Source: Okamejei kenojei (taxonomy: Eukaryota). Taken from it: a stretch of 64,000 bases of DNA. The stretch spans positions 20,460,001 through 20,524,000 of the forward strand of contig CM069156.1 in NCBI GenBank assembly GCA_035221665.1, given 5' to 3'. Below, in pieces: positions 1 to 64,000 of this stretch (position 1 is the stretch's first letter; the number at the start of each line of letters is the position of its first letter). The position numbers and the translations under genes are program-made. The notes under the pieces were generated by a model that saw only the letters and a list, made by a program, of their open reading frames with translations, did no database searches and was not told where the DNA came from.

Positions 1-1260
1 ACTGCAGTCTCTTGTGTCTCAACTTCGATCTCAAGACGCTCCCTAAGAAGAACCCTATTCTGCCCCATTCATACGCTAAACAGATAGCATCATGCTCATT
101 CACGCTAAGCTACCCTGGTCCCTTGCTTCTTTCTATGCAGAAGCGAGGTTTATATTAATATTTCTGTGTTGGGTGCTGAATTGCACTGTGTCAGACAAAG
201 CAATTGAATTGGGACAGAACTCATGGCTGGGGTCAAATGAAACGTATTAACAAAGTCAATTTACTAAGCTACACGACTTTTCTCTAGAGACTACTAATAC
301 AGAGTCCCTATAGAGTCTATTAGAAAGGAGTTGTTTTGATGTAAGACAGAATTTATGACCTAAACCATATTGTCTCCTGATAAGAAATTACATGCTTCCT
401 CTGAAGTTTTAAAGAATGACCATTGGTCTTATGGAATAATAGAATGGGCTTGAAGCAAATTTTGGATGAATAATGCAAGGTTGTAGCTCTGTTTAGACTG
501 TCGTGCAGAGGTACACAGTCAGGTTAACAATTGTGATGAGCAATTTCTTCACTGTGAATGTTTACACTGTCTCAGAGGACTCTTGAATATGTTGAAGACT
601 GAGTTGTCTGAGTTTTTAGATATGGTGGAACTGAAGGATGTTGGAGTAAAAAGGGGAGGTAGGCCAGTAATGTTTTGTTTAATAGGCAGCGCAAGCTTGG
701 GGCCCATATGATCGATCTCACACTGCTTCTAATACATTATATTGTGATTGGGGAATAAAATGCCCTATCATCTCCATTCTGGTCAGGGAATAGTGGTGCC
801 GGGATATGTAAAAAGATTGCCAGCCATTTGATTATTGTTTGTCATGCTATGCTGATCCAAGCCTGTACCAGCAATGTACTGTTTTCATTCACTACTCTGT
901 ACTTATCCAGCAGCTCAGAGCTTCCTAGCCTATAATTACAATGATCATTAATTTCCATATTGGTCTGTATGAAATATCTACTCTGCTATGTAGTTCCATT
1001 GTACGATGCTCGGTGGTCTGTCCACTGCACCATCTTAATCCTCATAATGCTACATTAACCAGTGTTTAATTCTACATTGCACTATATTGATGGAATAATA
1101 ATCCAACCATGTAACTTAATTATTTGCTGCACATCCAGCTCTGTGATACTCTGATCTTATTCGACATAAAAACCAGATCTGAGAATTCAGTGAAATTACA
1201 TTGTGCTGTACATTGATATCAATATAACTAACTATTCCAGCATTTTATGTCTATTTATCT

Positions 1261-1374
1261 TCTTAATGAAGATATTTTATTTGACTTTGTGGCATTGTAC
1301 ATCTGTGTATCATTTGGTTCAATGATACACAGATGTAAAATGGCAGAAAGTCTAATAAAATATCTTCATTAAGA
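1261..1374. repeat. Near-perfect inverted repeat (54-bp arms, 6-nt loop); MITE-like or hairpin-RNA-like
   Basis: Arm 1261-1314 is the reverse complement of arm 1321-1374 at 50 of 54 positions; loop TGGTTC at 1315-1320. Confidence 0.9.
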
Positions 1375-1382
1375 CCTTAAAT

Positions 1383-1585
1383 GGACACAAAATGCTGGAG
1401 TAAATCAGCAGGACAGACAGCATCTCTGGATAGAAGGAAAGGGTGAAGTTTTGGGTCAGAGCCCTTCTCGACCCAAAACGTCACCCATTCCTTCTATCCA
1501 GAGATGCTGCATGTCTCGCTGAGTTACTCCAGAATTTTGTGTCTATCTTCAGTTTAAACCAGCATCTGCAGTTCCTTCCTACACA
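1383..1585. mobile_element. Penelope-like terminal repeat, fold-back (inverted partial copy followed by direct copy)
   Basis: GACACAAAATGCTGGAGT...GGGTGAAGTTTTGGGTC followed by its reverse complement GACCCAAAACGTCACCC...GTGTCTATC...CCTACACA; TTAAGACC occurs on both flanks (1369, 1592). Confidence 0.7.
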
Positions 1586-2976
1586 TTTCAGTTAAGACCA
1601 TGTTCATCAAAGCAAATAAAGTGTGGTGTCCGTAACAATAATTCATTGCCATGACTGGGATTGACATAATATCCATTCCTGCGATGCTTTTATTAGCCCG
1701 CCATGATATATGCTACTTCACAAAGTCCATGACAACAATTATACAGGGTCCTGTTGAATCACATCTGGAGTATTATGTACAATTTGAGCCTTCTGACTGA
1801 AAGAAAAGATGCATTTGCTATAGAGGCATTACAGTGAAGATTCATCAAACTGATTTGTGGAACGACAGATCTTGTTTGGGACCTGATCAATCATCCTAAA
1901 TGTTCATTCCCTTCACCATTGGTACACAATGTCTGCAATATGTGCCATCTATGAAGTGCACTGCAGTTGCTTATCCGGGTTATGCTGACGATCGCTCAGA
2001 AAACCCTCAACATCTGTCACAGAGGAAGAGCAGCACAGCAGATGCAGGGGAATATTGCCACTACCGGTTTCTTTCCAAGATGTACCCACCAACCTGCCTG
2101 AGAAATATGTTCGCCAATCCTTCATTGTCAATGGCCCCTATCTATCTGTGTTGTATTGTGGTTTCTGGAGCACAGTGCTGCTGCCGTTGATAAGAATTTC
2201 CAGTGGGAATGGAGGGGAAAATGCAATGTCCCATTTTCCCATTCAGCCCCTGAAAGATTTCCGAAAGACTATTTACACAGTGGATTGTGGGAGGCCAATA
2301 TCCTATTCTTTCTCACCAAATGTGAAAGGCTATAAGTGGTTTGAGGCAAATTATTGCTGGAAAGCACATACAGCCATGAGGTACAGGTCCCTGGAATGTA
2401 AATAAGGGGAGCATTATAGGTTTATTGTTATCTGCCTTGTGATCAGAATAGGAATTAGGTTGTAAATAAATTCTGGCATTTGTGCCTACAAACATTTAAC
2501 TGAAAGTTTTATTATCTGATAAAATAATACAGTTCTCACGAGTGGCTTCAGGAATTGTTTGCATTGTCATTCATGCTGATTCTCAAAAAAGGTTGTGCAT
2601 CACTGATCTCGGTTCAGTTGTAAAAATGTCTGTCTAGATTAGACTGCATACCTAGCTTAAATCCCTAAATCACAGCTCTATGATGAAAGAAAGGGGTTTA
2701 AAATGTGTCACCCCTAATGTCTTCTCAGTTCCTGCCACGTGCCCGTACCAATGGCTGATTCCCATAAAGTCTAAAAACCTACTAATCTCTGCCTTGAATT
2801 TACTCATTGACTGAGCCTCCAAAGCTCTCATTGGGTAGAAAATCAAGGGATTCTCCATTCTCCGTTTAAAGAAATTTATTCTTATTTCAGTTCTAATTAG
2901 CCAACTCTTTATTTTGAGAATGTGGCCCCTGGCTCCATAGTTTCCAGCCAGAAGAAACATCATCCCCAAATTTGAT

Positions 2977-3105
2977 ATGAAGAAGGGTCCCAACCTGAAA
3001 CGTCAACTATCTGTGTTCTCCAGAGATGCTGCCTGTCACACTGAATTACTCCATCACTTTGTGTCCTTTTGTGTAAACCAGCACCTGCAGCTCCTAGATT
3101 CTTAA
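2977..3105 (+). mobile_element. Penelope-like terminal repeat with degenerate hammerhead core
   Basis: ATGAAGAAGGGTCCCAACCTGAAACGTC...CCAGAGATGCTGCC...TTACTCC, same family as 44581-44794. Confidence 0.6.
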
Positions 3106-3419
3106 TCCCTGTATCCCTGTATTTACCGTGTCAGCCTCTTAAGAATTTTATGTTTCAATGAAGAGCTCTATTATAATGTTAAATTATGTTAAATACTCAA
3201 TAGTATAAGCCTAGTCTGCTTAACCGCTCCTCATACAACCCTATCACCCAATTTAGGAAACAATCTGTGAACCATTGTATCTGCTACAGCTATATCTAAA
3301 TATCACTTAGGACTGACATCAAGATTCTTGGTGCAAAGGAAGTTGAGAGTCCACCATGGAGTACAGATCCGTCCACTAAAAATGAAAAGAATTGAACCAC
3401 TGAAGACCTCAACCTTCTC

Positions 3420-3722
3420 CTTTGGACTTTAGAGATACAGTATCGAAACAGGCCCTTCGGCCAACTGAGTCCACGCCAACCAACATTCACCCTGTACACG
3501 AGCACTATCTTACACACTTGGGACAATTTACGATTTTTACTGAAGCCAGTTAACCTACGAACTTGAACGTCTTTGAAGTGTGGGAGGAAACAGGAGCTCC
3601 TGGAGAAAACCCACGTGGTCAGAGGGAGAATGTACAAACTGCTTACAGGCAGCATCCTTAATCACAAATGAACCCGGGTCTCTGGCGCTGTAATAGGAGC
3701 AACTTTACCACAGTGTGCCGCT
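3420..3722 (-). mobile_element. tRNA-derived V-SINE (HE1-like)
   Basis: Minus strand carries a tRNA-like head (GGGTTCA box-B-like), the V-domain GTTTGTACATTCTCCC...GTGGGTTTTCTCC...TTTCCTCCCACA, and a CR1-type tail GGCCGAAGGGCCTGTTTC. Confidence 0.7.
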
Positions 3723-3736
3723 AATGCTGCTCTATA

Positions 3737-4170
3737 TGTGAGGAATAAATGAAGGGATGGGAGACCATTGCAGAGCCTTCTCTTTCCACTGGGGGGGAAC
3801 AGGCACTGGTTATTGACCTGCCTGTGAATGTCAGTCATGTGGCAACTAAGAATATCTGAATTAATCAAAATCTGCGTTATTATTGTTGTACCTTTGACAA
3901 ATGTTCTGAAGCATATCATTCAAAAGTTGACCCAAGTAAGCAAATATTTAAATAGTTACTGAAAGATTAGTTTTAAGGAAAGAATTAGCAGATGAAAAAC
4001 AAGCATTTTACTGAGGTGGGGGGGGGAGTCTGGATTTCAGAGTTTAGAGCATGGACAGTAAAAGGCAAATGATATTAACTAAATCATTTTGAGATGTATC
4101 ACTTCAGCTCATTTGCAATATAATGCAATCATCTTACACAGAGGAGAGTTGCTCTTTTAATAATCATCAT
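3737..4170 (+). repeat. Local duplication, copy 1 (paralog at 9119-9570)
   Basis: Colinear match starting TGTGAGGAATAAA...GAGACCATTGCAGAGCCTTCTCTTTCCACTGGGGGG. Confidence 0.85.
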
Positions 4171-5299
4171 CCACCGAGAAACAGCATAGCATATGGAATA
4201 TAACAGTCAGCTGAGTCAGTGTTAGAGAGATGCCTGAATATTAGCAATATAGTGAGCAATTGATATCTCATGAATTATGTTCTGGATAATGTGACTGAAT
4301 TAACTCTACAGTTCAATATTAACGACATTAATTAAATGTTTAATGTGACATTCTGCTAAGATACTTTTTGTAACCTGTGGCATAATACTTCAGTCTACAA
4401 TTTAATTTAGTTTACTTTATTGCCATGTTTCAGGTACAGTGAAAAGCTTTTTGCTGCGTACTATCTAAAATGTGACAAGGACAGGGAATGGATCAAAACT
4501 TAAGTTCCAGTTTGTTTCTCATAAAATGATTACTAAGCCTGCACATTTATTTAAAATTCTTCTGTTATTCAATCTTGTGTGTTTTTTAGAAATATGTATG
4601 CACTCCACACGATAATATTTCTTCTCTCATTTTTCTTTCCTTCACCTGAAACTATGAAAATAATCATGTTAAATTTATCTTGTTTGTTTTTTGAGTGAAA
4701 AAGCAATAAGGAACAGAATATGTTGAAAACGCTCAGATGCTCCATCAGCAGCTTTAGGCAGAATAGATAATTTAGTTTCTCAGATGCGTTTGTTCATCAG
4801 AACAAAGGCAATTACTTTCAGCAATCACTATTCAAGCTTAAACACAAATCAATATAGCTGGGCTTTGGGTGCACCAGGCAGATATATGAGTTATGTTGGC
4901 AATAAAACAGAACCGTACAGCAAATAAACAGGCTCTTCAGCTCACCATGTCAGCTCCTACCATGATGCCAGTCTAAACTTGTACCTCTGCTGTTGGGTCT
5001 TACATGTAATGACATGTAATGCTCCTCTGAATGCTGATATTTTCTGGTATTTTCACTCATTTGGTGCTGGCCACTCATGAACAGTCAGGCTTTCATTCCA
5101 CTGCAAGGCCTACTTCAGCGGGAGCTAACCAGAACTTTCCCATGAGGGTCATAGAACATTGCCAGGAGGACGTAGAGTCCCATTAAGCTGTTTATATACA
5201 CTCCCCTTCAAGTCCTCTCCCACATCAGTACTAAAGCTCTCTCATCCAAAGCTCAAAACTCTCTCCGTCCATTGATTTTCCATTGTGTGGTGGTCAGTT

Positions 5300-5714
5300 G
5301 AGCAGGTTAACCTATGATGAGCGTTTGTCGGCACTGAGCCTGTACTTGCTGGAGTTTAGAAGAATGAGGGGGGACCTCATTGAAACATTCAGAATAGTGG
5401 ATAGAGTGGATATGGAGAGGATGTTTCCATAGTGGGAGAGTCTAGGACTAGTGGTCATAGCCTCAAAATTAACAGACGTTCTATTAGGAAGGAGATGAGG
5501 AGGAATTTATTTAGTCAGAGGGAGGAGAATCTGTGGAATTCTTTGCCGCAGAAGGCTATGGAGGCCAGGTCAGTGGATATATTTAAGGCAGAGGTAGATA
5601 GATTCTTGATTAGTACAGGTGTCAGAGGTTATGGGGGGAAGGCAGGAGAAGGCAGGAGAATGAGGTTAGGAGGGAGAGCGAGATCTGCCATGATTGAATG
5701 GCAGAGTAGATTTG
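5300..5714 (+). mobile_element. CR1-type LINE 3' end, interrupted by a later insertion; resumes at 6790-6836
   Basis: Translation ESRTSGHSLKI...FSQREENLWNSLPQKAMEA..VDIFKAEVDRFL is a CR1 ORF2 C-terminus; tail GATGGGCCGAATGGC...(TATGACC)n lies at 6794-6836. Confidence 0.85.
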
Positions 5715-6789
5715 TGGCGCGGTGCTGCCTGGTAGCTGCGGCTCACCTGCAGTCCGTCTGTTTTTTAGGGGGGGGGGGGGGTGGGAGAAACAGGGTTTTA
5801 GTCCTAATGGCAGAGCTGGCGGCCTCGGAGCTATGGCGGCCTTCCAGCTTCCATCAGCGGTGGCGGCCCAGCTTCAGAGCTACTGTGCTTCAGCGGCGAC
5901 CCGGCTTCAGAGCTGCGGTGCTCCAGCAGCGACCCAGCTTCAGAGCTGTGGTGCTCCAGTGGCGACCCGGCTTCAGAGCTGCGGTGCTCCAGCGGTGACC
6001 CGGCTTCAGAGCTGCGGTGCTCCAGTGGCGACCCGGCTTCAGAGCTACTGTGCTTCAGCGGCGACCCGGCTTCAGAGCTGCGGTGCTCCAGCGGCGACCC
6101 GGCTTCAGAGCTGCGGTGCTCCAGCGGCGACCCGGCTTCAGAGCTGCGGTGCTCCAGCGGCGACCCAGCTTCAGAGCTGTGGTGCTTCAGCGGCGACCCG
6201 GCTTCAGAGCTGCGGTGCTCCAGTGGCGACCCGGCTTCAGAGCTGCGGTGCTCCAGCGGCGACCCAGCTTCAGAGCTGCGGTGCTCCAGCGGTGACCCGG
6301 CTTCAGAGCTGCGGTGCTCCAGCGGCGACCCAGCTTCAGAGCTGCGGTGCTTCTGCGGCGACCCGGCTTCAGAGCTGCGGTGCTTCAACGGCGTTCCAGC
6401 GGCGACCCAGCTTCAGAGCCGCGGGGCTCCAGCGGCGACCCGGCTTCAGAGCTGCGGTGCTCCAGCGTTCCAGCGGCGGACCCTGCTTCAGAGCTGTGGT
6501 AGTGTTCCAGCGTTCCGGCGACGGCGGTGGCGGCAGCCCGGCATCGGAGGCTTGGCCACGGGCCTAGTGGACGACAACATCGGAGGCCTGGATCGCCTCA
6601 GCGCAGAGGGAGAACAAGGAGGGAAGAAGACAAAGACTTTAAGACTTTTGCCTTCCACCACAGTGAGGAGGTGCCTGGTGAACCCACTGTGGTGGATGTT
6701 AAATATGTGTTTATTGTGTGTTTTGTTTTTTATTATATGTTATGACTGCAAGGTAACGAAATAAAGGATACTTTACTTTACTTTACTTT
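5715..6789 (+). mobile_element. Non-autonomous retroposon with internal minisatellite and (CTTTA)n tail
   Basis: Splits a CR1 3' end; ATTTG on both sides (5710-5714, 6790-6794); AATAAA followed by (CTTTA)4; shares a 3' motif with 46590-47312. Confidence 0.65.
5856..6500. repeat. GC-rich minisatellite, 33-bp unit, about 19 copies
   Basis: Unit CAGCGGCGACCCGGCTTCAGAGCTGCGGTGCTC; gives 11-aa periodic ORFs on both strands. Confidence 0.95.
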
Positions 6790-7281
6790 ATTTGATGGGC
6801 CGAATGGCTTAATTCTACTTATGACCTTATGACCTATGGTCAGAACTGCATGCAGTACGCCAGCTGAGATTAATCAGTGTTTTATAAAGTTGGCGGATAT
6901 CCACCTTTCTATAGTAATTCCCCAACTAATGAAGGCCATTATCACAGCATGTCTACATACCTGCCTGCTACGTTTAAGGATCAAAGGTCATTGTGATCCT
7001 CAATACTCCTTAGGATTCCATCCTGGAGTGTTATGTCCTAGCCAATACAATAATAATAATACCAGTTTCTTACCAATTTTTGTTTAACATGTGCGAGTAT
7101 CTTGCTCTTTCGTCAATTGGAATTATTTAGTCTTCTTCGATCTTAAGGTTATCCAATTTGAAATCACCAGCAGATTGTGTTTTTAGTGCTTTGAAGAATG
7201 ATACATTTTTGTGTCATGCTTTGTGGGTTGTGCAGTGACACCATCATGAATGCTTTTGTGGCAAGTAATTCAATAAGTTAC

Positions 7282-7462
7282 ACCGAGTTATTTAGCGGGA
7301 CAGGCAGCATCTATGGATAGAAAGAATGGGTGACGTTTTGGGTCTCAACCCAGAACGTCACCCATACCTTCTATCCAGAGAAGCTGCCTGTCCCACTGAG
7401 TTACTCCAGCATTTTGTGTTTACCTTTGGTTAAACCAGCATCTGCTGTTCCCTCACACACAC
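7282..7462. mobile_element. Penelope-like terminal repeat, fold-back copy
   Basis: GGGTGACGTTTTGGGTCTCAACCCAGAACGTCACCC forms the centre of an inverted repeat. Confidence 0.7.
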
Positions 7463-8325
7463 AATGTTGTTCGCTTGCCTCTGTGATCAAGTTGTTTCCC
7501 CTGAACTGTATCTAAGTTAGGGTGTGGATTTGAATTTGATGTGGTTTTTTTTTTTTTGGTTCACTTTAAAATACACTGCACAGTCTGAATAGTTATGAAG
7601 CACTGCATTAGCTAAAAGGCAATTCCAACAAAATGGTTGAGTTTTCCACATGATTACACTGATTTCCTTCAGCAGGATATTATTTAGTGTGGATGGCAGG
7701 CACCGCAGCAAATGCACTGCTTTAAATTCTGCTCATCTCCCTGACTATTGTTGTCTGTTGATGGCTTTGAGAGAAAGAAAATCTACCCAGGACTTTCTTC
7801 TCTCTGCTGATTCTATTCAAAGCATTTTCCTGCAGATTTTCTCTATCTACTTTTTATTTTCTGAAAGTGACAATGATCTTGATAATTCAAATAGCATGGG
7901 CAGTTTGATATTCTTTCCAAAGGTTTTGATATGCATCCTCTAATAATCTGTGCTTTCAGCTCTTACTCAGTATCAAATAGTTCAGATTTTGCAGCAATTC
8001 GTGTCAGATAGTGCAATATTAATCTATTGCTTCTATTGCTGCTTACCTTTTGTGACAGAGCACAATCACCTCACATACCATTTGTGCGGTGGTAATACCT
8101 GTTATTGATCTATGTTGCAAGTGAAGGTATTCCATACACATTGTGTTTTGTTTCTCATCTGTAATCTAAATCTTGACATTTTCCCTTCTGACGCACAAAC
8201 CACTTTCTCAGTGGGACATAATTGAAGACGGCTCAGAATATCTGTTGAAGATTGTGAGATTAGCATGGTCGACTCCATCTGAACAGGTTGTGAATGCATT
8301 GTAAGTGCACTACTGAGCTCTAAAA

Positions 8326-8935
8326 TGTAGAAACAAGGAACTGCAGATGCTGGTTTACAAAAGAAGACACAAAATGCTGGAGTAACTATAAAAGAAGACC
8401 CAAACTGCTAGAGTAACTCAAACGCGTTGTGTCTTCTTTTGTAGATGCTGCCTGACCTGCTGAGTAACTCCAGCACTATGTGTTTAAGAAGGAACTGCAG
8501 ATGCTGGAAAATCAAAAGTAGACAAAAATGCTGGAGAAACTCAGAGGATGAGGCAGCATCTATGGACCGAAGGAAATAGGCGACGTTTCGCTGTTGTCTT
8601 TTGTAGATGCTGCCTGACCTGCTGAGTTACTCCAGCACTTTGTGTTTCTTTTGTATCCACAGATGATGCCTAGCCCACTGAGGTACTACGGTGCTTTGTG
8701 TCTTCCGCTAAGCTCTACTTTTTATTCAAAGCTATATTATTGATGTTAGTTAACTTATATAAGTTAGTATTAAATAGATTAGATGTGGAAATGTATGTTT
8801 TCCTTGGCAGTTGCAGGGTTGAATGATGAGCAGTCTCAATTGCAATCATGGACAGACAATTTGGGTCGGGACCCTTCTTCAGACTAAAGAGCCCTGACCT
8901 GAAACATCATCTGTCTATTCCCTCCACAGATGCTC
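8326..8935. mobile_element. Cluster of Penelope-like terminal fragments in alternating orientations
   Basis: Repeated GGAACTGCAGATGCTGG, ATGCTGGAGTAACT and GATGCTGCCTGACCTGCTGAGT blocks. Confidence 0.65.
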
Positions 8936-9118
8936 AATGGTTTCAATGGTATCGGTAGTTTATTTATTATCACGTGTACCAGGTACAGAGAAATACATTT
9001 TTTGCATACAGATCATCAAAACTATCCCCGTACATAAGCACAATCTCCCCAAATCAGTACATTATGCACAGAACAGCTCACTGAATCCATCTGCAAAAGG
9101 CACCATTTTGGCACCGTT

Positions 9119-9570
9119 TGTGAGGAATAAACAAAGGGATGTGAGACCATTGCAGAGCCTTCTCTTTCCACTGGGGGGGAACAGGCACTAGTTATTGACC
9201 CTCCTGTGAATGCCAGTCATCTTGCTTGTGGCAACTAAGAATGTCTGAATGTAATAAAATCTGCTTTCGTATTGTTGTATCATTGGCAAATGTGCTGAGG
9301 TATATCATTCAAAGGTTTCAGAAAAGAAAATACTTAACCCAAGTAAGCAAATATTTAGATAGTACCTGAAAGATTGCCTTTTTTAAGGAAAAATTAGAAG
9401 ATAAGAAAGAAATATTTTAGGGGATGGGGTCTGGGTTTTAGAGTTTAAAGCTTGGACAGCTAAAGGCAAATTGTATTAACTAAATCATTTTGAGGTGTAT
9501 CACTTCTGCTCATTTGCAATATAATGCAATTATCTTACACTGTGGAGAGTTGATCTTTCAATAATCATAA
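9119..9570 (+). repeat. Local duplication, copy 2 (paralog at 3737-4170)
   Basis: Colinear with 3737-4170, with scattered substitutions and indels. Confidence 0.85.
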
Positions 9571-11049
9571 TTTACTGTCCCAGCTGCATCTGACTTGAAG
9601 CAATGGCCTCCATTTTTGTTCTCCCATCCAGATGTTGCCAGACCCGTTGTGTTACTCCAGTGTTTTGTTCAAGATTCCAGCATCTGTGGTTTCTTGTGTC
9701 TCAATTACAGCATGGTTGCGAGGAATCCTGCACATTAATTCAAAAATCAATGTGGGTCTCGCACACACATACAAAATATTTGAGCTGTCGGCCATTGCTT
9801 TAGGTCCACCATCCTCATTGCCAGAGCAAACACAAAAAAATGTTCTTTAAAAGATGTACTATTTTATAGTATAGTGTAACAACACAGCAGGCAGAGGAAC
9901 ACTGTGTTAATCCAGTGTCTAGGGATATAGTCAGCAGTATGGTAATTTCTGGAATGATACTCAGGCCTGGCCTTCAGTGGTCCCTGACAGAAAGTTAGTG
10001 AATGATCTATAATTCAGATAATACTTCAGACACATAGTGCTTCATTGAATCTTGGCAGGCATGATTCCTTTTAGGTAAATATTTAAAGATTTCCTGATAA
10101 ATAAATTGAGAACAGAAAATCCAACAATCTTGCTGCCGACTTAAATAAAAGTGTTTGAAGCATGTTTTGACAACTGGTAGAGCCCATAAATAATCTGTGT
10201 ATGGATTTGTTTGTGTTCTTCTCTTGCTTAAGTTTGTTGTTGATTTTGAATGAGTTGGTAGAAGTATGACATGTAGTTGACGTTAAATCCTCTGCAGTCA
10301 AGGCTCAGCTGTCCTTCAGTCTGCTGTGGGCTGAGGGAATTCCTCCTCTTTCCTAGAGGAACATGCTTTGATATATATGTCAACGTGGAAAGTCAGTGGG
10401 AAGCTGTAGGATTAAGGACTGGGATCAATGCGAAAATATGTAAGGTTATTTTTGTGTGTTCCGATGTACACATATTAGGTTTATTGACCAGCAATTTTAT
10501 AGTAGGACTTTAATACTGCAAGCTTCACAAAATAATATCCCAGGTGCATTACAAAGCAGAATATGGAGGTTTATTAAGCCGAAGACTGATTAAAGAGTTA
10601 TGAGGAGGGAATGAGTGAGAGATGTGGAGATGTTGATGAGAGGGATTCTTGTCCATAGGGCCAAGTGACAGAAGTTTGACTACCATTGGCAGAGCATCTA
10701 CAATCAGTAGTAGCAGAGCATAGAGATTTCAGGGAATTAAAGGATGAGGTTACGGCGACAGAGAGGAGCAAGGCCATGGAGATTTCAAGATGAGAACTTT
10801 GAAATGGAGACATTTTCAGACTGAAGGCACTGAGGGACAATAGAGGGATGATAGATGAAAAGGATTAAGGCTAGATAACTTAGACATTTGAGTTAATGAA
10901 TGCTTATTATGTATGTGTGCTGTTACACATTTGTCAAAGTCAGTGTTCAGCAGATGTATAGAAAGTGGGAGCGGGATTAATTCTTATTGAAGGTGCCGGA
11001 GTCTGCACTGACTTGCACATGGCAGAGTCAGGAAGCAACAAGCATAGGA

Positions 11050-11570
11050 AACTATCCTGCGGGAGAAAGTCTTGTGTAGAAAAGTGTATCATTGTCATAT
11101 GCATCGATAATGGGACAGTTCTTACTTGCAGCAGCTTAACAGACCTGGAAACACAATACACACATTAAAAAAAAAAACAATTTAAAAAACAACAAGTTAA
11201 TCACCATAATATTAGATAGCCATAACAGTGCAAAAAAGCAAAATCAGTGGCTACTGAAAACACAATCCATAGAAGTTCATAGTTGCTGAGGTTAGTGTTC
11301 AAGAACCTGATAGTGGCTGGTGGTAATGGTTTTCAGGTTCCTGTGCCTTCTTACCAGTGATAGAAGCAATATGGAAGAGTGACCAGGATGGTGTGGGTCT
11401 TTGACGATGTTGGCTGTCTTTTTGAGACGCTGCCTTCTATAATACCTGTGATGGACGGGGCAGTGTTCACCACTTTCTGTAATCGCTTTTGCTCCTAGGC
11501 AGTCGAGTTGCGAAACCAGGCTGTGAGGCAACCAGTCAGCGTGCTCTTTACCACACGTACACCTGTAGAG
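11050..11570 (-). mobile_element. Rex1/Babar-type LINE 3' end (continues at 13634-13800)
   Basis: ORF 11292-11573 KTANIVKDPHHPGH...LLLSLVRRHRNLKT resembles a Rex1 RT C-terminus. Confidence 0.7.
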
Positions 11571-13633
11571 CATAGAAACATAGAAAATAGATGTAGGAGT
11601 AGGCTATCCGGCCCTTCGAGCCAGCACTGCCATTCAATCTGATCATGGCTGATTATCCACAATCAGTACCCCATTCCTGCCTTCTCCCCATATCCCTTGA
11701 TTCCGCTAGCCCTAAGAGCTCAATCTAACTCTCTTTTGAATGCATCTAGTGAATCGGCCTTCACTGCCTTCTGAGGCAGATAATTCTACAAATTCACAAC
11801 TCTCTGGATGAAAAAGTATTTCCTCACCTCAGTTCTAAATGGCCTACCCCTTATTCTTAAACTGTAGCCCCTGGTTCTGGACTCCCCCAACATCGGAAAC
11901 ATGTTCCTGCATCTAACTTGTCCAATCCCTTAATAATTTTATATGTTTATATAAAACCCCCCTCATCCTTTTAAATTCCGATGAATACAAGCACAGTTGT
12001 TCCATTCTTTCATCATATGACTGTCCTGCCATCCCAAGAATTAACCTCGTGAACCTATGCTGCACTCCCTCAGTAGCAATAATGTCCTTCCTCCAATTAG
12101 GAGACCAAAACTGCACACAATACTCCAGGTGTGGTCTCACCAGGACCCTGTACAACAGCAGAAGGACCTCTTTACTCCTATACTCAGATTGTCTAATGTT
12201 TGCTACCGGAGACTAAAAAGGACCTCTTTGCTCCTATACTTAAATCCTCTCATTATGAAGGTAAAATGCCATTAGCTTTCTTCAATGCCTGCTGTACCTG
12301 CATGCTTACCTTCAGTGACTGATGTACAAGCACACCCAGGTCTCGTTGCACATCCCCTTTTCCTAATCTGACACCATTCAGATAATAATCTGCCTTCTTG
12401 CTCTTGCCACCAAAGTGGATAACCTCACATGTATCCACATTATACTGCATCTGCAATACATCTGCCCACTCACCCAACCTGTCCAAGTCACCCTGCATCC
12501 TCATAGCATCCTCTTCACGGTTCAACCAGCCACCCAGCTTTGCGTCATCTTCAAATTTGCTAATGTCACTTTCAAATTCCTTCATCTAAATCATTAATAT
12601 AAATTGTAAATAGCTGCGGTCCCAGCACCGAGCCTTGCGGTACCCCACTAGTCACTCCCTGCTATTCTGAAAGGGACCCGTTAATTCCTACTCTTTCCTA
12701 TCTGCCAACCAATTTCCCATCCATGTCAATACCCTACCCCCAATACTATTTGCCCACTAATCTCCTGTGTGTGATCTTATCAAAGGCTTTCTGAAAGTCC
12801 AGATACACTACATCCACTGGCTCTCCCTTATCCATTTTACTTGTCACAGCCTGAAAAAATTCCAGAAGATTAGTCAAGCAATATTTCCCCTTCATAAATC
12901 ATTGCCGACTCGAACTAATCCTGTTACTGCTATCCAAATGCGCCACTTTTACAACTTTAATAATTGACTCCAGCATCTTCCCCACCTCCGATGTCAAGCT
13001 AACTGGTCTATAATTCCATGTTTTCTCACTCCCTCCTTTCTTAAAAAGTGGGATAACATTAGCTATCTTCCAATCCACAGGAGCTGATCCAGAATCTATA
13101 GAACATTGGAAAATCATCACCAATGCATACATAATATCTAGAGCCACCTCCTTGATTACCCTGGGATGCAGACCATCAGGCCCTGGGGATTTATCAGCCT
13201 TCAGTCCCATCAGTCTACCTAACACCATTTCCTGACTAATGTAAATTTCCTTCAGTTCCTTTCCACCCTAGATCCTAGTACTTCTGGGAGATTTGTTTGT
13301 GTCTTCTTTAGTGAAGACAGAACCAAAGTACCTGTTCAACTCGTCTGCCATTTCTTTGTTCCCCATAATAAATTCTCCTGTTTCTGTCTTCACTAAGATT
13401 TGTCTTTACTAATCTTTTCCTCTTCACATATCTAACGAAGCTTTTACTATCCTCCTTTATATTCTTGGCTAGCTTACCATCATACTTCATCTTTTCTTCC
13501 CATATTGCCTTTTTAGTTACCTTCTGTTGTTCTTTAAAAGTTTCCCAATCCTCTTGCTTCCCGCTCATCTTTGCTACGTTATACATTACGTCTTCTCTTT
13601 TAGTTTTATACAGTACTGTCCTTTGACTTCCCT
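11571..13633 (-). mobile_element. CR1-type LINE (about 2 kb, decayed RT) nested in Rex1
   Basis: ORFs KADKSPGPDGLHPRV..NYRPVSLTS, SKFEDDAKLGG and YRVLVRPHLEYCVQFWSP; 3' tail (CATAGAAA)2 at 11571-11586. Confidence 0.92.
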
Positions 13634-13800
13634 TGACGATGGTATCCGTCAACATACCGAATGTCCTCAGTCTTTTGAGGAAGTAGACGTGTTGATGAGC
13701 TCTCTTTGTGATTTCATCGATGTGGCCAGCACAGTTCTCCAGAGATATGCATGCCCTGGAATTTGAAGCTGTTGAGGCGTTACTCAATACTTCCATGCTG
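13634..13800 (-). mobile_element. Rex1-type LINE fragment, upstream part of 11050-11570
   Basis: ITKRAHQHVYFLKRLRTFGM matches the Rex1 KKAQQRLYFLRRL motif. Confidence 0.65.
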
Positions 13801-15366
13801 GTAAAGATGGGCTCAAAGTCCTGGGAAAAGTCCCATGCGGGATTGTCGATAGTTCTTGGCATAGCTGGATTTCTGGCCTACCAATGAACCAAACATTTCA
13901 TTATGCATTTCTATCATTTTTCTTCCAAGCCCAAAATGACAGAAATGACTGTTATAATCCTGCCAGAATGCTCGGTCATTGAGTGAACAAAACAGACAGA
14001 GGATTCAGCCTGATCTGGACTGCACAGCTCATGTTTCAAATAAGCAACAAGTAATAAATATTACCTGTAATATTTGAAATGCCTGATTCAAAGAGAGGTG
14101 AGAAAGTATTCTGCGGTAAATTTAGGCACAAAATTATTTTGTCATCTCTTTTTACTATTTTTACTATTTCAAAAACAATACGATTAAAAAGTACTGAACT
14201 TGTTGTGGATATCTTGAACAAAAGCACCTCAAGAGGTAAACACAACTTAAATCGAATTATGCAATATACTGTAATTATGCATAATATTATTGTACAATTG
14301 TTCTCACTGTCAGTGCCACATACAGTTTTTTGCTTCCATTCAATCAATTATCCCTGGGCCTTCAGTTAAAGGAGACAGTGTCATCCATGCAGATTTTATT
14401 AGTCCAACACCTTTTAACATTACTGAAGTTAGCACATCAGTTGATGAAAGGTGTGGCTGAACATTTACAATATTGTCCACAGTTCGATAAATGTAAATTC
14501 CTGTTGTTCACTGTGGTCATTTCAACTCTGTTTTTGGCTTGTTATTTTAGTGAAAGACTTCCACAGATCACTTGATTGAACTCCAGAAGTTCCTACCCAG
14601 CATCTTCAAGGGAGCTACTTCCCAAGAAGAATTGTTGCAGTTGAAGGCAGAAGACTGCTGTCTCACAATAAATACCTGTTTTGCAGACAGAGCCCACATC
14701 CCAGAAATGAATCATACTTCAAAAACGAAACTGGCATCACCGAGGTAGAATCTCTGCAGGGTTTAAGTGGGTTATATAAAGGATAATCAATTGCAGTCAG
14801 CTATATAAAGGATGGCAAACAGCTGGTAGTGGGCTACACAAAAGGCTAGAAATTGCAAGGCATGTTAAAGCAATGCTACACAAGTGGCCCACTCTATTTT
14901 TGAGCAAATCCCCTAGCCCTCATAGTGATATTCTATCCTGTAGGAGACCAGGAATGTTGTGTGAGAGAGCAAGCCTTACATATTGAAAGCAACACAAAGG
15001 CCTTTCGGAGGATCCATTAACTGATCAAAAGATTACAAGTAGGGGGAGAAAAATAGCCATGATAGAAAGAAGAAAGTCAAGAAAGGTCGATGGAAGGGTG
15101 TAGGTTGATGTGGGGTGCTGGTTATAAGATAACTGGGTGGTTGTGGAGTGCTATTATTGCTCAGGTAAAAGATCAGGAGGGCAAGAAAGATGATGGGTGG
15201 ATGTAGAGAGTCCTGGTGTGTACGGTCATTCAGGGAGATGATTGTGTGATGATTTGGTCTAAAGCCAGGGAGACATTGGTAGTCAGGAGTGGAGGGGCAG
15301 CAAAACACAAAGACACTCTAACAACAAACCAGAAAAGAGTACTTCACACAGCAACTGGGTTATATA

Positions 15367-15732
15367 CAGGCTATCCCCCAGGTTATGAACACACAACCCA
15401 TACATACAATCAACCACCCATAATATTATTAACTTTGAAAGTCCAACATATATACATAGATACATACATTTGTTCCTATGTTTGGCTGAATTAGTTTCCT
15501 TTCTCCCTCCCTCTCTCTCCACTTTTCTTTGTTTTCAGTCTCATGCACTTTTGTTGTCATGATTAAAATACTGATGTGGGGGCTGGTTATGAGATAATTG
15601 GGTGACCAATGGGTGGACTGATTGCTCAGGTGGAGGTATGGTGATCATATTGGTGTATTTCCAACTTACGGACAAAATCTACTTATGGACATCTGTAAAA
15701 ATGGAACTGGTTCGTTACCTGAGGACGGCCTG
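15367..15732. mobile_element. Tc1/mariner (Tigger-like) MITE
   Basis: TA-CAGGCTATCCCCCAGGTTATGAAC on the left; GTTCGTTACCTGAGGACGGCCTG-TA on the right (imperfect TIRs, TA target-site duplication). Confidence 0.6.
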
Positions 15733-16289
15733 TAAAGGTTAATAAATAATTGAAGAGTGGGCTACATAAAGGGCATTAAACGATTGAATGGTGGGCAATG
15801 TAAAGGTTAATAAACAATTACATGGTGCATTATACAAAGGCCAGTAGGATGCTGAAAGTAATTTTTATTATGAAGAATAATAATCCTGGTATTAAAGGTA
15901 ATAGATAGCAGACAGTGGAATAAGAAGGTATAATGGATAACTGTTAATCTGGTCCATGAAGGGTGAAAACCAGCTGATTGTAAATTATACAAGATATAAT
16001 AAATAACTGGCATTGGATTATGTATAAATATAATGGATTTCTATCATCAAGTTATATTCTGGACTGAGCTGTCAACACAATGGATTTTGTGTGATAAGAA
16101 GCCGATCTGTGATCTGTAAGTTCGGGCGCGCATAAACACAGTTGGTTTGGCTCTGTGTTGACAGTAGGTGCCCTATGTTCACTCTTCTTTGATCATTCCC
16201 ACTCTGTTCCATTCCTATTCATGAACTGAAACCTAACATCTGTTTGTCTATATCCTATCACCAACACCACGAACCATCTAATTAGTTTG

Positions 16290-16630
16290 TACCGAAGACA
16301 GACACAAAAAACTGGAGTAACTCAGCGTATCAGGCAGCATCTTTGGAGAAAAGGAATAGGTGGTGTTTCGGGTCTAAACCCTTCTTCAGACTGAGAGTCA
16401 GGAGAAAGGGAAACGAAAGATATAGACGGTAATATAGAAAGATCTAGAACAAATGAATGAAAGATATTCAAAAAAGTAAGAAAGTAACGATGATTCGGGG
16501 GAGGTAAAGTCCACAATGGTCCATTGTTGACTGAGGGCTAGGAGTTAAAGAGTTATACTGAGGATGAAACTCAATAGGATGACAGTGAAAATAGTATGAT
16601 GACTAGGGGTCAGTTCCTTCCTCTACATAA
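16290..16630 (-). mobile_element. Longer Penelope-like terminal repeat with hammerhead-like core
   Basis: Minus strand reads TGACTCTCAGT-CTGAAGA-AGGGTTTAGACCC-GAAACACC at 16400-16362. Confidence 0.65.
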
Positions 16631-16719
16631 TTAGTTTGTTCATTGTCTTTGTGCTTCTTTCTCAGAGCTCTCTTGGATTGTTGCCATTTTGACCATGCTG
16701 ACCATTTTGTAGAATCTTT

Positions 16720-17210
16720 GGAATGCACGACTTTTGCACACATCCGACATGACCAGTCCAGCGAGGCTACACTGAAATGAGAGCACCTGCCTATCTGGAA
16801 TGCTGCACAGCTCAAGAACAGCGGGGTATGGAATCCTGTCCTGGTACATGTATTATTTTAATGAAGGCAGTGCAGATGAAAGCCATTAAGAACAGAAATG
16901 TAAGACAATGAAACTCTGAATATTGTCCCATAAAACAGTGTAGGTGATATTTTGTAGATGTCAGCTTCGTCATTTTGTCCAATGTCAAAAATGGTTCTGC
17001 TTTCAGAAAGCAAGCATCAATGTCACCGTCTAAGATAGCACTGCAATGCAGGCCACTTCCAAGATAGAAATAATTCTTTGCTATTTGTAGTTCATAATCA
17101 TCCATGTTGACAGTGGCCGAGACATGGATTTAAGGCACTTCAGATTGATCGTCAATCCAATCCACGAGCCCACTTAAGCAAAAAGATCCAGAATTCTTTC
17201 TATATCCACA
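16720..17210 (-). mobile_element. Decayed RTE-clade LINE RT fragment
   Basis: Minus-strand translations YFYLGSGL...DIDACFLKA and LRWTGHV resemble the RTE motifs FxYLGS and LRWAGHV. Confidence 0.55.
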
Positions 17211-17513
17211 AGTATGTGAGGCTGTTAGAGCACAGTTATAACTCAGTAACAGATCACAGATGGTTGCCATCAACATCCATAGAATATTTACCAGGCAATA
17301 GTTTGTCATCTATGATGTTGCTGAATGCTTGTTGATTATGCTTGATGGGAGAAATGATTTATTTTGAATATAGAGGTATACTAAATAGTTGATGGGTGAA
17401 ATGAGCCTTATTTTGGGCAATAGGGAGCAGTATAAATCGTATTTAAAAAATTTAAAGGGAGCAAATGTAATATATTTGGTGTGACAAACACAAAATTACT
17501 TACTTGTCAGTTA

Positions 17514-17689
17514 TGGGTCTGTCCCACTTAGGCGATATTTTGGGCGACTACAGGCGACTGCCGCAAAATATTCAACACGTTGAAACATTTTCGTCGACAG
17601 TGGCGACAATTCTTGCTGTCGTAGGTTGTCACCAGGTGTCGTAGGTCCCTGGCAGTCACCTAAAGAGTCGCCTAAGTGGGGCAGGCTCT
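17514..17689. mobile_element. PIF/Harbinger-type MITE
   Basis: TIRs TGGGTCTGTCCCACTTAGGCGA and TCGCCTAAGTGGGGCAGGCTCT; TTA on both flanks (17511-17513, 17690-17692). Confidence 0.75.
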
Positions 17690-18539
17690 TTAAAAGATAA
17701 TTGATTATATGGAATATTGATAGAAATGAATTTGTATAATTTAAAATATTAAAAGGGGCAGAACAAGTAAAGATAGTTGGGGGAAAAGATTTGATTTAAA
17801 CGAGGAAGCACGTTGCGCAGCTCATAGCTGGGTGCATATCGCTAAGGTATCATTGGTTGAAGAAGGGTCTCGATCCAAAACCTCCTTCTCTCCAGATCTG
17901 CTGCCTGTCCCGCTGAGTTACTCCAACTTTTTGTGTCTGTCTTCGGTTCAAACCAGCATCTGCAATTCCTTCCTACACATTGGTTGGACACAGTTCTGTT
18001 CAATTTTACTGCAACAGTAGATACAGAGATGTGCAACATAATTGTACTGCGTAATTACTTCGTTTTGTGGTGAACACTCCGTCTTTTCACTTCAATAAGC
18101 CTGACCTGTAAGAACTGTTGAAGTAATTTATATTTACATTTTGGTGTATCTTGGAACTAAACCGTATTATATCAGGTTTATGTGGTTACTGTTACTTCTT
18201 TCCTTAATTTTATATTAATTTGAGCTCACTCCTAATTCCATCAAGAATTCCTTTATTGTCATAATTGCATAATTGTCCTTTTTTGATGTACTGCACAAAA
18301 CACTCTGCCACTGATGGCTGTGATTGCCATAATCCACTGCTGAGTGGGTAGAAATCTCTGCTATAGCCATAATCATGATTGACAAATGCACTGTGCTGGC
18401 CTCTTTTAAACAATTGGATAAAGCTGTTTGGGAAATAATATAGGGCTTAATTTTTTATGAAGGCAAGAGAAAAGAAGTGTTAACGAGCTCACAAAGCATG
18501 TCGCTGCACCGACCTTGTTGTGCACTAATGAGCTGCCAT

Positions 18540-18860
18540 TTTCCACCCAGAGAGTTGTGAATTTGTGGAAAGGCAGTGGAGACCAATTCACTGGATTAAT
18601 TTAAATGAGTGTTAGATGGAGCTCTTGGGGCTAGCAAAATCAAGGGGTAAGGGGAGAAGGCAGGCACGGGCTACTGATTGTGGATGATCAGCCATGATCA
18701 CAATGAATGGTGGTGTTGGCTCGAAGGGCCGAATGGCCTCCTTCTGCACCTATTCTACAGAAGATAGACGAAAAGTGCTGGATTAACTCAGCGGGTCAGG
18801 CAGCATCTCTGGAGAAAAGGAATAGATTAAGTCTCGGGTTGAAGCACTTCTTCAGACCTT
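18540..18860. mobile_element. CR1 3' end (+) abutting a Penelope-like fragment (-)
   Basis: CR1 tail GGCTCGAAGGGCCGAATGGCCTCCTTCTGCACC, then GAAGATAGAC...CTTCTTCAGAC. Confidence 0.65.
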
Positions 18861-18929
18861 CAGAGATGGCAGGGGCTCCACGGAAGAAGACCTGTCTTCG
18901 CTCCCTGGCAACTACTTCAGCAACACAGT

Positions 18930-19155
18930 ATAAGGAGCAGAACGGCCAGGTTTTGCAACAGCTTCTTCCCCCGAGCCTTCAGACTCTTGAATTCCATATA
19001 ATGTGCTGCCACTAGTATCTATTTTATCTTTTTTATCTATTTTATCCTTTTGTTATTTTATGTTGCACGGTGAGCCAGATGCAATGAAATTTTGTTCAGA
19101 CTTGCATTTGTTGGTGTATTTTTGACTGACAGTAAAGTATTTGATTGATTGATTT
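18930..19155 (+). mobile_element. Rex1-type 3' fragment
   Basis: AGGTTTTGCAACAGCTTCTTCCCC (RFxNSFFP) and a (TTGA)n tail. Confidence 0.5.
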
Positions 19156-19619
19156 ACCTTTGGTGTTCAGCTAGCTGGTCCAGGCTGAGATTTTGCAGCC
19201 TATTGCTGGACCGTCCAGATCAAAAAACTGCCCAGTCATCCTTTGAAGCTTTTCCATCGCTTAATTATATTAGCTGGGGAAATACCTTGCAGTATTTCCT
19301 TCTATAAGTAACCCCAAGCTCAGAGACAACCCCTCCTGAATAAGCCCCAGCACAAGTGGTGACACATGTTCAACTGTGAATGCATTCATGGGATGTTACA
19401 GTCAGCAGTGAGAAGCAGCAGCTTATCTTCAGCAAATGGCTTTATCTCAAACCAGCAACTATGTTAGCTCAGCACATGGTCATTGTTTCATTGTTTAGTA
19501 ATCGAGCCATTCAGTGACAATGGAAAATTCCTATTTAATAGTATTATGTCAATATAAGCTGCTTTGCGTGGTGAAGCAGGGGCCCCACCCTGCCCTTCCA
19601 TTTAGAATTTAACACAAGC

Positions 19620-19870
19620 TCAGAACATCCCAACGCACTTTAGAGCTAAATACATCTGAAGTACAATGACTGTGCTGACACAGGAAGAACCAATCTGTGA
19701 ACAGCTATGACATCCCCTCCACAAACAATTGCTGTATGTTCGCTTATTTGTTCCAGTTTGGTGCATAAAAGGATAGAATTTGAACAAAGCTCTGAGAGCT
19801 CTTTCTGAGTTGGACTTGAACCTACAGTCTTCTGACTCAGGGACATGAAACTCCCACTGGCCCACCATCA
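19620..19870 (-). mobile_element. Ancient Deu-domain SINE (SacSINE1-like)
   Basis: tRNA-like head with box B GGTTCAAGTCC on the minus strand; Deu-core-like AACATCCCAACGCACTTTA...GAAGTACAATGACTGT on the plus strand. Confidence 0.45.
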
Positions 19871-20239
19871 AAGTACAACAAATCAGCACGATAGTCAAAT
19901 ATCAGAACACTGAAACAATTCAATCATCAAGGGAATATTATTCACCATTTCTAAAAAATTGTAACTTGAGAGTGAATGCTACAGAAGGACAATTCTCCCG
20001 GAGTCTCTGCTGATGAGTATCAGGAACACCAAAAGGGAATTGAAGAACTTGAATTCTTCCTATTATTCCAATGGAAGAAAAACTGAGAAACACATTCGCA
20101 TGCTATCTTTTCTCAATGTGAACATTTAGAAATGCACATTTCGAAATGTCAGAAACGCGGATTTGGAAAATTAGAGTTTGAATATAAAAAATAGAGTGGA
20201 GAAAGAATGGTTTAGATAGAATGGATATTCAGTTTGTGG

Positions 20240-21570
20240 TCTTGGTGCAGCGATTCTGTGGGCGGTAGTATGGTAATCATCACTCCTGCAAGTGACCTAG
20301 AGTTTTGGAGAGTAGCCAAAGTTATTCCCCTGATTAAGAATTAGAAAATGGATCATCCAGGAACGTATAGGCGATTATTGGTTTCACGTCTTTGATAAGG
20401 AAGCTATTCGAGATATTACTTAGGGATAGGATTTATTCATGTTTGGAAAAAAATGGGCTAAATTAAGGTCAGTAGGCATGGATTTGTCTGCGGCAAGTCA
20501 TGTCTTACAAACTTGATTGAGTGTTTTGAGAAGATGAGGAAGGTGATTGATGAGATAAGGACAGTGGATGTAATAGATTGGCTGGTAAGTTTGCAGACAA
20601 CGCAAAGAAATTGGTGAAGTTGCAGACAGTAAAGATAGGCAGTAAAGAATACAGCAAGATATAGATTTGTTACAAATATGGGTCGGGAAATAGCAGAAAT
20701 CTAGGCAAGTGTGAGATGTTGCACTTTGAGAGGCCAAATGTAAGGGGAAAGTGAACATTTGATGGCAGGCCCTTTCACAGCATTGATGTACAGAGACTTC
20801 TCTGGGTACAAGTCCACAGCTCCGCGAAAGTGGCAACGTAAGGCGATAAAGTGGAAAGATGGTATATGGTAAGCTTGCCTTCATTCTTTGGGGCACTGAG
20901 TGTAAGAATGAGTGGGTCATGCTACAACTTTATGAAACTTATGAACACATTTAAAGTATTGTATGCAGTTCTGGTCACCCCATTACAGGAAGGATGTGGA
21001 GGCTTTGGGTGTAGAAGAGATGATTAGCGGGTGTTAGCTATAAGGAGAGGTTGGACCAACTTGGAATGCCGCAGGTTAAGGGGAGAAATTGGATGTTTAT
21101 AAAATTGTGAGATAGACGTAGATAGGGTAAACAGTCAGAATCTTTTATTTTCAAGATGGAAACGTCATAGACGATGGGGCATAGCTTTAAAGTGAGTGGA
21201 AAAAGTTGGCCCTATAGCAGAAGAGTCCACGTCACAGGGCTGGAAACTGGAAGTATCCTGAGATAATTCTGCTACCACCGTCATCTATTGCAACCTGCGA
21301 TGGCTCCCACTGATTGTCGCCGGAAGCTTGCGTCCTTTTCAGGTCGGACGATGACAGCGAGGTCAACATTTGAAACATGGACGATGGACACGAAAGAAGA
21401 AGTGAAAAAGTTGAAAAGAGATGAGTGGGGCCAGTTTTTTTTATACAGAGTAGTGGGTGCTTCTAACAAGTTGTCAGGTGGAAGCAGATATGAGGCTTTT
21501 AGATAGGCACATGAATATGCAGGGAATGGAAGAATATGGACCATGTGCAGGCAGAATGAATTGGTATCTT
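20240..21570 (+). mobile_element. Highly decayed CR1-type LINE
   Basis: Degenerate RT and 3' motifs (CATGGATTTG...TCATGTCTTACAAACTTGATTGAG; GCAGTTCTGGTCACCCCATTACAGGAAGGATG). Confidence 0.65.
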
Positions 21571-22139
21571 CTCCCGTGCAGAAATTTTGGGCAAAAGAGC
21601 TTATTCCAGTGTTGCACAATTCTTTGTATATTCTATACAAAGGCAAAAGATAGTGTGTTGGCTGTACATATGTTTTATATGTATACACATTATTATTTGC
21701 ATCCATGCCTGAGTTTTGGATATACCTGCTTGTGCATTGTGTGTTTTGTCTGTTATAAATGCATACATTTATATGTCTAAATTTGAACCTATTCATAGTT
21801 TTAAAATTTGTCTGTAACCGTGTACGTGTATGTGTGCCTGTCTGAGTGTATTTGTGTAAAAGTACGAGGGATATCGCTAGTTGGGGGAAAAAAACATTTG
21901 TAAAAGCACAGCCGGTTGGAGACTATGTAATTTAACACCTGGTAACTGTATAGGTTTTTAGTTGAGTTGAGGCATTCGCCATTTCCTAAATTCTCACCAC
22001 AATCTTGAACACCAACGGCAAGCATCATTCAATTATTTGTGACACAAGCTTAATTTCTCAGAGGGAGGAATATTGTGTGTACGCAATGTACTTCTCAAAT
22101 CGATTCCTCCATTAAAGCAATTAACCAGTTTTCAAGAGT

Positions 22140-22495
22140 GACACCTGGTGAAAGGGGCAGTGTCTTGACAGCTGCATCATTTGCCAGGTGACTGTCACTG
22201 GCTGTGCTTTCAGGACAGAACCGTGAGTCTCACCTTTGCAGATTCCACAAGGACTTTTAGCATTGTGCTGTCGGCACAAGCAGTGGCAGCAGTTGGGGAT
22301 GGAGCACTCGCACGTCAATGCAGCTGTCAGCACAAAGGCTGTCAACACCTGCACTAACCAGTTGTTTTCAAGGAGTTGGCTTTTAGCTCGACTTGTTCGT
22401 GAATCATATGATGCTCCTGAATGGATAATGAGAAAGGAGAAGGAAACCTGATTGGCTGCCGTGCTCTGACCACATCTGTCACCATGGCAACTGGA
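22140..22495. promoter_or_regulatory. Candidate enhancer (E-box, TGACAG, RFX and CCAAT cluster)
   Basis: Six E-boxes, five TGACAG/CTGTCA sites, X-box GTCACCATGGCAAC at 22478-22491, ATTGG at 22451-22455; motif evidence only. Confidence 0.35.
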
Positions 22496-23309
22496 TCTTA
22501 CACTGACTGGCCCTAGCTTGATGTTTTCCAGGAACAAGCCGATTCTGGGAAAAAATTAACCCTGTGGAGTCTTTTTTTACATTGTAGTCTTTGTTTACGT
22601 GGTTGATATTTTACATAGAATTCCACGTAATTTGCGCAGAGAACAGATCTTTCAATGATACTCACTTCAATTCACCACTATGTGCTAGTATGTGCTGCTC
22701 ATTCAAGTCTCAAACCTTACTTCATCTAATAATATCAACATTTCCTTTTGTTCCTATTTTTCTTGCGCCCCTCATGTTAAAGCATATGTCCATGGTATTC
22801 GACAGAAAAAGGCAAGTTTGATTTTTTGTGGCTGGTATCCCAAGCGACAAGAACAAAAGTCAAGGTCCACAGAACCTGCTGCCAGAAAACCTTACTAATC
22901 TATTAGAGTGGTGTGAGCCTTCCACTCCCCTTCAGGCACTGGAATCCATGATAACAGAGAGACCTCTTACTGCAGCATCTTGTCTGTGCTGCAATGGTAG
23001 TGTGACCTCAGCCTTCAGACATGCATCAGTGTTGGCGTGAAGCTGGCTTTCGACATCACAGGCCAGGTTGGAAATGGACTCCACCACACACTCAGAAGAT
23101 TCATACAAGCTTTCTTACAGAGCGTGCAATGCTCCATGTGTCTCAGTGCTCATCAGCACTAGTACGTAGACTGCACCAGTGCAACGTGGACTCATACAAC
23201 ATGGAAACATTCAAAAATCACCCATTTTAAACATTATGTACTAAGCTCATATTTTTTTTGTACCCACTGTATCGCCATCAATTTCCCCCAGATTCTAACA
23301 CTCACTCAC

Positions 23310-24010
23310 AGAAAATTGTGACACAGGTAGATAGGGTAGTGAAGAAGGAATTTAGCATACGTCTTTATATACAAGTGTATTGAGTATACGATTTGGGGCG
23401 TCATGTTGCAACTTTACAAAAGATTGGTTAGACCACAGGATATTATTACCACACTGTTAGAAAGATATGATTAGCATTAGAAAGAGTATAGAAGATATTC
23501 ACCAGGATGTGGCCTGGAATGGTGTGCTTTAGTTACAAGGAGGGATTGAATATGACTGGGGATAGACACAAAAAGCCGGAGTAACTCAGCAGATCAGACT
23601 GCATCTCTGAAGAAAAGGAATAGGAGACGTTTTGGATCGAGACCCTTCGTCAGACACATTGTTGGGATGAGACAGGGATTGTTAGTGGAACACAGATTGA
23701 GGGGTGAATTTATGGTGGTTTACAAAATCATAGGGGGCATAGATTGGGTAGATAATCACACACTGGAAGACATAGTGAGGGGAAATATTTAAGGGGAATC
23801 TGAGGGACAAACCTTTCACACAATGTGGTGAGTACATGGAATGAGCTGCCAAGGGAATTGGTAGAGACAATTACATGCACTTGGAAGGTACATGAATATG
23901 AAAGGATTAGAGGGATTTGGGCCAAATGCAGGTAAATTAGATTAGGATAGATAGACATCTTGACGGCATGGACAAGTCAGGCTGAAGAGCCTGTTTCCGT
24001 GCTGCATAAC
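23310..24010 (+). mobile_element. Decayed CR1 3' region interrupted by a Penelope-like fragment (23560-23656, minus)
   Basis: CR1 3' motifs; the insert reads GTCTGACGAAGGGTCTCGATCCAAAACGTC on the minus strand. Confidence 0.6.
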
Positions 24011-24039
24011 TCTAAGATTTTGTTATCTGCACATTAGGG

Positions 24040-24230
24040 ACAATTTACAGTGACATTTTATAATTTACAGTTAACTTATCTGTCAGCATATCTTTGGGTT
24101 GTGAGAGCAAACTGGACCATAACCACTTGGTCACAGACAGAACATGCATACTTCACACAGGCATTATGTATAAAACCCAACTTGCTGGAGCTGTAAGCTC
24201 GAAGGATTTCCTATTGTGCCATCCTGTGGC
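24040..24230 (-). mobile_element. Degenerate V-SINE/HE1-like SINE
   Basis: Colinear similarity to 3520-3722. Confidence 0.45.
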
Positions 24231-24800
24231 GTGTATCTAAACCATCAGTGGAAGCAGTACACAAACTCACTCTCCGGAGAGTAATGCATGAATTCTGCTT
24301 TCCTATTAGTCTGACTGCAATCCTCTCAGTCCACAGGTTGCCAGTTTTGATGCAGTTGTTTGCCAGCTGCATCTTCTCCTTCAAACTCATCTGACAATGC
24401 AGTTAGCAGCAATTATAGAAATGACGGTGATGTTCGGAATGCTGATTCCGAAATGTCACCCATTCCATCTCTCCAGAGATGCTGCCTGTCCGGCTGAGTT
24501 ACTCCAGCTTTTTGTGTCTATCTTCGGAATGCTGATGACGGAAATGTTTTGAATAGTAGAAATGGTGGATTCATGCAAGTTCTGATGATAATACTGGCTG
24601 TACTCTGGAACAATTTTATGTACTGCATTGAAAGTGATCACTTGAAAACGGGAAACAAAAATCTGAAAATTGTCCAAAGTTCATTTGGTTTCTGAATACC
24701 AGCTTAGTGTCTTCTTAATAGCTTTTCCTTCAGAACACTTAGAAAGGTGGAAAGATGAAAACATTAAGACACACAAAATATTGTATTAATATGATAAACA

Positions 24801-24830
24801 TTTATTTTTTTGCTCACCATTCATTTTATT
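24801..24830 (-). terminator. Probable HSPB1 polyadenylation signals (two AATAAA)
   Basis: TTTATT on plus at 24801-24806 and 24825-24830, about 520-550 nt after the stop codon. Confidence 0.6.
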
Positions 24831-25348
24831 AATAAAGTTTAATATTGATCCAACAACTAATTTGGTAACACATTTATATGATCATGTCAAAGCAAAAGAT
24901 ACACAAGGGTTATGAGAAATATGCAAAGTGGACATGGACTAGAACCACTGCCTGTAAAGGTGGTACAAAGTCATTCCGTGATTCTGAGGCACTTGAAAGA
25001 AAATGATGGTCTCATTGTATGCTGTAATCATTTAATGATTTATGATTTTAACTTTTGAAAAGTTCAAAATTATTTTTGCCAAAGCCTAGAATATAAACAG
25101 AAATTATTTAATAATCTGACTACAAACTATTGAGACAATAAGTATGATTAGCTCATGCCCATTTAATTGCATTGGTGTTAGCTGGTGGTAATGGTTGACT
25201 ATTGTGATCCTGCAGTAGCTACCTCAGTACAGTATTGTGCTAGCTACTTTGGATCAGGCCAGTCTATCAGTGCAGTTCTGGGTATTATGTGCTGTCTTGG
25301 TGCATTGCCTGCTATTTGAGACGGGTACACTCTTCTTTGCTACGGCAG

Positions 25349-25538
25349 TCACTTCTTTGTTGCTTCATTTGTCTTCTTTGAATCCTGCACTCCAATCTCA
25401 GCTTTAGTCTCGTAGGTAATAGGGATGGTGACCTCAGAAGACTGCAGAGCTGGTTTGACCATTGATGCTTCGACCGTTAGCACACCAGTGGGTGACAGTG
25501 TTGAAGAAACTATACCAGGGTCGATGCCTTGAGGGAGG
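25349..25538 (-). CDS. HSPB1: Heat shock protein beta-1 (HSP27), exon 3
   Basis: Acceptor CTTTTCTTCCCCTCCATTTCAG; encodes LPQGIDPGIVSSTLSPTGVLTVEASMVKPALQSSEVTIPITYETKAEIGVQDSKKTNEATKK* (end of alpha-crystallin domain plus IXI motif); TGA at 25351-25349; 190 nt. Confidence 0.96.
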
Positions 25539-25829
25539 CTGAAATGGAGGGGAAGAAAAGGTTAGACTGAACAATATTATTAAATGCATCAATAATAACT
25601 GCTCGCAACCAGGAATTGAGTGACAGACAACAAGGCCTTAAAATTAGATTTCCATCTAAGAATCAATCACTTTAATAATTACACCTTTAAGACAAATGTA
25701 ATACTTGTCCTAATGGGCAATTTTCTGTGCAGACACTAATTCTGATGGTCATGGATTGGACCAGACAATTTAATGTTAAATATAAATCATTACTCTTTTG
25801 TGCCAAGAGGGAATTTCTGGTGACATTTA

Positions 25830-26745
25830 TATTTAGATGAAGGGATTCAAAGTAACATTAGCAAATTTGCAGATGACAGAGGGAGGTAGTGTGAACTGTG
25901 ATGCTATGAGAATGCAGGGTGACTTGGACTGGTTGGGTGAGTGGGCAGATGCAGTTTCATGTGGATAAATGTGAGCTTAGCAAAAACAGGAAGGAAGATT
26001 ACTATCTAAATGGTGTCAAGTTGAGAAAAGGGGAAGTACAAAGGGATCTGGGGGTCCTTGTTCATCAGTCAATGAAAGTAAGCATGCAGGTACAGCAGGC
26101 AGTGAAGAAAGCTAATGGCATGTCGGCCTTTAGAACAAGAGGAGTTGAGTATAGGAGCAAAGAGGTCCTTCTGCAGTTGTATAGGGCCCTACTGAGACCA
26201 CACCTGGAGTATTATGTGCAGTTTTGGTCCCATAAATTGAGGAAGGACATTCTTGCTATTGAGGGAGTGCAGCATAGGTTTACAAGGTTAATTCCCGGGA
26301 TGGCGGGACTTTCAGATGCTGAGAGAATGGAGCGGCTGGGCTTGTATACTCTGGAATTTAGAAGATTGAGAAGGGATCTTAGTGAAACATATAAGATTAT
26401 TAAGGGTTTGGACATGCTAGAGGCAGGAAACATGTTCCCGATGTTGGGGGAGTCCAGAACCAGGGCAACAGTTTAAGAATAACGTGTACGCTATGTAGAA
26501 CGGAGGCGAGGAAACACTTTTTCTCACAGAGTTGTGAGTCTGTGGAATTCTCTGCCTCAGAGGGCGGTGGAGGTTAGTTCTCCGGAAACTTTCAAGAGAG
26601 AGCTAGATAGGGCTCTTAAAGATAGCGGAGTCAGGGGATATGGGGAGAAGGCAGGAACGGAGTACTGATTGGGGATGATCAGCTATGATCACATTGAATG
26701 GCTCGAAGGGCCGAATGGCCTACTCCTGCACCTATTGTCTATTGA
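25830..26745 (+). mobile_element. 5'-truncated CR1 LINE in HSPB1 intron 2, antisense to the gene
   Basis: ORF 25919-26476 (RDLGVLVHQSMK..YRALLRPHLEYYVQFWS); tail CTATTGTCTATTG. Confidence 0.92.
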
Positions 26746-28359
26746 AATAAAGCTATGCCACAACTAGTTGATTTAAAAAAAAACAATCAAAAACCCAGTA
26801 GCCTTCATTATAAATTGTGGACATTCTATATTGAGTAACGCACTATGAGGTTTCTCAAACAAGTCCGCGATAATGAAGAGTGTTTCTGCCAGTTTGTCAA
26901 CTGTCCAGCATCCTCAGATTGACACGGCAGTTTAAATAGTTGTACATAAAGTGTGGGAGAAATGTTTCCCACAACCCTCTCTCTTGTATACAACAGCAAA
27001 AAGTTGGTTGAAATGATCTGCAAAGCCAATGTAGAGGGGAAAGCATTAAGAAGAAATAGATAGAGATCTTAAAATGGAATTGGGGTACAAGTGAATAGGT
27101 AAAGCAAAAATCAACAATTCATTCGCTGGACTCAGTGGGGCTTTCGGCCTTCCACAAACAGCAACAGGGGACTTTTATTTTCAATGGCAGTTTTGGGAAC
27201 AACTGGTGCCTCCAAAGACCAGTATTGAGATCATTCTCTCTCAGATCTAATAAAGACACATACACATTGGACCACTTAAAAATTAAGTAGGGCTTAGTTA
27301 GAAATTGTTCGATGGGTGTTTATTCGATGGAAATGCAGCCACCGATTCTACTTTATGGCAGGGATTAGAAGGAAATGTGAGCTGGATATATTCACTTTGC
27401 AGGAACATCGGTGCTTTGAAATCAGAAATGAATGTAAATATTGCATGGATGTGCAAATTTATACCCACAAGAGTTTTCATGATCAAGGTGCTAGAAATGT
27501 AGAAGGTCATACTTTGTCTTGATTCTGTATCTTATTGTATTGCAAATTAAATGTAAAATATGGCCTGCAAAGCTCTTTTTGATAAAGCTGTAAAATACAC
27601 TGGAATGTAGAGATCTGAGGTGAACCTGGTCTATTGAATAAACTGTTATTGATAGTTGGTTTCATGTTTTCAGGATGAATGTAATGTAGTAATTACCAAT
27701 TGTTAATATTGCCTTTGCTGCAGACGTAAGATTTTAACTTGCAATAAAAGCACAATGACTGAAAAGCCAATCACTCAGAGATAAATTTATGATTTTAAGT
27801 CGATATATCTGTACTAAAGTAATCTGGTGATAAAGGAGTTGGGGATGACAGGAAGAAGACCAGTTTAAAGAGTCCATTGTTTAGGTGGAGATGGTTTGAC
27901 TGTGGGTCCAATCGACAGGGTGAGACATGTCAGAGCTATGGTCAGCTTCAGTACCTGGGGAAAGGAGTTGGGGGACAACAGACAGTCAGTGGTGTGGAAG
28001 AGGTGGTATCAATTCTACAGCCAGGATTAGGGGTCAGGGTGGTCATTGATCGTGGAGACGGTGAGCGTGGTTTGATGATGAGATGGTGGTCAGGTGAGCA
28101 GGCAGGCATTCAGTAGTAAGTGAGTCGACGGGATGGTGCATGGCAGCCTTGGCAGGTGTTGGGAACGTGAGAGTATGTGGGGGAATGGTGATTAGTTCCA
28201 GGGAGCAGTGTGGGTGGCTGGAGCCTATGGGAGAGCAGGGTGAGTATCACTTTTGAAGCACACCTACTCGTGCACCTCCCCATGCACCCTATGTCAGGCA
28301 AAAGCAGCCACGAAATTTGATAAATGCTTGTAATATGATTTATAAAATAATTCACTCAC

Positions 28360-28423
28360 AGATATTTTCGAGTAAAACATCTTGAAATGAAGCCATGTTC
28401 ATCTTGTCTCTCCTCATGTTTGC
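28360..28423 (-). CDS. HSPB1: Heat shock protein beta-1 (HSP27), exon 2
   Basis: Acceptor TTTGCAG, donor GTGAGT; 64 nt encoding (G)KHEERQDEHGFISRCFTRKY(L); phases join exons 1 and 3 in frame (391+64+190=645 nt). Confidence 0.97.
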
Positions 28424-28969
28424 CTGCAAAGGAGAATTATTGAACTAATTTTAGCTGTTAAAAAAAAGTTATAAAGACCATAGTCATAGAGCTATACAGC
28501 ATGTAGGGTGTATAGAAGGGTCTCGATCCAAAACGTCACCCATTCATTCGCTCCAGAGATGCTGCCTGTCCCGCTGAGTTACTCCAGCATTTTGTGACTA
28601 CCTGCAGCCTAACTCGTCCATACCGACCAAGTTGCCTAACTGTGCTAGCCCAAAATGCCTGCTCGTGGGCCATATTCCACCAAACCTTTCCTATTCTTAT
28701 AGTCATCCCAGTGCCTTTCAACTATCATGATTATACCCACCTCTACAACCTCTTCAGGCAGCTTATTCATTAAACTTTGTGTCAACCTGTTTCCCTGCTG
28801 GTCCATGCAGTGTCTTTGTTCTACAAGATCAGACATGGTAAATCACCATAATTCACAGGTAGTGCTAAATATTTTTTCCGTGAGCATATTCATTTATTGC
28901 AAGAGAATACTTCCCAGTATTAGCCGAAAATTAGACACTTGAAAATAAAACAAACTGTTTAAAACAAGT

Positions 28970-29490
28970 TATCATGAAATAGAACAACGAGCACCACAGC
29001 TAAAAGAACAGGACTTTCGGCTCACACCTTCTGTATACCGAACATTATGGCCAGTTAAACTCATCTCCTCTGCCTGCATGTGATCCATTCCCTGCATATC
29101 CATGTGCCTATCTAAAAGTCTCTTCAATGCAACTATTGAGTATGCTTCCCCCCTCTCCCGCCTCCCGGCAGTTTGTTCTAGGCACCCACCACTCTGTGTA
29201 AAAAAAATACTTGGCCTGCACATGCCCTTTAAACTATTTCCCTCTAACCTTACATATGCCTTCTAGACATTACCCTGTCTATGCCACTCATAATTTTATA
29301 CACGACTATAAGGTCATATCTTAACCTTCGACGTTCCAGAGAAAATAATCAAATTTTTGCCCAATCTCTCCTTATAGTTAACATCCTGTAATTCAGGAAG
29401 TATTCTGGTAAACTGCTTCTGCAGCCTCTCTACAACCTCCGTATCCTTTATTTAATGGGGTGACCAGAACTGCACAAAATACTTTAAATG
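28970..29490 (-). mobile_element. Decayed CR1 3' region in HSPB1 intron 1
   Basis: CR1 3' motifs (LKRLLDRHMDMQG; GACCAGAACTGCACAAAATACT). Confidence 0.6.
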
Positions 29491-30009
29491 CGTCCAAATA
29501 GTCTGGAGAAGAGTCCTGACCTGAAACATCGCCTATTCCTTTTGGATACAAGTTAAATAAATGTTGGCACATTCACTTGCTATTACTGAACTTTATTCCC
29601 CATGTGAGAAAAATATTGTTGTTCTACGGTGATACTGCAAGAAAAGATTATTACCGGACTTCACAGAATTCAGTAACAGCAATGGCACCCACGGTAGAGG
29701 TGTGTCAATTCAATAATACCAAGGGCTGGGCTGTTTCAGAAGGACACAGGGGTGATGTTATAATCTCATGATAGGCATTGTGTCGAACCTATGTTGTGTA
29801 GAGTAGACTTGGTGCTTTAGGCAGTGATGTTCAAATCCTACTGTTCCCAGGGTAAGCACTATTCCAACCCTACTGTGTTCATGTGGGAACTGTTCCAAAC
29901 CCATAGTGTACAAGACAAAGATCTCCCACTCCCATAGTCTACAATGTACAACGCGAGCCCCTGCATTGTCGTGTTTTAGACCCACTGCCAGCTTTACTGC
30001 AGAATGGGA

Positions 30010-30350
30010 ATCTCCATATTGTCTAGACCCGGCAAGGGTGGATTGCCATGAGCGGGGACAGGGTGGGGGTGGAGGGGGGGAGACCAGAGGAGGACTCGGC
30101 GATGGGGGAGAACAAAGGAGGTGCCGGCATGGGTGAACTGCCGTGAAGATGGTTGGGGGGGGGGGGGGGGGGGGGGGGGGGAGAGCAAAGGAGGGCCTGG
30201 TGCGGGATACTTTACCAATACCCTTTATGTGGTGACTATTTGCATACCTTGGATATTTCTCCATATCTTCGAGAATTTCACTGTGACTTGTCACATTTGA
30301 CAATAAAGTATTAATTAATTCATCACATTCCATTCCACAATACATTCCAA
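30010..30350 (+). mobile_element. Non-autonomous retroposon fragment with G-run and Rex1-like tail
   Basis: ATTTCACTGTGACTTGTCACATTTGACAATAAA followed by (CATTC)n; G homopolymer at about 30154-30181. Confidence 0.4.
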
Positions 30351-30827
30351 GCGTTAGTTTTCAGTCAGCACCACTCACCCCAACAGAACAGAATGGAATA
30401 TTCCCAGTGCTTAGATTTTAATATCATTGTGATTTAAATGTTTTTGTTTAATTTGTCCAATTGCCTTGTTCCAGATGTTTTGGATCAGATGGGGAGTCAA
30501 GTTAACCAGATCACAATGTTACTGATTGAGAGATGAACACAACGCAGAGGTGAACCCCTCAACAGGCACAGGTAATCATTTTAGTTTTTTTTTAAATTTT
30601 GAACTATTATTCTTAAGTTATTTTTTGAATATTTGTGCCAATTACCGATAAAGAATAGGGTAAGGTTCTAATTTAAGTTATTGTTCATAACATTTCTCGC
30701 TTAGAATACATACTAAGAATACATACTAAACACAATGACAATTGAGTTCCAGCAAGACGGTGCATGGACATCAATGCAGACGGAGTAAATATCACCCAAA
30801 TGGTCACCCCGGGAAGAATTAGATGGG

Positions 30828-30925
30828 AGATAGACACAGAATGCTGGAGTAACTCAGCGGGGCAGGCAGTATCTCTTACTCCAGCATTTTGGTGTAAACC
30901 AGCATCTGCAGTTCCTTCCCACACA
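30828..30925. mobile_element. Short fold-back Penelope-like fragment about 50 nt inside HSPB1 intron 1
   Basis: ATGCTGGAGTAA ... TTACTCCAGCAT inverted pair, then AAACCAGCATCTGCAGTTCCTTCC. Confidence 0.65.
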
Positions 30926-30973
30926 CTAGTTAGATGGGGTTGAAGTTGCCCGCTGTTAGCGGCGCTTGCCTAC

Positions 30974-31364
30974 CGTTGATCTCCACATATCCATCCTTGG
31001 TTTTGACAGTGATCTCCTCGGGAGCGAATTGGTTGACATCCAAGTTGACCCTCCACTTGTCCGAGGTGACTTTGATTTCCGAGATGCCGGTGCTCTGCTG
31101 GCGGCTGAGAGCAGCGGCGGCGGTGGGCGCTGGACTTTGCACCAGCGGTTCCGCCGCCGCCGCCGCCGCCGGGGCCCTGGCACCAACTGCAGGGAAGGGG
31201 CGAAGGTAACCCGGCCACATGCCCTGCCAGTCCGCGCCCCAGTCGCAGCCCAAAGCCGGCATGCCGAATGACTGGTCGAAAAGCCGGCTGGGGTAGTGCC
31301 AGTCCCGGAAAGGGTCCCAGCTGGGGCTGCGCAAGAAGCTGAAGGGAATCCGCCGCTCGGACAT
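30974..31364 (-). CDS. HSPB1: Heat shock protein beta-1 (HSP27), exon 1
   Basis: [72 protein letters not shown](G); donor G|GTAGGC at 30973; CpG-rich. Confidence 0.97.
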
Positions 31365-31431
31365 GCCTGGAATTGGAGGTGGGCGCAGGGCTGGGCAGCA
31401 AGGCGTGCTCGGCGCTGGTCAGGACCGGGCT

Positions 31432-31545
31432 CTTATATATCTGCTGCCTGGTCTATAAATGGAACAGGTGCCCCAGTATAGGGGAACAGTCATTGTTGTG
31501 GAATGCGACCGGCTTCCAGAGCCTTCACACTGGGAAGCTTCCAGT
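31432..31545 (-). promoter_or_regulatory. HSPB1 proximal promoter: TATA box and heat-shock elements
   Basis: TATATAAG on minus at 31439-31432; HSE-like cTTCc-aGAGc-cTTCa at 31513-31527 and gGAAg-cTTCc at 31533-31542. Confidence 0.7.
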
Positions 31546-31555
31546 GCCCTTTAAT

Positions 31556-31677
31556 TGTGTAGGAAAGGAGAGGGAACCGAACAGCAAGGGTAGACACAAA
31601 ATGCTGGAGTAAGTCAGCGGGACAGGCAGCACCACTAGAGAGAAGGAATGGGTGACGTTTCGGGTTTAAACCAGCAT
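31556..31677 (-). mobile_element. Penelope-like terminal fragment bounding the HSPB1 promoter
   Basis: GGTAGACACAAAATGCTGGAGTAA...GAATGGGTGACGTTTCGGGT. Confidence 0.65.
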
Positions 31678-31829
31678 AGAGGCACGGTCATAGAGTGATG
31701 ATACAGTGTGGAAACAGGCCCTTCGGCCAACATGTCCCAGTGTTAAATCCAAGGAAAAGGCATATACATTGGCCAGAGGAAACAGCAAACCAGAGGACCG
31801 GGAGAAATTTAGAACTCAACAGACGAGGA

Positions 31830-33615
31830 CAGTTTAATGTGGAGAAATGTGAGGTAGCACAAACTTTGGTAGCAAAAACAGGAAGGCAGATTATTATCTA
31901 AACGGTGTCAAGTTGGGAAAAGGGGAAGTACAACGGTATCTGGGGGTTCTTGTTCATAAGTCAATTAAAGTAAGCATGCAGGTACAGCAGGCAGTGAACA
32001 TTAGTGAATGGCATGTTGGCCTTCATAACAACGGGAGTTGAGTATAGGAGCAAAGAGGTCCTTCTGCAGTTGTACAGGGCCCTAGTGAGACCACACCTGA
32101 AGTATCGTGGATGCATTGGTAATCATTTTCCAATGTTCTCTCGACTCTGGATCAGGTCCTGTGGACTGGAGGATAGCCAATGTAACCCCACTTTTTAAAG
32201 AAAGGATGGAGAGAGAAAACAGGGAATTATAAACCAGACAGCCTTACATCGGTAGTGGGGAAGATGCTTGAGTCGATTGTCAAAGATGTTATAGCAGCGC
32301 AGTTGGAAAGCAGTGACAGGATCGGTCAAAGTCAGCATGGATTTATGATGGGGAAATGAAGCTTGACTAATCTTCTGGATTTTTTTGAAGATGTACCAGT
32401 ATAATGGATAAGGAAAAACCAGTGGATGTGGTGCATCTGGACTTTCAAAAAACCTTTGACAAGGTCCCACACAAGAGATTAGTGTGCAAAATTGGAGCAC
32501 ATGGCATTGGGGGTAGGGTATTGATATGGATAGAGAACTGGTTGGCAGACAGGAAGCAAAGGGTAGGAATTTGCAGGTCCTTTTCAGAATGGCAGGCAGT
32601 GACTAGTAGGGTGCCGCAAGGCTCGGTGCAGGGACCCCAGTTATTTACAATATATATTAACGATTTAGGCGAGGGAATTAAATGTAACATCTCCAATGTT
32701 TGTAGATTGCACAAAGCTGGGTGTGAGCTGCGAAGATGATGCTATGAGGCTGCAGGGTGACTTGAATAGGTTGGGTGAGTGGGCAGATGCTGGGCAGATT
32801 CAGTATAATGTGGATAAATGTGAGGTTATTCACTTTGATGGCAAGAACAGGAAGGCAGATTATTATCTGAATGGTGTCAGATTAGGAAAACGGGAGGGGC
32901 AAGAGACCTGGATGTGATTGTACATCAGTCACTGAAAGTAAGCATGCAGGTATAGAAGGCAGTGAAGGAAGCTAATGGTATATTGACCTACATTGAAAGT
33001 GGATTTGAGTTTAGGAGCAAGGAGGTCCTACTGCAGCTGTACAGGGCCCTGGTGAGACCGCACCTGGAGTATTGTGTGCAATTTTGGTCTCCTAATTTGA
33101 GGAAGGACATTAATGCTATTGAGGGAGCGTAGCGTAGGTTTCACCAGGTTAATTTCCGGGATAGCTGGACTGGCATATGATGAAAGAATGGGTCGACTGT
33201 GCTTGCATTCATTGGAATTCAGATGGATGAGAGGGGATCTTATAGAAACATATAACATTCTTAAAAGATTGGACAGGCTCAATGCAGGAAAAGTGTTCCG
33301 GATGATGGGAGAGTCCAGAACAGTTTGATAATAAGAGATAGGCTATTTAGGATAGATGAGGAAAAACTTCTTCACCCAGAGAGTTGTGAATCTGTGCAAT
33401 TATCTGCCACAGAAGGCAGGGGAGGCCAATTCACTGGATGTTTTCAAGAGAGAGTTAGATTTAGGTCTTAGGGCTTAAAGAATCAAGGGATATGGGGAAA
33501 AAGTAGGAATGGGGTACTGATTTTAGATGATCAGCCATGATTATATTGAATGGCAGTGCTGGCTCGAAGGGCCAAATGCCCTGCTCCTGCACCTAATTTT
33601 CTATGTTTCTATGTT
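31830..33615 (+). mobile_element. CR1-type LINE, composite with a duplicated RT segment
   Basis: VDVVHLDFQKTFDKVPH..VPQGSVQGPQLFTIYIND; 31830-32105 repeats the region at about 32790-33075; tail (TTTCTATG)2. Confidence 0.9.
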
Positions 33616-34069
33616 TACATTAGTCCCACCTGCCTGCGTTTATTCCATATCCCTCCAAACTTGTCCTATACCATGTACCTGTCTAACTATTTCTTAAACA
33701 ACATCTGCAGTTTCTTCCTCCATGATAAGCTAGGGGGTATTCCATAGGCACTGTGCACTATATTTATCCATTGATCTCTATAGCTTTTAGTAAGACAGTA
33801 TATCTAACTCCATCTTAAATAAAAGTAATAATTTGATTTCAATTGTCTTTTGTGCTGGAGAATTCCACATGTTCACCACTCTTTGGGAAATACATTCCTT
33901 CTTATTTCAGGCCTATCCTGTATCTTTAGGCTCAGACCCCTAGTTTTGATCTTTCCTGCATCTAGCCTGATCCAGTTAGGATTTTATAAGTTTCAACGGG
34001 GTTACGTCTTAATCTTTGTAAATTCTAGTCTCTATTGTGAACTTGTTCCAAATGTCCCTGAATGTGGTC

Positions 34070-34370
34070 AGAGAATCACATAGCTTGGAAATAGATTCTT
34101 CAGCCCAGTCCATAGCACCAACAAACACATTTACTCTAATCCCATCAACCCTCCTCCAGATTCTGCCACTTATCTCTACACACAAGGGGCAACTAACAAT
34201 GATCAATTAACCTACCAACATTCAAGTCTTCAGGATGTGGGAGGAAAAGAGAGCACCTGGAGGAAACCCATGCAATCATTGCGTAACATACAGACTTCAC
34301 GCAGACAACTCCAGAGTTGTGATTGAACCCGGGTTGCTGGAGCTGTGAAGCAGCATCATCGCTATGCCAC
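34070..34370 (-). mobile_element. V-SINE/HE1-like SINE
   Basis: GTGGGAGGAAAAGAGAGCACCTGGAGGAAACCCA and GATTGAACCCGGG (box B on minus). Confidence 0.6.
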
Positions 34371-34429
34371 CCCCCCCTATACCATGTGCCATACCCTTGT
34401 GGATGCTAGGCCAGTCATCCCAGTCTTTC

Positions 34430-35750
34430 TTCATGTGGCCGTCCAGGAATCAGTCTGGTGAACCCGGCCTGTCCTCCTTCCTCAGACAAAGGAACTAAAA
34501 CAGCACAGAGTACTCAGGTGTGTTCTCACTAAGGACCTCCCTGTTCCTCTATTGAAATCCTCTAATTTTGAAGATCAACATACCATTTTCCACCTTAATT
34601 GCTTCCTGCACCTACACTCTTACTTTAATCAACAGGTGCACAAGAATACCTGGTTTCGCTGCACCTTTCCCAATCTCCCCACATTCAGATAATCTACCTT
34701 CCTGGATAACCTCACATTTATTCATGTTATGCTACAACTGCCATGCATTCATTCACTCAAACTGGTCTAGATCATGTTTAAGCTTCTCTGCATCTCCCTT
34801 ACAGTGCACCCTCCTATCCAGCTTTATATGATCTGCAAACTTGCCCATAGTCCTGTACTTTAAGTTTGTGCACTTATATCTTGGACTGGAATTTATTGAG
34901 AGTCCATATATAAATACACCCAATGTTTTCCACAATCCAACTAGCCATATCCTTAAAAATCAGCAGTAAACTTGTCCAATGTGATGTCCCATTCGCAAAA
35001 TTATGCTGAATTGTCACTGCTTAGCAAATTCTATGTCATAATGGACTCTTTGCTTTTATCACAATTGATTTCAGACTAATCAGACACTACTTTCCATTTT
35101 AAACAATGGGGCTACATAACTGGAACTAACTTGGAAACTAGGAATTGTTGGAAAATAATGACCAATGCATCCACTACTGAGACCCACTTCTTTATGTATT
35201 GTGAGATGCAGATTATCAGACTTAGGGGATATATTACGCTTCAATCCCATCTATTTCTTTAACATTGTTTTCCAATGAACACAAATTTCCTATCTGTTCC
35301 ATAGAAAATAACTCCCACCTAATTGGTCTCTCCTTATGACAATAATTCTCCAACCCATCAGCAGCATCGTAAATCTCCTTTGCACTCTTGCCAATACTGC
35401 CTCGTACTCCCCGCAGTGTGATGCCCAGAAATGAACATTGTGTTCTAACTAGTGTTATATACAGTTCCAACATGATGGAATTTGAGCTGGGGAGGCTAGC
35501 TTCGGCATAAGCGATTGGCCACTTGAGGCTAAATTGAGAAATGGCTTTTTTGCTGAAGGTTGAAAATGGATGAATTCTGTACTTCGGAGGGTTTTGGATG
35601 CTCAGCCATGAAAATATTCAAGGCTGAAATTCATAAGCTGTTGTACACTAAATAAATCAAGAATTATGAAGGTTGAGAAATCAGTGGATCAGAGGTAGAG
35701 AACTGCGAGTGAATTTGAGTGGTGGATCAGCTTTGTGGAGTCCTAACTTC
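34430..35750. mobile_element. Several decayed CR1 fragments, mostly minus strand
   Basis: KFADHIKL..LKHDLDQ and LELYITLVRTQ motifs. Confidence 0.55.
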
Positions 35751-36429
35751 TACCTCTAGAAACAAGGAACTGCAGATGCTGAGTCATTAATAAAAAGATA
35801 CAAAGTGCTGGAATAAGTCAACAGGTCAGGTACCATCTCTGAAGAACATGGATAGATAACTTTTTGACTCAGGACCCTTTTTCAGATGCTTTACTTATGA
35901 TGTTTGTTTATCACCTTTGAGCAGGTGCAATCAATATGCTATCAATATTTTAAAAGAATTGTATTCTGAACATAGGGTATCATCTCATACTTATGTCAAC
36001 ACAGAAACAAACCATTCAACCCTTCAGGTCCACGGCAATTGCCAAGGGTCCAATCCAGTCCCATTTCTTTCCTGTTTACCTGTCTCACTGCAATTTATTC
36101 TCTCACCATGCCCAGCAATTCTCCTTTGATTCTATTTTGGTTTTAGTTTTAATCTATATGAAGGGTAATTTACAGTTGCCAATTAACCTATCATATAAAA
36201 TGACAGTTGTCACAACTGAAATTGGAACTTTTGTAAACTCCGTCAGAACAGAAATCTCAACAGAGACAGGAAGAGCTAAACATAACACTGTTTTTTGAAT
36301 GATAGTATGTTTAATGAAGGATGCATTTCCTTGCCCCACGTTTCCATTCCTTCTCAAAGATTTGTTAGAAAGATTTCTATTTTTATTTATTTATCAGAAT
36401 GCTGTCATCGCTTGCTAGTTGAGCAGCGG

Positions 36430-37460
36430 TGTTGAAGGGATGGATTTTTAAAACATCGCAGCATCAGGTTGATGGTGCTAACACACTTATTGGAAAGTAA
36501 CTTCCAGTATGTGGACTCGGATGATAATGAAAGCAGAGCAAAATATATTCCAAAGCAGGATGCTGTGTGCATTGTTGGAAATCTGCAGGTGATCATACGT
36601 CTCTTGTGTCCTTCTTGATGGTAAAGGTGATGGTTTTTTAAAGATATTGTTAAACTCTCTTATCTGAATAATGGCAGTAGAGTTTGTAAATGGACACGTG
36701 ACATCCTGGTTCAGGGTAGCAGTAATGAAACTTCAGGATGATGGATGGGATAGCAATCATGTAGGCTGCTTTGTCTTGAATATTGCCGAGTATCCTGAAT
36801 GTTGAGTGTTGAATTTCACACTTTCACGTAGACAAAACACAACTTTCACGTAAGTGATGAATATTCCATCACGCTCCTGATCTGTGCTTTGTTGAGTCAG
36901 GAGTTCAGTTATTTACTGCAGGTTATCAGGATCCTGATCTGCTTCTATGTGTGGGAGGTCCAGCTGACTATGTGGTCAATAATGACCCCAATATATTGAT
37001 GGTGGAAGACCATGCGGTGGTAATGCCATTGAATGTTCAAGAATAGACAGTTGGATTCTACCTTGTTGGTGATGGTTGTTGTCTGCTACTGATGGCATAA
37101 ACATACATGCCACTTACCCACACGTGTCCTAGTCTTGTCTAGGTCTTACTGCAGGCGCGCATTGAGTACATTCTTTTCTGAGGAGTCATGAATGGAGTTC
37201 AACATGGATTAATTGCCTTTAAATTTCTCCAACTCGAACCTTACAATGGCCAGAAGGTTGCTGATGACGCAAGCGAAGCTGGTTGGGTTTAGGTCGTGGT
37301 GCCGGGAGCATTGGCAGTGACGTTCTGGGGCTGCGACAATTGACTTCCACCGAGCACAACTACTTTTTGTGCCACGTTCGACTTTCCACATTGGAATGTT
37401 TTATCCTTCATGGTCATTGATTTCAGTTTTACCAGGAGCCCTTGGTGTCGTATATACTGG
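36430..37460 (-). mobile_element. Decayed CR1/L2-group LINE RT fragment
   Basis: Minus strand aligns by eye to the RT region QRKxVVxxGGQSSQPQD..PTxFxCxIxDL..QxDLD. Confidence 0.5.
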
Positions 37461-38302
37461 GGAGCTGACTTTTAAAACGAACAATGTCCTGCAAGGTTAG
37501 TGTCCACAAATTAGCTTTTCTTTCTGTGTTGTGTGCTCTGTAATTTCAGCTGAATGTGAGGAGGCACATGAGCAGCTCTAGTTAATTGTAACTCTACTTG
37601 CCACTGACTTGGTGCATGGAGACCTGAGCAATTGCGAGCCAAGTATTGTGCTGGAATCAGTACCGTAGCACAGCAAGACGTATGTGGCAATTAAAGGTTT
37701 GGAACTAAGCTTCTGTACACAATTCAATTGATTGCTTGGATATTGCTGCTCAGAATTACCAATGAATGCTATTATACTGCAGCCACAGTCCACACACCAC
37801 AGGGTATCTGGGATTTTGACTGACTGGTCCTTCTGTGAATAACATCGGTATAATTCTTGCCACTGGGCTATTTTTAGCTTTGCACGGTGAGTGCGTGAGT
37901 AATGGACCACTTTAATCCATCAGCCGTCCAATGGGGGACCAAGTTGAGAAGTGAGTTTAGAATGTGAATGTGCATTAAGGTAATAAAAGTTGTATAAGGC
38001 AACAAAGAAGCTAAAAATAAAATCATTCCACTCTGGGGTCGACTGCAGATTTTTCATCCTTATTGATTTTTAAGGCATAAAATATTAGCCACTGATGTCA
38101 GGCTAATCGATAAAATCAATTTAGAAACTAGGAAATGCAGATGCTGGTTTACCAAAAAGGACACAAAGTGCTGGAGTAACTCAAAGAATCTGGCAGCATT
38201 TCTGGAGAACATAGAAGGATGTTTTGTGCAGGAAAGAACTGCAGATGCTAGTTTAAAGCAAAGATAAAAGGATTTCCCATGATTTTGGAGACCAGAATGG
38301 GT

Positions 38303-38335
<33 letters not shown>

Positions 38336-38507
38336 CACAGAATCGGGATATGGGGCAAAATGAGGGCAAATGTCTTTACTGAGGAAAATGAATATGAGGA
38401 ATTCTCCGCACAGAAGGCAGTGGAGGCCATGTCACTGAATACACTCAAGGAGCAGATCGGTAGATTTCTCGGCACAAAGAACATTAGAGGAGAGAACAGG
38501 AATAGGG

Positions 38508-39061
38508 AAGGAATGGAAGACTACCAATTCCACTACTTCCATGGAAGATTGAGGAGACTAGGTACAGTATGCTGACAAATACTCTCGTGAACTTCTGCAG
38601 GTGTATGGTAGAGAGCATATTGATTGGCATTTCCCAGTCCATAATGGGTACTGACCTTCCCACCATTGAATGTATCTATAGGAGGAGCTGCCTCGAAAAG
38701 GCAGCCAGCATCATCAAGGCAACGTGGCCACATTCCCATTTCACTCCTACGACCAGACAAAAGATATAGGAGTCTGAAAGTTGTGACCTCCAGGTTCAGG
38801 AACAGCTTCTTCCCAACAACCATCAGGCTCTTAAACAGTACAAACACCAACTAAACTACAAACTATCTTGGTTGCACTAGGGACCTTTGACTATTGTTTT
38901 CCACTAATATCGAGTTTCTCTTTAAGTTGTTGAACTTTCTTCTGTTTATTGTATTACCTATGAGTACATACTGTGCTTACAGACCTGTTATGCTGCTGCT
39001 AGTAAAATTTTCATTGTTTAATTCTTGGTACTTATGACAATTAAACACTTTTGACTCTCTT
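38508..39061 (+). mobile_element. Rex1-type LINE 3' end inserted in a CR1 3' end
   Basis: NFCRCMVESILIG..KAASIIK and RYRSLKVVTSRFRNSFFPTTIRLLN; 8-bp duplication GAATAGGG at 38500-38507 and 39062-39069. Confidence 0.85.
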
Positions 39062-42000
39062 GAATAGGGCATTGAAATAATCAGCCATGTTTGTATTGGT
39101 TGACAGAACATGCTCAATAGTCCTATTTTCTACCGTTCTATAAGGGCCAGACTGAGTAAGGTTTGTGGATTTACCTCCCTGAAGGATATTTATGAACCAG
39201 GTATATTTTTACAGTGTACAGTATTTCATGGGTACTGGTGCTAACTTGATCACTATTTAAAAAATGGCATGTTTTATTTTACTGCCTAATTTAAATTCTT
39301 CAGTTTCTAAGGTGGGGGTTTGAAGCTAGATTAATGGTTCAAAACTCTGGCAACCATCCAATAACCTAACAACCAGCCAGCATTATTTACCACTGCAGAG
39401 GCTAAAGTCGGTCCTGGGGAAAATTCCTCACCAGGATGAGTTATCTAATGTATTTTAGCTGGACAGGCCAAGAGCCTCACTGCTCCTTGAACTTGCAAGC
39501 CAGTCTGTCACCCGAACTCAGGTGCCTTACCGGCACGTTGGGAATGAGGAATCACTGGGTGGCATAATCCGGATTTTGCAGAGATTTACTGCTCCAGCTG
39601 AGCATCCCCAGGCTTTGGACTGATTGAGAGCCCACAGAGCCAGTAGCGGAGTCTATGGTGGAGTGGTGTCGTGGATGGAAGGTGTGAGACATTGGGTTGC
39701 AGGGGCACTTGGAGATGAGTTGGTGGGCTAGGAGAGTGAGGGGCTGTGGTGGTGGAAATGGGTAAGGAGAGGTGGGGAGCAGATTGCAAGAACCATTCTA
39801 TGCCAGATATTATCATATATATATAATGTAACAGTAAATGTCATATTTTTGCAAGATAAATGGAATAGAAACAAGCTGCTGCTTTCTCCAGATTTTCAAA
39901 TTCTATTTGTTTCCCAAGGCAGAGAAGATACTTCCACGTTGGCTTAAACTGGAGATCAATATTTCCTGGACAAAACTAATTAGCCTCTAAAGACATTTGT
40001 GTATGTGTTTGTGTGGAGCACCTCTCCAAAGAGAGGAGAAGGAGCAGTAGAAATTCTTTGAGGTATGATTTGCTTAATGGACCAGACATCTTAAAGACCT
40101 ATTTTGGAATAGATTATGGTTTAGATTAGATGCACAGATTGAGAGAGAAAACATGTGCTATTAAGATAGTTTATCCAAATTTTGTCTTAAATGGAGATAG
40201 AATTGGAGGGGATCAGTTCCTTACGGGATATCTAATATGACAAGTACAGGGATAATCAAATGTGCATATTGTGTGCAGGTAACACGAACGTGAAATGTGG
40301 GGCAGAGAAATAAAAGGGGATCGTGGAAAGGATAATAGAGAGACAGGTTTGAGAAAGGGGATCGGGTTAGTTACTCGGGCAGAAGATTGGGTAGATTGCT
40401 GGGGTTGATGGTATGTGATCAATTCATTTATATAGACGGGCCTTGTTAAAGAGGCTGTCAACCACAACACTCAAATGGCTCTGCATTAAACACAACATGT
40501 TCTGTTTAAGGTAAAAATTCAGAAAAATGTGTGAGCATGCAAAATTCTGGCAAATATGAGAAATGTGAAATCTTTCATGTTGGCAGCAAAATTTAACAAA
40601 TAGGCATGTTGTCTCAGTGGTGAAGCATGACAGAGCTGAGATGCACAGGGATCTGGGCATCCCTGTGCATGATTCATAAAGGTTTGCAGGAACAACATAA
40701 TCTAGAACTCGAGGGTCACTTTTTAAAAATAAGGTGAAGATGATCAGTGGAAATGGTGGAGGACAATCGGGTAGAAGAAGTGTGGAAAGCATTGCTGACT
40801 CCTATACCTTGAGGGAGTCTTCACTCCCAGTAATTTTCTGTGGTTTACTGCCTAGAGGTTTGGATCCCAAGGAGCAAAGGCAACCTTTTCCCTCTCTGGC
40901 TTCACTCACCTGTGACATTCCAACCACAGTAGCAAAGATTGCAAACACCAGACTAAGAATGGCAATATTAATACCTAAGAAGCTGGAAAACTGATTTAAA
41001 AGCAGTTGGTGCTGGAAATACCAATCAGGCTGTTTGGAGAGTGAAATATTTTAGTGATGCATATCTCACCATAACAAACCATGTGAGATCAAGACAATTC
41101 TTTTGACATATTTCTATTGTGCAGTAATTTTCCTTCCTGGAATCACTCTCTTGCCCAATTCTTCAAACTAGATCCCTGGTTCCCTTTCCTTCCAACATCT
41201 TCACCGCTTCCCACTTCAAGCTACAAAGACCACCTTCCTGCTATTTCATGCACCAGGACTTGCATATGTTGCACCAAATCAGGGAATTCTCACACTCTTC
41301 CCCGCAGCATCTCTGCTCAGTTGCAGCTGTGATATGTGCTGCTGCTGTCTGGCTGCCTCAGACCATGCACTCTTCAGCAATCCCTGCACACTAACTGTCA
41401 GCAGCTGCATTACATTGAGTGAAGTCCCATTGAGAGTTATGCAGCACCTGAGTAAAGCTGATTTCTGGGTGTAAATCAGTGTTCAATACAATAATGGTTA
41501 AGGTCACCAGAAAATGGTGAAATCCAATTTCCAGGCAAAAAAAGTCTGCAAAGGGATAAAGGCAGGTTAAATGAGTGGGGGAAAGAAGATAGCAGATGAA
41601 ATCTAATGGGCAAAATGTGGTAGAAAGCTTAGAGAAGTAGAATATTATTTAAATAATGTTGGACTAAATGAATGCTGGTGATCAGAGGGATCTGGTTGTT
41701 CTCAGACAAGAAACAGCTTGCAAGGACAGCATTCAATTAGGAAGACAAATATGATGCAGACTTTTATCACAAGCTAGGTGAATTCAAAAAATCATTTTAT
41801 GCACAACATGAGTAAAAAAATATATAAACAGGTCCAGTTTCTCAGCGGTAATCTCCACTGATGTTGTAGAGCTAAGAATGCTTAAAGAAGTTCTCCTTCA
41901 AGGAACTGTTCCAGTTATACTGCATTTAATTGAACTATTTCATTTTAAGTGATTTGACCTATTTTATACTGCTTTACTGGAGCTCTTTTGGATTACTTTC

Positions 42001-42329
42001 CCAGGAGCTATATTACTTTAGGATATTCTTGAAGGAATATAGAAGGAATATAATGGTTTAGAAGATGCTAAAATAGTTAATGAAGAGTTAAATTGTTATG
42101 CATTGACTGCAAGTGAGCTTTATTATTTAAGATTAATGTAAAATTAACTATTGTTGACTGCTCTTGGAAGAGTGGCAGTCTTTCCAAGTAAAAGTGTTAT
42201 AGAGCACTTTAAATTATATAATCTTGTTTATACGGCAGGTTGGACTGTGATTGTTTCCCCTGGAGCAAAGGAGGCGGCGAGGTGCTTTATAGCAGGTTAT
42301 AATATTATTAATGCCATAGATGAGGGAGA

Positions 42330-42860
42330 TAGTCATTTGCCAATTAACCTGAATCCACCTATTACTTGTCAGTTCTTGTTCCACCCTTCCCACTCACTAC
42401 CAGCTATCTCTTCTTTATTCCATCTGTCTGAAGAAGGGTTCCACCCCAAAATGTCATCTGTCCATTCCCTTCCACAGAAGCTGTGGAAAATATGACCCTC
42501 TGAGTTTCTCCAGCAGTTTGTTTTCGGTCAAGCGTCTAGCATCTTCAGTCTCTTGTGTTTTTGGAAGGTCAGAGTCTTTTGCCCAGGGTAGTGGAGTCTA
42601 AACACAGATGGCAGAGATTTTTGAGAAGGGAAAATTTTAAAGGAACCTGAGGATCAGGTTTTTCACTCAGAGAGTGTGGTGAGCATTCAGAATGAGCAAC
42701 CAGAGGAAGTGGTAGAGGGGGTACAACTGCAATGTTTAAAAACATTTGCATGGGTTCATGGATAGGAAATGTTTAAAGGGATAAGGGCCAAATGCCACTA
42801 ACTCTGACAGGTACCTTAGTCAACATGAATGAGTTGGGCTGAGGGCCCTAGTCTCCAAGT
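42330..42860 (+). mobile_element. Penelope-like terminal fragment (42330-42560) followed by a CR1 3' end
   Basis: CTGAAGAAGGGTTCCACCCCAAAATGTC at 42428-42455; CR1 3' motifs from about 42570. Confidence 0.55.
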
Positions 42861-43039
42861 TATAAAACTCATCGACTCCATGTTAAATCACGACCCTGTC
42901 TGTTATCTCAAGCAGTTACAATAAGTCCAACAGTTCATAATTTTAAAAAAGCACATTGCTTATCTGTTTCTCCACCTGCAGAGCATCTAGTCATTACCAC
43001 TGTGGTGACCAAGGAATTTGCTCTGCTCAAACTATTATA

Positions 43040-43615
43040 GGGTTACAATGCAAGGAAACAGGTCTTCAGTTCATTGAGTCAGTACATCAAGCACAGTGTG
43101 AAAAATACTTCTAGATGCGCTGGGATGCATCCTCTGTGATGTGACCTGGGGTCATCGGGTGTTTCGGGTCTCACAACATCAGACACCATCACCCAGGCGA
43201 CCTAGCCGGGGTTGATCAAGCCCCGACTTGTGTCCCAGCAGCAACCGCCCACGGATCAGCCCTCTTAATCCAAAGCCACCTGGTGGCATTTCTCTGCGGC
43301 TTCGCTTGCGGATTGAATGGCCCTCTTCTTTGCCAGCCCCGTAATGCCCAACTGGTTGAGGACTTTGCAAAGATATGTACACTGATCCCACTTTATTCTC
43401 ATCAACCTTCTCCAGATTCTACCACTCACTTATACTCTGGGGTCACTTTATGGAGGCCAATTAACCTCCCTCTCCTCACAGCTTTGGGAAGTGGGAGGAA
43501 ACCAGAACAGCTGAAGAAAATACATCCCGAGCATGCAAACAGCACCAGTGGTCTAGATTGAACCCGGGTCACTGGAGTTGCGGGACAGTAATTCTATACC
43601 AATTGTCTGCCATAT
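43040..43615 (-). mobile_element. V-SINE/HE1-like SINE split by the 43105-43376 insertion
   Basis: GTGGGAGGAAACCAGAACAG and GATTGAACCCGGGTC; tail AAGGAAACAGGTCTTC near 43052. Confidence 0.5.
43105..43376 (-). mobile_element. 3' end of a HERO-like (R2-group) non-LTR retrotransposon
   Basis: Minus strand encodes SLCKVLNQLGITGLAKKRAIQSASEAAEK/ATRWLWIKRADPWAVAAGTQVGA* (one frameshift); 3' UTR GTCTGATGTTGTGAGACCCGAAACACCCGATGACCCCAGG; family recognised from memory. Confidence 0.6.
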
Positions 43616-44580
43616 TTCCCATACCATAGCTGTTGGGAACACTAAGGTTGTAGAGGGTGCTCAAGAAATGCAAGTTATTTTCATTCTTTACAGATGAAAA
43701 TGTAGAACAAAAAGGACTACAAGGATTTAAAGCATGATAAATAAGGAACACTGCATTCCTTGGTTTATGTTACCCTTGATTTTTCATTTGATCAATTTTT
43801 TGTAGTAATGTTGCTCTGTTATTGACACTGCTGGAAGATCTGACGTTGAGTTCCCACTGCGTGAACTGGAGCTGAAGGAGGAACCAAGGTCCTATTATTA
43901 GCATGCGGAATGGATTGAGAAATATTTGTATCACAAACAAGTCCAGTTTCCAGTTGCTAGTCTGTGCGCCACCAAACAAAATCTAAAATAAAAATAGAAG
44001 GTTCTGGAAAGCTGCAGTAAGTGGATCGGCATCTGACAGCAAGATTAATGATTAGATTGAATTGTTGAATGGATGTCAGCCACCAGACCTTATTCAATGG
44101 GGCTGCCTGCAGAAGTCGGTGTGAGAAGGCATAACGATCAGTGTCTTCATTCCCTGACTAACCGCCTGAATAAAACATGACTGACTCTCAGTAGACCCGT
44201 TCCTGCCTACTTAAACTTCCCTGCACATCCATCACAACTCTGGCGATGTTATCTCACTCAGTAGAATACGGGTAATTATCGTGTAAAAAAAAACCTTTCA
44301 AATTTGTTTCCGCGCTCAGATGATATTTCACTACACTTTATCCAGTCCGTCCATATCAGTTTCTAGAATGTGTCATTGGGAGCAGGTCAAGATATCTTCC
44401 ACTAATAGCATTTTCCATTTTGAAAATTGTTTTACGACGTCAAACTTATGTCATTACAGTAAAGTACTAATTTTGTTTAGGCAGAGATATAATATAGAGC
44501 TAGAATGAACTGGCAATAGCTGTAAAGGCGTTCGTGGGCATGGATATGTTAAGGAGTGGGAAAGGGCGCGTTAAGGGGCA

Positions 44581-44794
44581 GGTAGACGTAAAATGCTGGA
44601 GTAACTCAGTCGGACAGGCAGCATTCGCTGGAGAGAAGGAATGGGTGACGTTTCAGATCAGACCTGAAGAAGGGTCTCGACCTGAAACGTCACCCATTCC
44701 TTCTCTCCAGAGTTGCTGCCTGTCCCGCTGAGTTACTCCAGCATTTTGTGTCTATCTTTGGTTTAAACCAGCATATGCAGTTGCTTCCTACACA
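44581..44794. mobile_element. Penelope-like fold-back element with intact hammerhead core
   Basis: Left arm 44583-44659 is the reverse complement of about 44679-44754; core CTGAAGA-AGGGTCTCGACCT-GAAACGTC. Confidence 0.75.
44664..44691 (+). ncRNA. Minimal type I hammerhead-ribozyme-like motif
   Basis: CUGANGA box, stem II GGGUC/GACCU, GAAA box, palindromic ACGU, GUC cleavage triplet; stem I is weak and activity is unproven. Confidence 0.5.
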
Positions 44795-45189
44795 ATGAAA
44801 GGGTAGGGTTGTGCAGTTGTGTGTAAGGCTCCACAGGAGGGATATTTTATCATTATTCGATAAGACACCAAGGCAGCACAATAGACCAGGCCTTGGAGAT
44901 TTGTGTGCAGAGGGCTGTTTCCACCACAGAGAGTGGAACTCGCACAGGAAATCAGTCGGGCTGTGGGGAGCGGGGTGTGAGAGAGGATTGCAGGCAGAGA
45001 ATAGTTGGGAGAGATGGTGGAGGGAACAAAGGAATGTAAATAATGGTGGAGAAAATTAGTCAGGGGAGACACGATGGATCGGTGGTTGTCAGGAGTGGTC
45101 GGAGGAGCCACCAAAGGTCATTAACAGCAAGAGGTGGAGTAGTTGAAAGGAGTTACCACTAATAAAAATAATTAAGGGACCTTCCTCAA

Positions 45190-45338
45190 ACAAGATAGAT
45201 TTCCAAGATGGACAGGTGTCATGGGTTATGGGGAGAAGGCAGGAGAATGGGGTGAGGAGATAGATCAGCCATGATTGAATGGTGGAGCAGACGTGATGAG
45301 CCGAATGGCCTAATTCTACTCCTATCACTTATGACCTA
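45190..45338 (+). mobile_element. CR1 3' tail
   Basis: GGGGAGAAGGCAGGAGAATGGGG..ATCAGCCATGATTGAATGG..CCGAATGGCCTAATTCT. Confidence 0.75.
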
Positions 45339-46589
45339 ATTACCATAATTCCTAGCAATGACCGAATCTGACTGGTGGTGAATGACAAGGCGAGCTCTGT
45401 CTCTGGTCTAGCTCATTCACGGAATTTCTCTGCCGAGGGCAGTTCTGCATTGTGATGGAAGAGTGAGTTGTGCACAAAATTTCAAATTACAGAATGTTCT
45501 CATGGTCTTCAATACACTCCAAGGAACTGGAGCAAACTCAAGAAATACCTGGTCAAATTGTTTTTAATAATATTCATTTCCACAGAAAACCTTTTGCTAT
45601 TTGATAAACACTAAGATTCTATCACATAGCCATTGAATATATTCTCGGAATGATCATCATTGTGACAACTGTGTGTTCCTACTTTCCTTTGCGAAGGTGA
45701 AGGTGAAACTTCTCAAGTTGCTACATTTATTATGCTGAAGGCAGATTTTAGCCCGATGATGGTAATTGGTACTCAACTGAAGATCCTTTACACTTTTAGA
45801 TAGTGAAGTCAGAATATTTTGGAGATTTTCAGTTGCAATGTGGAAGCATGCCATTGGGACTGATATTCACTCTACCTATTAGACTCTGCTTTGAATCTGT
45901 ATATAACACTCTTGGAAACTTCATTGTGGTTTTAGGGCATTGAGATGTTGTGCTGACGTTCATCGTGAACCATTTGGCAGTTGAATCTATTGCTGCTGAA
46001 TCATCCCTTCAGTGGATTCAATGTGATTTATGTCTGCAATAAAATAAATATAAAGCATATAAAGAGAGAATATATTTTCAAATCATCATTCTAACTAAAT
46101 ATTGGAACTTCAAGTGTTGTTGCAGACTGCATGTTTGAAATGGTCTGTGAAACTGCTATATTGAGAAGCAGACACACTGCAGTCTAAAGGATTACAATAC
46201 AAAAACAGGGGCACAATTACAGCATGGCCCAGATATACGTGGAACAGCGTACAGAATAATGAGCTTGCCCCATGACCCTTTACACCATGATATTCAATGC
46301 TTTCTGTGATTGTTAGGTGCCAGTTGGAGGCCTGGGAGAGTCTTGAATGTAGTTGGCAATGTGAGGGTGTGTGTGCTGATTATGGGCTGCGTTGCTTTGG
46401 TTCGTGATTGTGGCGCTAGGCTGGAAATCATGAGCTGGGGATGAGATGATTGATCATCTGTCAGGGTGGATTAGTGTCTCAGGTAGAGTTTGGTTGGACT
46501 TTAGGATTAACTGGAGCATGGTGGAAGTGGTGAGATCAAACCCTGGTATGATTGGGAGCTGGAAAAGTGATCAAGGGGCGCAATCACCA

Positions 46590-47312
46590 CCGGGTGGCAC
46601 CCGTAATGGCCGCCTCGCCAGCAGTCTGTCTTGTCCCTTCTCTGTTTTTATTATTTTAAGGTATGTCTTGAATGTTTATGTTAATGTCTCTTGGTATATT
46701 TTATGTGGGGGGGGGGGGGGGGTGCAGGGGAATCGGGAGAAACCTTTTTCAGTCACTTACCTCGACAGAGTTGTGATATTTCTCCGTGTCGCATCTCCAC
46801 CCCCCCCCCCCCCCCCCTTTGCGGCCTACAACGTGGAGTGGTGCGGCTTTTCCTGGGGACCGGCCCGGCGCGGACTTACCATCGCGGAGCCTGGGATCTT
46901 TTGCCGAGGATCGCCAGAGTTGAAGTTCTGACCGCGGGGCATGTGGACTTTGACACCGTGAAGCAGCGGTCTCCGGTAAGAAGCGGCCGACTCAGGAGTG
47001 TTCTGATCCTTTCGATCATCGATGCTGGAGTTTTGATCATCTCGACAAGAGGGCTTGAACAGCGGACCATCGGCAACGGCCCCGTTTAAAGGCCCTGACC
47101 GCGGGTGAAAAAAGAAGGAAGATGACTGAACTTTATTGCCTTCCATCATTGTGAGGAATGTTCATTCCACTGTGGTGTATGTTTATGTTAAACTTTATTT
47201 TATGTGCTGTGTGTATCTTTGCTTTTTTACTTAGTATAGCTGTATGGTAACTCAAATTTCACTGTGCCTTAATTGGTACACGTGACAATTAAATTGAATC
47301 TTGAATCTTGAA
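46590..47312 (+). mobile_element. CpG-rich non-autonomous retroposon with Rex1-like tail
   Basis: Ends AATTTCACTGTGCCTTAATTGGTACACGTGACAATTAAA followed by (TTGAATC)n; shares TTGCCTTCCA..GTGAGGA..CCACTGTGGTG with 6648-6695. Confidence 0.6.
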
Positions 47313-47606
47313 TTGAAAGTCATGGCGGTTTGGTTCCATGTGAGGTCAGGCCAGAATACAACGACCAATGAAGGAACTTATCTTATAGGGAGTCCCTTTC
47401 TACATAACCCAAAAATATAGATGGTTGATGATCCAAGAACAATGTCATTCAATTTCCTACTCGTGTAAAGACCTCATTGGGAATGATGTAACCGAAGCTT
47501 GTTTCCCATATTTTTGATGAGGGCTGATACACAGCTGGGAGCATCCAACAACATTAAGTGTGAAAATAAAAATGTTGTCGCTGTAATTTGTGACCTACTG
47601 TTCCAT

Positions 47607-47712
47607 GAGTCCTCACATTTTACACCACCAGCCTCTGCATCCAACACATTCTCTGACATTTTCACCACCGTCAACGTGATCCCAACACTAGTCACACCTT
47701 CCCTTCTCCAGC
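47607..47712 (+). mobile_element. Penelope ORF fragment (RT to GIY-YIG linker)
   Basis: Degenerate match to VLTFHPTSLRIQHI.RHFxHxQRDPxTSHxFPSP. Confidence 0.5.
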
Positions 47713-49636
47713 CCAGTCATGTGTGGAACTCAGGATGCTTTAACAACTTGGTAGGTTGAGGTAGCACACTTGGATAAAAAAGAAACTAATCCAGCAGTTG
47801 ATTGTTAATTTTATTTGTGTCTGTTAAATATTTTGAATTAATATTTGTCCCAGAGGTTTTCCTGGCAGTGGAACTTGCATTGTCCAGATTGAGATCTGCT
47901 CTGCTTTTGCAGAATGCTTTTCTTCAAAGCGTTCTTCACACAACTTTGTAGGTATTTGGATGGGTAAATGTACCATGCAGTGTGGTGATGGCAAAGTGGA
48001 GCTTAAATGCTCATTTAGCTGAAGCAAGGAAGAAATCAATACTAACATGTTTTGTTTGTAAACCCTTGTTGAGGAAATGTTGGTTTCTGTTCTGGCAGTT
48101 CATTAAACTGCGAGAAGCTTGTTGTAGGTTCCCATGAAGGTGTAGGGACCTTAGTCATGAGATGTGTCACCACTGATTGAGAAACTGCAAGGTTACATTG
48201 ATTGACTTATCTAACTAAGCATGGTTTTCCGACAAGTGCTTAATCCTCACCCAGAATACCCTTTCCCTTCCTGATTGGGTGATCACCTCTTATATGCAGT
48301 CAGGAAGTGCTTACTTGAATGGCACCATGCATTGTATCAGACCATGCAAAGATCATGGGAAAGGGAACTGTGGTCAACTAATGCCAATGCAACACTTAAT
48401 GAGGTAAATACTTATTATAACACCTTCCCAAAAATCAGATGTCCTACACTATGTTATTGCCAATGTTGTGAACTCCTCTCTGCTCGCTAATCTATAAAAG
48501 GATTGAGTAAAATAGTGCCTCAATACTGCCTCTCCCTATCTCTCTAGCTTGACAATTCTGGCCTTTTGATTATTTTGAAGTTTAATGGCTCAACCACTAA
48601 TGACATTACTAGCAAGGCCCTGTGCTTCACATACTTCTCCACCTCTTTAACTCTCCTACCTTCTTCTACTTAACTTTCAAAACCCACAATTTTGCCCATG
48701 TTTTTTTTTATCAGCCGTTCCAAGATCTCCTTTTAATACCCTGGGATCAAATTTTGTTTTATCCTGTGAGGCATTTTTGTATGTTCTGTTGTGTTAAAAA
48801 AATGATACTGTAATATAAAATTACGAATCTAAGGGTGTTTCTTTTATTGTTCTGTGAGAACATGGCTTTATGGCTTTAATCCTAGTAGCAGAGAAAATTC
48901 AAGATTGGAACAATGATAAAAATCAGTACAAACGGGCCTGTCAATATCTATGCGTTTCAATAGAAATCAAAGAATTTCACTTAAGCTGAAGGTCCTGCTT
49001 CTGTGCTGTGTAACTCTATGACACATAGTTTATCATATACTCTTTATTTCCACGTTAGCTAGTTACACTAATTACTGAGTCATACACAATCTCCAAAATG
49101 CATTCTACAACCAGGTGCAGAATTTTATTTGGTGTACCTCCTCATTGTATTTAATGTAGCAGGAGGTGGAAAAACTTGGAGGTGCTCAAGCTCAAAGAAG
49201 ACTGAAGATTCCCTGATTCACCAGCATTTACCATTTACCAGCACTGCAAAGGTGGCAATGTTGGTGCTAAACCAGCCAGGGCATTTTGTGTCTTTTTATA
49301 GAGGCCAATCACCATTATTCTCTATTGCTTTTTAATTTTCCAAAACTTAAAAAATGATTAGAGCTAAGCAACCACCAAATAATGAAACATGCCATGTCTT
49401 GGATGGTTGGCTACAAGCAAGGTGGTTAGAGGCCCTGTAACTCCGGTTACAGGACAGATCAATTGACAATTACTAATAAACTGTGTTAAGCTGCTCTATG
49501 TTACATGGAAAAACACTGAAGTTGGACAGCCAGCCTCAAATCCCAGCAACATCACTCCCCACCCTGCATAGCTTTGCTCTTTTCCATTTATGCCTCAACA
49601 GATAATGCAGAATCCAAAAAGATGCAAATATAATAA

Positions 49637-49688
49637 TAATGAGAGAGGGAAACATTTGTGTCTAATGAGAGAGGGAAACATTTGTGTC
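49637..49688. repeat. Perfect 26-bp tandem duplication
   Basis: TAATGAGAGAGGGAAACATTTGTGTC twice. Confidence 0.9.
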
Positions 49689-51889
49689 TAATAATTAGTG
49701 CTGTAACTTTGCTTGAATTAAAGCAAAATTTCATTTTTAGATGGTATGTATGCTGCCAATCACTCATACATTAAAAGCCAAAATAGACTAATTGCTTCAG
49801 TGTTATTTACATCTCAGATATACCTTTGCAAATCATCTAAAATTGTAGGATGAATTTAATGGTGGACCCTGCCTATGGACGTCCAGACCCTTTTGAAACT
49901 TCTCTACTTCTCCATTTATAAGATGATGCTTAAAATCTACTGCTTTGACACGCTTTGTGGTCTAATCTTTCCTTTTGTGACTTGGTAACAAATTTAGAGG
50001 CACACATGAGGCTTTTTGGGATATTTTGCTGAAATAATGGTGTCAGATAAATACAAGTTGTATTATATTCAGTCCAACCTCTCCAATAAAGACTGAACAA
50101 GCATCAATTATTCTCAAATTATTGATTACTGTTTGCTTATCTATGCAAATAAAATATTATTGCATTCTGCTTCACCACATGGTTTATTTTACAATTTATT
50201 GGTCCAATGCAAAGGCAATGTTGGAACCTGACCTTGGGAAATAGTGTAAAAGAGGCATTTGCAACTCTGAGACCTGTTACCCTTTCCCCATTTTTATTAC
50301 TAAAAGCAATTACCAATACCAATAAATCTATTATCAACTGTTTAACACTATCACTATAAGTGACAACTTCTCTTGGGTATTAATCAAAACTCTACATGGC
50401 TGTATTTTTTAAAAACAAAAGACACACTTTTCACACCATTGATTTTCATTTTTTAACAAAAAAAATGGCTCTTAAGAGTATGTTAATGACTATTTGTATT
50501 CAGCTAATCCAGGTACCTTCAAGCTTTGTTGTCCAGCTAGGTACATGAAAAGCTGCAAAACTGTGCTCATGCATGACTCTTGGGTGGTGTGGTGGTGGTG
50601 AGATGATGTTTGGGCACCACAGACTTGTGTCATACACTCATACACTGTTTACTGAATGTACATTTTCTACTTCTGTCCTGAGGTACACATGTGCACCTGG
50701 TGTGGCAGTGGAAATTGAAACCTTGCTAACTAAGAAAATGATAACAACTTTCACAGTGCCATGCAGTTAGATGTCATGCATCTAAAGAGACTACTTACTA
50801 CTTTGTTTAATTGGGTTTTTTCCCCGAATTGACCAGGGGATCAATTCTATGTCACTGGAGTTCTCGTAATATTCAAAAATCAAAGCCAAATGCGAAGAGG
50901 GCCCAATTAGTGATCTGTGAGATCCTTTCATCAATTGCATTCAGAAAACTTTAAGCTCCGAAAAAAATAAATTACTTCTTCTGATGATCACCCCTGACCA
51001 ATTTTAGACAGTATGCTGTCTTCATGATGCATGGAGAAAATGACCCTGTGTTCATTAATAGGAATGTCTTATTCATTCATAGGTTGTGGATATAACTGGC
51101 TGCATTGTCATTCCCCATTTACCCTTGAGGAGGTAATTCAGAGTCAACCACATTGTGGGCCAGGAGTTGTAGAAAGACCAAGCCAGATAAGATAAGATTA
51201 CTTTAAAGGCATGAGATTTTCTGACAGCTATGTTGGGCAAGCTTTAAAAAAAAAACCTCCTATTTAATCTATTGAATTCCAATTACCTGGCTGTCATAGT
51301 GAGATAGAAATCTTAAATCTCCAGATAAACTAGTCAGGTAATTTAATCAGGATGGTATCAAACTTGTGCTGTTGACATGTTATTATAGGCCTGTATATAT
51401 GTCTAGATAGGCAATAGGGGGAAATTCCAGGCTCTACCTGGTTTCAAAATTAAAGTCTGCTGTGGTTTCCTGCATTCTTCACAGCTGAACTTTTATTATA
51501 ATCAATTTAAGGCCTTTTTTGGGTGGGCGTCTTTTAAATGAAATCACATGTCTAATGGAGAATAAAACTGAATGATTCATTAACTTGTGATACATGGTTA
51601 GTGTAATGGTAACAGCTGAATAGACAATAAGCACTCAAAACCAGAATGAAACTGGTTTGTTTTGACCAGATTCAGGCCTCCTGTATTCTAGAACCTTTTG
51701 TTGTTCTTTACATTGGATTGAGTTGGTTCAGATCATATCAGTCTGAACTGATTTTACAGAGTCAAAGTATTGGTGTTAATAATAATGTTTACAGTTAAGA
51801 TTCAAACATGTTGGTGGGTTGTGGAGGGAGGATCTGTTAAATATTTCAAAAACTTAGCTCATCTGTGATACACGGTTCTTCATGGTAAC

Positions 51890-54591
51890 CAGTTAAGAGA
51901 AACACATTTAATACTGTACAGGAAAAAAAGCAGCATATTGGAACTTCTACATTTCAACAATACAAGTCAACATAACACAGATTAAACCCAAACCGTACAA
52001 GGCTGAAGGGGGCTTATTACATGCCACCTTTATATTAAAAAAAACATGTTTTATATATTATGTTGTCAATAAATGCATTTAACTACTGAGGTACATATTT
52101 ACAAATAACTTAATTGTTACCAAATAAATAAAAGACAAAAGGACAAATCTCAGAACTCAAACATTGAATGTTTCTTATTGGGTTAACAATAAATTCTATG
52201 AATGAGATTTGTGCAATAAATTAAGAGGTTTGCCAAGTTCCTTTTATAAATATATCTTCCAATGCTATTGTTGAAATACATTTTTGGGGGGAAGGAGCCT
52301 GGATTTTCAGGTAATCTTAGTCATACATTATAATGTAACATGCTGTGAAAAAATTCTACCACAATAAGCCCCTCCCCCAATGACATGTTTTCCGCTACTG
52401 AATATCTAGCTAATAAATTGATTGTGGTATAACCATTGTGTTTGGAAATGCTTGGATTACTGTTGGTCTAACTCTGTTAAATTATATTGCTGATAGTGGT
52501 GGAATTATTCATTGTATCATTGCCACTTTTTTATTGTTTGCCAAGGTAACATCCCAAGGACTCTTTACCCCCTAAGAATGTTTGGAGGTTTTGTTCTAGT
52601 TGCTCTTTTTCATCCTTACAAAAATCAGACAATAGGATGTATTCTATTGGGATGGGCCTGCTGTTTTTTTCATATCTTTTACTGCATGATCACATACAGT
52701 AAAACTCCTCTAATCTGACACACTTGAGTCTTTGGTGGTGCTGTTCTAGCAGAATTTTGGGAGAATATATACGACAAAATGTGATAAAACCAGTTACTGA
52801 GGGGAAAAAAGGGACGACCAAATGAGATTACAATATTCTGCTGAATTGCAAGATAATAAGTAAATTAGTACCTTTGAATGTAAAAATCCAATTACTATGG
52901 ATCTGCATCAGATCTTATTCTCCTGCTTTTCAGGTTATAAAACATTATGCATCAGGATTGACATGCAATCTCTTGTGTTAAATACATCCTACCTTTATTA
53001 AATTAAATATAACCTATCTTTCATTCTATATTATTTGACTTCCTGGACTTTCATGTTTCAGTTTGTTGTACTGGATATGTTGTAAACAGCAAGGCTTGCA
53101 AACCATGAGTATGCACTGAATGTTATAACTGCAACTGGAAAAAGCTCTGCATAAAATTGCACATCCATAGGACATACCTAAGTCAATTTGATCTCCTTTC
53201 CTCTGAGAATGTAAAAATAAATGTTTGTGTTTGAGATATCATCATTCTTGTACAACTCGTGGGCAGGAAAATTAGATTTTTCTAGATTCATCCCTTATTT
53301 TAGGACACTGAAAAGTCAGTGATTATCAAAACTACAACTCCATTCTGCCAACTTCAGAACTACGGATGAGTTTACCAAACTCTTGCTTCAAGCCTTCAGT
53401 CTGAATGACAGTATTGGATTATAATATATTCAATGCTTAAAGTTGGACTGGACACTAGTGCTCACATTTAGCATACTGCGTGCAATCAGAGTGGCACAAC
53501 TCTATTCACTGGAGAATGGTCATTTAGTGGATGAAGGGTTAACCTAAAATAATGCGTTTCATGAAATAAGCATTTTGATTAACAAGATAATAAGTTAAGG
53601 TATTGCCTTTAAAAACCTAATAATGAGAACAGAAAAGTAATGAAAAGACAATTGCATTTGCTGCACAACATTTAAACATATATTTTTTGAGGCATTCTCA
53701 ACAATGTTGCTTAAACAGGCCTCATTAGCAACCATTTGTAAGTAACTAGAAGAAGGGACACAATTCCACATACATCTGCATTATACAATTCCCCTTTGAT
53801 ATCTTGGGTCGCACACCAGTTGTCCCCCCCATCTCCCCCCCACCCCCCCAACCCACATTTGCTAATTATACTATATTTACAGTGCATAGATTTCCATTTT
53901 TGCAACCAGTGACTTAATCCTAGTTTCCTTCCCATTGGTACAAGGTCAGTAGGAAGAATTTGATAGACTACTCTTGTAGCTGACGTTTACCGAATAGGAC
54001 CAAGTAGAGAACTTCCATGCTCACTTGTCCACTTGTTCATCTGAAGTATTTCATCCAGAGGTTCATCAAAAATATAAGCATGGAAACTCCTGACGATTTG
54101 TTCAATGAAAATTCCAGTCAACCAGAAAATAATTGTTTTTTTTAAATAGCTGCATGTTTAATATTTGGAGGAAGTTGCTGACTTTTGATGCAGATAACTT
54201 CATGGAAGAATTCATTTGCAGAGGTTTATAATTAGTTTTTTTTTCCTACAAAAAACGTATTCACTTAAATCCCAGCACCAGGCAAATAGTTTGAATCTCC
54301 TGAATGATGGTGACCAGACAAACATAGGATGGGGAGAGTTTGAAGACTGCAAAACTGTTATGTACTTAATTTTATCAGTGCTGAAAGTTGTGTGAGCCTG
54401 GGCCAAGAATTCATCAAGGCTGTCTTGATATAAATATATACTTGTTATAATATAAATCTGGTTGCACTGACCTACTGGGTTTACTGACGCTTGCAGTTTC
54501 TCTTCCATTCCCATCTTTTGAAAATGAGTCCATTGATGATACTTACTTTTGTAACTCTCAGTTTTATTTGTGCACATTTTAAAATCCAATC
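51890..54591 (-). other. SRRM3: Probable long AU-rich 3' UTR of SRRM3
   Basis: Repeat-poor AT-rich sequence after the stop. Candidate ATTAAA at 51912-51907 with upstream TGTA and downstream TGTGTTTCTCTT; other AATAAA at 52999-52994 and 52535-52530. True end uncertain. Confidence 0.4.
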
Positions 54592-54799
54592 CTAGAAGCC
54601 TGCACTTTCTGAGCTGGTACGACTGTCGTAGCTGGCGGTCCGGCTGCGAGTCCGGCTCCGGCTCCTGCTCCTGCTCCGACTGTACGAGCTGTAGCTGTCG
54701 TAGCTTCGGCTTTGACTCCTGCTGTAGGAAGAGTAACTGCTGAGGGAGCTGGGTGACGATGGGCTGGGCCTGTAGTATGGGATTGGCCGCTTACGTGCA
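54592..54799 (-). CDS. SRRM3: Serine/arginine repetitive matrix protein 3, last coding exon (second half of eMIC plus RS tail)
   Basis: Acceptor ...CGTTCATTCAG; (S)ARKRPIPYYRPSPSSPSSLSS...SYDSRTSSESAGF*; the C-terminus resembles SRRM3 rather than SRRM4; adjacent to HSPB1 as in human. Confidence 0.92.
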
Positions 54800-57700
54800 C
54801 TGAATGAACGGGGACACCAAAAACAAACAAGGAAAAGAGACAAGAATGAAGCTGGGTTAGTTACGACTCTACACAGAGTACGGGTATTAAAATGTTGCTA
54901 CTTATGTCTTTTAAATACAGCGGGCAGATTTTCCTGCTCTGGGCATCTGGAGCTTTGGGACATGCCTTACAAGGGACAAACATGTCCTTCTCCAAATTCT
55001 CTGCCCAAACAATCTAAAGGCATCAGGCACCAATGCAGGAAAAGTTGCTCAATATGGTTCTTCCCTTCAAATAATTGCTGGGATTTTCAGACACATTAAC
55101 AGGAAACATTAGTTCCACAAAGATGATATGTATATAGACTTTTGTTAGCACATACGTGATGTCTGATGTGTTCAGTAATCCAGTCTTTTAAACAAGTCTG
55201 ATTCTTTAGAAACCTGGCCTATGTCCAATTTAGTATCTGCATTTATGTCAAAAGAACCAGAGTGAATATGAAGATATTTTGCTTTTACAGTAACATCTGA
55301 AAAACATCACTTTAAATGATGGTTTGAACAGACCAAATAATTATGTTCAAATGTGAATTAGACATGCATTTATAAGAGAGAGGACTATTTGAATATTAAT
55401 ATTAATCTTGAACATTAATCTTAGTTTGAACTAGGGAATTGCCATGTTAACAATTGTCAGTATTTCATAGAGTATTTTGATTTGTTTGTGTTTACTGTTA
55501 TTGGCTTGAAACATTAACCTTGTTCCTCTTTCCACAGATGCTGCCTGACCTAAGCATTTCCAGCATTTCCCTTATTTCTTGATTTTATTTCAAATTTCCA
55601 GCATCTGCTGTGTCTTACTTTTTGATTGCTGTTTATTTAATTTATTTTTTATTAGAATGCAATTAATTAAACTTGTCAGTTGTGACTTTTGGATAGTCCA
55701 GGGACAACTGATGAGATCAGAATTGGTTTAGGCTCTCATGCCCCATGATTCAATAGCTTCACCAATTAGAGCCTAGGCTCACATAAACCAGAGGCCTGTT
55801 GTCAGCTATAGAACCAATATCCTGCATAAACTAGAGGAATGGGGAGAAAACTAGACAATCAATCTGGTGCATTATCTCAAATAAGCTTTAGTAGGCCACA
55901 AATTGTTCACAAAGTGCTGGAGTAACTCAGCACATCAGGCAGCATCTCTGCAGAACATGGATAGGTAATGTTTTGGGTCCGGACTCTTCTTCAAACCCAA
56001 AACATCACCAATCCATGTTCTTCGGAGATGCTGCCTGACCCACTGAGTTACTCCAGCACTTTGTAAACTAGCATCATCAGCTTCTCGTTTCCACTGAGTA
56101 GGCTTTGTTTGATGCAATTAGGCAATAGGCCTCTTTAAATAGTGACCTCTTGTCAAACTCACCAAAAGACTGGATTGTACTTTTGAACACAGATTATGTT
56201 CTGGTGTGCAATGGTAATTAACAAGCAATGTAATTAGAAAGCCTCCATAAAGCCAGACTCAATTATTGAAAAGAGACAATTGAATTGCTTCTGAAAATGT
56301 CAACCAGTGAAGATTATAAAATCTATATGAATACAACGTAATTAAAATCACTGGTAGATTAGAGATTTATTGCATATGAAGAAATGCAATCTGAAAAAAA
56401 AAAATTCAGGAGTCCGATAATCATGCCTTGGCTTTTCAAAATTTGCAAATTAGGCAAATCATCAAATTACCAGATTAGAAGAAACATAGACAAGACAAAA
56501 TCAACTCTAAGTCATCTCTATCATTTTGTGTCAGTGTTTTCCACAGAGCTCATTGAAGCAACAGCTCAGCCTATTATAAAATACCAGGTTTCATCAATTC
56601 ACCAGCTATCAGTTCATATAATATATTAATAGGAAAGTAGATATTCATAAAAGTGACATGTAGTTACACTGCACCCAACTACTTACAGCCACTCAAAATG
56701 ACCGATTTCAATTAAGGTCAAGAAATGAATTATTTTAACTTTGTATATATGTGGAGAACACTGAAACATTGCACATTTCATTTGATTGTGAGCGCAAAGT
56801 TCATTGAAAGCTATTTTATCGGTATTAATATGTAGAAGTTACAAAAATGATTAGTTGAAAGCCTGTGGTGTCCTTCGGAAAGATCAGGTACGCCAGGTCT
56901 ACGAGAAGTGAATATAACATTGGTTAGTAAGCATGTTAGATTAGATCAGAGAGGGCCTGCTCAGTGGGGTGGGAGTCAATTCCAAAGATTTATCAAACTG
57001 ACTAGAATGTTTGTCTGTCATGTGGGAAGGAGAAATTCCAAAGGCATTTACTAATATTCCTTCCTGCAATAAAACCACGTAAAACTAGTTTCCAAACATT
57101 TTCTGCTGAAAAAAACTTGTTTAAGATATTTTGTCTTATTGTGTCTTATAACTTACAGACAACAGTTCAAATTAGGAGACTTGGTAATTGAAATGTTTCC
57201 GGGGTTAGCAGTATAGTAGAGCAAAGTGGAGATACCAATGATCCAAAAAGCTATTAGCATTCAGCTCATTTGCCTTTTCCTTTGGGTCTAAGTGTTCTGA
57301 AATGAATGCTACCACGTGAGCAGGTTTAGAGTATTTACTGATGTCTGAATTTTCCTGCCTTCAGTATGCCGAATTGCTAGCAGTTCAAAATGGAAATAAA
57401 ATGCAAATTAAAAAAAAGGTGAAAGTGTTATTTGGAAAAATGGGCAAAACGAACATGAACTGCTTTCAAATGAGGATTCTAAGGAATTTTATGAAATATT
57501 CACCAGTGAGCAGTCCTTCATAAACTTGCAGCCCCAAAGAGCAAGACCATAATCTGTTAGTTGGATGTGCAATTTGCTGCTGTTAGCAAGGAAGCAAAGA
57601 TTCAATTTTGTACAAGATCAGATCTGTACCAGACTCAGATGATGTCCATGTGGGATGCCCTTTGTTCTACATTGTACCTTTTAATGTTTATTCTATATAA

Positions 57701-58019
57701 AGAATATCACTCCAATAATAAAAGCCTGAACTGAAAATGCTTCCTATTGGGGATGTTATTACTCTATTCTGCCCCATCAGAGCTGAAGTGTAGCAATCAG
57801 CCAAATGGCTGAAATGGTCAATTACTGTCAAATTGCTTGACTATATGTTTTCAATGGTCGTGAAGAACAGCTGAGCTCATTAAAATGGACAATAACATCA
57901 AACAGGTCGAGGTTGGATTGCATACCTGTTCTATGCCTGGTCTGATTTTATTCTCTACTGACTGGGAAATTTAACTTTCTATTTTATAAGGTGAGATCAA
58001 ATAAGTTGAAGTCTTTTCT

Positions 58020-59480
58020 TTCCACAAGTTCCTCGAGCAGTATTATAATGAAAATGGCAGCCAGGCCATCGGAATGCTCCTCCTACAGGATGTGGGAAGT
58101 CACGGAGACCTCCAGTGTCCCTGAGGACTACATCGGTGGGAAGTGTGTCCAGCTGCAGCTCCTCAATGACCGAGTGAGGAAACTGGAGCTGTAGTTGGAC
58201 AATCTCATGGTTGCCTGGGAGAATAAGAGCTTCATAGCTAGGAGTTACAATGAGGTTGTCATATCTAAACTGTAGGCAGAAAGTAGATAGGTGACCGCAA
58301 CAAAATGTAATATGCAAAGTGCAGGAATCCCCTATGGCCATTCCCCTCCAAAACAAGTGTGTCCTGTTCGGGGGGGAGGGGTGATGGAGGTTGAGGTGGG
58401 AGGGTAACCAGTCAGGGGGGAATAGCAGCAGCAGTCACTTCTGAGGCACCAGACCTGACTCTGAGGTACAGTGGAGAAAGGTGAAGTCAGACAGAATGAT
58501 AGTGACTGGAAGCTCGTTAGCCAGGGGAGCAGACAGGAGATTCTGTGGCCGCAAGTGAGACTCCAGGATGATGTGTTGCCTCTATGGCGCCAGGGTACAG
58601 GATGTCTTGGAGTAGTTGCAGAACATTCTCATGGGCCGGGCTGAGTGGCTGGATGTCGTTGTACATGTTGACAGAAATTATATAGGTTGTAAAAGGGATG
58701 AGGTCTTGCAGAGTGAATATCGGGAGCTAGACAAAAGACTAAGGTTCTTAGGAGTCTTGAGGTTTAGTAATATCCACTTTCAGTGCCATGTGCTAGTGCT
58801 GGTAGGAATAGAAAGATAGGACAGATGAATGTGTGGCTCAAGAGTTGGTGTATAGGGCAGGGATTCAGATTTTTGCACTGTTGGGGCTGGGGAAAGTTGT
58901 ACAAGAGGGATCGGAACTGGTGGATGGGGCTAGTGCTACTCGGGTTTAAAGGAAGGTGGGGACCAGAGTGGAAGGTCAGCAAAAGGAAGGAGTGATGGGA
59001 TGTTGGAAGTTAGACCAATAAGACTCAAAGAAAGGACAGACAAGGGAGAGGTTAAGGAAAGTGTGTGCATTTCAATGCAAATGAATTGGCAGCCCAACAT
59101 TCCAGGATTTCAATGTTTCAAACCATGATAGAGTGGTAGGTAAAAGAGGTGAAGGAGTTGCTCTGCTAATCAGGGAGAATGTCACGGTGGCACTCAGAGA
59201 GGACATACTGGAAGATTAATCCATGGAGGCAATATGGGTAAAACTCAAAATAAGGAATGTGCAATCATTCTAAATGTATTATAATATAGACCCCCTCAAT
59301 AGCCAGTTGGAGATAGAGCAACAGATATGTAGACAGATTGCAGAAATAAACAAACTCAGTATGGGTTGTTGTGGTAGTGGGTGACTTTAACTTCCTCAAT
59401 GTTGAATGGGACTTAGTGCAAAAGGCTTAGATGGGACAGAACGTATTAGTTGTAACCAAAAAGGTTTCCTGAAACAGTAG
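58020..59480 (+). mobile_element. 5' region of a CR1 LINE: decayed ORF1 (zinc finger plus SGNH esterase) and start of ORF2 endonuclease
   Basis: ECSSYRMWEV...DYIGGKCVQLQLLNDRVRKLEL; IVTGSSLARGADRRFCG..MCCLYGARVQDV; YRPPQ and VVGDFNF motifs near 59290-59400. Confidence 0.8.
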
Positions 59481-62031
59481 GCCACCACTTCATCGTCATG
59501 CACATAGTTAAGTTCCCTTAACTATTTGCCTTTTTGTTTTGCATGTGATCTTTCATGGCAACTTTGATGATTTTGATGCAAAGTTAACTGTGTGGACACG
59601 ACCCAGCTTCATTCATCACACAATACTTACAGCCAGCACTTACTGCACAAGATTTATTGCTTGGAAATGAAAGGCAACTCTGTCAACCTGTTGACTTCCC
59701 CTCCCAAGTGATTTTTTAGACGGGCAACCTTAAAACTTAGTGTAACTAATGTTGGGTCAGAATCTTGCTACTTGCACCTACTGTTTTTGTGGCTTGTTCA
59801 TTGTTTACACTTGACTTGGGGAAAATGGGGATTACAATAAAATATGGATCCTGTGGACAGGAGCAGCGATGAGAAGTAGTTAAAGGCACCAAGTTCCAAC
59901 ACCACGACATCAGCTGAATTGTAAGTACACTCTGAAAGTTTGCACAATAGATTAAGTTAAAGTGACTCATCAGCAGAGAAGCTTCCACTGTGATGAGATA
60001 CTACTTAAATGTTTCAGTAGGGACAGAGCGACAAATGTTGGCCGTACAGTGATGGGATGCTCTTCTTTAACTGCCTCACAATTGGGGTTCAAGGTGGGAT
60101 AGCGTCACTCCAATGCAGAGCAGTGGTTACCCAACTAACCAGAATCGGATGGAGCAATCTTCACCAAACCTTCAAATGGGAGGAAAAAAATGAGACAAAA
60201 GACAAACTGAAACAAAGTTAAGCAATTTGGAGCAGCATAAAATGAAAGCCTTTTCAGGGCCTTGAGTTTAATCATCCACATGGAGAATAATAATGTTAAA
60301 TATGGAACATCTTTATACGTGGCTCAAATCATCCAAAGGAACGTAAGCCCCAAAATGTTGACAATGTAATAATGTACATGGAGCATTACCAGAATCAGAT
60401 GTAGGTGGAACAAATAATTACTACAACTCAAATTAGTCAACCGACTTATCAATGATCACCAGTGTTCAATATTTACCATCAACTCCAAGTATCTTACTTT
60501 GTCTTTCACACATCTCAAAACACAATTCACTTCCAGTGAGTGTCTTCAGTTGTTTAGTAACCAGTGTACTTTAGTTTAGTACGATTGTTATGTTGTGCAG
60601 AATTGACTAACCAGTGGTAATCTAGAACAGTTCACAAGCTTTTTTTTTTTTTAAGCGAGTTCTTGAGATCCTGTAAAGGATCAAGGTGAAACTAGGTTAG
60701 ATTCGGACTAAATTAAGGGATTTTCTTTAATTATAAAGTGAAAATCTGAATGAAATAAAACTTTTGTTTTGTTGCTGTGTTATTCTGCAGGAAGAATGAC
60801 AACAATTTAAATCTTCTCCAAGATCAGATTACATTTTAGATTCAGCAAATAAAACAGCACGTCCTAGAAGTTAGATTTCCTTCTTACTTGGTGGTTCTGT
60901 GGGTACAGCCGCTATCAAATCTGGGTTTAACCAAAAGCAAAATACAAATCTGCAGTGTTTTACTTTAAGAAATTGTTATAATAGTGATTTCCTCCCTCTA
61001 AAATGCATTGAAACCTAATCTGTGGGATTAAATGGGCACCGACTCATGGGAGAGGTGGTGACACTATGACAGAGCTCTCTCGGTGGCAACAATAGGCTGT
61101 CTTGCAGTGGAGAGGATCCGAGGCATGGGAGAGGATCATGATGGCACAGGGCAGATTGAAGGGGGTGGGGGGGGGGGGGGGGGGGGGTGCACATATCTCT
61201 AGGTGAAAAACTTCTACTCCGCTGGTGCCCTTCCTTGTGGTTTTAGCTTTGTATACCTGTGGCTCCATCTGCCTGTGCGCACCAAGATCATCGACATCAC
61301 TGCATCTGGCTACCAGCTGGCACACAGAAGCTGCTGGACTGCAACTTACTATCAGCTTACCGCTCTATGTAATGTAGCAGATAGATATTTAGCTAAAGTG
61401 GGGTCAACAGCACTTTCAGCGGGCACTGTGAGCTCAAAACCCAGGCTGGCTATAATTTGATAGTCAGCTATTTTGAAGGCTTTCCTGCCAAGATCACTGA
61501 AGCAAGGAATATAATTCCACCTCTGAAGGACTTTCTATTCCGGTAAAAGTTGTCAATAAGTATACTTAAATGTACTAAACAATGAACGTCGCTGGTGAGG
61601 AGATAGAAGAACATGCATACTTTGGACGATATGCTGCACCTCATCTTCTTAGACTAGCTGTCTAATAGCCAAATAGAACAAGCCACAGTTAGCATTCAGA
61701 AGCTTCAAAAGTACATAAACTAATGATAAAGAATGCAGTCTGCACATCCCACCTACAACTTAATACATTCCCTATGAATGAAGGTTTAGTAAGTTATAAA
61801 TGAGAATAAATAGTACAGAAAGAAGTCCAAAAGTCGCCATTTGGCCATGTAGGAAATCTGTTATATCAACCCTTACACCCTTGCTAAAATATCACTATAC
61901 TCACGATAAGATGAATCTGAATAGCTGAAAAGATGCATAGTCAGTAATGTTTTCTTCCTTTATTAAATCCATGCCTACGTCCTAAACAAACCCTACTGAA
62001 GAATGGCAGCTGGGGCCTCCAGATGGTGTAC

Positions 62032-62170
62032 CTTGTAATCCGACGGGGCTCCATGAAGCTGGGCGAATCCCTCCTTCGTTTTCTGATCGGTGAATAACTT
62101 CTTCGATCGCCGACGGTGCCTCTCTGCTTCAGAGTCATGGTGCCGTGGTCCAATGTCACTATCTCTTTCT
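62032..62170 (-). CDS. SRRM3: SRRM3 penultimate coding exon (first half of eMIC), with an apparent 1-nt insertion
   Basis: Acceptor TTTTCTCCTCCTAACAG; ERDSDIGPRHHDSEAERHRRRS in one frame, then RSYSPIRKRRRDSPSFMEPRRIT(S) in the next; donor AG|GTACAC; 139 nt. Confidence 0.88.
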
Positions 62171-62407
62171 CTGTTAGGAGGAGAAAATGAATGGATGACT
62201 GCACAGGTGCGAAAGAAAGAGAATCCCTCCTACTTTAACTACTATTCCAATTGATTTTCTCTTGTGCTGTCTTAACAATAATTGTATGGTAAATATTGAG
62301 GCACCAACTTTACTAATTGAAAGACCAGCCCCAGAAGCAGTCTCATTTTTGTCTACAATGCCTTCAGTTTCAGTTCAGTATCAGTTTAGTTTATTGTCAC
62401 GTGTACC

Positions 62408-63535
62408 AATAGACAATAATCACATTGAATGGCGGTACAGGAGTAGGCCATTCGGCCCTTCGAGCCAGCACCACCATTCAATGTGATTATGGCTGATCAT
62501 CCACAATCAGTACGCCGTTCCTGCCTTCTCTCCATATCCCCCGACTCCACTATCGTTAAGAGCCCTATCAAGCTCTCCCTTGAAAGTATCCAGAGAATCG
62601 GCCTCCACCGTCCTGTGAGGCAGAGAATTCCACAGACTCACAACTCTCTGTGTGAAAAAGTGTTTCCTCATCTCCGTTCTAAATACCTTACCCCTTATTC
62701 TAAAACCCTGGTTCTGGACTCCTCCAACATGTCCAAACCCTTAATAATCTTATATGTTTCAAAAGTTCCCCTCTCATCCTTCTAAATTCCAGAGTATACA
62801 AGCCGAGCCGCTCCATTCTCTCAGCATATTACAGCCCCGCCATCCTGGGAATTAAACTAGTGAACCTATGCTGCACTCCCTCAATAGCAAGAATGTCCTT
62901 CCTCAAATTAGGGGACCAAAACTGCACACAATACTCCAGGTGTGGTCTCACTGGGGCCCTGTACAACTGCAGAAGGACCTCTTTGTTCCTATACTCAACT
63001 CCTCTTGTTATGAAGGCCAACGTGCCATTCGCATTCTTCACTGCCTGCTGCACCTGCATGTTTACCTTCATTGACTGATCCCGTTGTACTTCCCCTTTTC
63101 CCAACTTGACACCATTTAGATAATAATCTGCCTTCCTGATTTTGCTACCAAAGTGGATAACCTCACATTTATCCACATTAAATTGCATCTGCCATGTCTC
63201 TGCCCACTCACCCAAGCTGTCCAAGTCACCCTGCATTCTCATAGCATCCTCCTCACAGTTCACACTGCCACCCAGCTTTGTGTAATCTGCAAATTTGCTA
63301 ATGTTACTTTGAATCCCTTCATCTAAATCATTGATGTATATTGTAAATAGCTGCGGTCCCAGCACCGAGCCTTGCGGTACCCCACTAGTCACTGCCTGCC
63401 ATTCTGAAAGGGACCCATTAATCCCTACTCTTTGTTTCCTGTCTGCCAACCAATTTTCTATCCATGTCAGCACTCTACCCCCAATACCATGTGCCCTAAT
63501 TTTGTCCACTAATCTCCCATGTGGGACCTTATCAA
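62408..63535 (-). mobile_element. 5'-truncated CR1 LINE inserted in a Rex1-like tail
   Basis: ORF 62829-63509 SGVPQGSVLGPQLFTIYINDLD..SKFADYTKLGG; TACC on both flanks (62404-62407, 63536-63539). Confidence 0.93.
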
Positions 63536-64000
63536 TACCGAGGTACAGTAAAAAGCTTGTTGCATGTTATCCAGTCAGCAGAAAGATAATACTTGATTAC
63601 AATCGAGCCATTACAGCGTGACTCAATTGTAGGAATTTATCCCCGACATTATTTAGACTGTTAATACAAATTTAATTGAAGTGCAATAAAACAAACTGCT
63701 GAAAGAACTCGGTGGCCCAGGCATCATCTGTGGAGACAGGGATGATGGATGCTTCAGGCTGCGACATTGCATCAGAAACTGACACAGGGCTGGACCTATA
63801 ATATTGGTCACTCCTCTGCCTCCATAAATGCTGCCTCTGCTGCTGAGTTCCTCCAGAAGCGTGTTTTTTGGTCCAGATCACAGTACCTTCAGACTCTTTA
63901 ATTGAAGTGCATATTGTTCCATGTTCTACATATATCCTCACAGGGCATTTGCCGGTGCTTTTAGGAGGTATAAACTCTCTTAAGAGAGGGCCTGGGACCT

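Follow-up and report, generated by a model that had tools for sequence, protein, structure and literature searches.

Head-to-head end pieces of a Penelope-like element with a minimal hammerhead motif, and what their ends suggest about insertion

The locus at 44580-44795 of the window (the whole 64-kb stretch of DNA analysed here) consists of two head-to-head copies of one unit of about 95-130 bp, arranged as inverted arms. Judged from its sequence, the pair is decayed and can fold back on itself, and its members are short end pieces of a Penelope-like element (PLE). We are largely confident that the locus descends from a head-to-head pair laid down by an endonuclease (EN)-bearing PLE with a minimal type I hammerhead, through internal starts of the reverse transcriptase (RT) on the leader. 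The sequence-only reading recognised a dispersed Penelope-like repeat here, but the short repeat is the end piece of a 4-kb element and not a separate element. It also took the focal repeat as one copy; the pair of inverted arms had not been reported earlier.

The left arm (44580-44664, minus strand) is an inverted copy of the pseudo-LTR (pLTR) leader, running from about +9 to +94 counted from C3 of the hammerhead. It has the short 3' end, its core is truncated, and an alignment of 86 columns puts its identity to the right arm at about 86%. The right arm (44664-44795, plus strand) extends from C3 to about +132 and has the long end with the optional PLE tail of about 35 bp (44759-44795, plus strand; compare PMC11167929), which in the full-length element leads into the long reading frame. 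This arm shows 93% identity to L143, an ORF-linked copy in the same subfamily. No convincing duplication flanks the focal copy; the best match is 7 bp and lies 13 bp off the arm.

The focal core reads CTGAAGA-A-GGGTCTCGACCT-GAAA-CGTC at 44664-44691 of the plus strand. That it is intact, as had been claimed, was borne out by the sequence and by a mismatch search, and all boxes are present. The box C3-A9 (CUGAAGA) is followed by an extra unpaired A (44664-44671, plus strand), which is typical of PLE hammerheads according to the consensus in PMC4209133. A stem II hairpin of 4-5 bp occupies 44672-44683 (plus strand). Its closing pair is G-U in the focal copy and G-C in the majority of the family, and the G-U pair probably arose by CpG decay. 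The GAAA box, a palindromic ACGU that replaces stem III (44687-44690) and C17 complete the motif (44684-44691, plus strand), with the predicted cut after 44691. The flanking bases, C ahead of the core and A behind the cut site, leave the focal copy unable to form a stem I. Folded as RNA, the inverted pair reaches -153 kcal/mol (z = -18; none of 200 shuffles was as stable), and in the predicted fold stem II has a pairing probability of 0.0, the arms pairing with each other instead. With the arms paired mutually and stem I missing, the focal hammerhead is predicted to be inactive.

Sequence shared upstream of many cores encodes an RT, a Cys-rich linker and a GIY-YIG nuclease. In the full-length copy L178 (G000:C6:42872001-42882000, minus strand), two 495-bp direct repeats that are 99.8% identical, each with an intact core, enclose a stop-free frame of 1197 codons. 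The repeat is therefore a PLE end repeat. Its 5' copy continues through the tail into the frame, its 3' copy ends at the short end, and the element is flanked by a 14-bp duplication. The frame carries YIDD and LIY/YIG motifs and matches the Pfam families RVT_1 (E 4.5e-6) and GIY-YIG (E 0.004), both below the curated cut-offs. Relatives at E<=1e-20, 1460 of 7990 scored candidates, are mostly unnamed and mostly share its Pfam architecture. A C-x4-C-x2-C linker is visible between RT and EN in the translations; a CX2-5CxxC linker is a feature of the Neptune clade as defined in PMC8557442. On these features we assign the element to the EN+ PLEs, with an ORF joining an RT to a C-terminal GIY-YIG domain; judged by the linker, which Nematis shares, it is probably Neptune-type. 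The proposed linkage of the repeat to a Penelope RT plus GIY-YIG ORF was thus found in the full-length L178 and in five of the 30 exact-match loci of the focal subfamily, where RT/EN coding sequence lies directly upstream on the same strand. Only L178, among 15 long loci examined, has both direct pseudo-LTRs; the 5' repeat is missing from the others. A short decayed piece of the same ORF lies in the window at 47600-47710 (plus strand; 71% identity over 38 aa), with no adjoining core. Literature searches found no paper on the focal PLE family, which may well be catalogued in repeat databases.

A genome search with the Pfam GIY-YIG model returned mainly another PLE family. It yielded 20 loci, with an intact focal-family core only in L049, as a separate neighbour. 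The second family (L056/L057, G000:C43:8000-27999) has a unit of about 6.3 kb, an RT about 28% identical and an extra upstream ORF, and forms head-to-tail arrays, many of them near contig ends. Each unit carries an unrelated hammerhead, which by inspection has a stem III of 5 bp and a stem I of about 7 bp and is predicted to work as a monomer. L056 gave no Rfam match at E<=0.01.

The earlier description of the family as very high copy is amply supported. A search of the 2.76-Gb genome found 48,215 exact copies of the 28-bp core (24,302 and 23,913 on the two strands; none for the reversed control) and 5,882 exact matches to a 37-mer of the focal subfamily. A hammerhead descriptor blind to the family, run over 600 kb of randomly chosen genome, matched 31 times, with 30 of the matches in the focal family, against 0-2 matches in five shuffles; in the window it matched the focal core alone. 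One megabase of random genome contained 469 arms, corresponding to about 380 insertions and 4.6% of the bases, and 85 box-intact cores. Extrapolated to the genome, this sample gives roughly a million insertions. The 48,215 exact cores far exceed the roughly 4,000-9,000 motifs given for coelacanth and Xenopus in PMC4209133. What the present family adds is scale.

In the window, three sites matched the core within three mismatches, against none in all 100 shuffles. The repeat had been said to occur at least 15 times, and this holds. We count 21 loci by blastn and 31 arms by nhmmer, and blastn with a reference library gave 29 arms, 12 of them forming six head-to-head pairs. Six further cores described as decayed are all present, although the one listed at 29504 is really at 29503. 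An Rfam scan of the window found no hammerhead family at E<=5. Reference-library blastn placed solo copies with decayed cores at 2978-3093, 17858-17986 (with the long end) and 42423-42521 (old), all on the plus strand; two minus-strand solo copies that start 2 nt before C3 and have the short end, at 18761-18857 and 23561-23655; a 5'-truncated solo copy at 24448-24524 (plus strand); an old solo copy of 74% identity at 35764-35886 (minus strand); two core-less fragments at 38132-38266 (minus strand); and a copy with a decayed core and 86 bp of upstream pLTR at 16300-16475 (minus strand). The same search found head-to-head pairs at 7285-7461, with truncated cores, and at 55907-56064, of an older subfamily. 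A short and a long arm form a pair with an 8-bp flanking match at 1386-1585. A fragment cluster at 8335-8899, seen by nhmmer and blastn, includes one more pair (8480-8645), and nhmmer detected two weak old fragments on opposite strands at 63690-63864. Elsewhere in the window, a dispersed element of about 195 bp at 21208-21400 (plus strand) begins with the first G of an HDV-like ribozyme (Rfam CPEB3_ribozyme, 29.4 bits) and ends in GAA repeats. CPEB3_ribozyme matches 12 of 14 related loci, four with scores that exceed the gathering threshold of 35. A first look at the genome gave 2,656 candidates, and start and end are common to the copies.

An HSPB1-like gene with three exons lies on the minus strand at about 25280-31450; exon 1 ends at about 30972, exon 2 spans about 28423-28357 and exon 3 is near 25500. 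Copies had been reported in the introns of HSPB1 and beside its promoter. Intron 1 indeed holds three, namely a solo copy antisense to the gene (28514-28603, plus strand), a core-only fragment (29500-29541, plus strand), both located by reference-library blastn, and a core-less head-to-head pair with an 8-bp flanking match (30819-30924), but none was found in intron 2. The copy beside the promoter was confirmed by the same blastn search at 31585-31665 (minus strand), about 140 bp upstream of the TATA box, and lacks the first box. GAA/TTC-type motifs resembling heat-shock elements sit between this copy and the TATA box. The density of PLE copies here, about 7-8 per 20 kb, equals the genome average; for this reason we tie no copy to HSPB1 function and regard a regulatory role as unsupported.

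The 469 arms of the 1-Mb sample comprise 251 solo arms, 178 arms in 89 head-to-head pairs and 40 arms that reach at least 25 nt upstream. Starts number 28 per nt at -4 to -1, against 1.1 per nt at -24 to -9, and 1.75 per nt at the cleavage site, where the seven of 469 arms starting at +27 to +30 represent no excess. The 3' ends form two clusters about 35 nt apart, near +92 and at +123-131, which match the two internal RT start sites of PAc, the Poseidon PLE of Anolis carolinensis (Frangieh et al. 2024, PMC11167929). In vitro that element initiates reverse transcription internally at two sites and extends both strands; it uses uncut RNA, and its hammerhead cleavage is protein-assisted (PMC11167929).

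Neighbouring arms form the 89 head-to-head pairs but only seven tail-to-tail ones. When 17 of the 89 pairs with an arm end outside both clusters are left out, 72 are classifiable, and 61 of these combine a long with a short arm (expected proportion 0.49, p 3e-10; 31/35 and 31/38 in sub-samples). Of 18 young pairs, which include two near-duplicates, 16 show the same combination, as does the focal pair with its short left and long right arm. Flanking duplications of at least 8 bp were present in 27 of 88 pairs, against a mean of 1.85 in shuffled pairings, and partner arms share a subfamily more often than expected by chance; most pairs are therefore single events. Kilobase-long inverted PLE insertions were seen at L182, L184, L191 and L192. 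At the first three an inverted copy with the tail and then an A-run accompanies a direct copy with the short end, the inverted piece of L191 being the leader only.

How might a single event produce two arms with different ends? Fold-back self-priming, of the cDNA or on an antisense RNA, could place the copies head to head, the tail difference then coming from the endonuclease as it resolves the intermediate. Such a process has been proposed in PMC3846280 and PMC8557442, the former explaining head-to-head junctions by self-priming on antisense RNA, and we consider it a serious possibility without thinking it probable. It would accord with the greater likeness of arms within a pair (85%, against 80% between pairs), and in 33 of 65 cases the own partner is in the top decile. 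However, either arm may be truncated: the long arm is truncated and the short one intact in 20 pairs, the reverse holds in 8, both are intact in 17 and both truncated in 16. The young pair L018 moreover mixes subfamilies, its arms having 16 and 0 differences from L178. In young pairs of subfamily A the arms share almost no private differences, and so speak neither for nor against one arm having been copied directly from its partner. We prefer priming on the two target strands at different start sites over fold-back self-priming.

The role of the hammerhead was examined in 187 of the 469 arms, namely those spanning the core to +85. Subfamilies were clustered on flank columns only, with internal divergence of 4.6-17% and one two-member cluster left out. 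The five subfamily majorities differ at one of 30 motif columns, in loop II, against 25 of 67 flank columns (Fisher p 3e-4), but clustering on the flank inflates flank variability and with it the significance, and some of the 25 columns reflect alignment shifts. With eight clusters instead, the smaller old groups show four motif differences, some resembling CpG decay. The CUGANGA(H), GAAA and NUH core is invariant across the five majorities and present in the focal copy, and the palindromic ACGU occurs in all five. The stem II closing pair G10.1-C11.1 is G-C in 114 arms and G-U in 32. Position 1.1 is A in 131 of the 187 arms and G in 45, both of which pair with U2.1. Helix I has 2 bp in source elements (U-R, G-C) and is absent from the focal copy. 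The motif agrees, as had been suggested, with the minimal hammerhead consensus of PMC4209133, which likewise has an extra base following A9, a stem II closed by G-C and the palindrome A-CG-U.

Individual copies give a different picture. Excluding CpG sites, which depart in 23.6%, departures amount to 219 of 2190 positions in the core (10.0%) and 1028 of 10839 in the flank (9.5%). The core boxes had been expected to be better conserved than the flanks; this fails in individual copies, as is to be expected of dead insertions, and is reversed between source subfamilies. Invariance among subfamilies together with flank-like decay in copies means that constraint acted in the source elements and not in the insertions, and selection on individual copies is ruled out by these counts. 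Many copies are indeed likely to be inactive, given neutral decay that has left the boxes in 74 of 187 core-spanning arms, but the poor stem I that had been blamed is a property of the source elements and not of decay. Stem II covariation, another expectation, was not seen: there is no compensatory pair among the subfamily majorities, the departures look like CpG or transition decay, and the family may be too uniform for covariation to show.

One might argue that the hammerhead is a relic without catalytic activity, or that it serves as a binding site for protein or as a promoter, its constancy reflecting this other role. Stem I is only 2 bp and the hammerhead fold is not predicted. In the leader of L178, ViennaRNA gives stem II a pairing probability of 0.004 or less, and in a co-fold stem II with an intermolecular ACGU dimer reaches -12.7 kcal/mol against -19.7 for the best alternative. 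Copy starts do not pile up at the cut site, 42 of 67 flank columns are invariant too, and hammerhead mutants of the Anolis element left insertion in vitro unaffected (PMC11167929). Against this, every consensus position of the core has been kept, and so have the additional nucleotide, the G10.1-C11.1 pair, the palindrome and the pairing at position 1.1, and a 2-bp helix I is listed for PLE motifs of D. virilis, Culex and Oikopleura in the supplement of PMC4209133. Published PLE hammerheads are also weak and need dimers or protein (PMC4209133, PMC11167929; PMC6765202 summarises Lunse et al. on dimer cleavage), so the unfavourable predicted folds do not refute activity. On balance we find a relic or other role rather unlikely; cleavage by the hammerhead of the end repeat is predicted to require a dimer or help from protein.

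The fixed 5' edge itself probably marks an RNA 5' end, most simply a transcription start in the initiator-like CAGT. A cap-derived extra G was looked for in a weak test by hand tally, and G was found in 36/100 and 44/100 cases (the first 100 places listed in each). All 24 sequencing runs listed are contigs. In the four that were compared, from one study, loose ends cluster 3-4 nt before C3, but these contigs are probably DNA and carry no information on expression, start or cleavage. A splice acceptor, formed by the pyrimidine tract and CAG|T, might also create such an edge, and splicing could then improve stem I. CAGT precedes the core in subfamilies with differing upstream sequence, and the intron end of D. 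virilis Penelope maps to helix I (PMC4209133, PMC2377424). We nevertheless judge a splice acceptor improbable. Solo copies have no upstream exon in common: in 18 of 43 solo loci a host duplication of at least 8 bp runs up to the 5' edge, ending 0-6 nt before C3. Of 53 joints between contigs (probably DNA) and the element, the 15 listed included no clean GT-AG joint.

It is very hard to credit that the 215-bp hairpin moves as a unit of its own, like a MITE or a SINE, despite its long inverted arms, the flanking duplications and the 89 pairs per Mb. The central junction varies from pair to pair, which rules out an independent MITE, and arm starts range from -8 to +104. Moreover, the arms derive from the pLTR of an element that encodes an RT, and long ORF-containing inverted copies (L182, L184, L191) have the same long and short ends.

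The scheme that we favour, with priming on both target strands, would run as follows. The element RNA would begin 2-3 nt before the hammerhead, and the RT would start inside it, either about 95 or about 130 nt downstream. Copying of the leader alone from uncut RNA would yield solo stubs. Where both target strands are primed, likely one per start site, the two cDNAs would join head to head; longer RNAs would give rise to ORF-linked copies. The hammerhead is constrained as long as it belongs to a source element; in insertions it is carried along as a passenger, and in the focal copy it is likely idle.

PLE end repeats with minimal hammerheads are an already known class. The focal motif resembles the minimal hammerheads of Cervera and de la Pena 2014 (PMC4209133) in CUGANGA with an extra base, a G-C-closed stem II, GAAA, A-CG-U and NUH, and the family resembles the PLE hammerheads described there in having one motif per pLTR, mostly as dispersed singles with some opposite-strand pairs. 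It differs from those motifs in its stem II sequence and in a stem I of 2 bp with U-R as the first pair, most of the published motifs having 3-5 bp; supplementary file 2 of that paper has no shark or skate entry. As in PAc (PMC11167929), the hammerhead lies near the pLTR/ORF junction, there are two 3' ends 30-40 bp apart, and insertions appear to derive from uncut RNA, here by inference from sequence. In contrast to PAc the ORF is longer and has a Cys-rich linker between RT and EN; the first Met is found 162 nt beyond C3, that of PAc being inside stem II. Inverted ends with a one-sided tail are likewise already in print (PMC3846280, PMC8557442): the Neptune and Nematis EN+ PLEs described there share the head-to-head inverted end, the tail at one end only, the duplications of 8-16 bp and the CX2-5CxxC linker. 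Unlike in those insertions, the commonest form here is the smallest possible, two leaders without ORF, at about 89 per Mb. Non-LTR retrozymes (bioRxiv 10.64898/2026.07.22.740005) are also non-coding, hammerhead-bearing and PLE-derived, but they are head-to-tail tandem arrays, whereas here an autonomous element has left scattered stubs. Only 14 direct same-strand adjacencies occur among the 469 arms, against the 89 head-to-head pairs, which does not fit a tandem organisation of the retrozyme type. Beyond the known class are the starts 1-4 nt before the motif instead of at the cut site, and the joining of a long with a short arm in 61 of 72 pairs.

With their fixed start and their pairing of a long with a short end, the copies give a hint of how the element is replicated. 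They also form an extensive natural collection of insertion ends for this class of retroelements. We put forward, tentatively and as less than probable, that the million or so stubs are a record of integration, in which the RNA starts at the 5' edge of the hammerhead and a dimeric enzyme primes the two strands at different sites. If this is true, the one-sided tail and the inverted end would be one event, and the unexplained tail and inversion of PLEs would become a directly testable model of two-strand priming.
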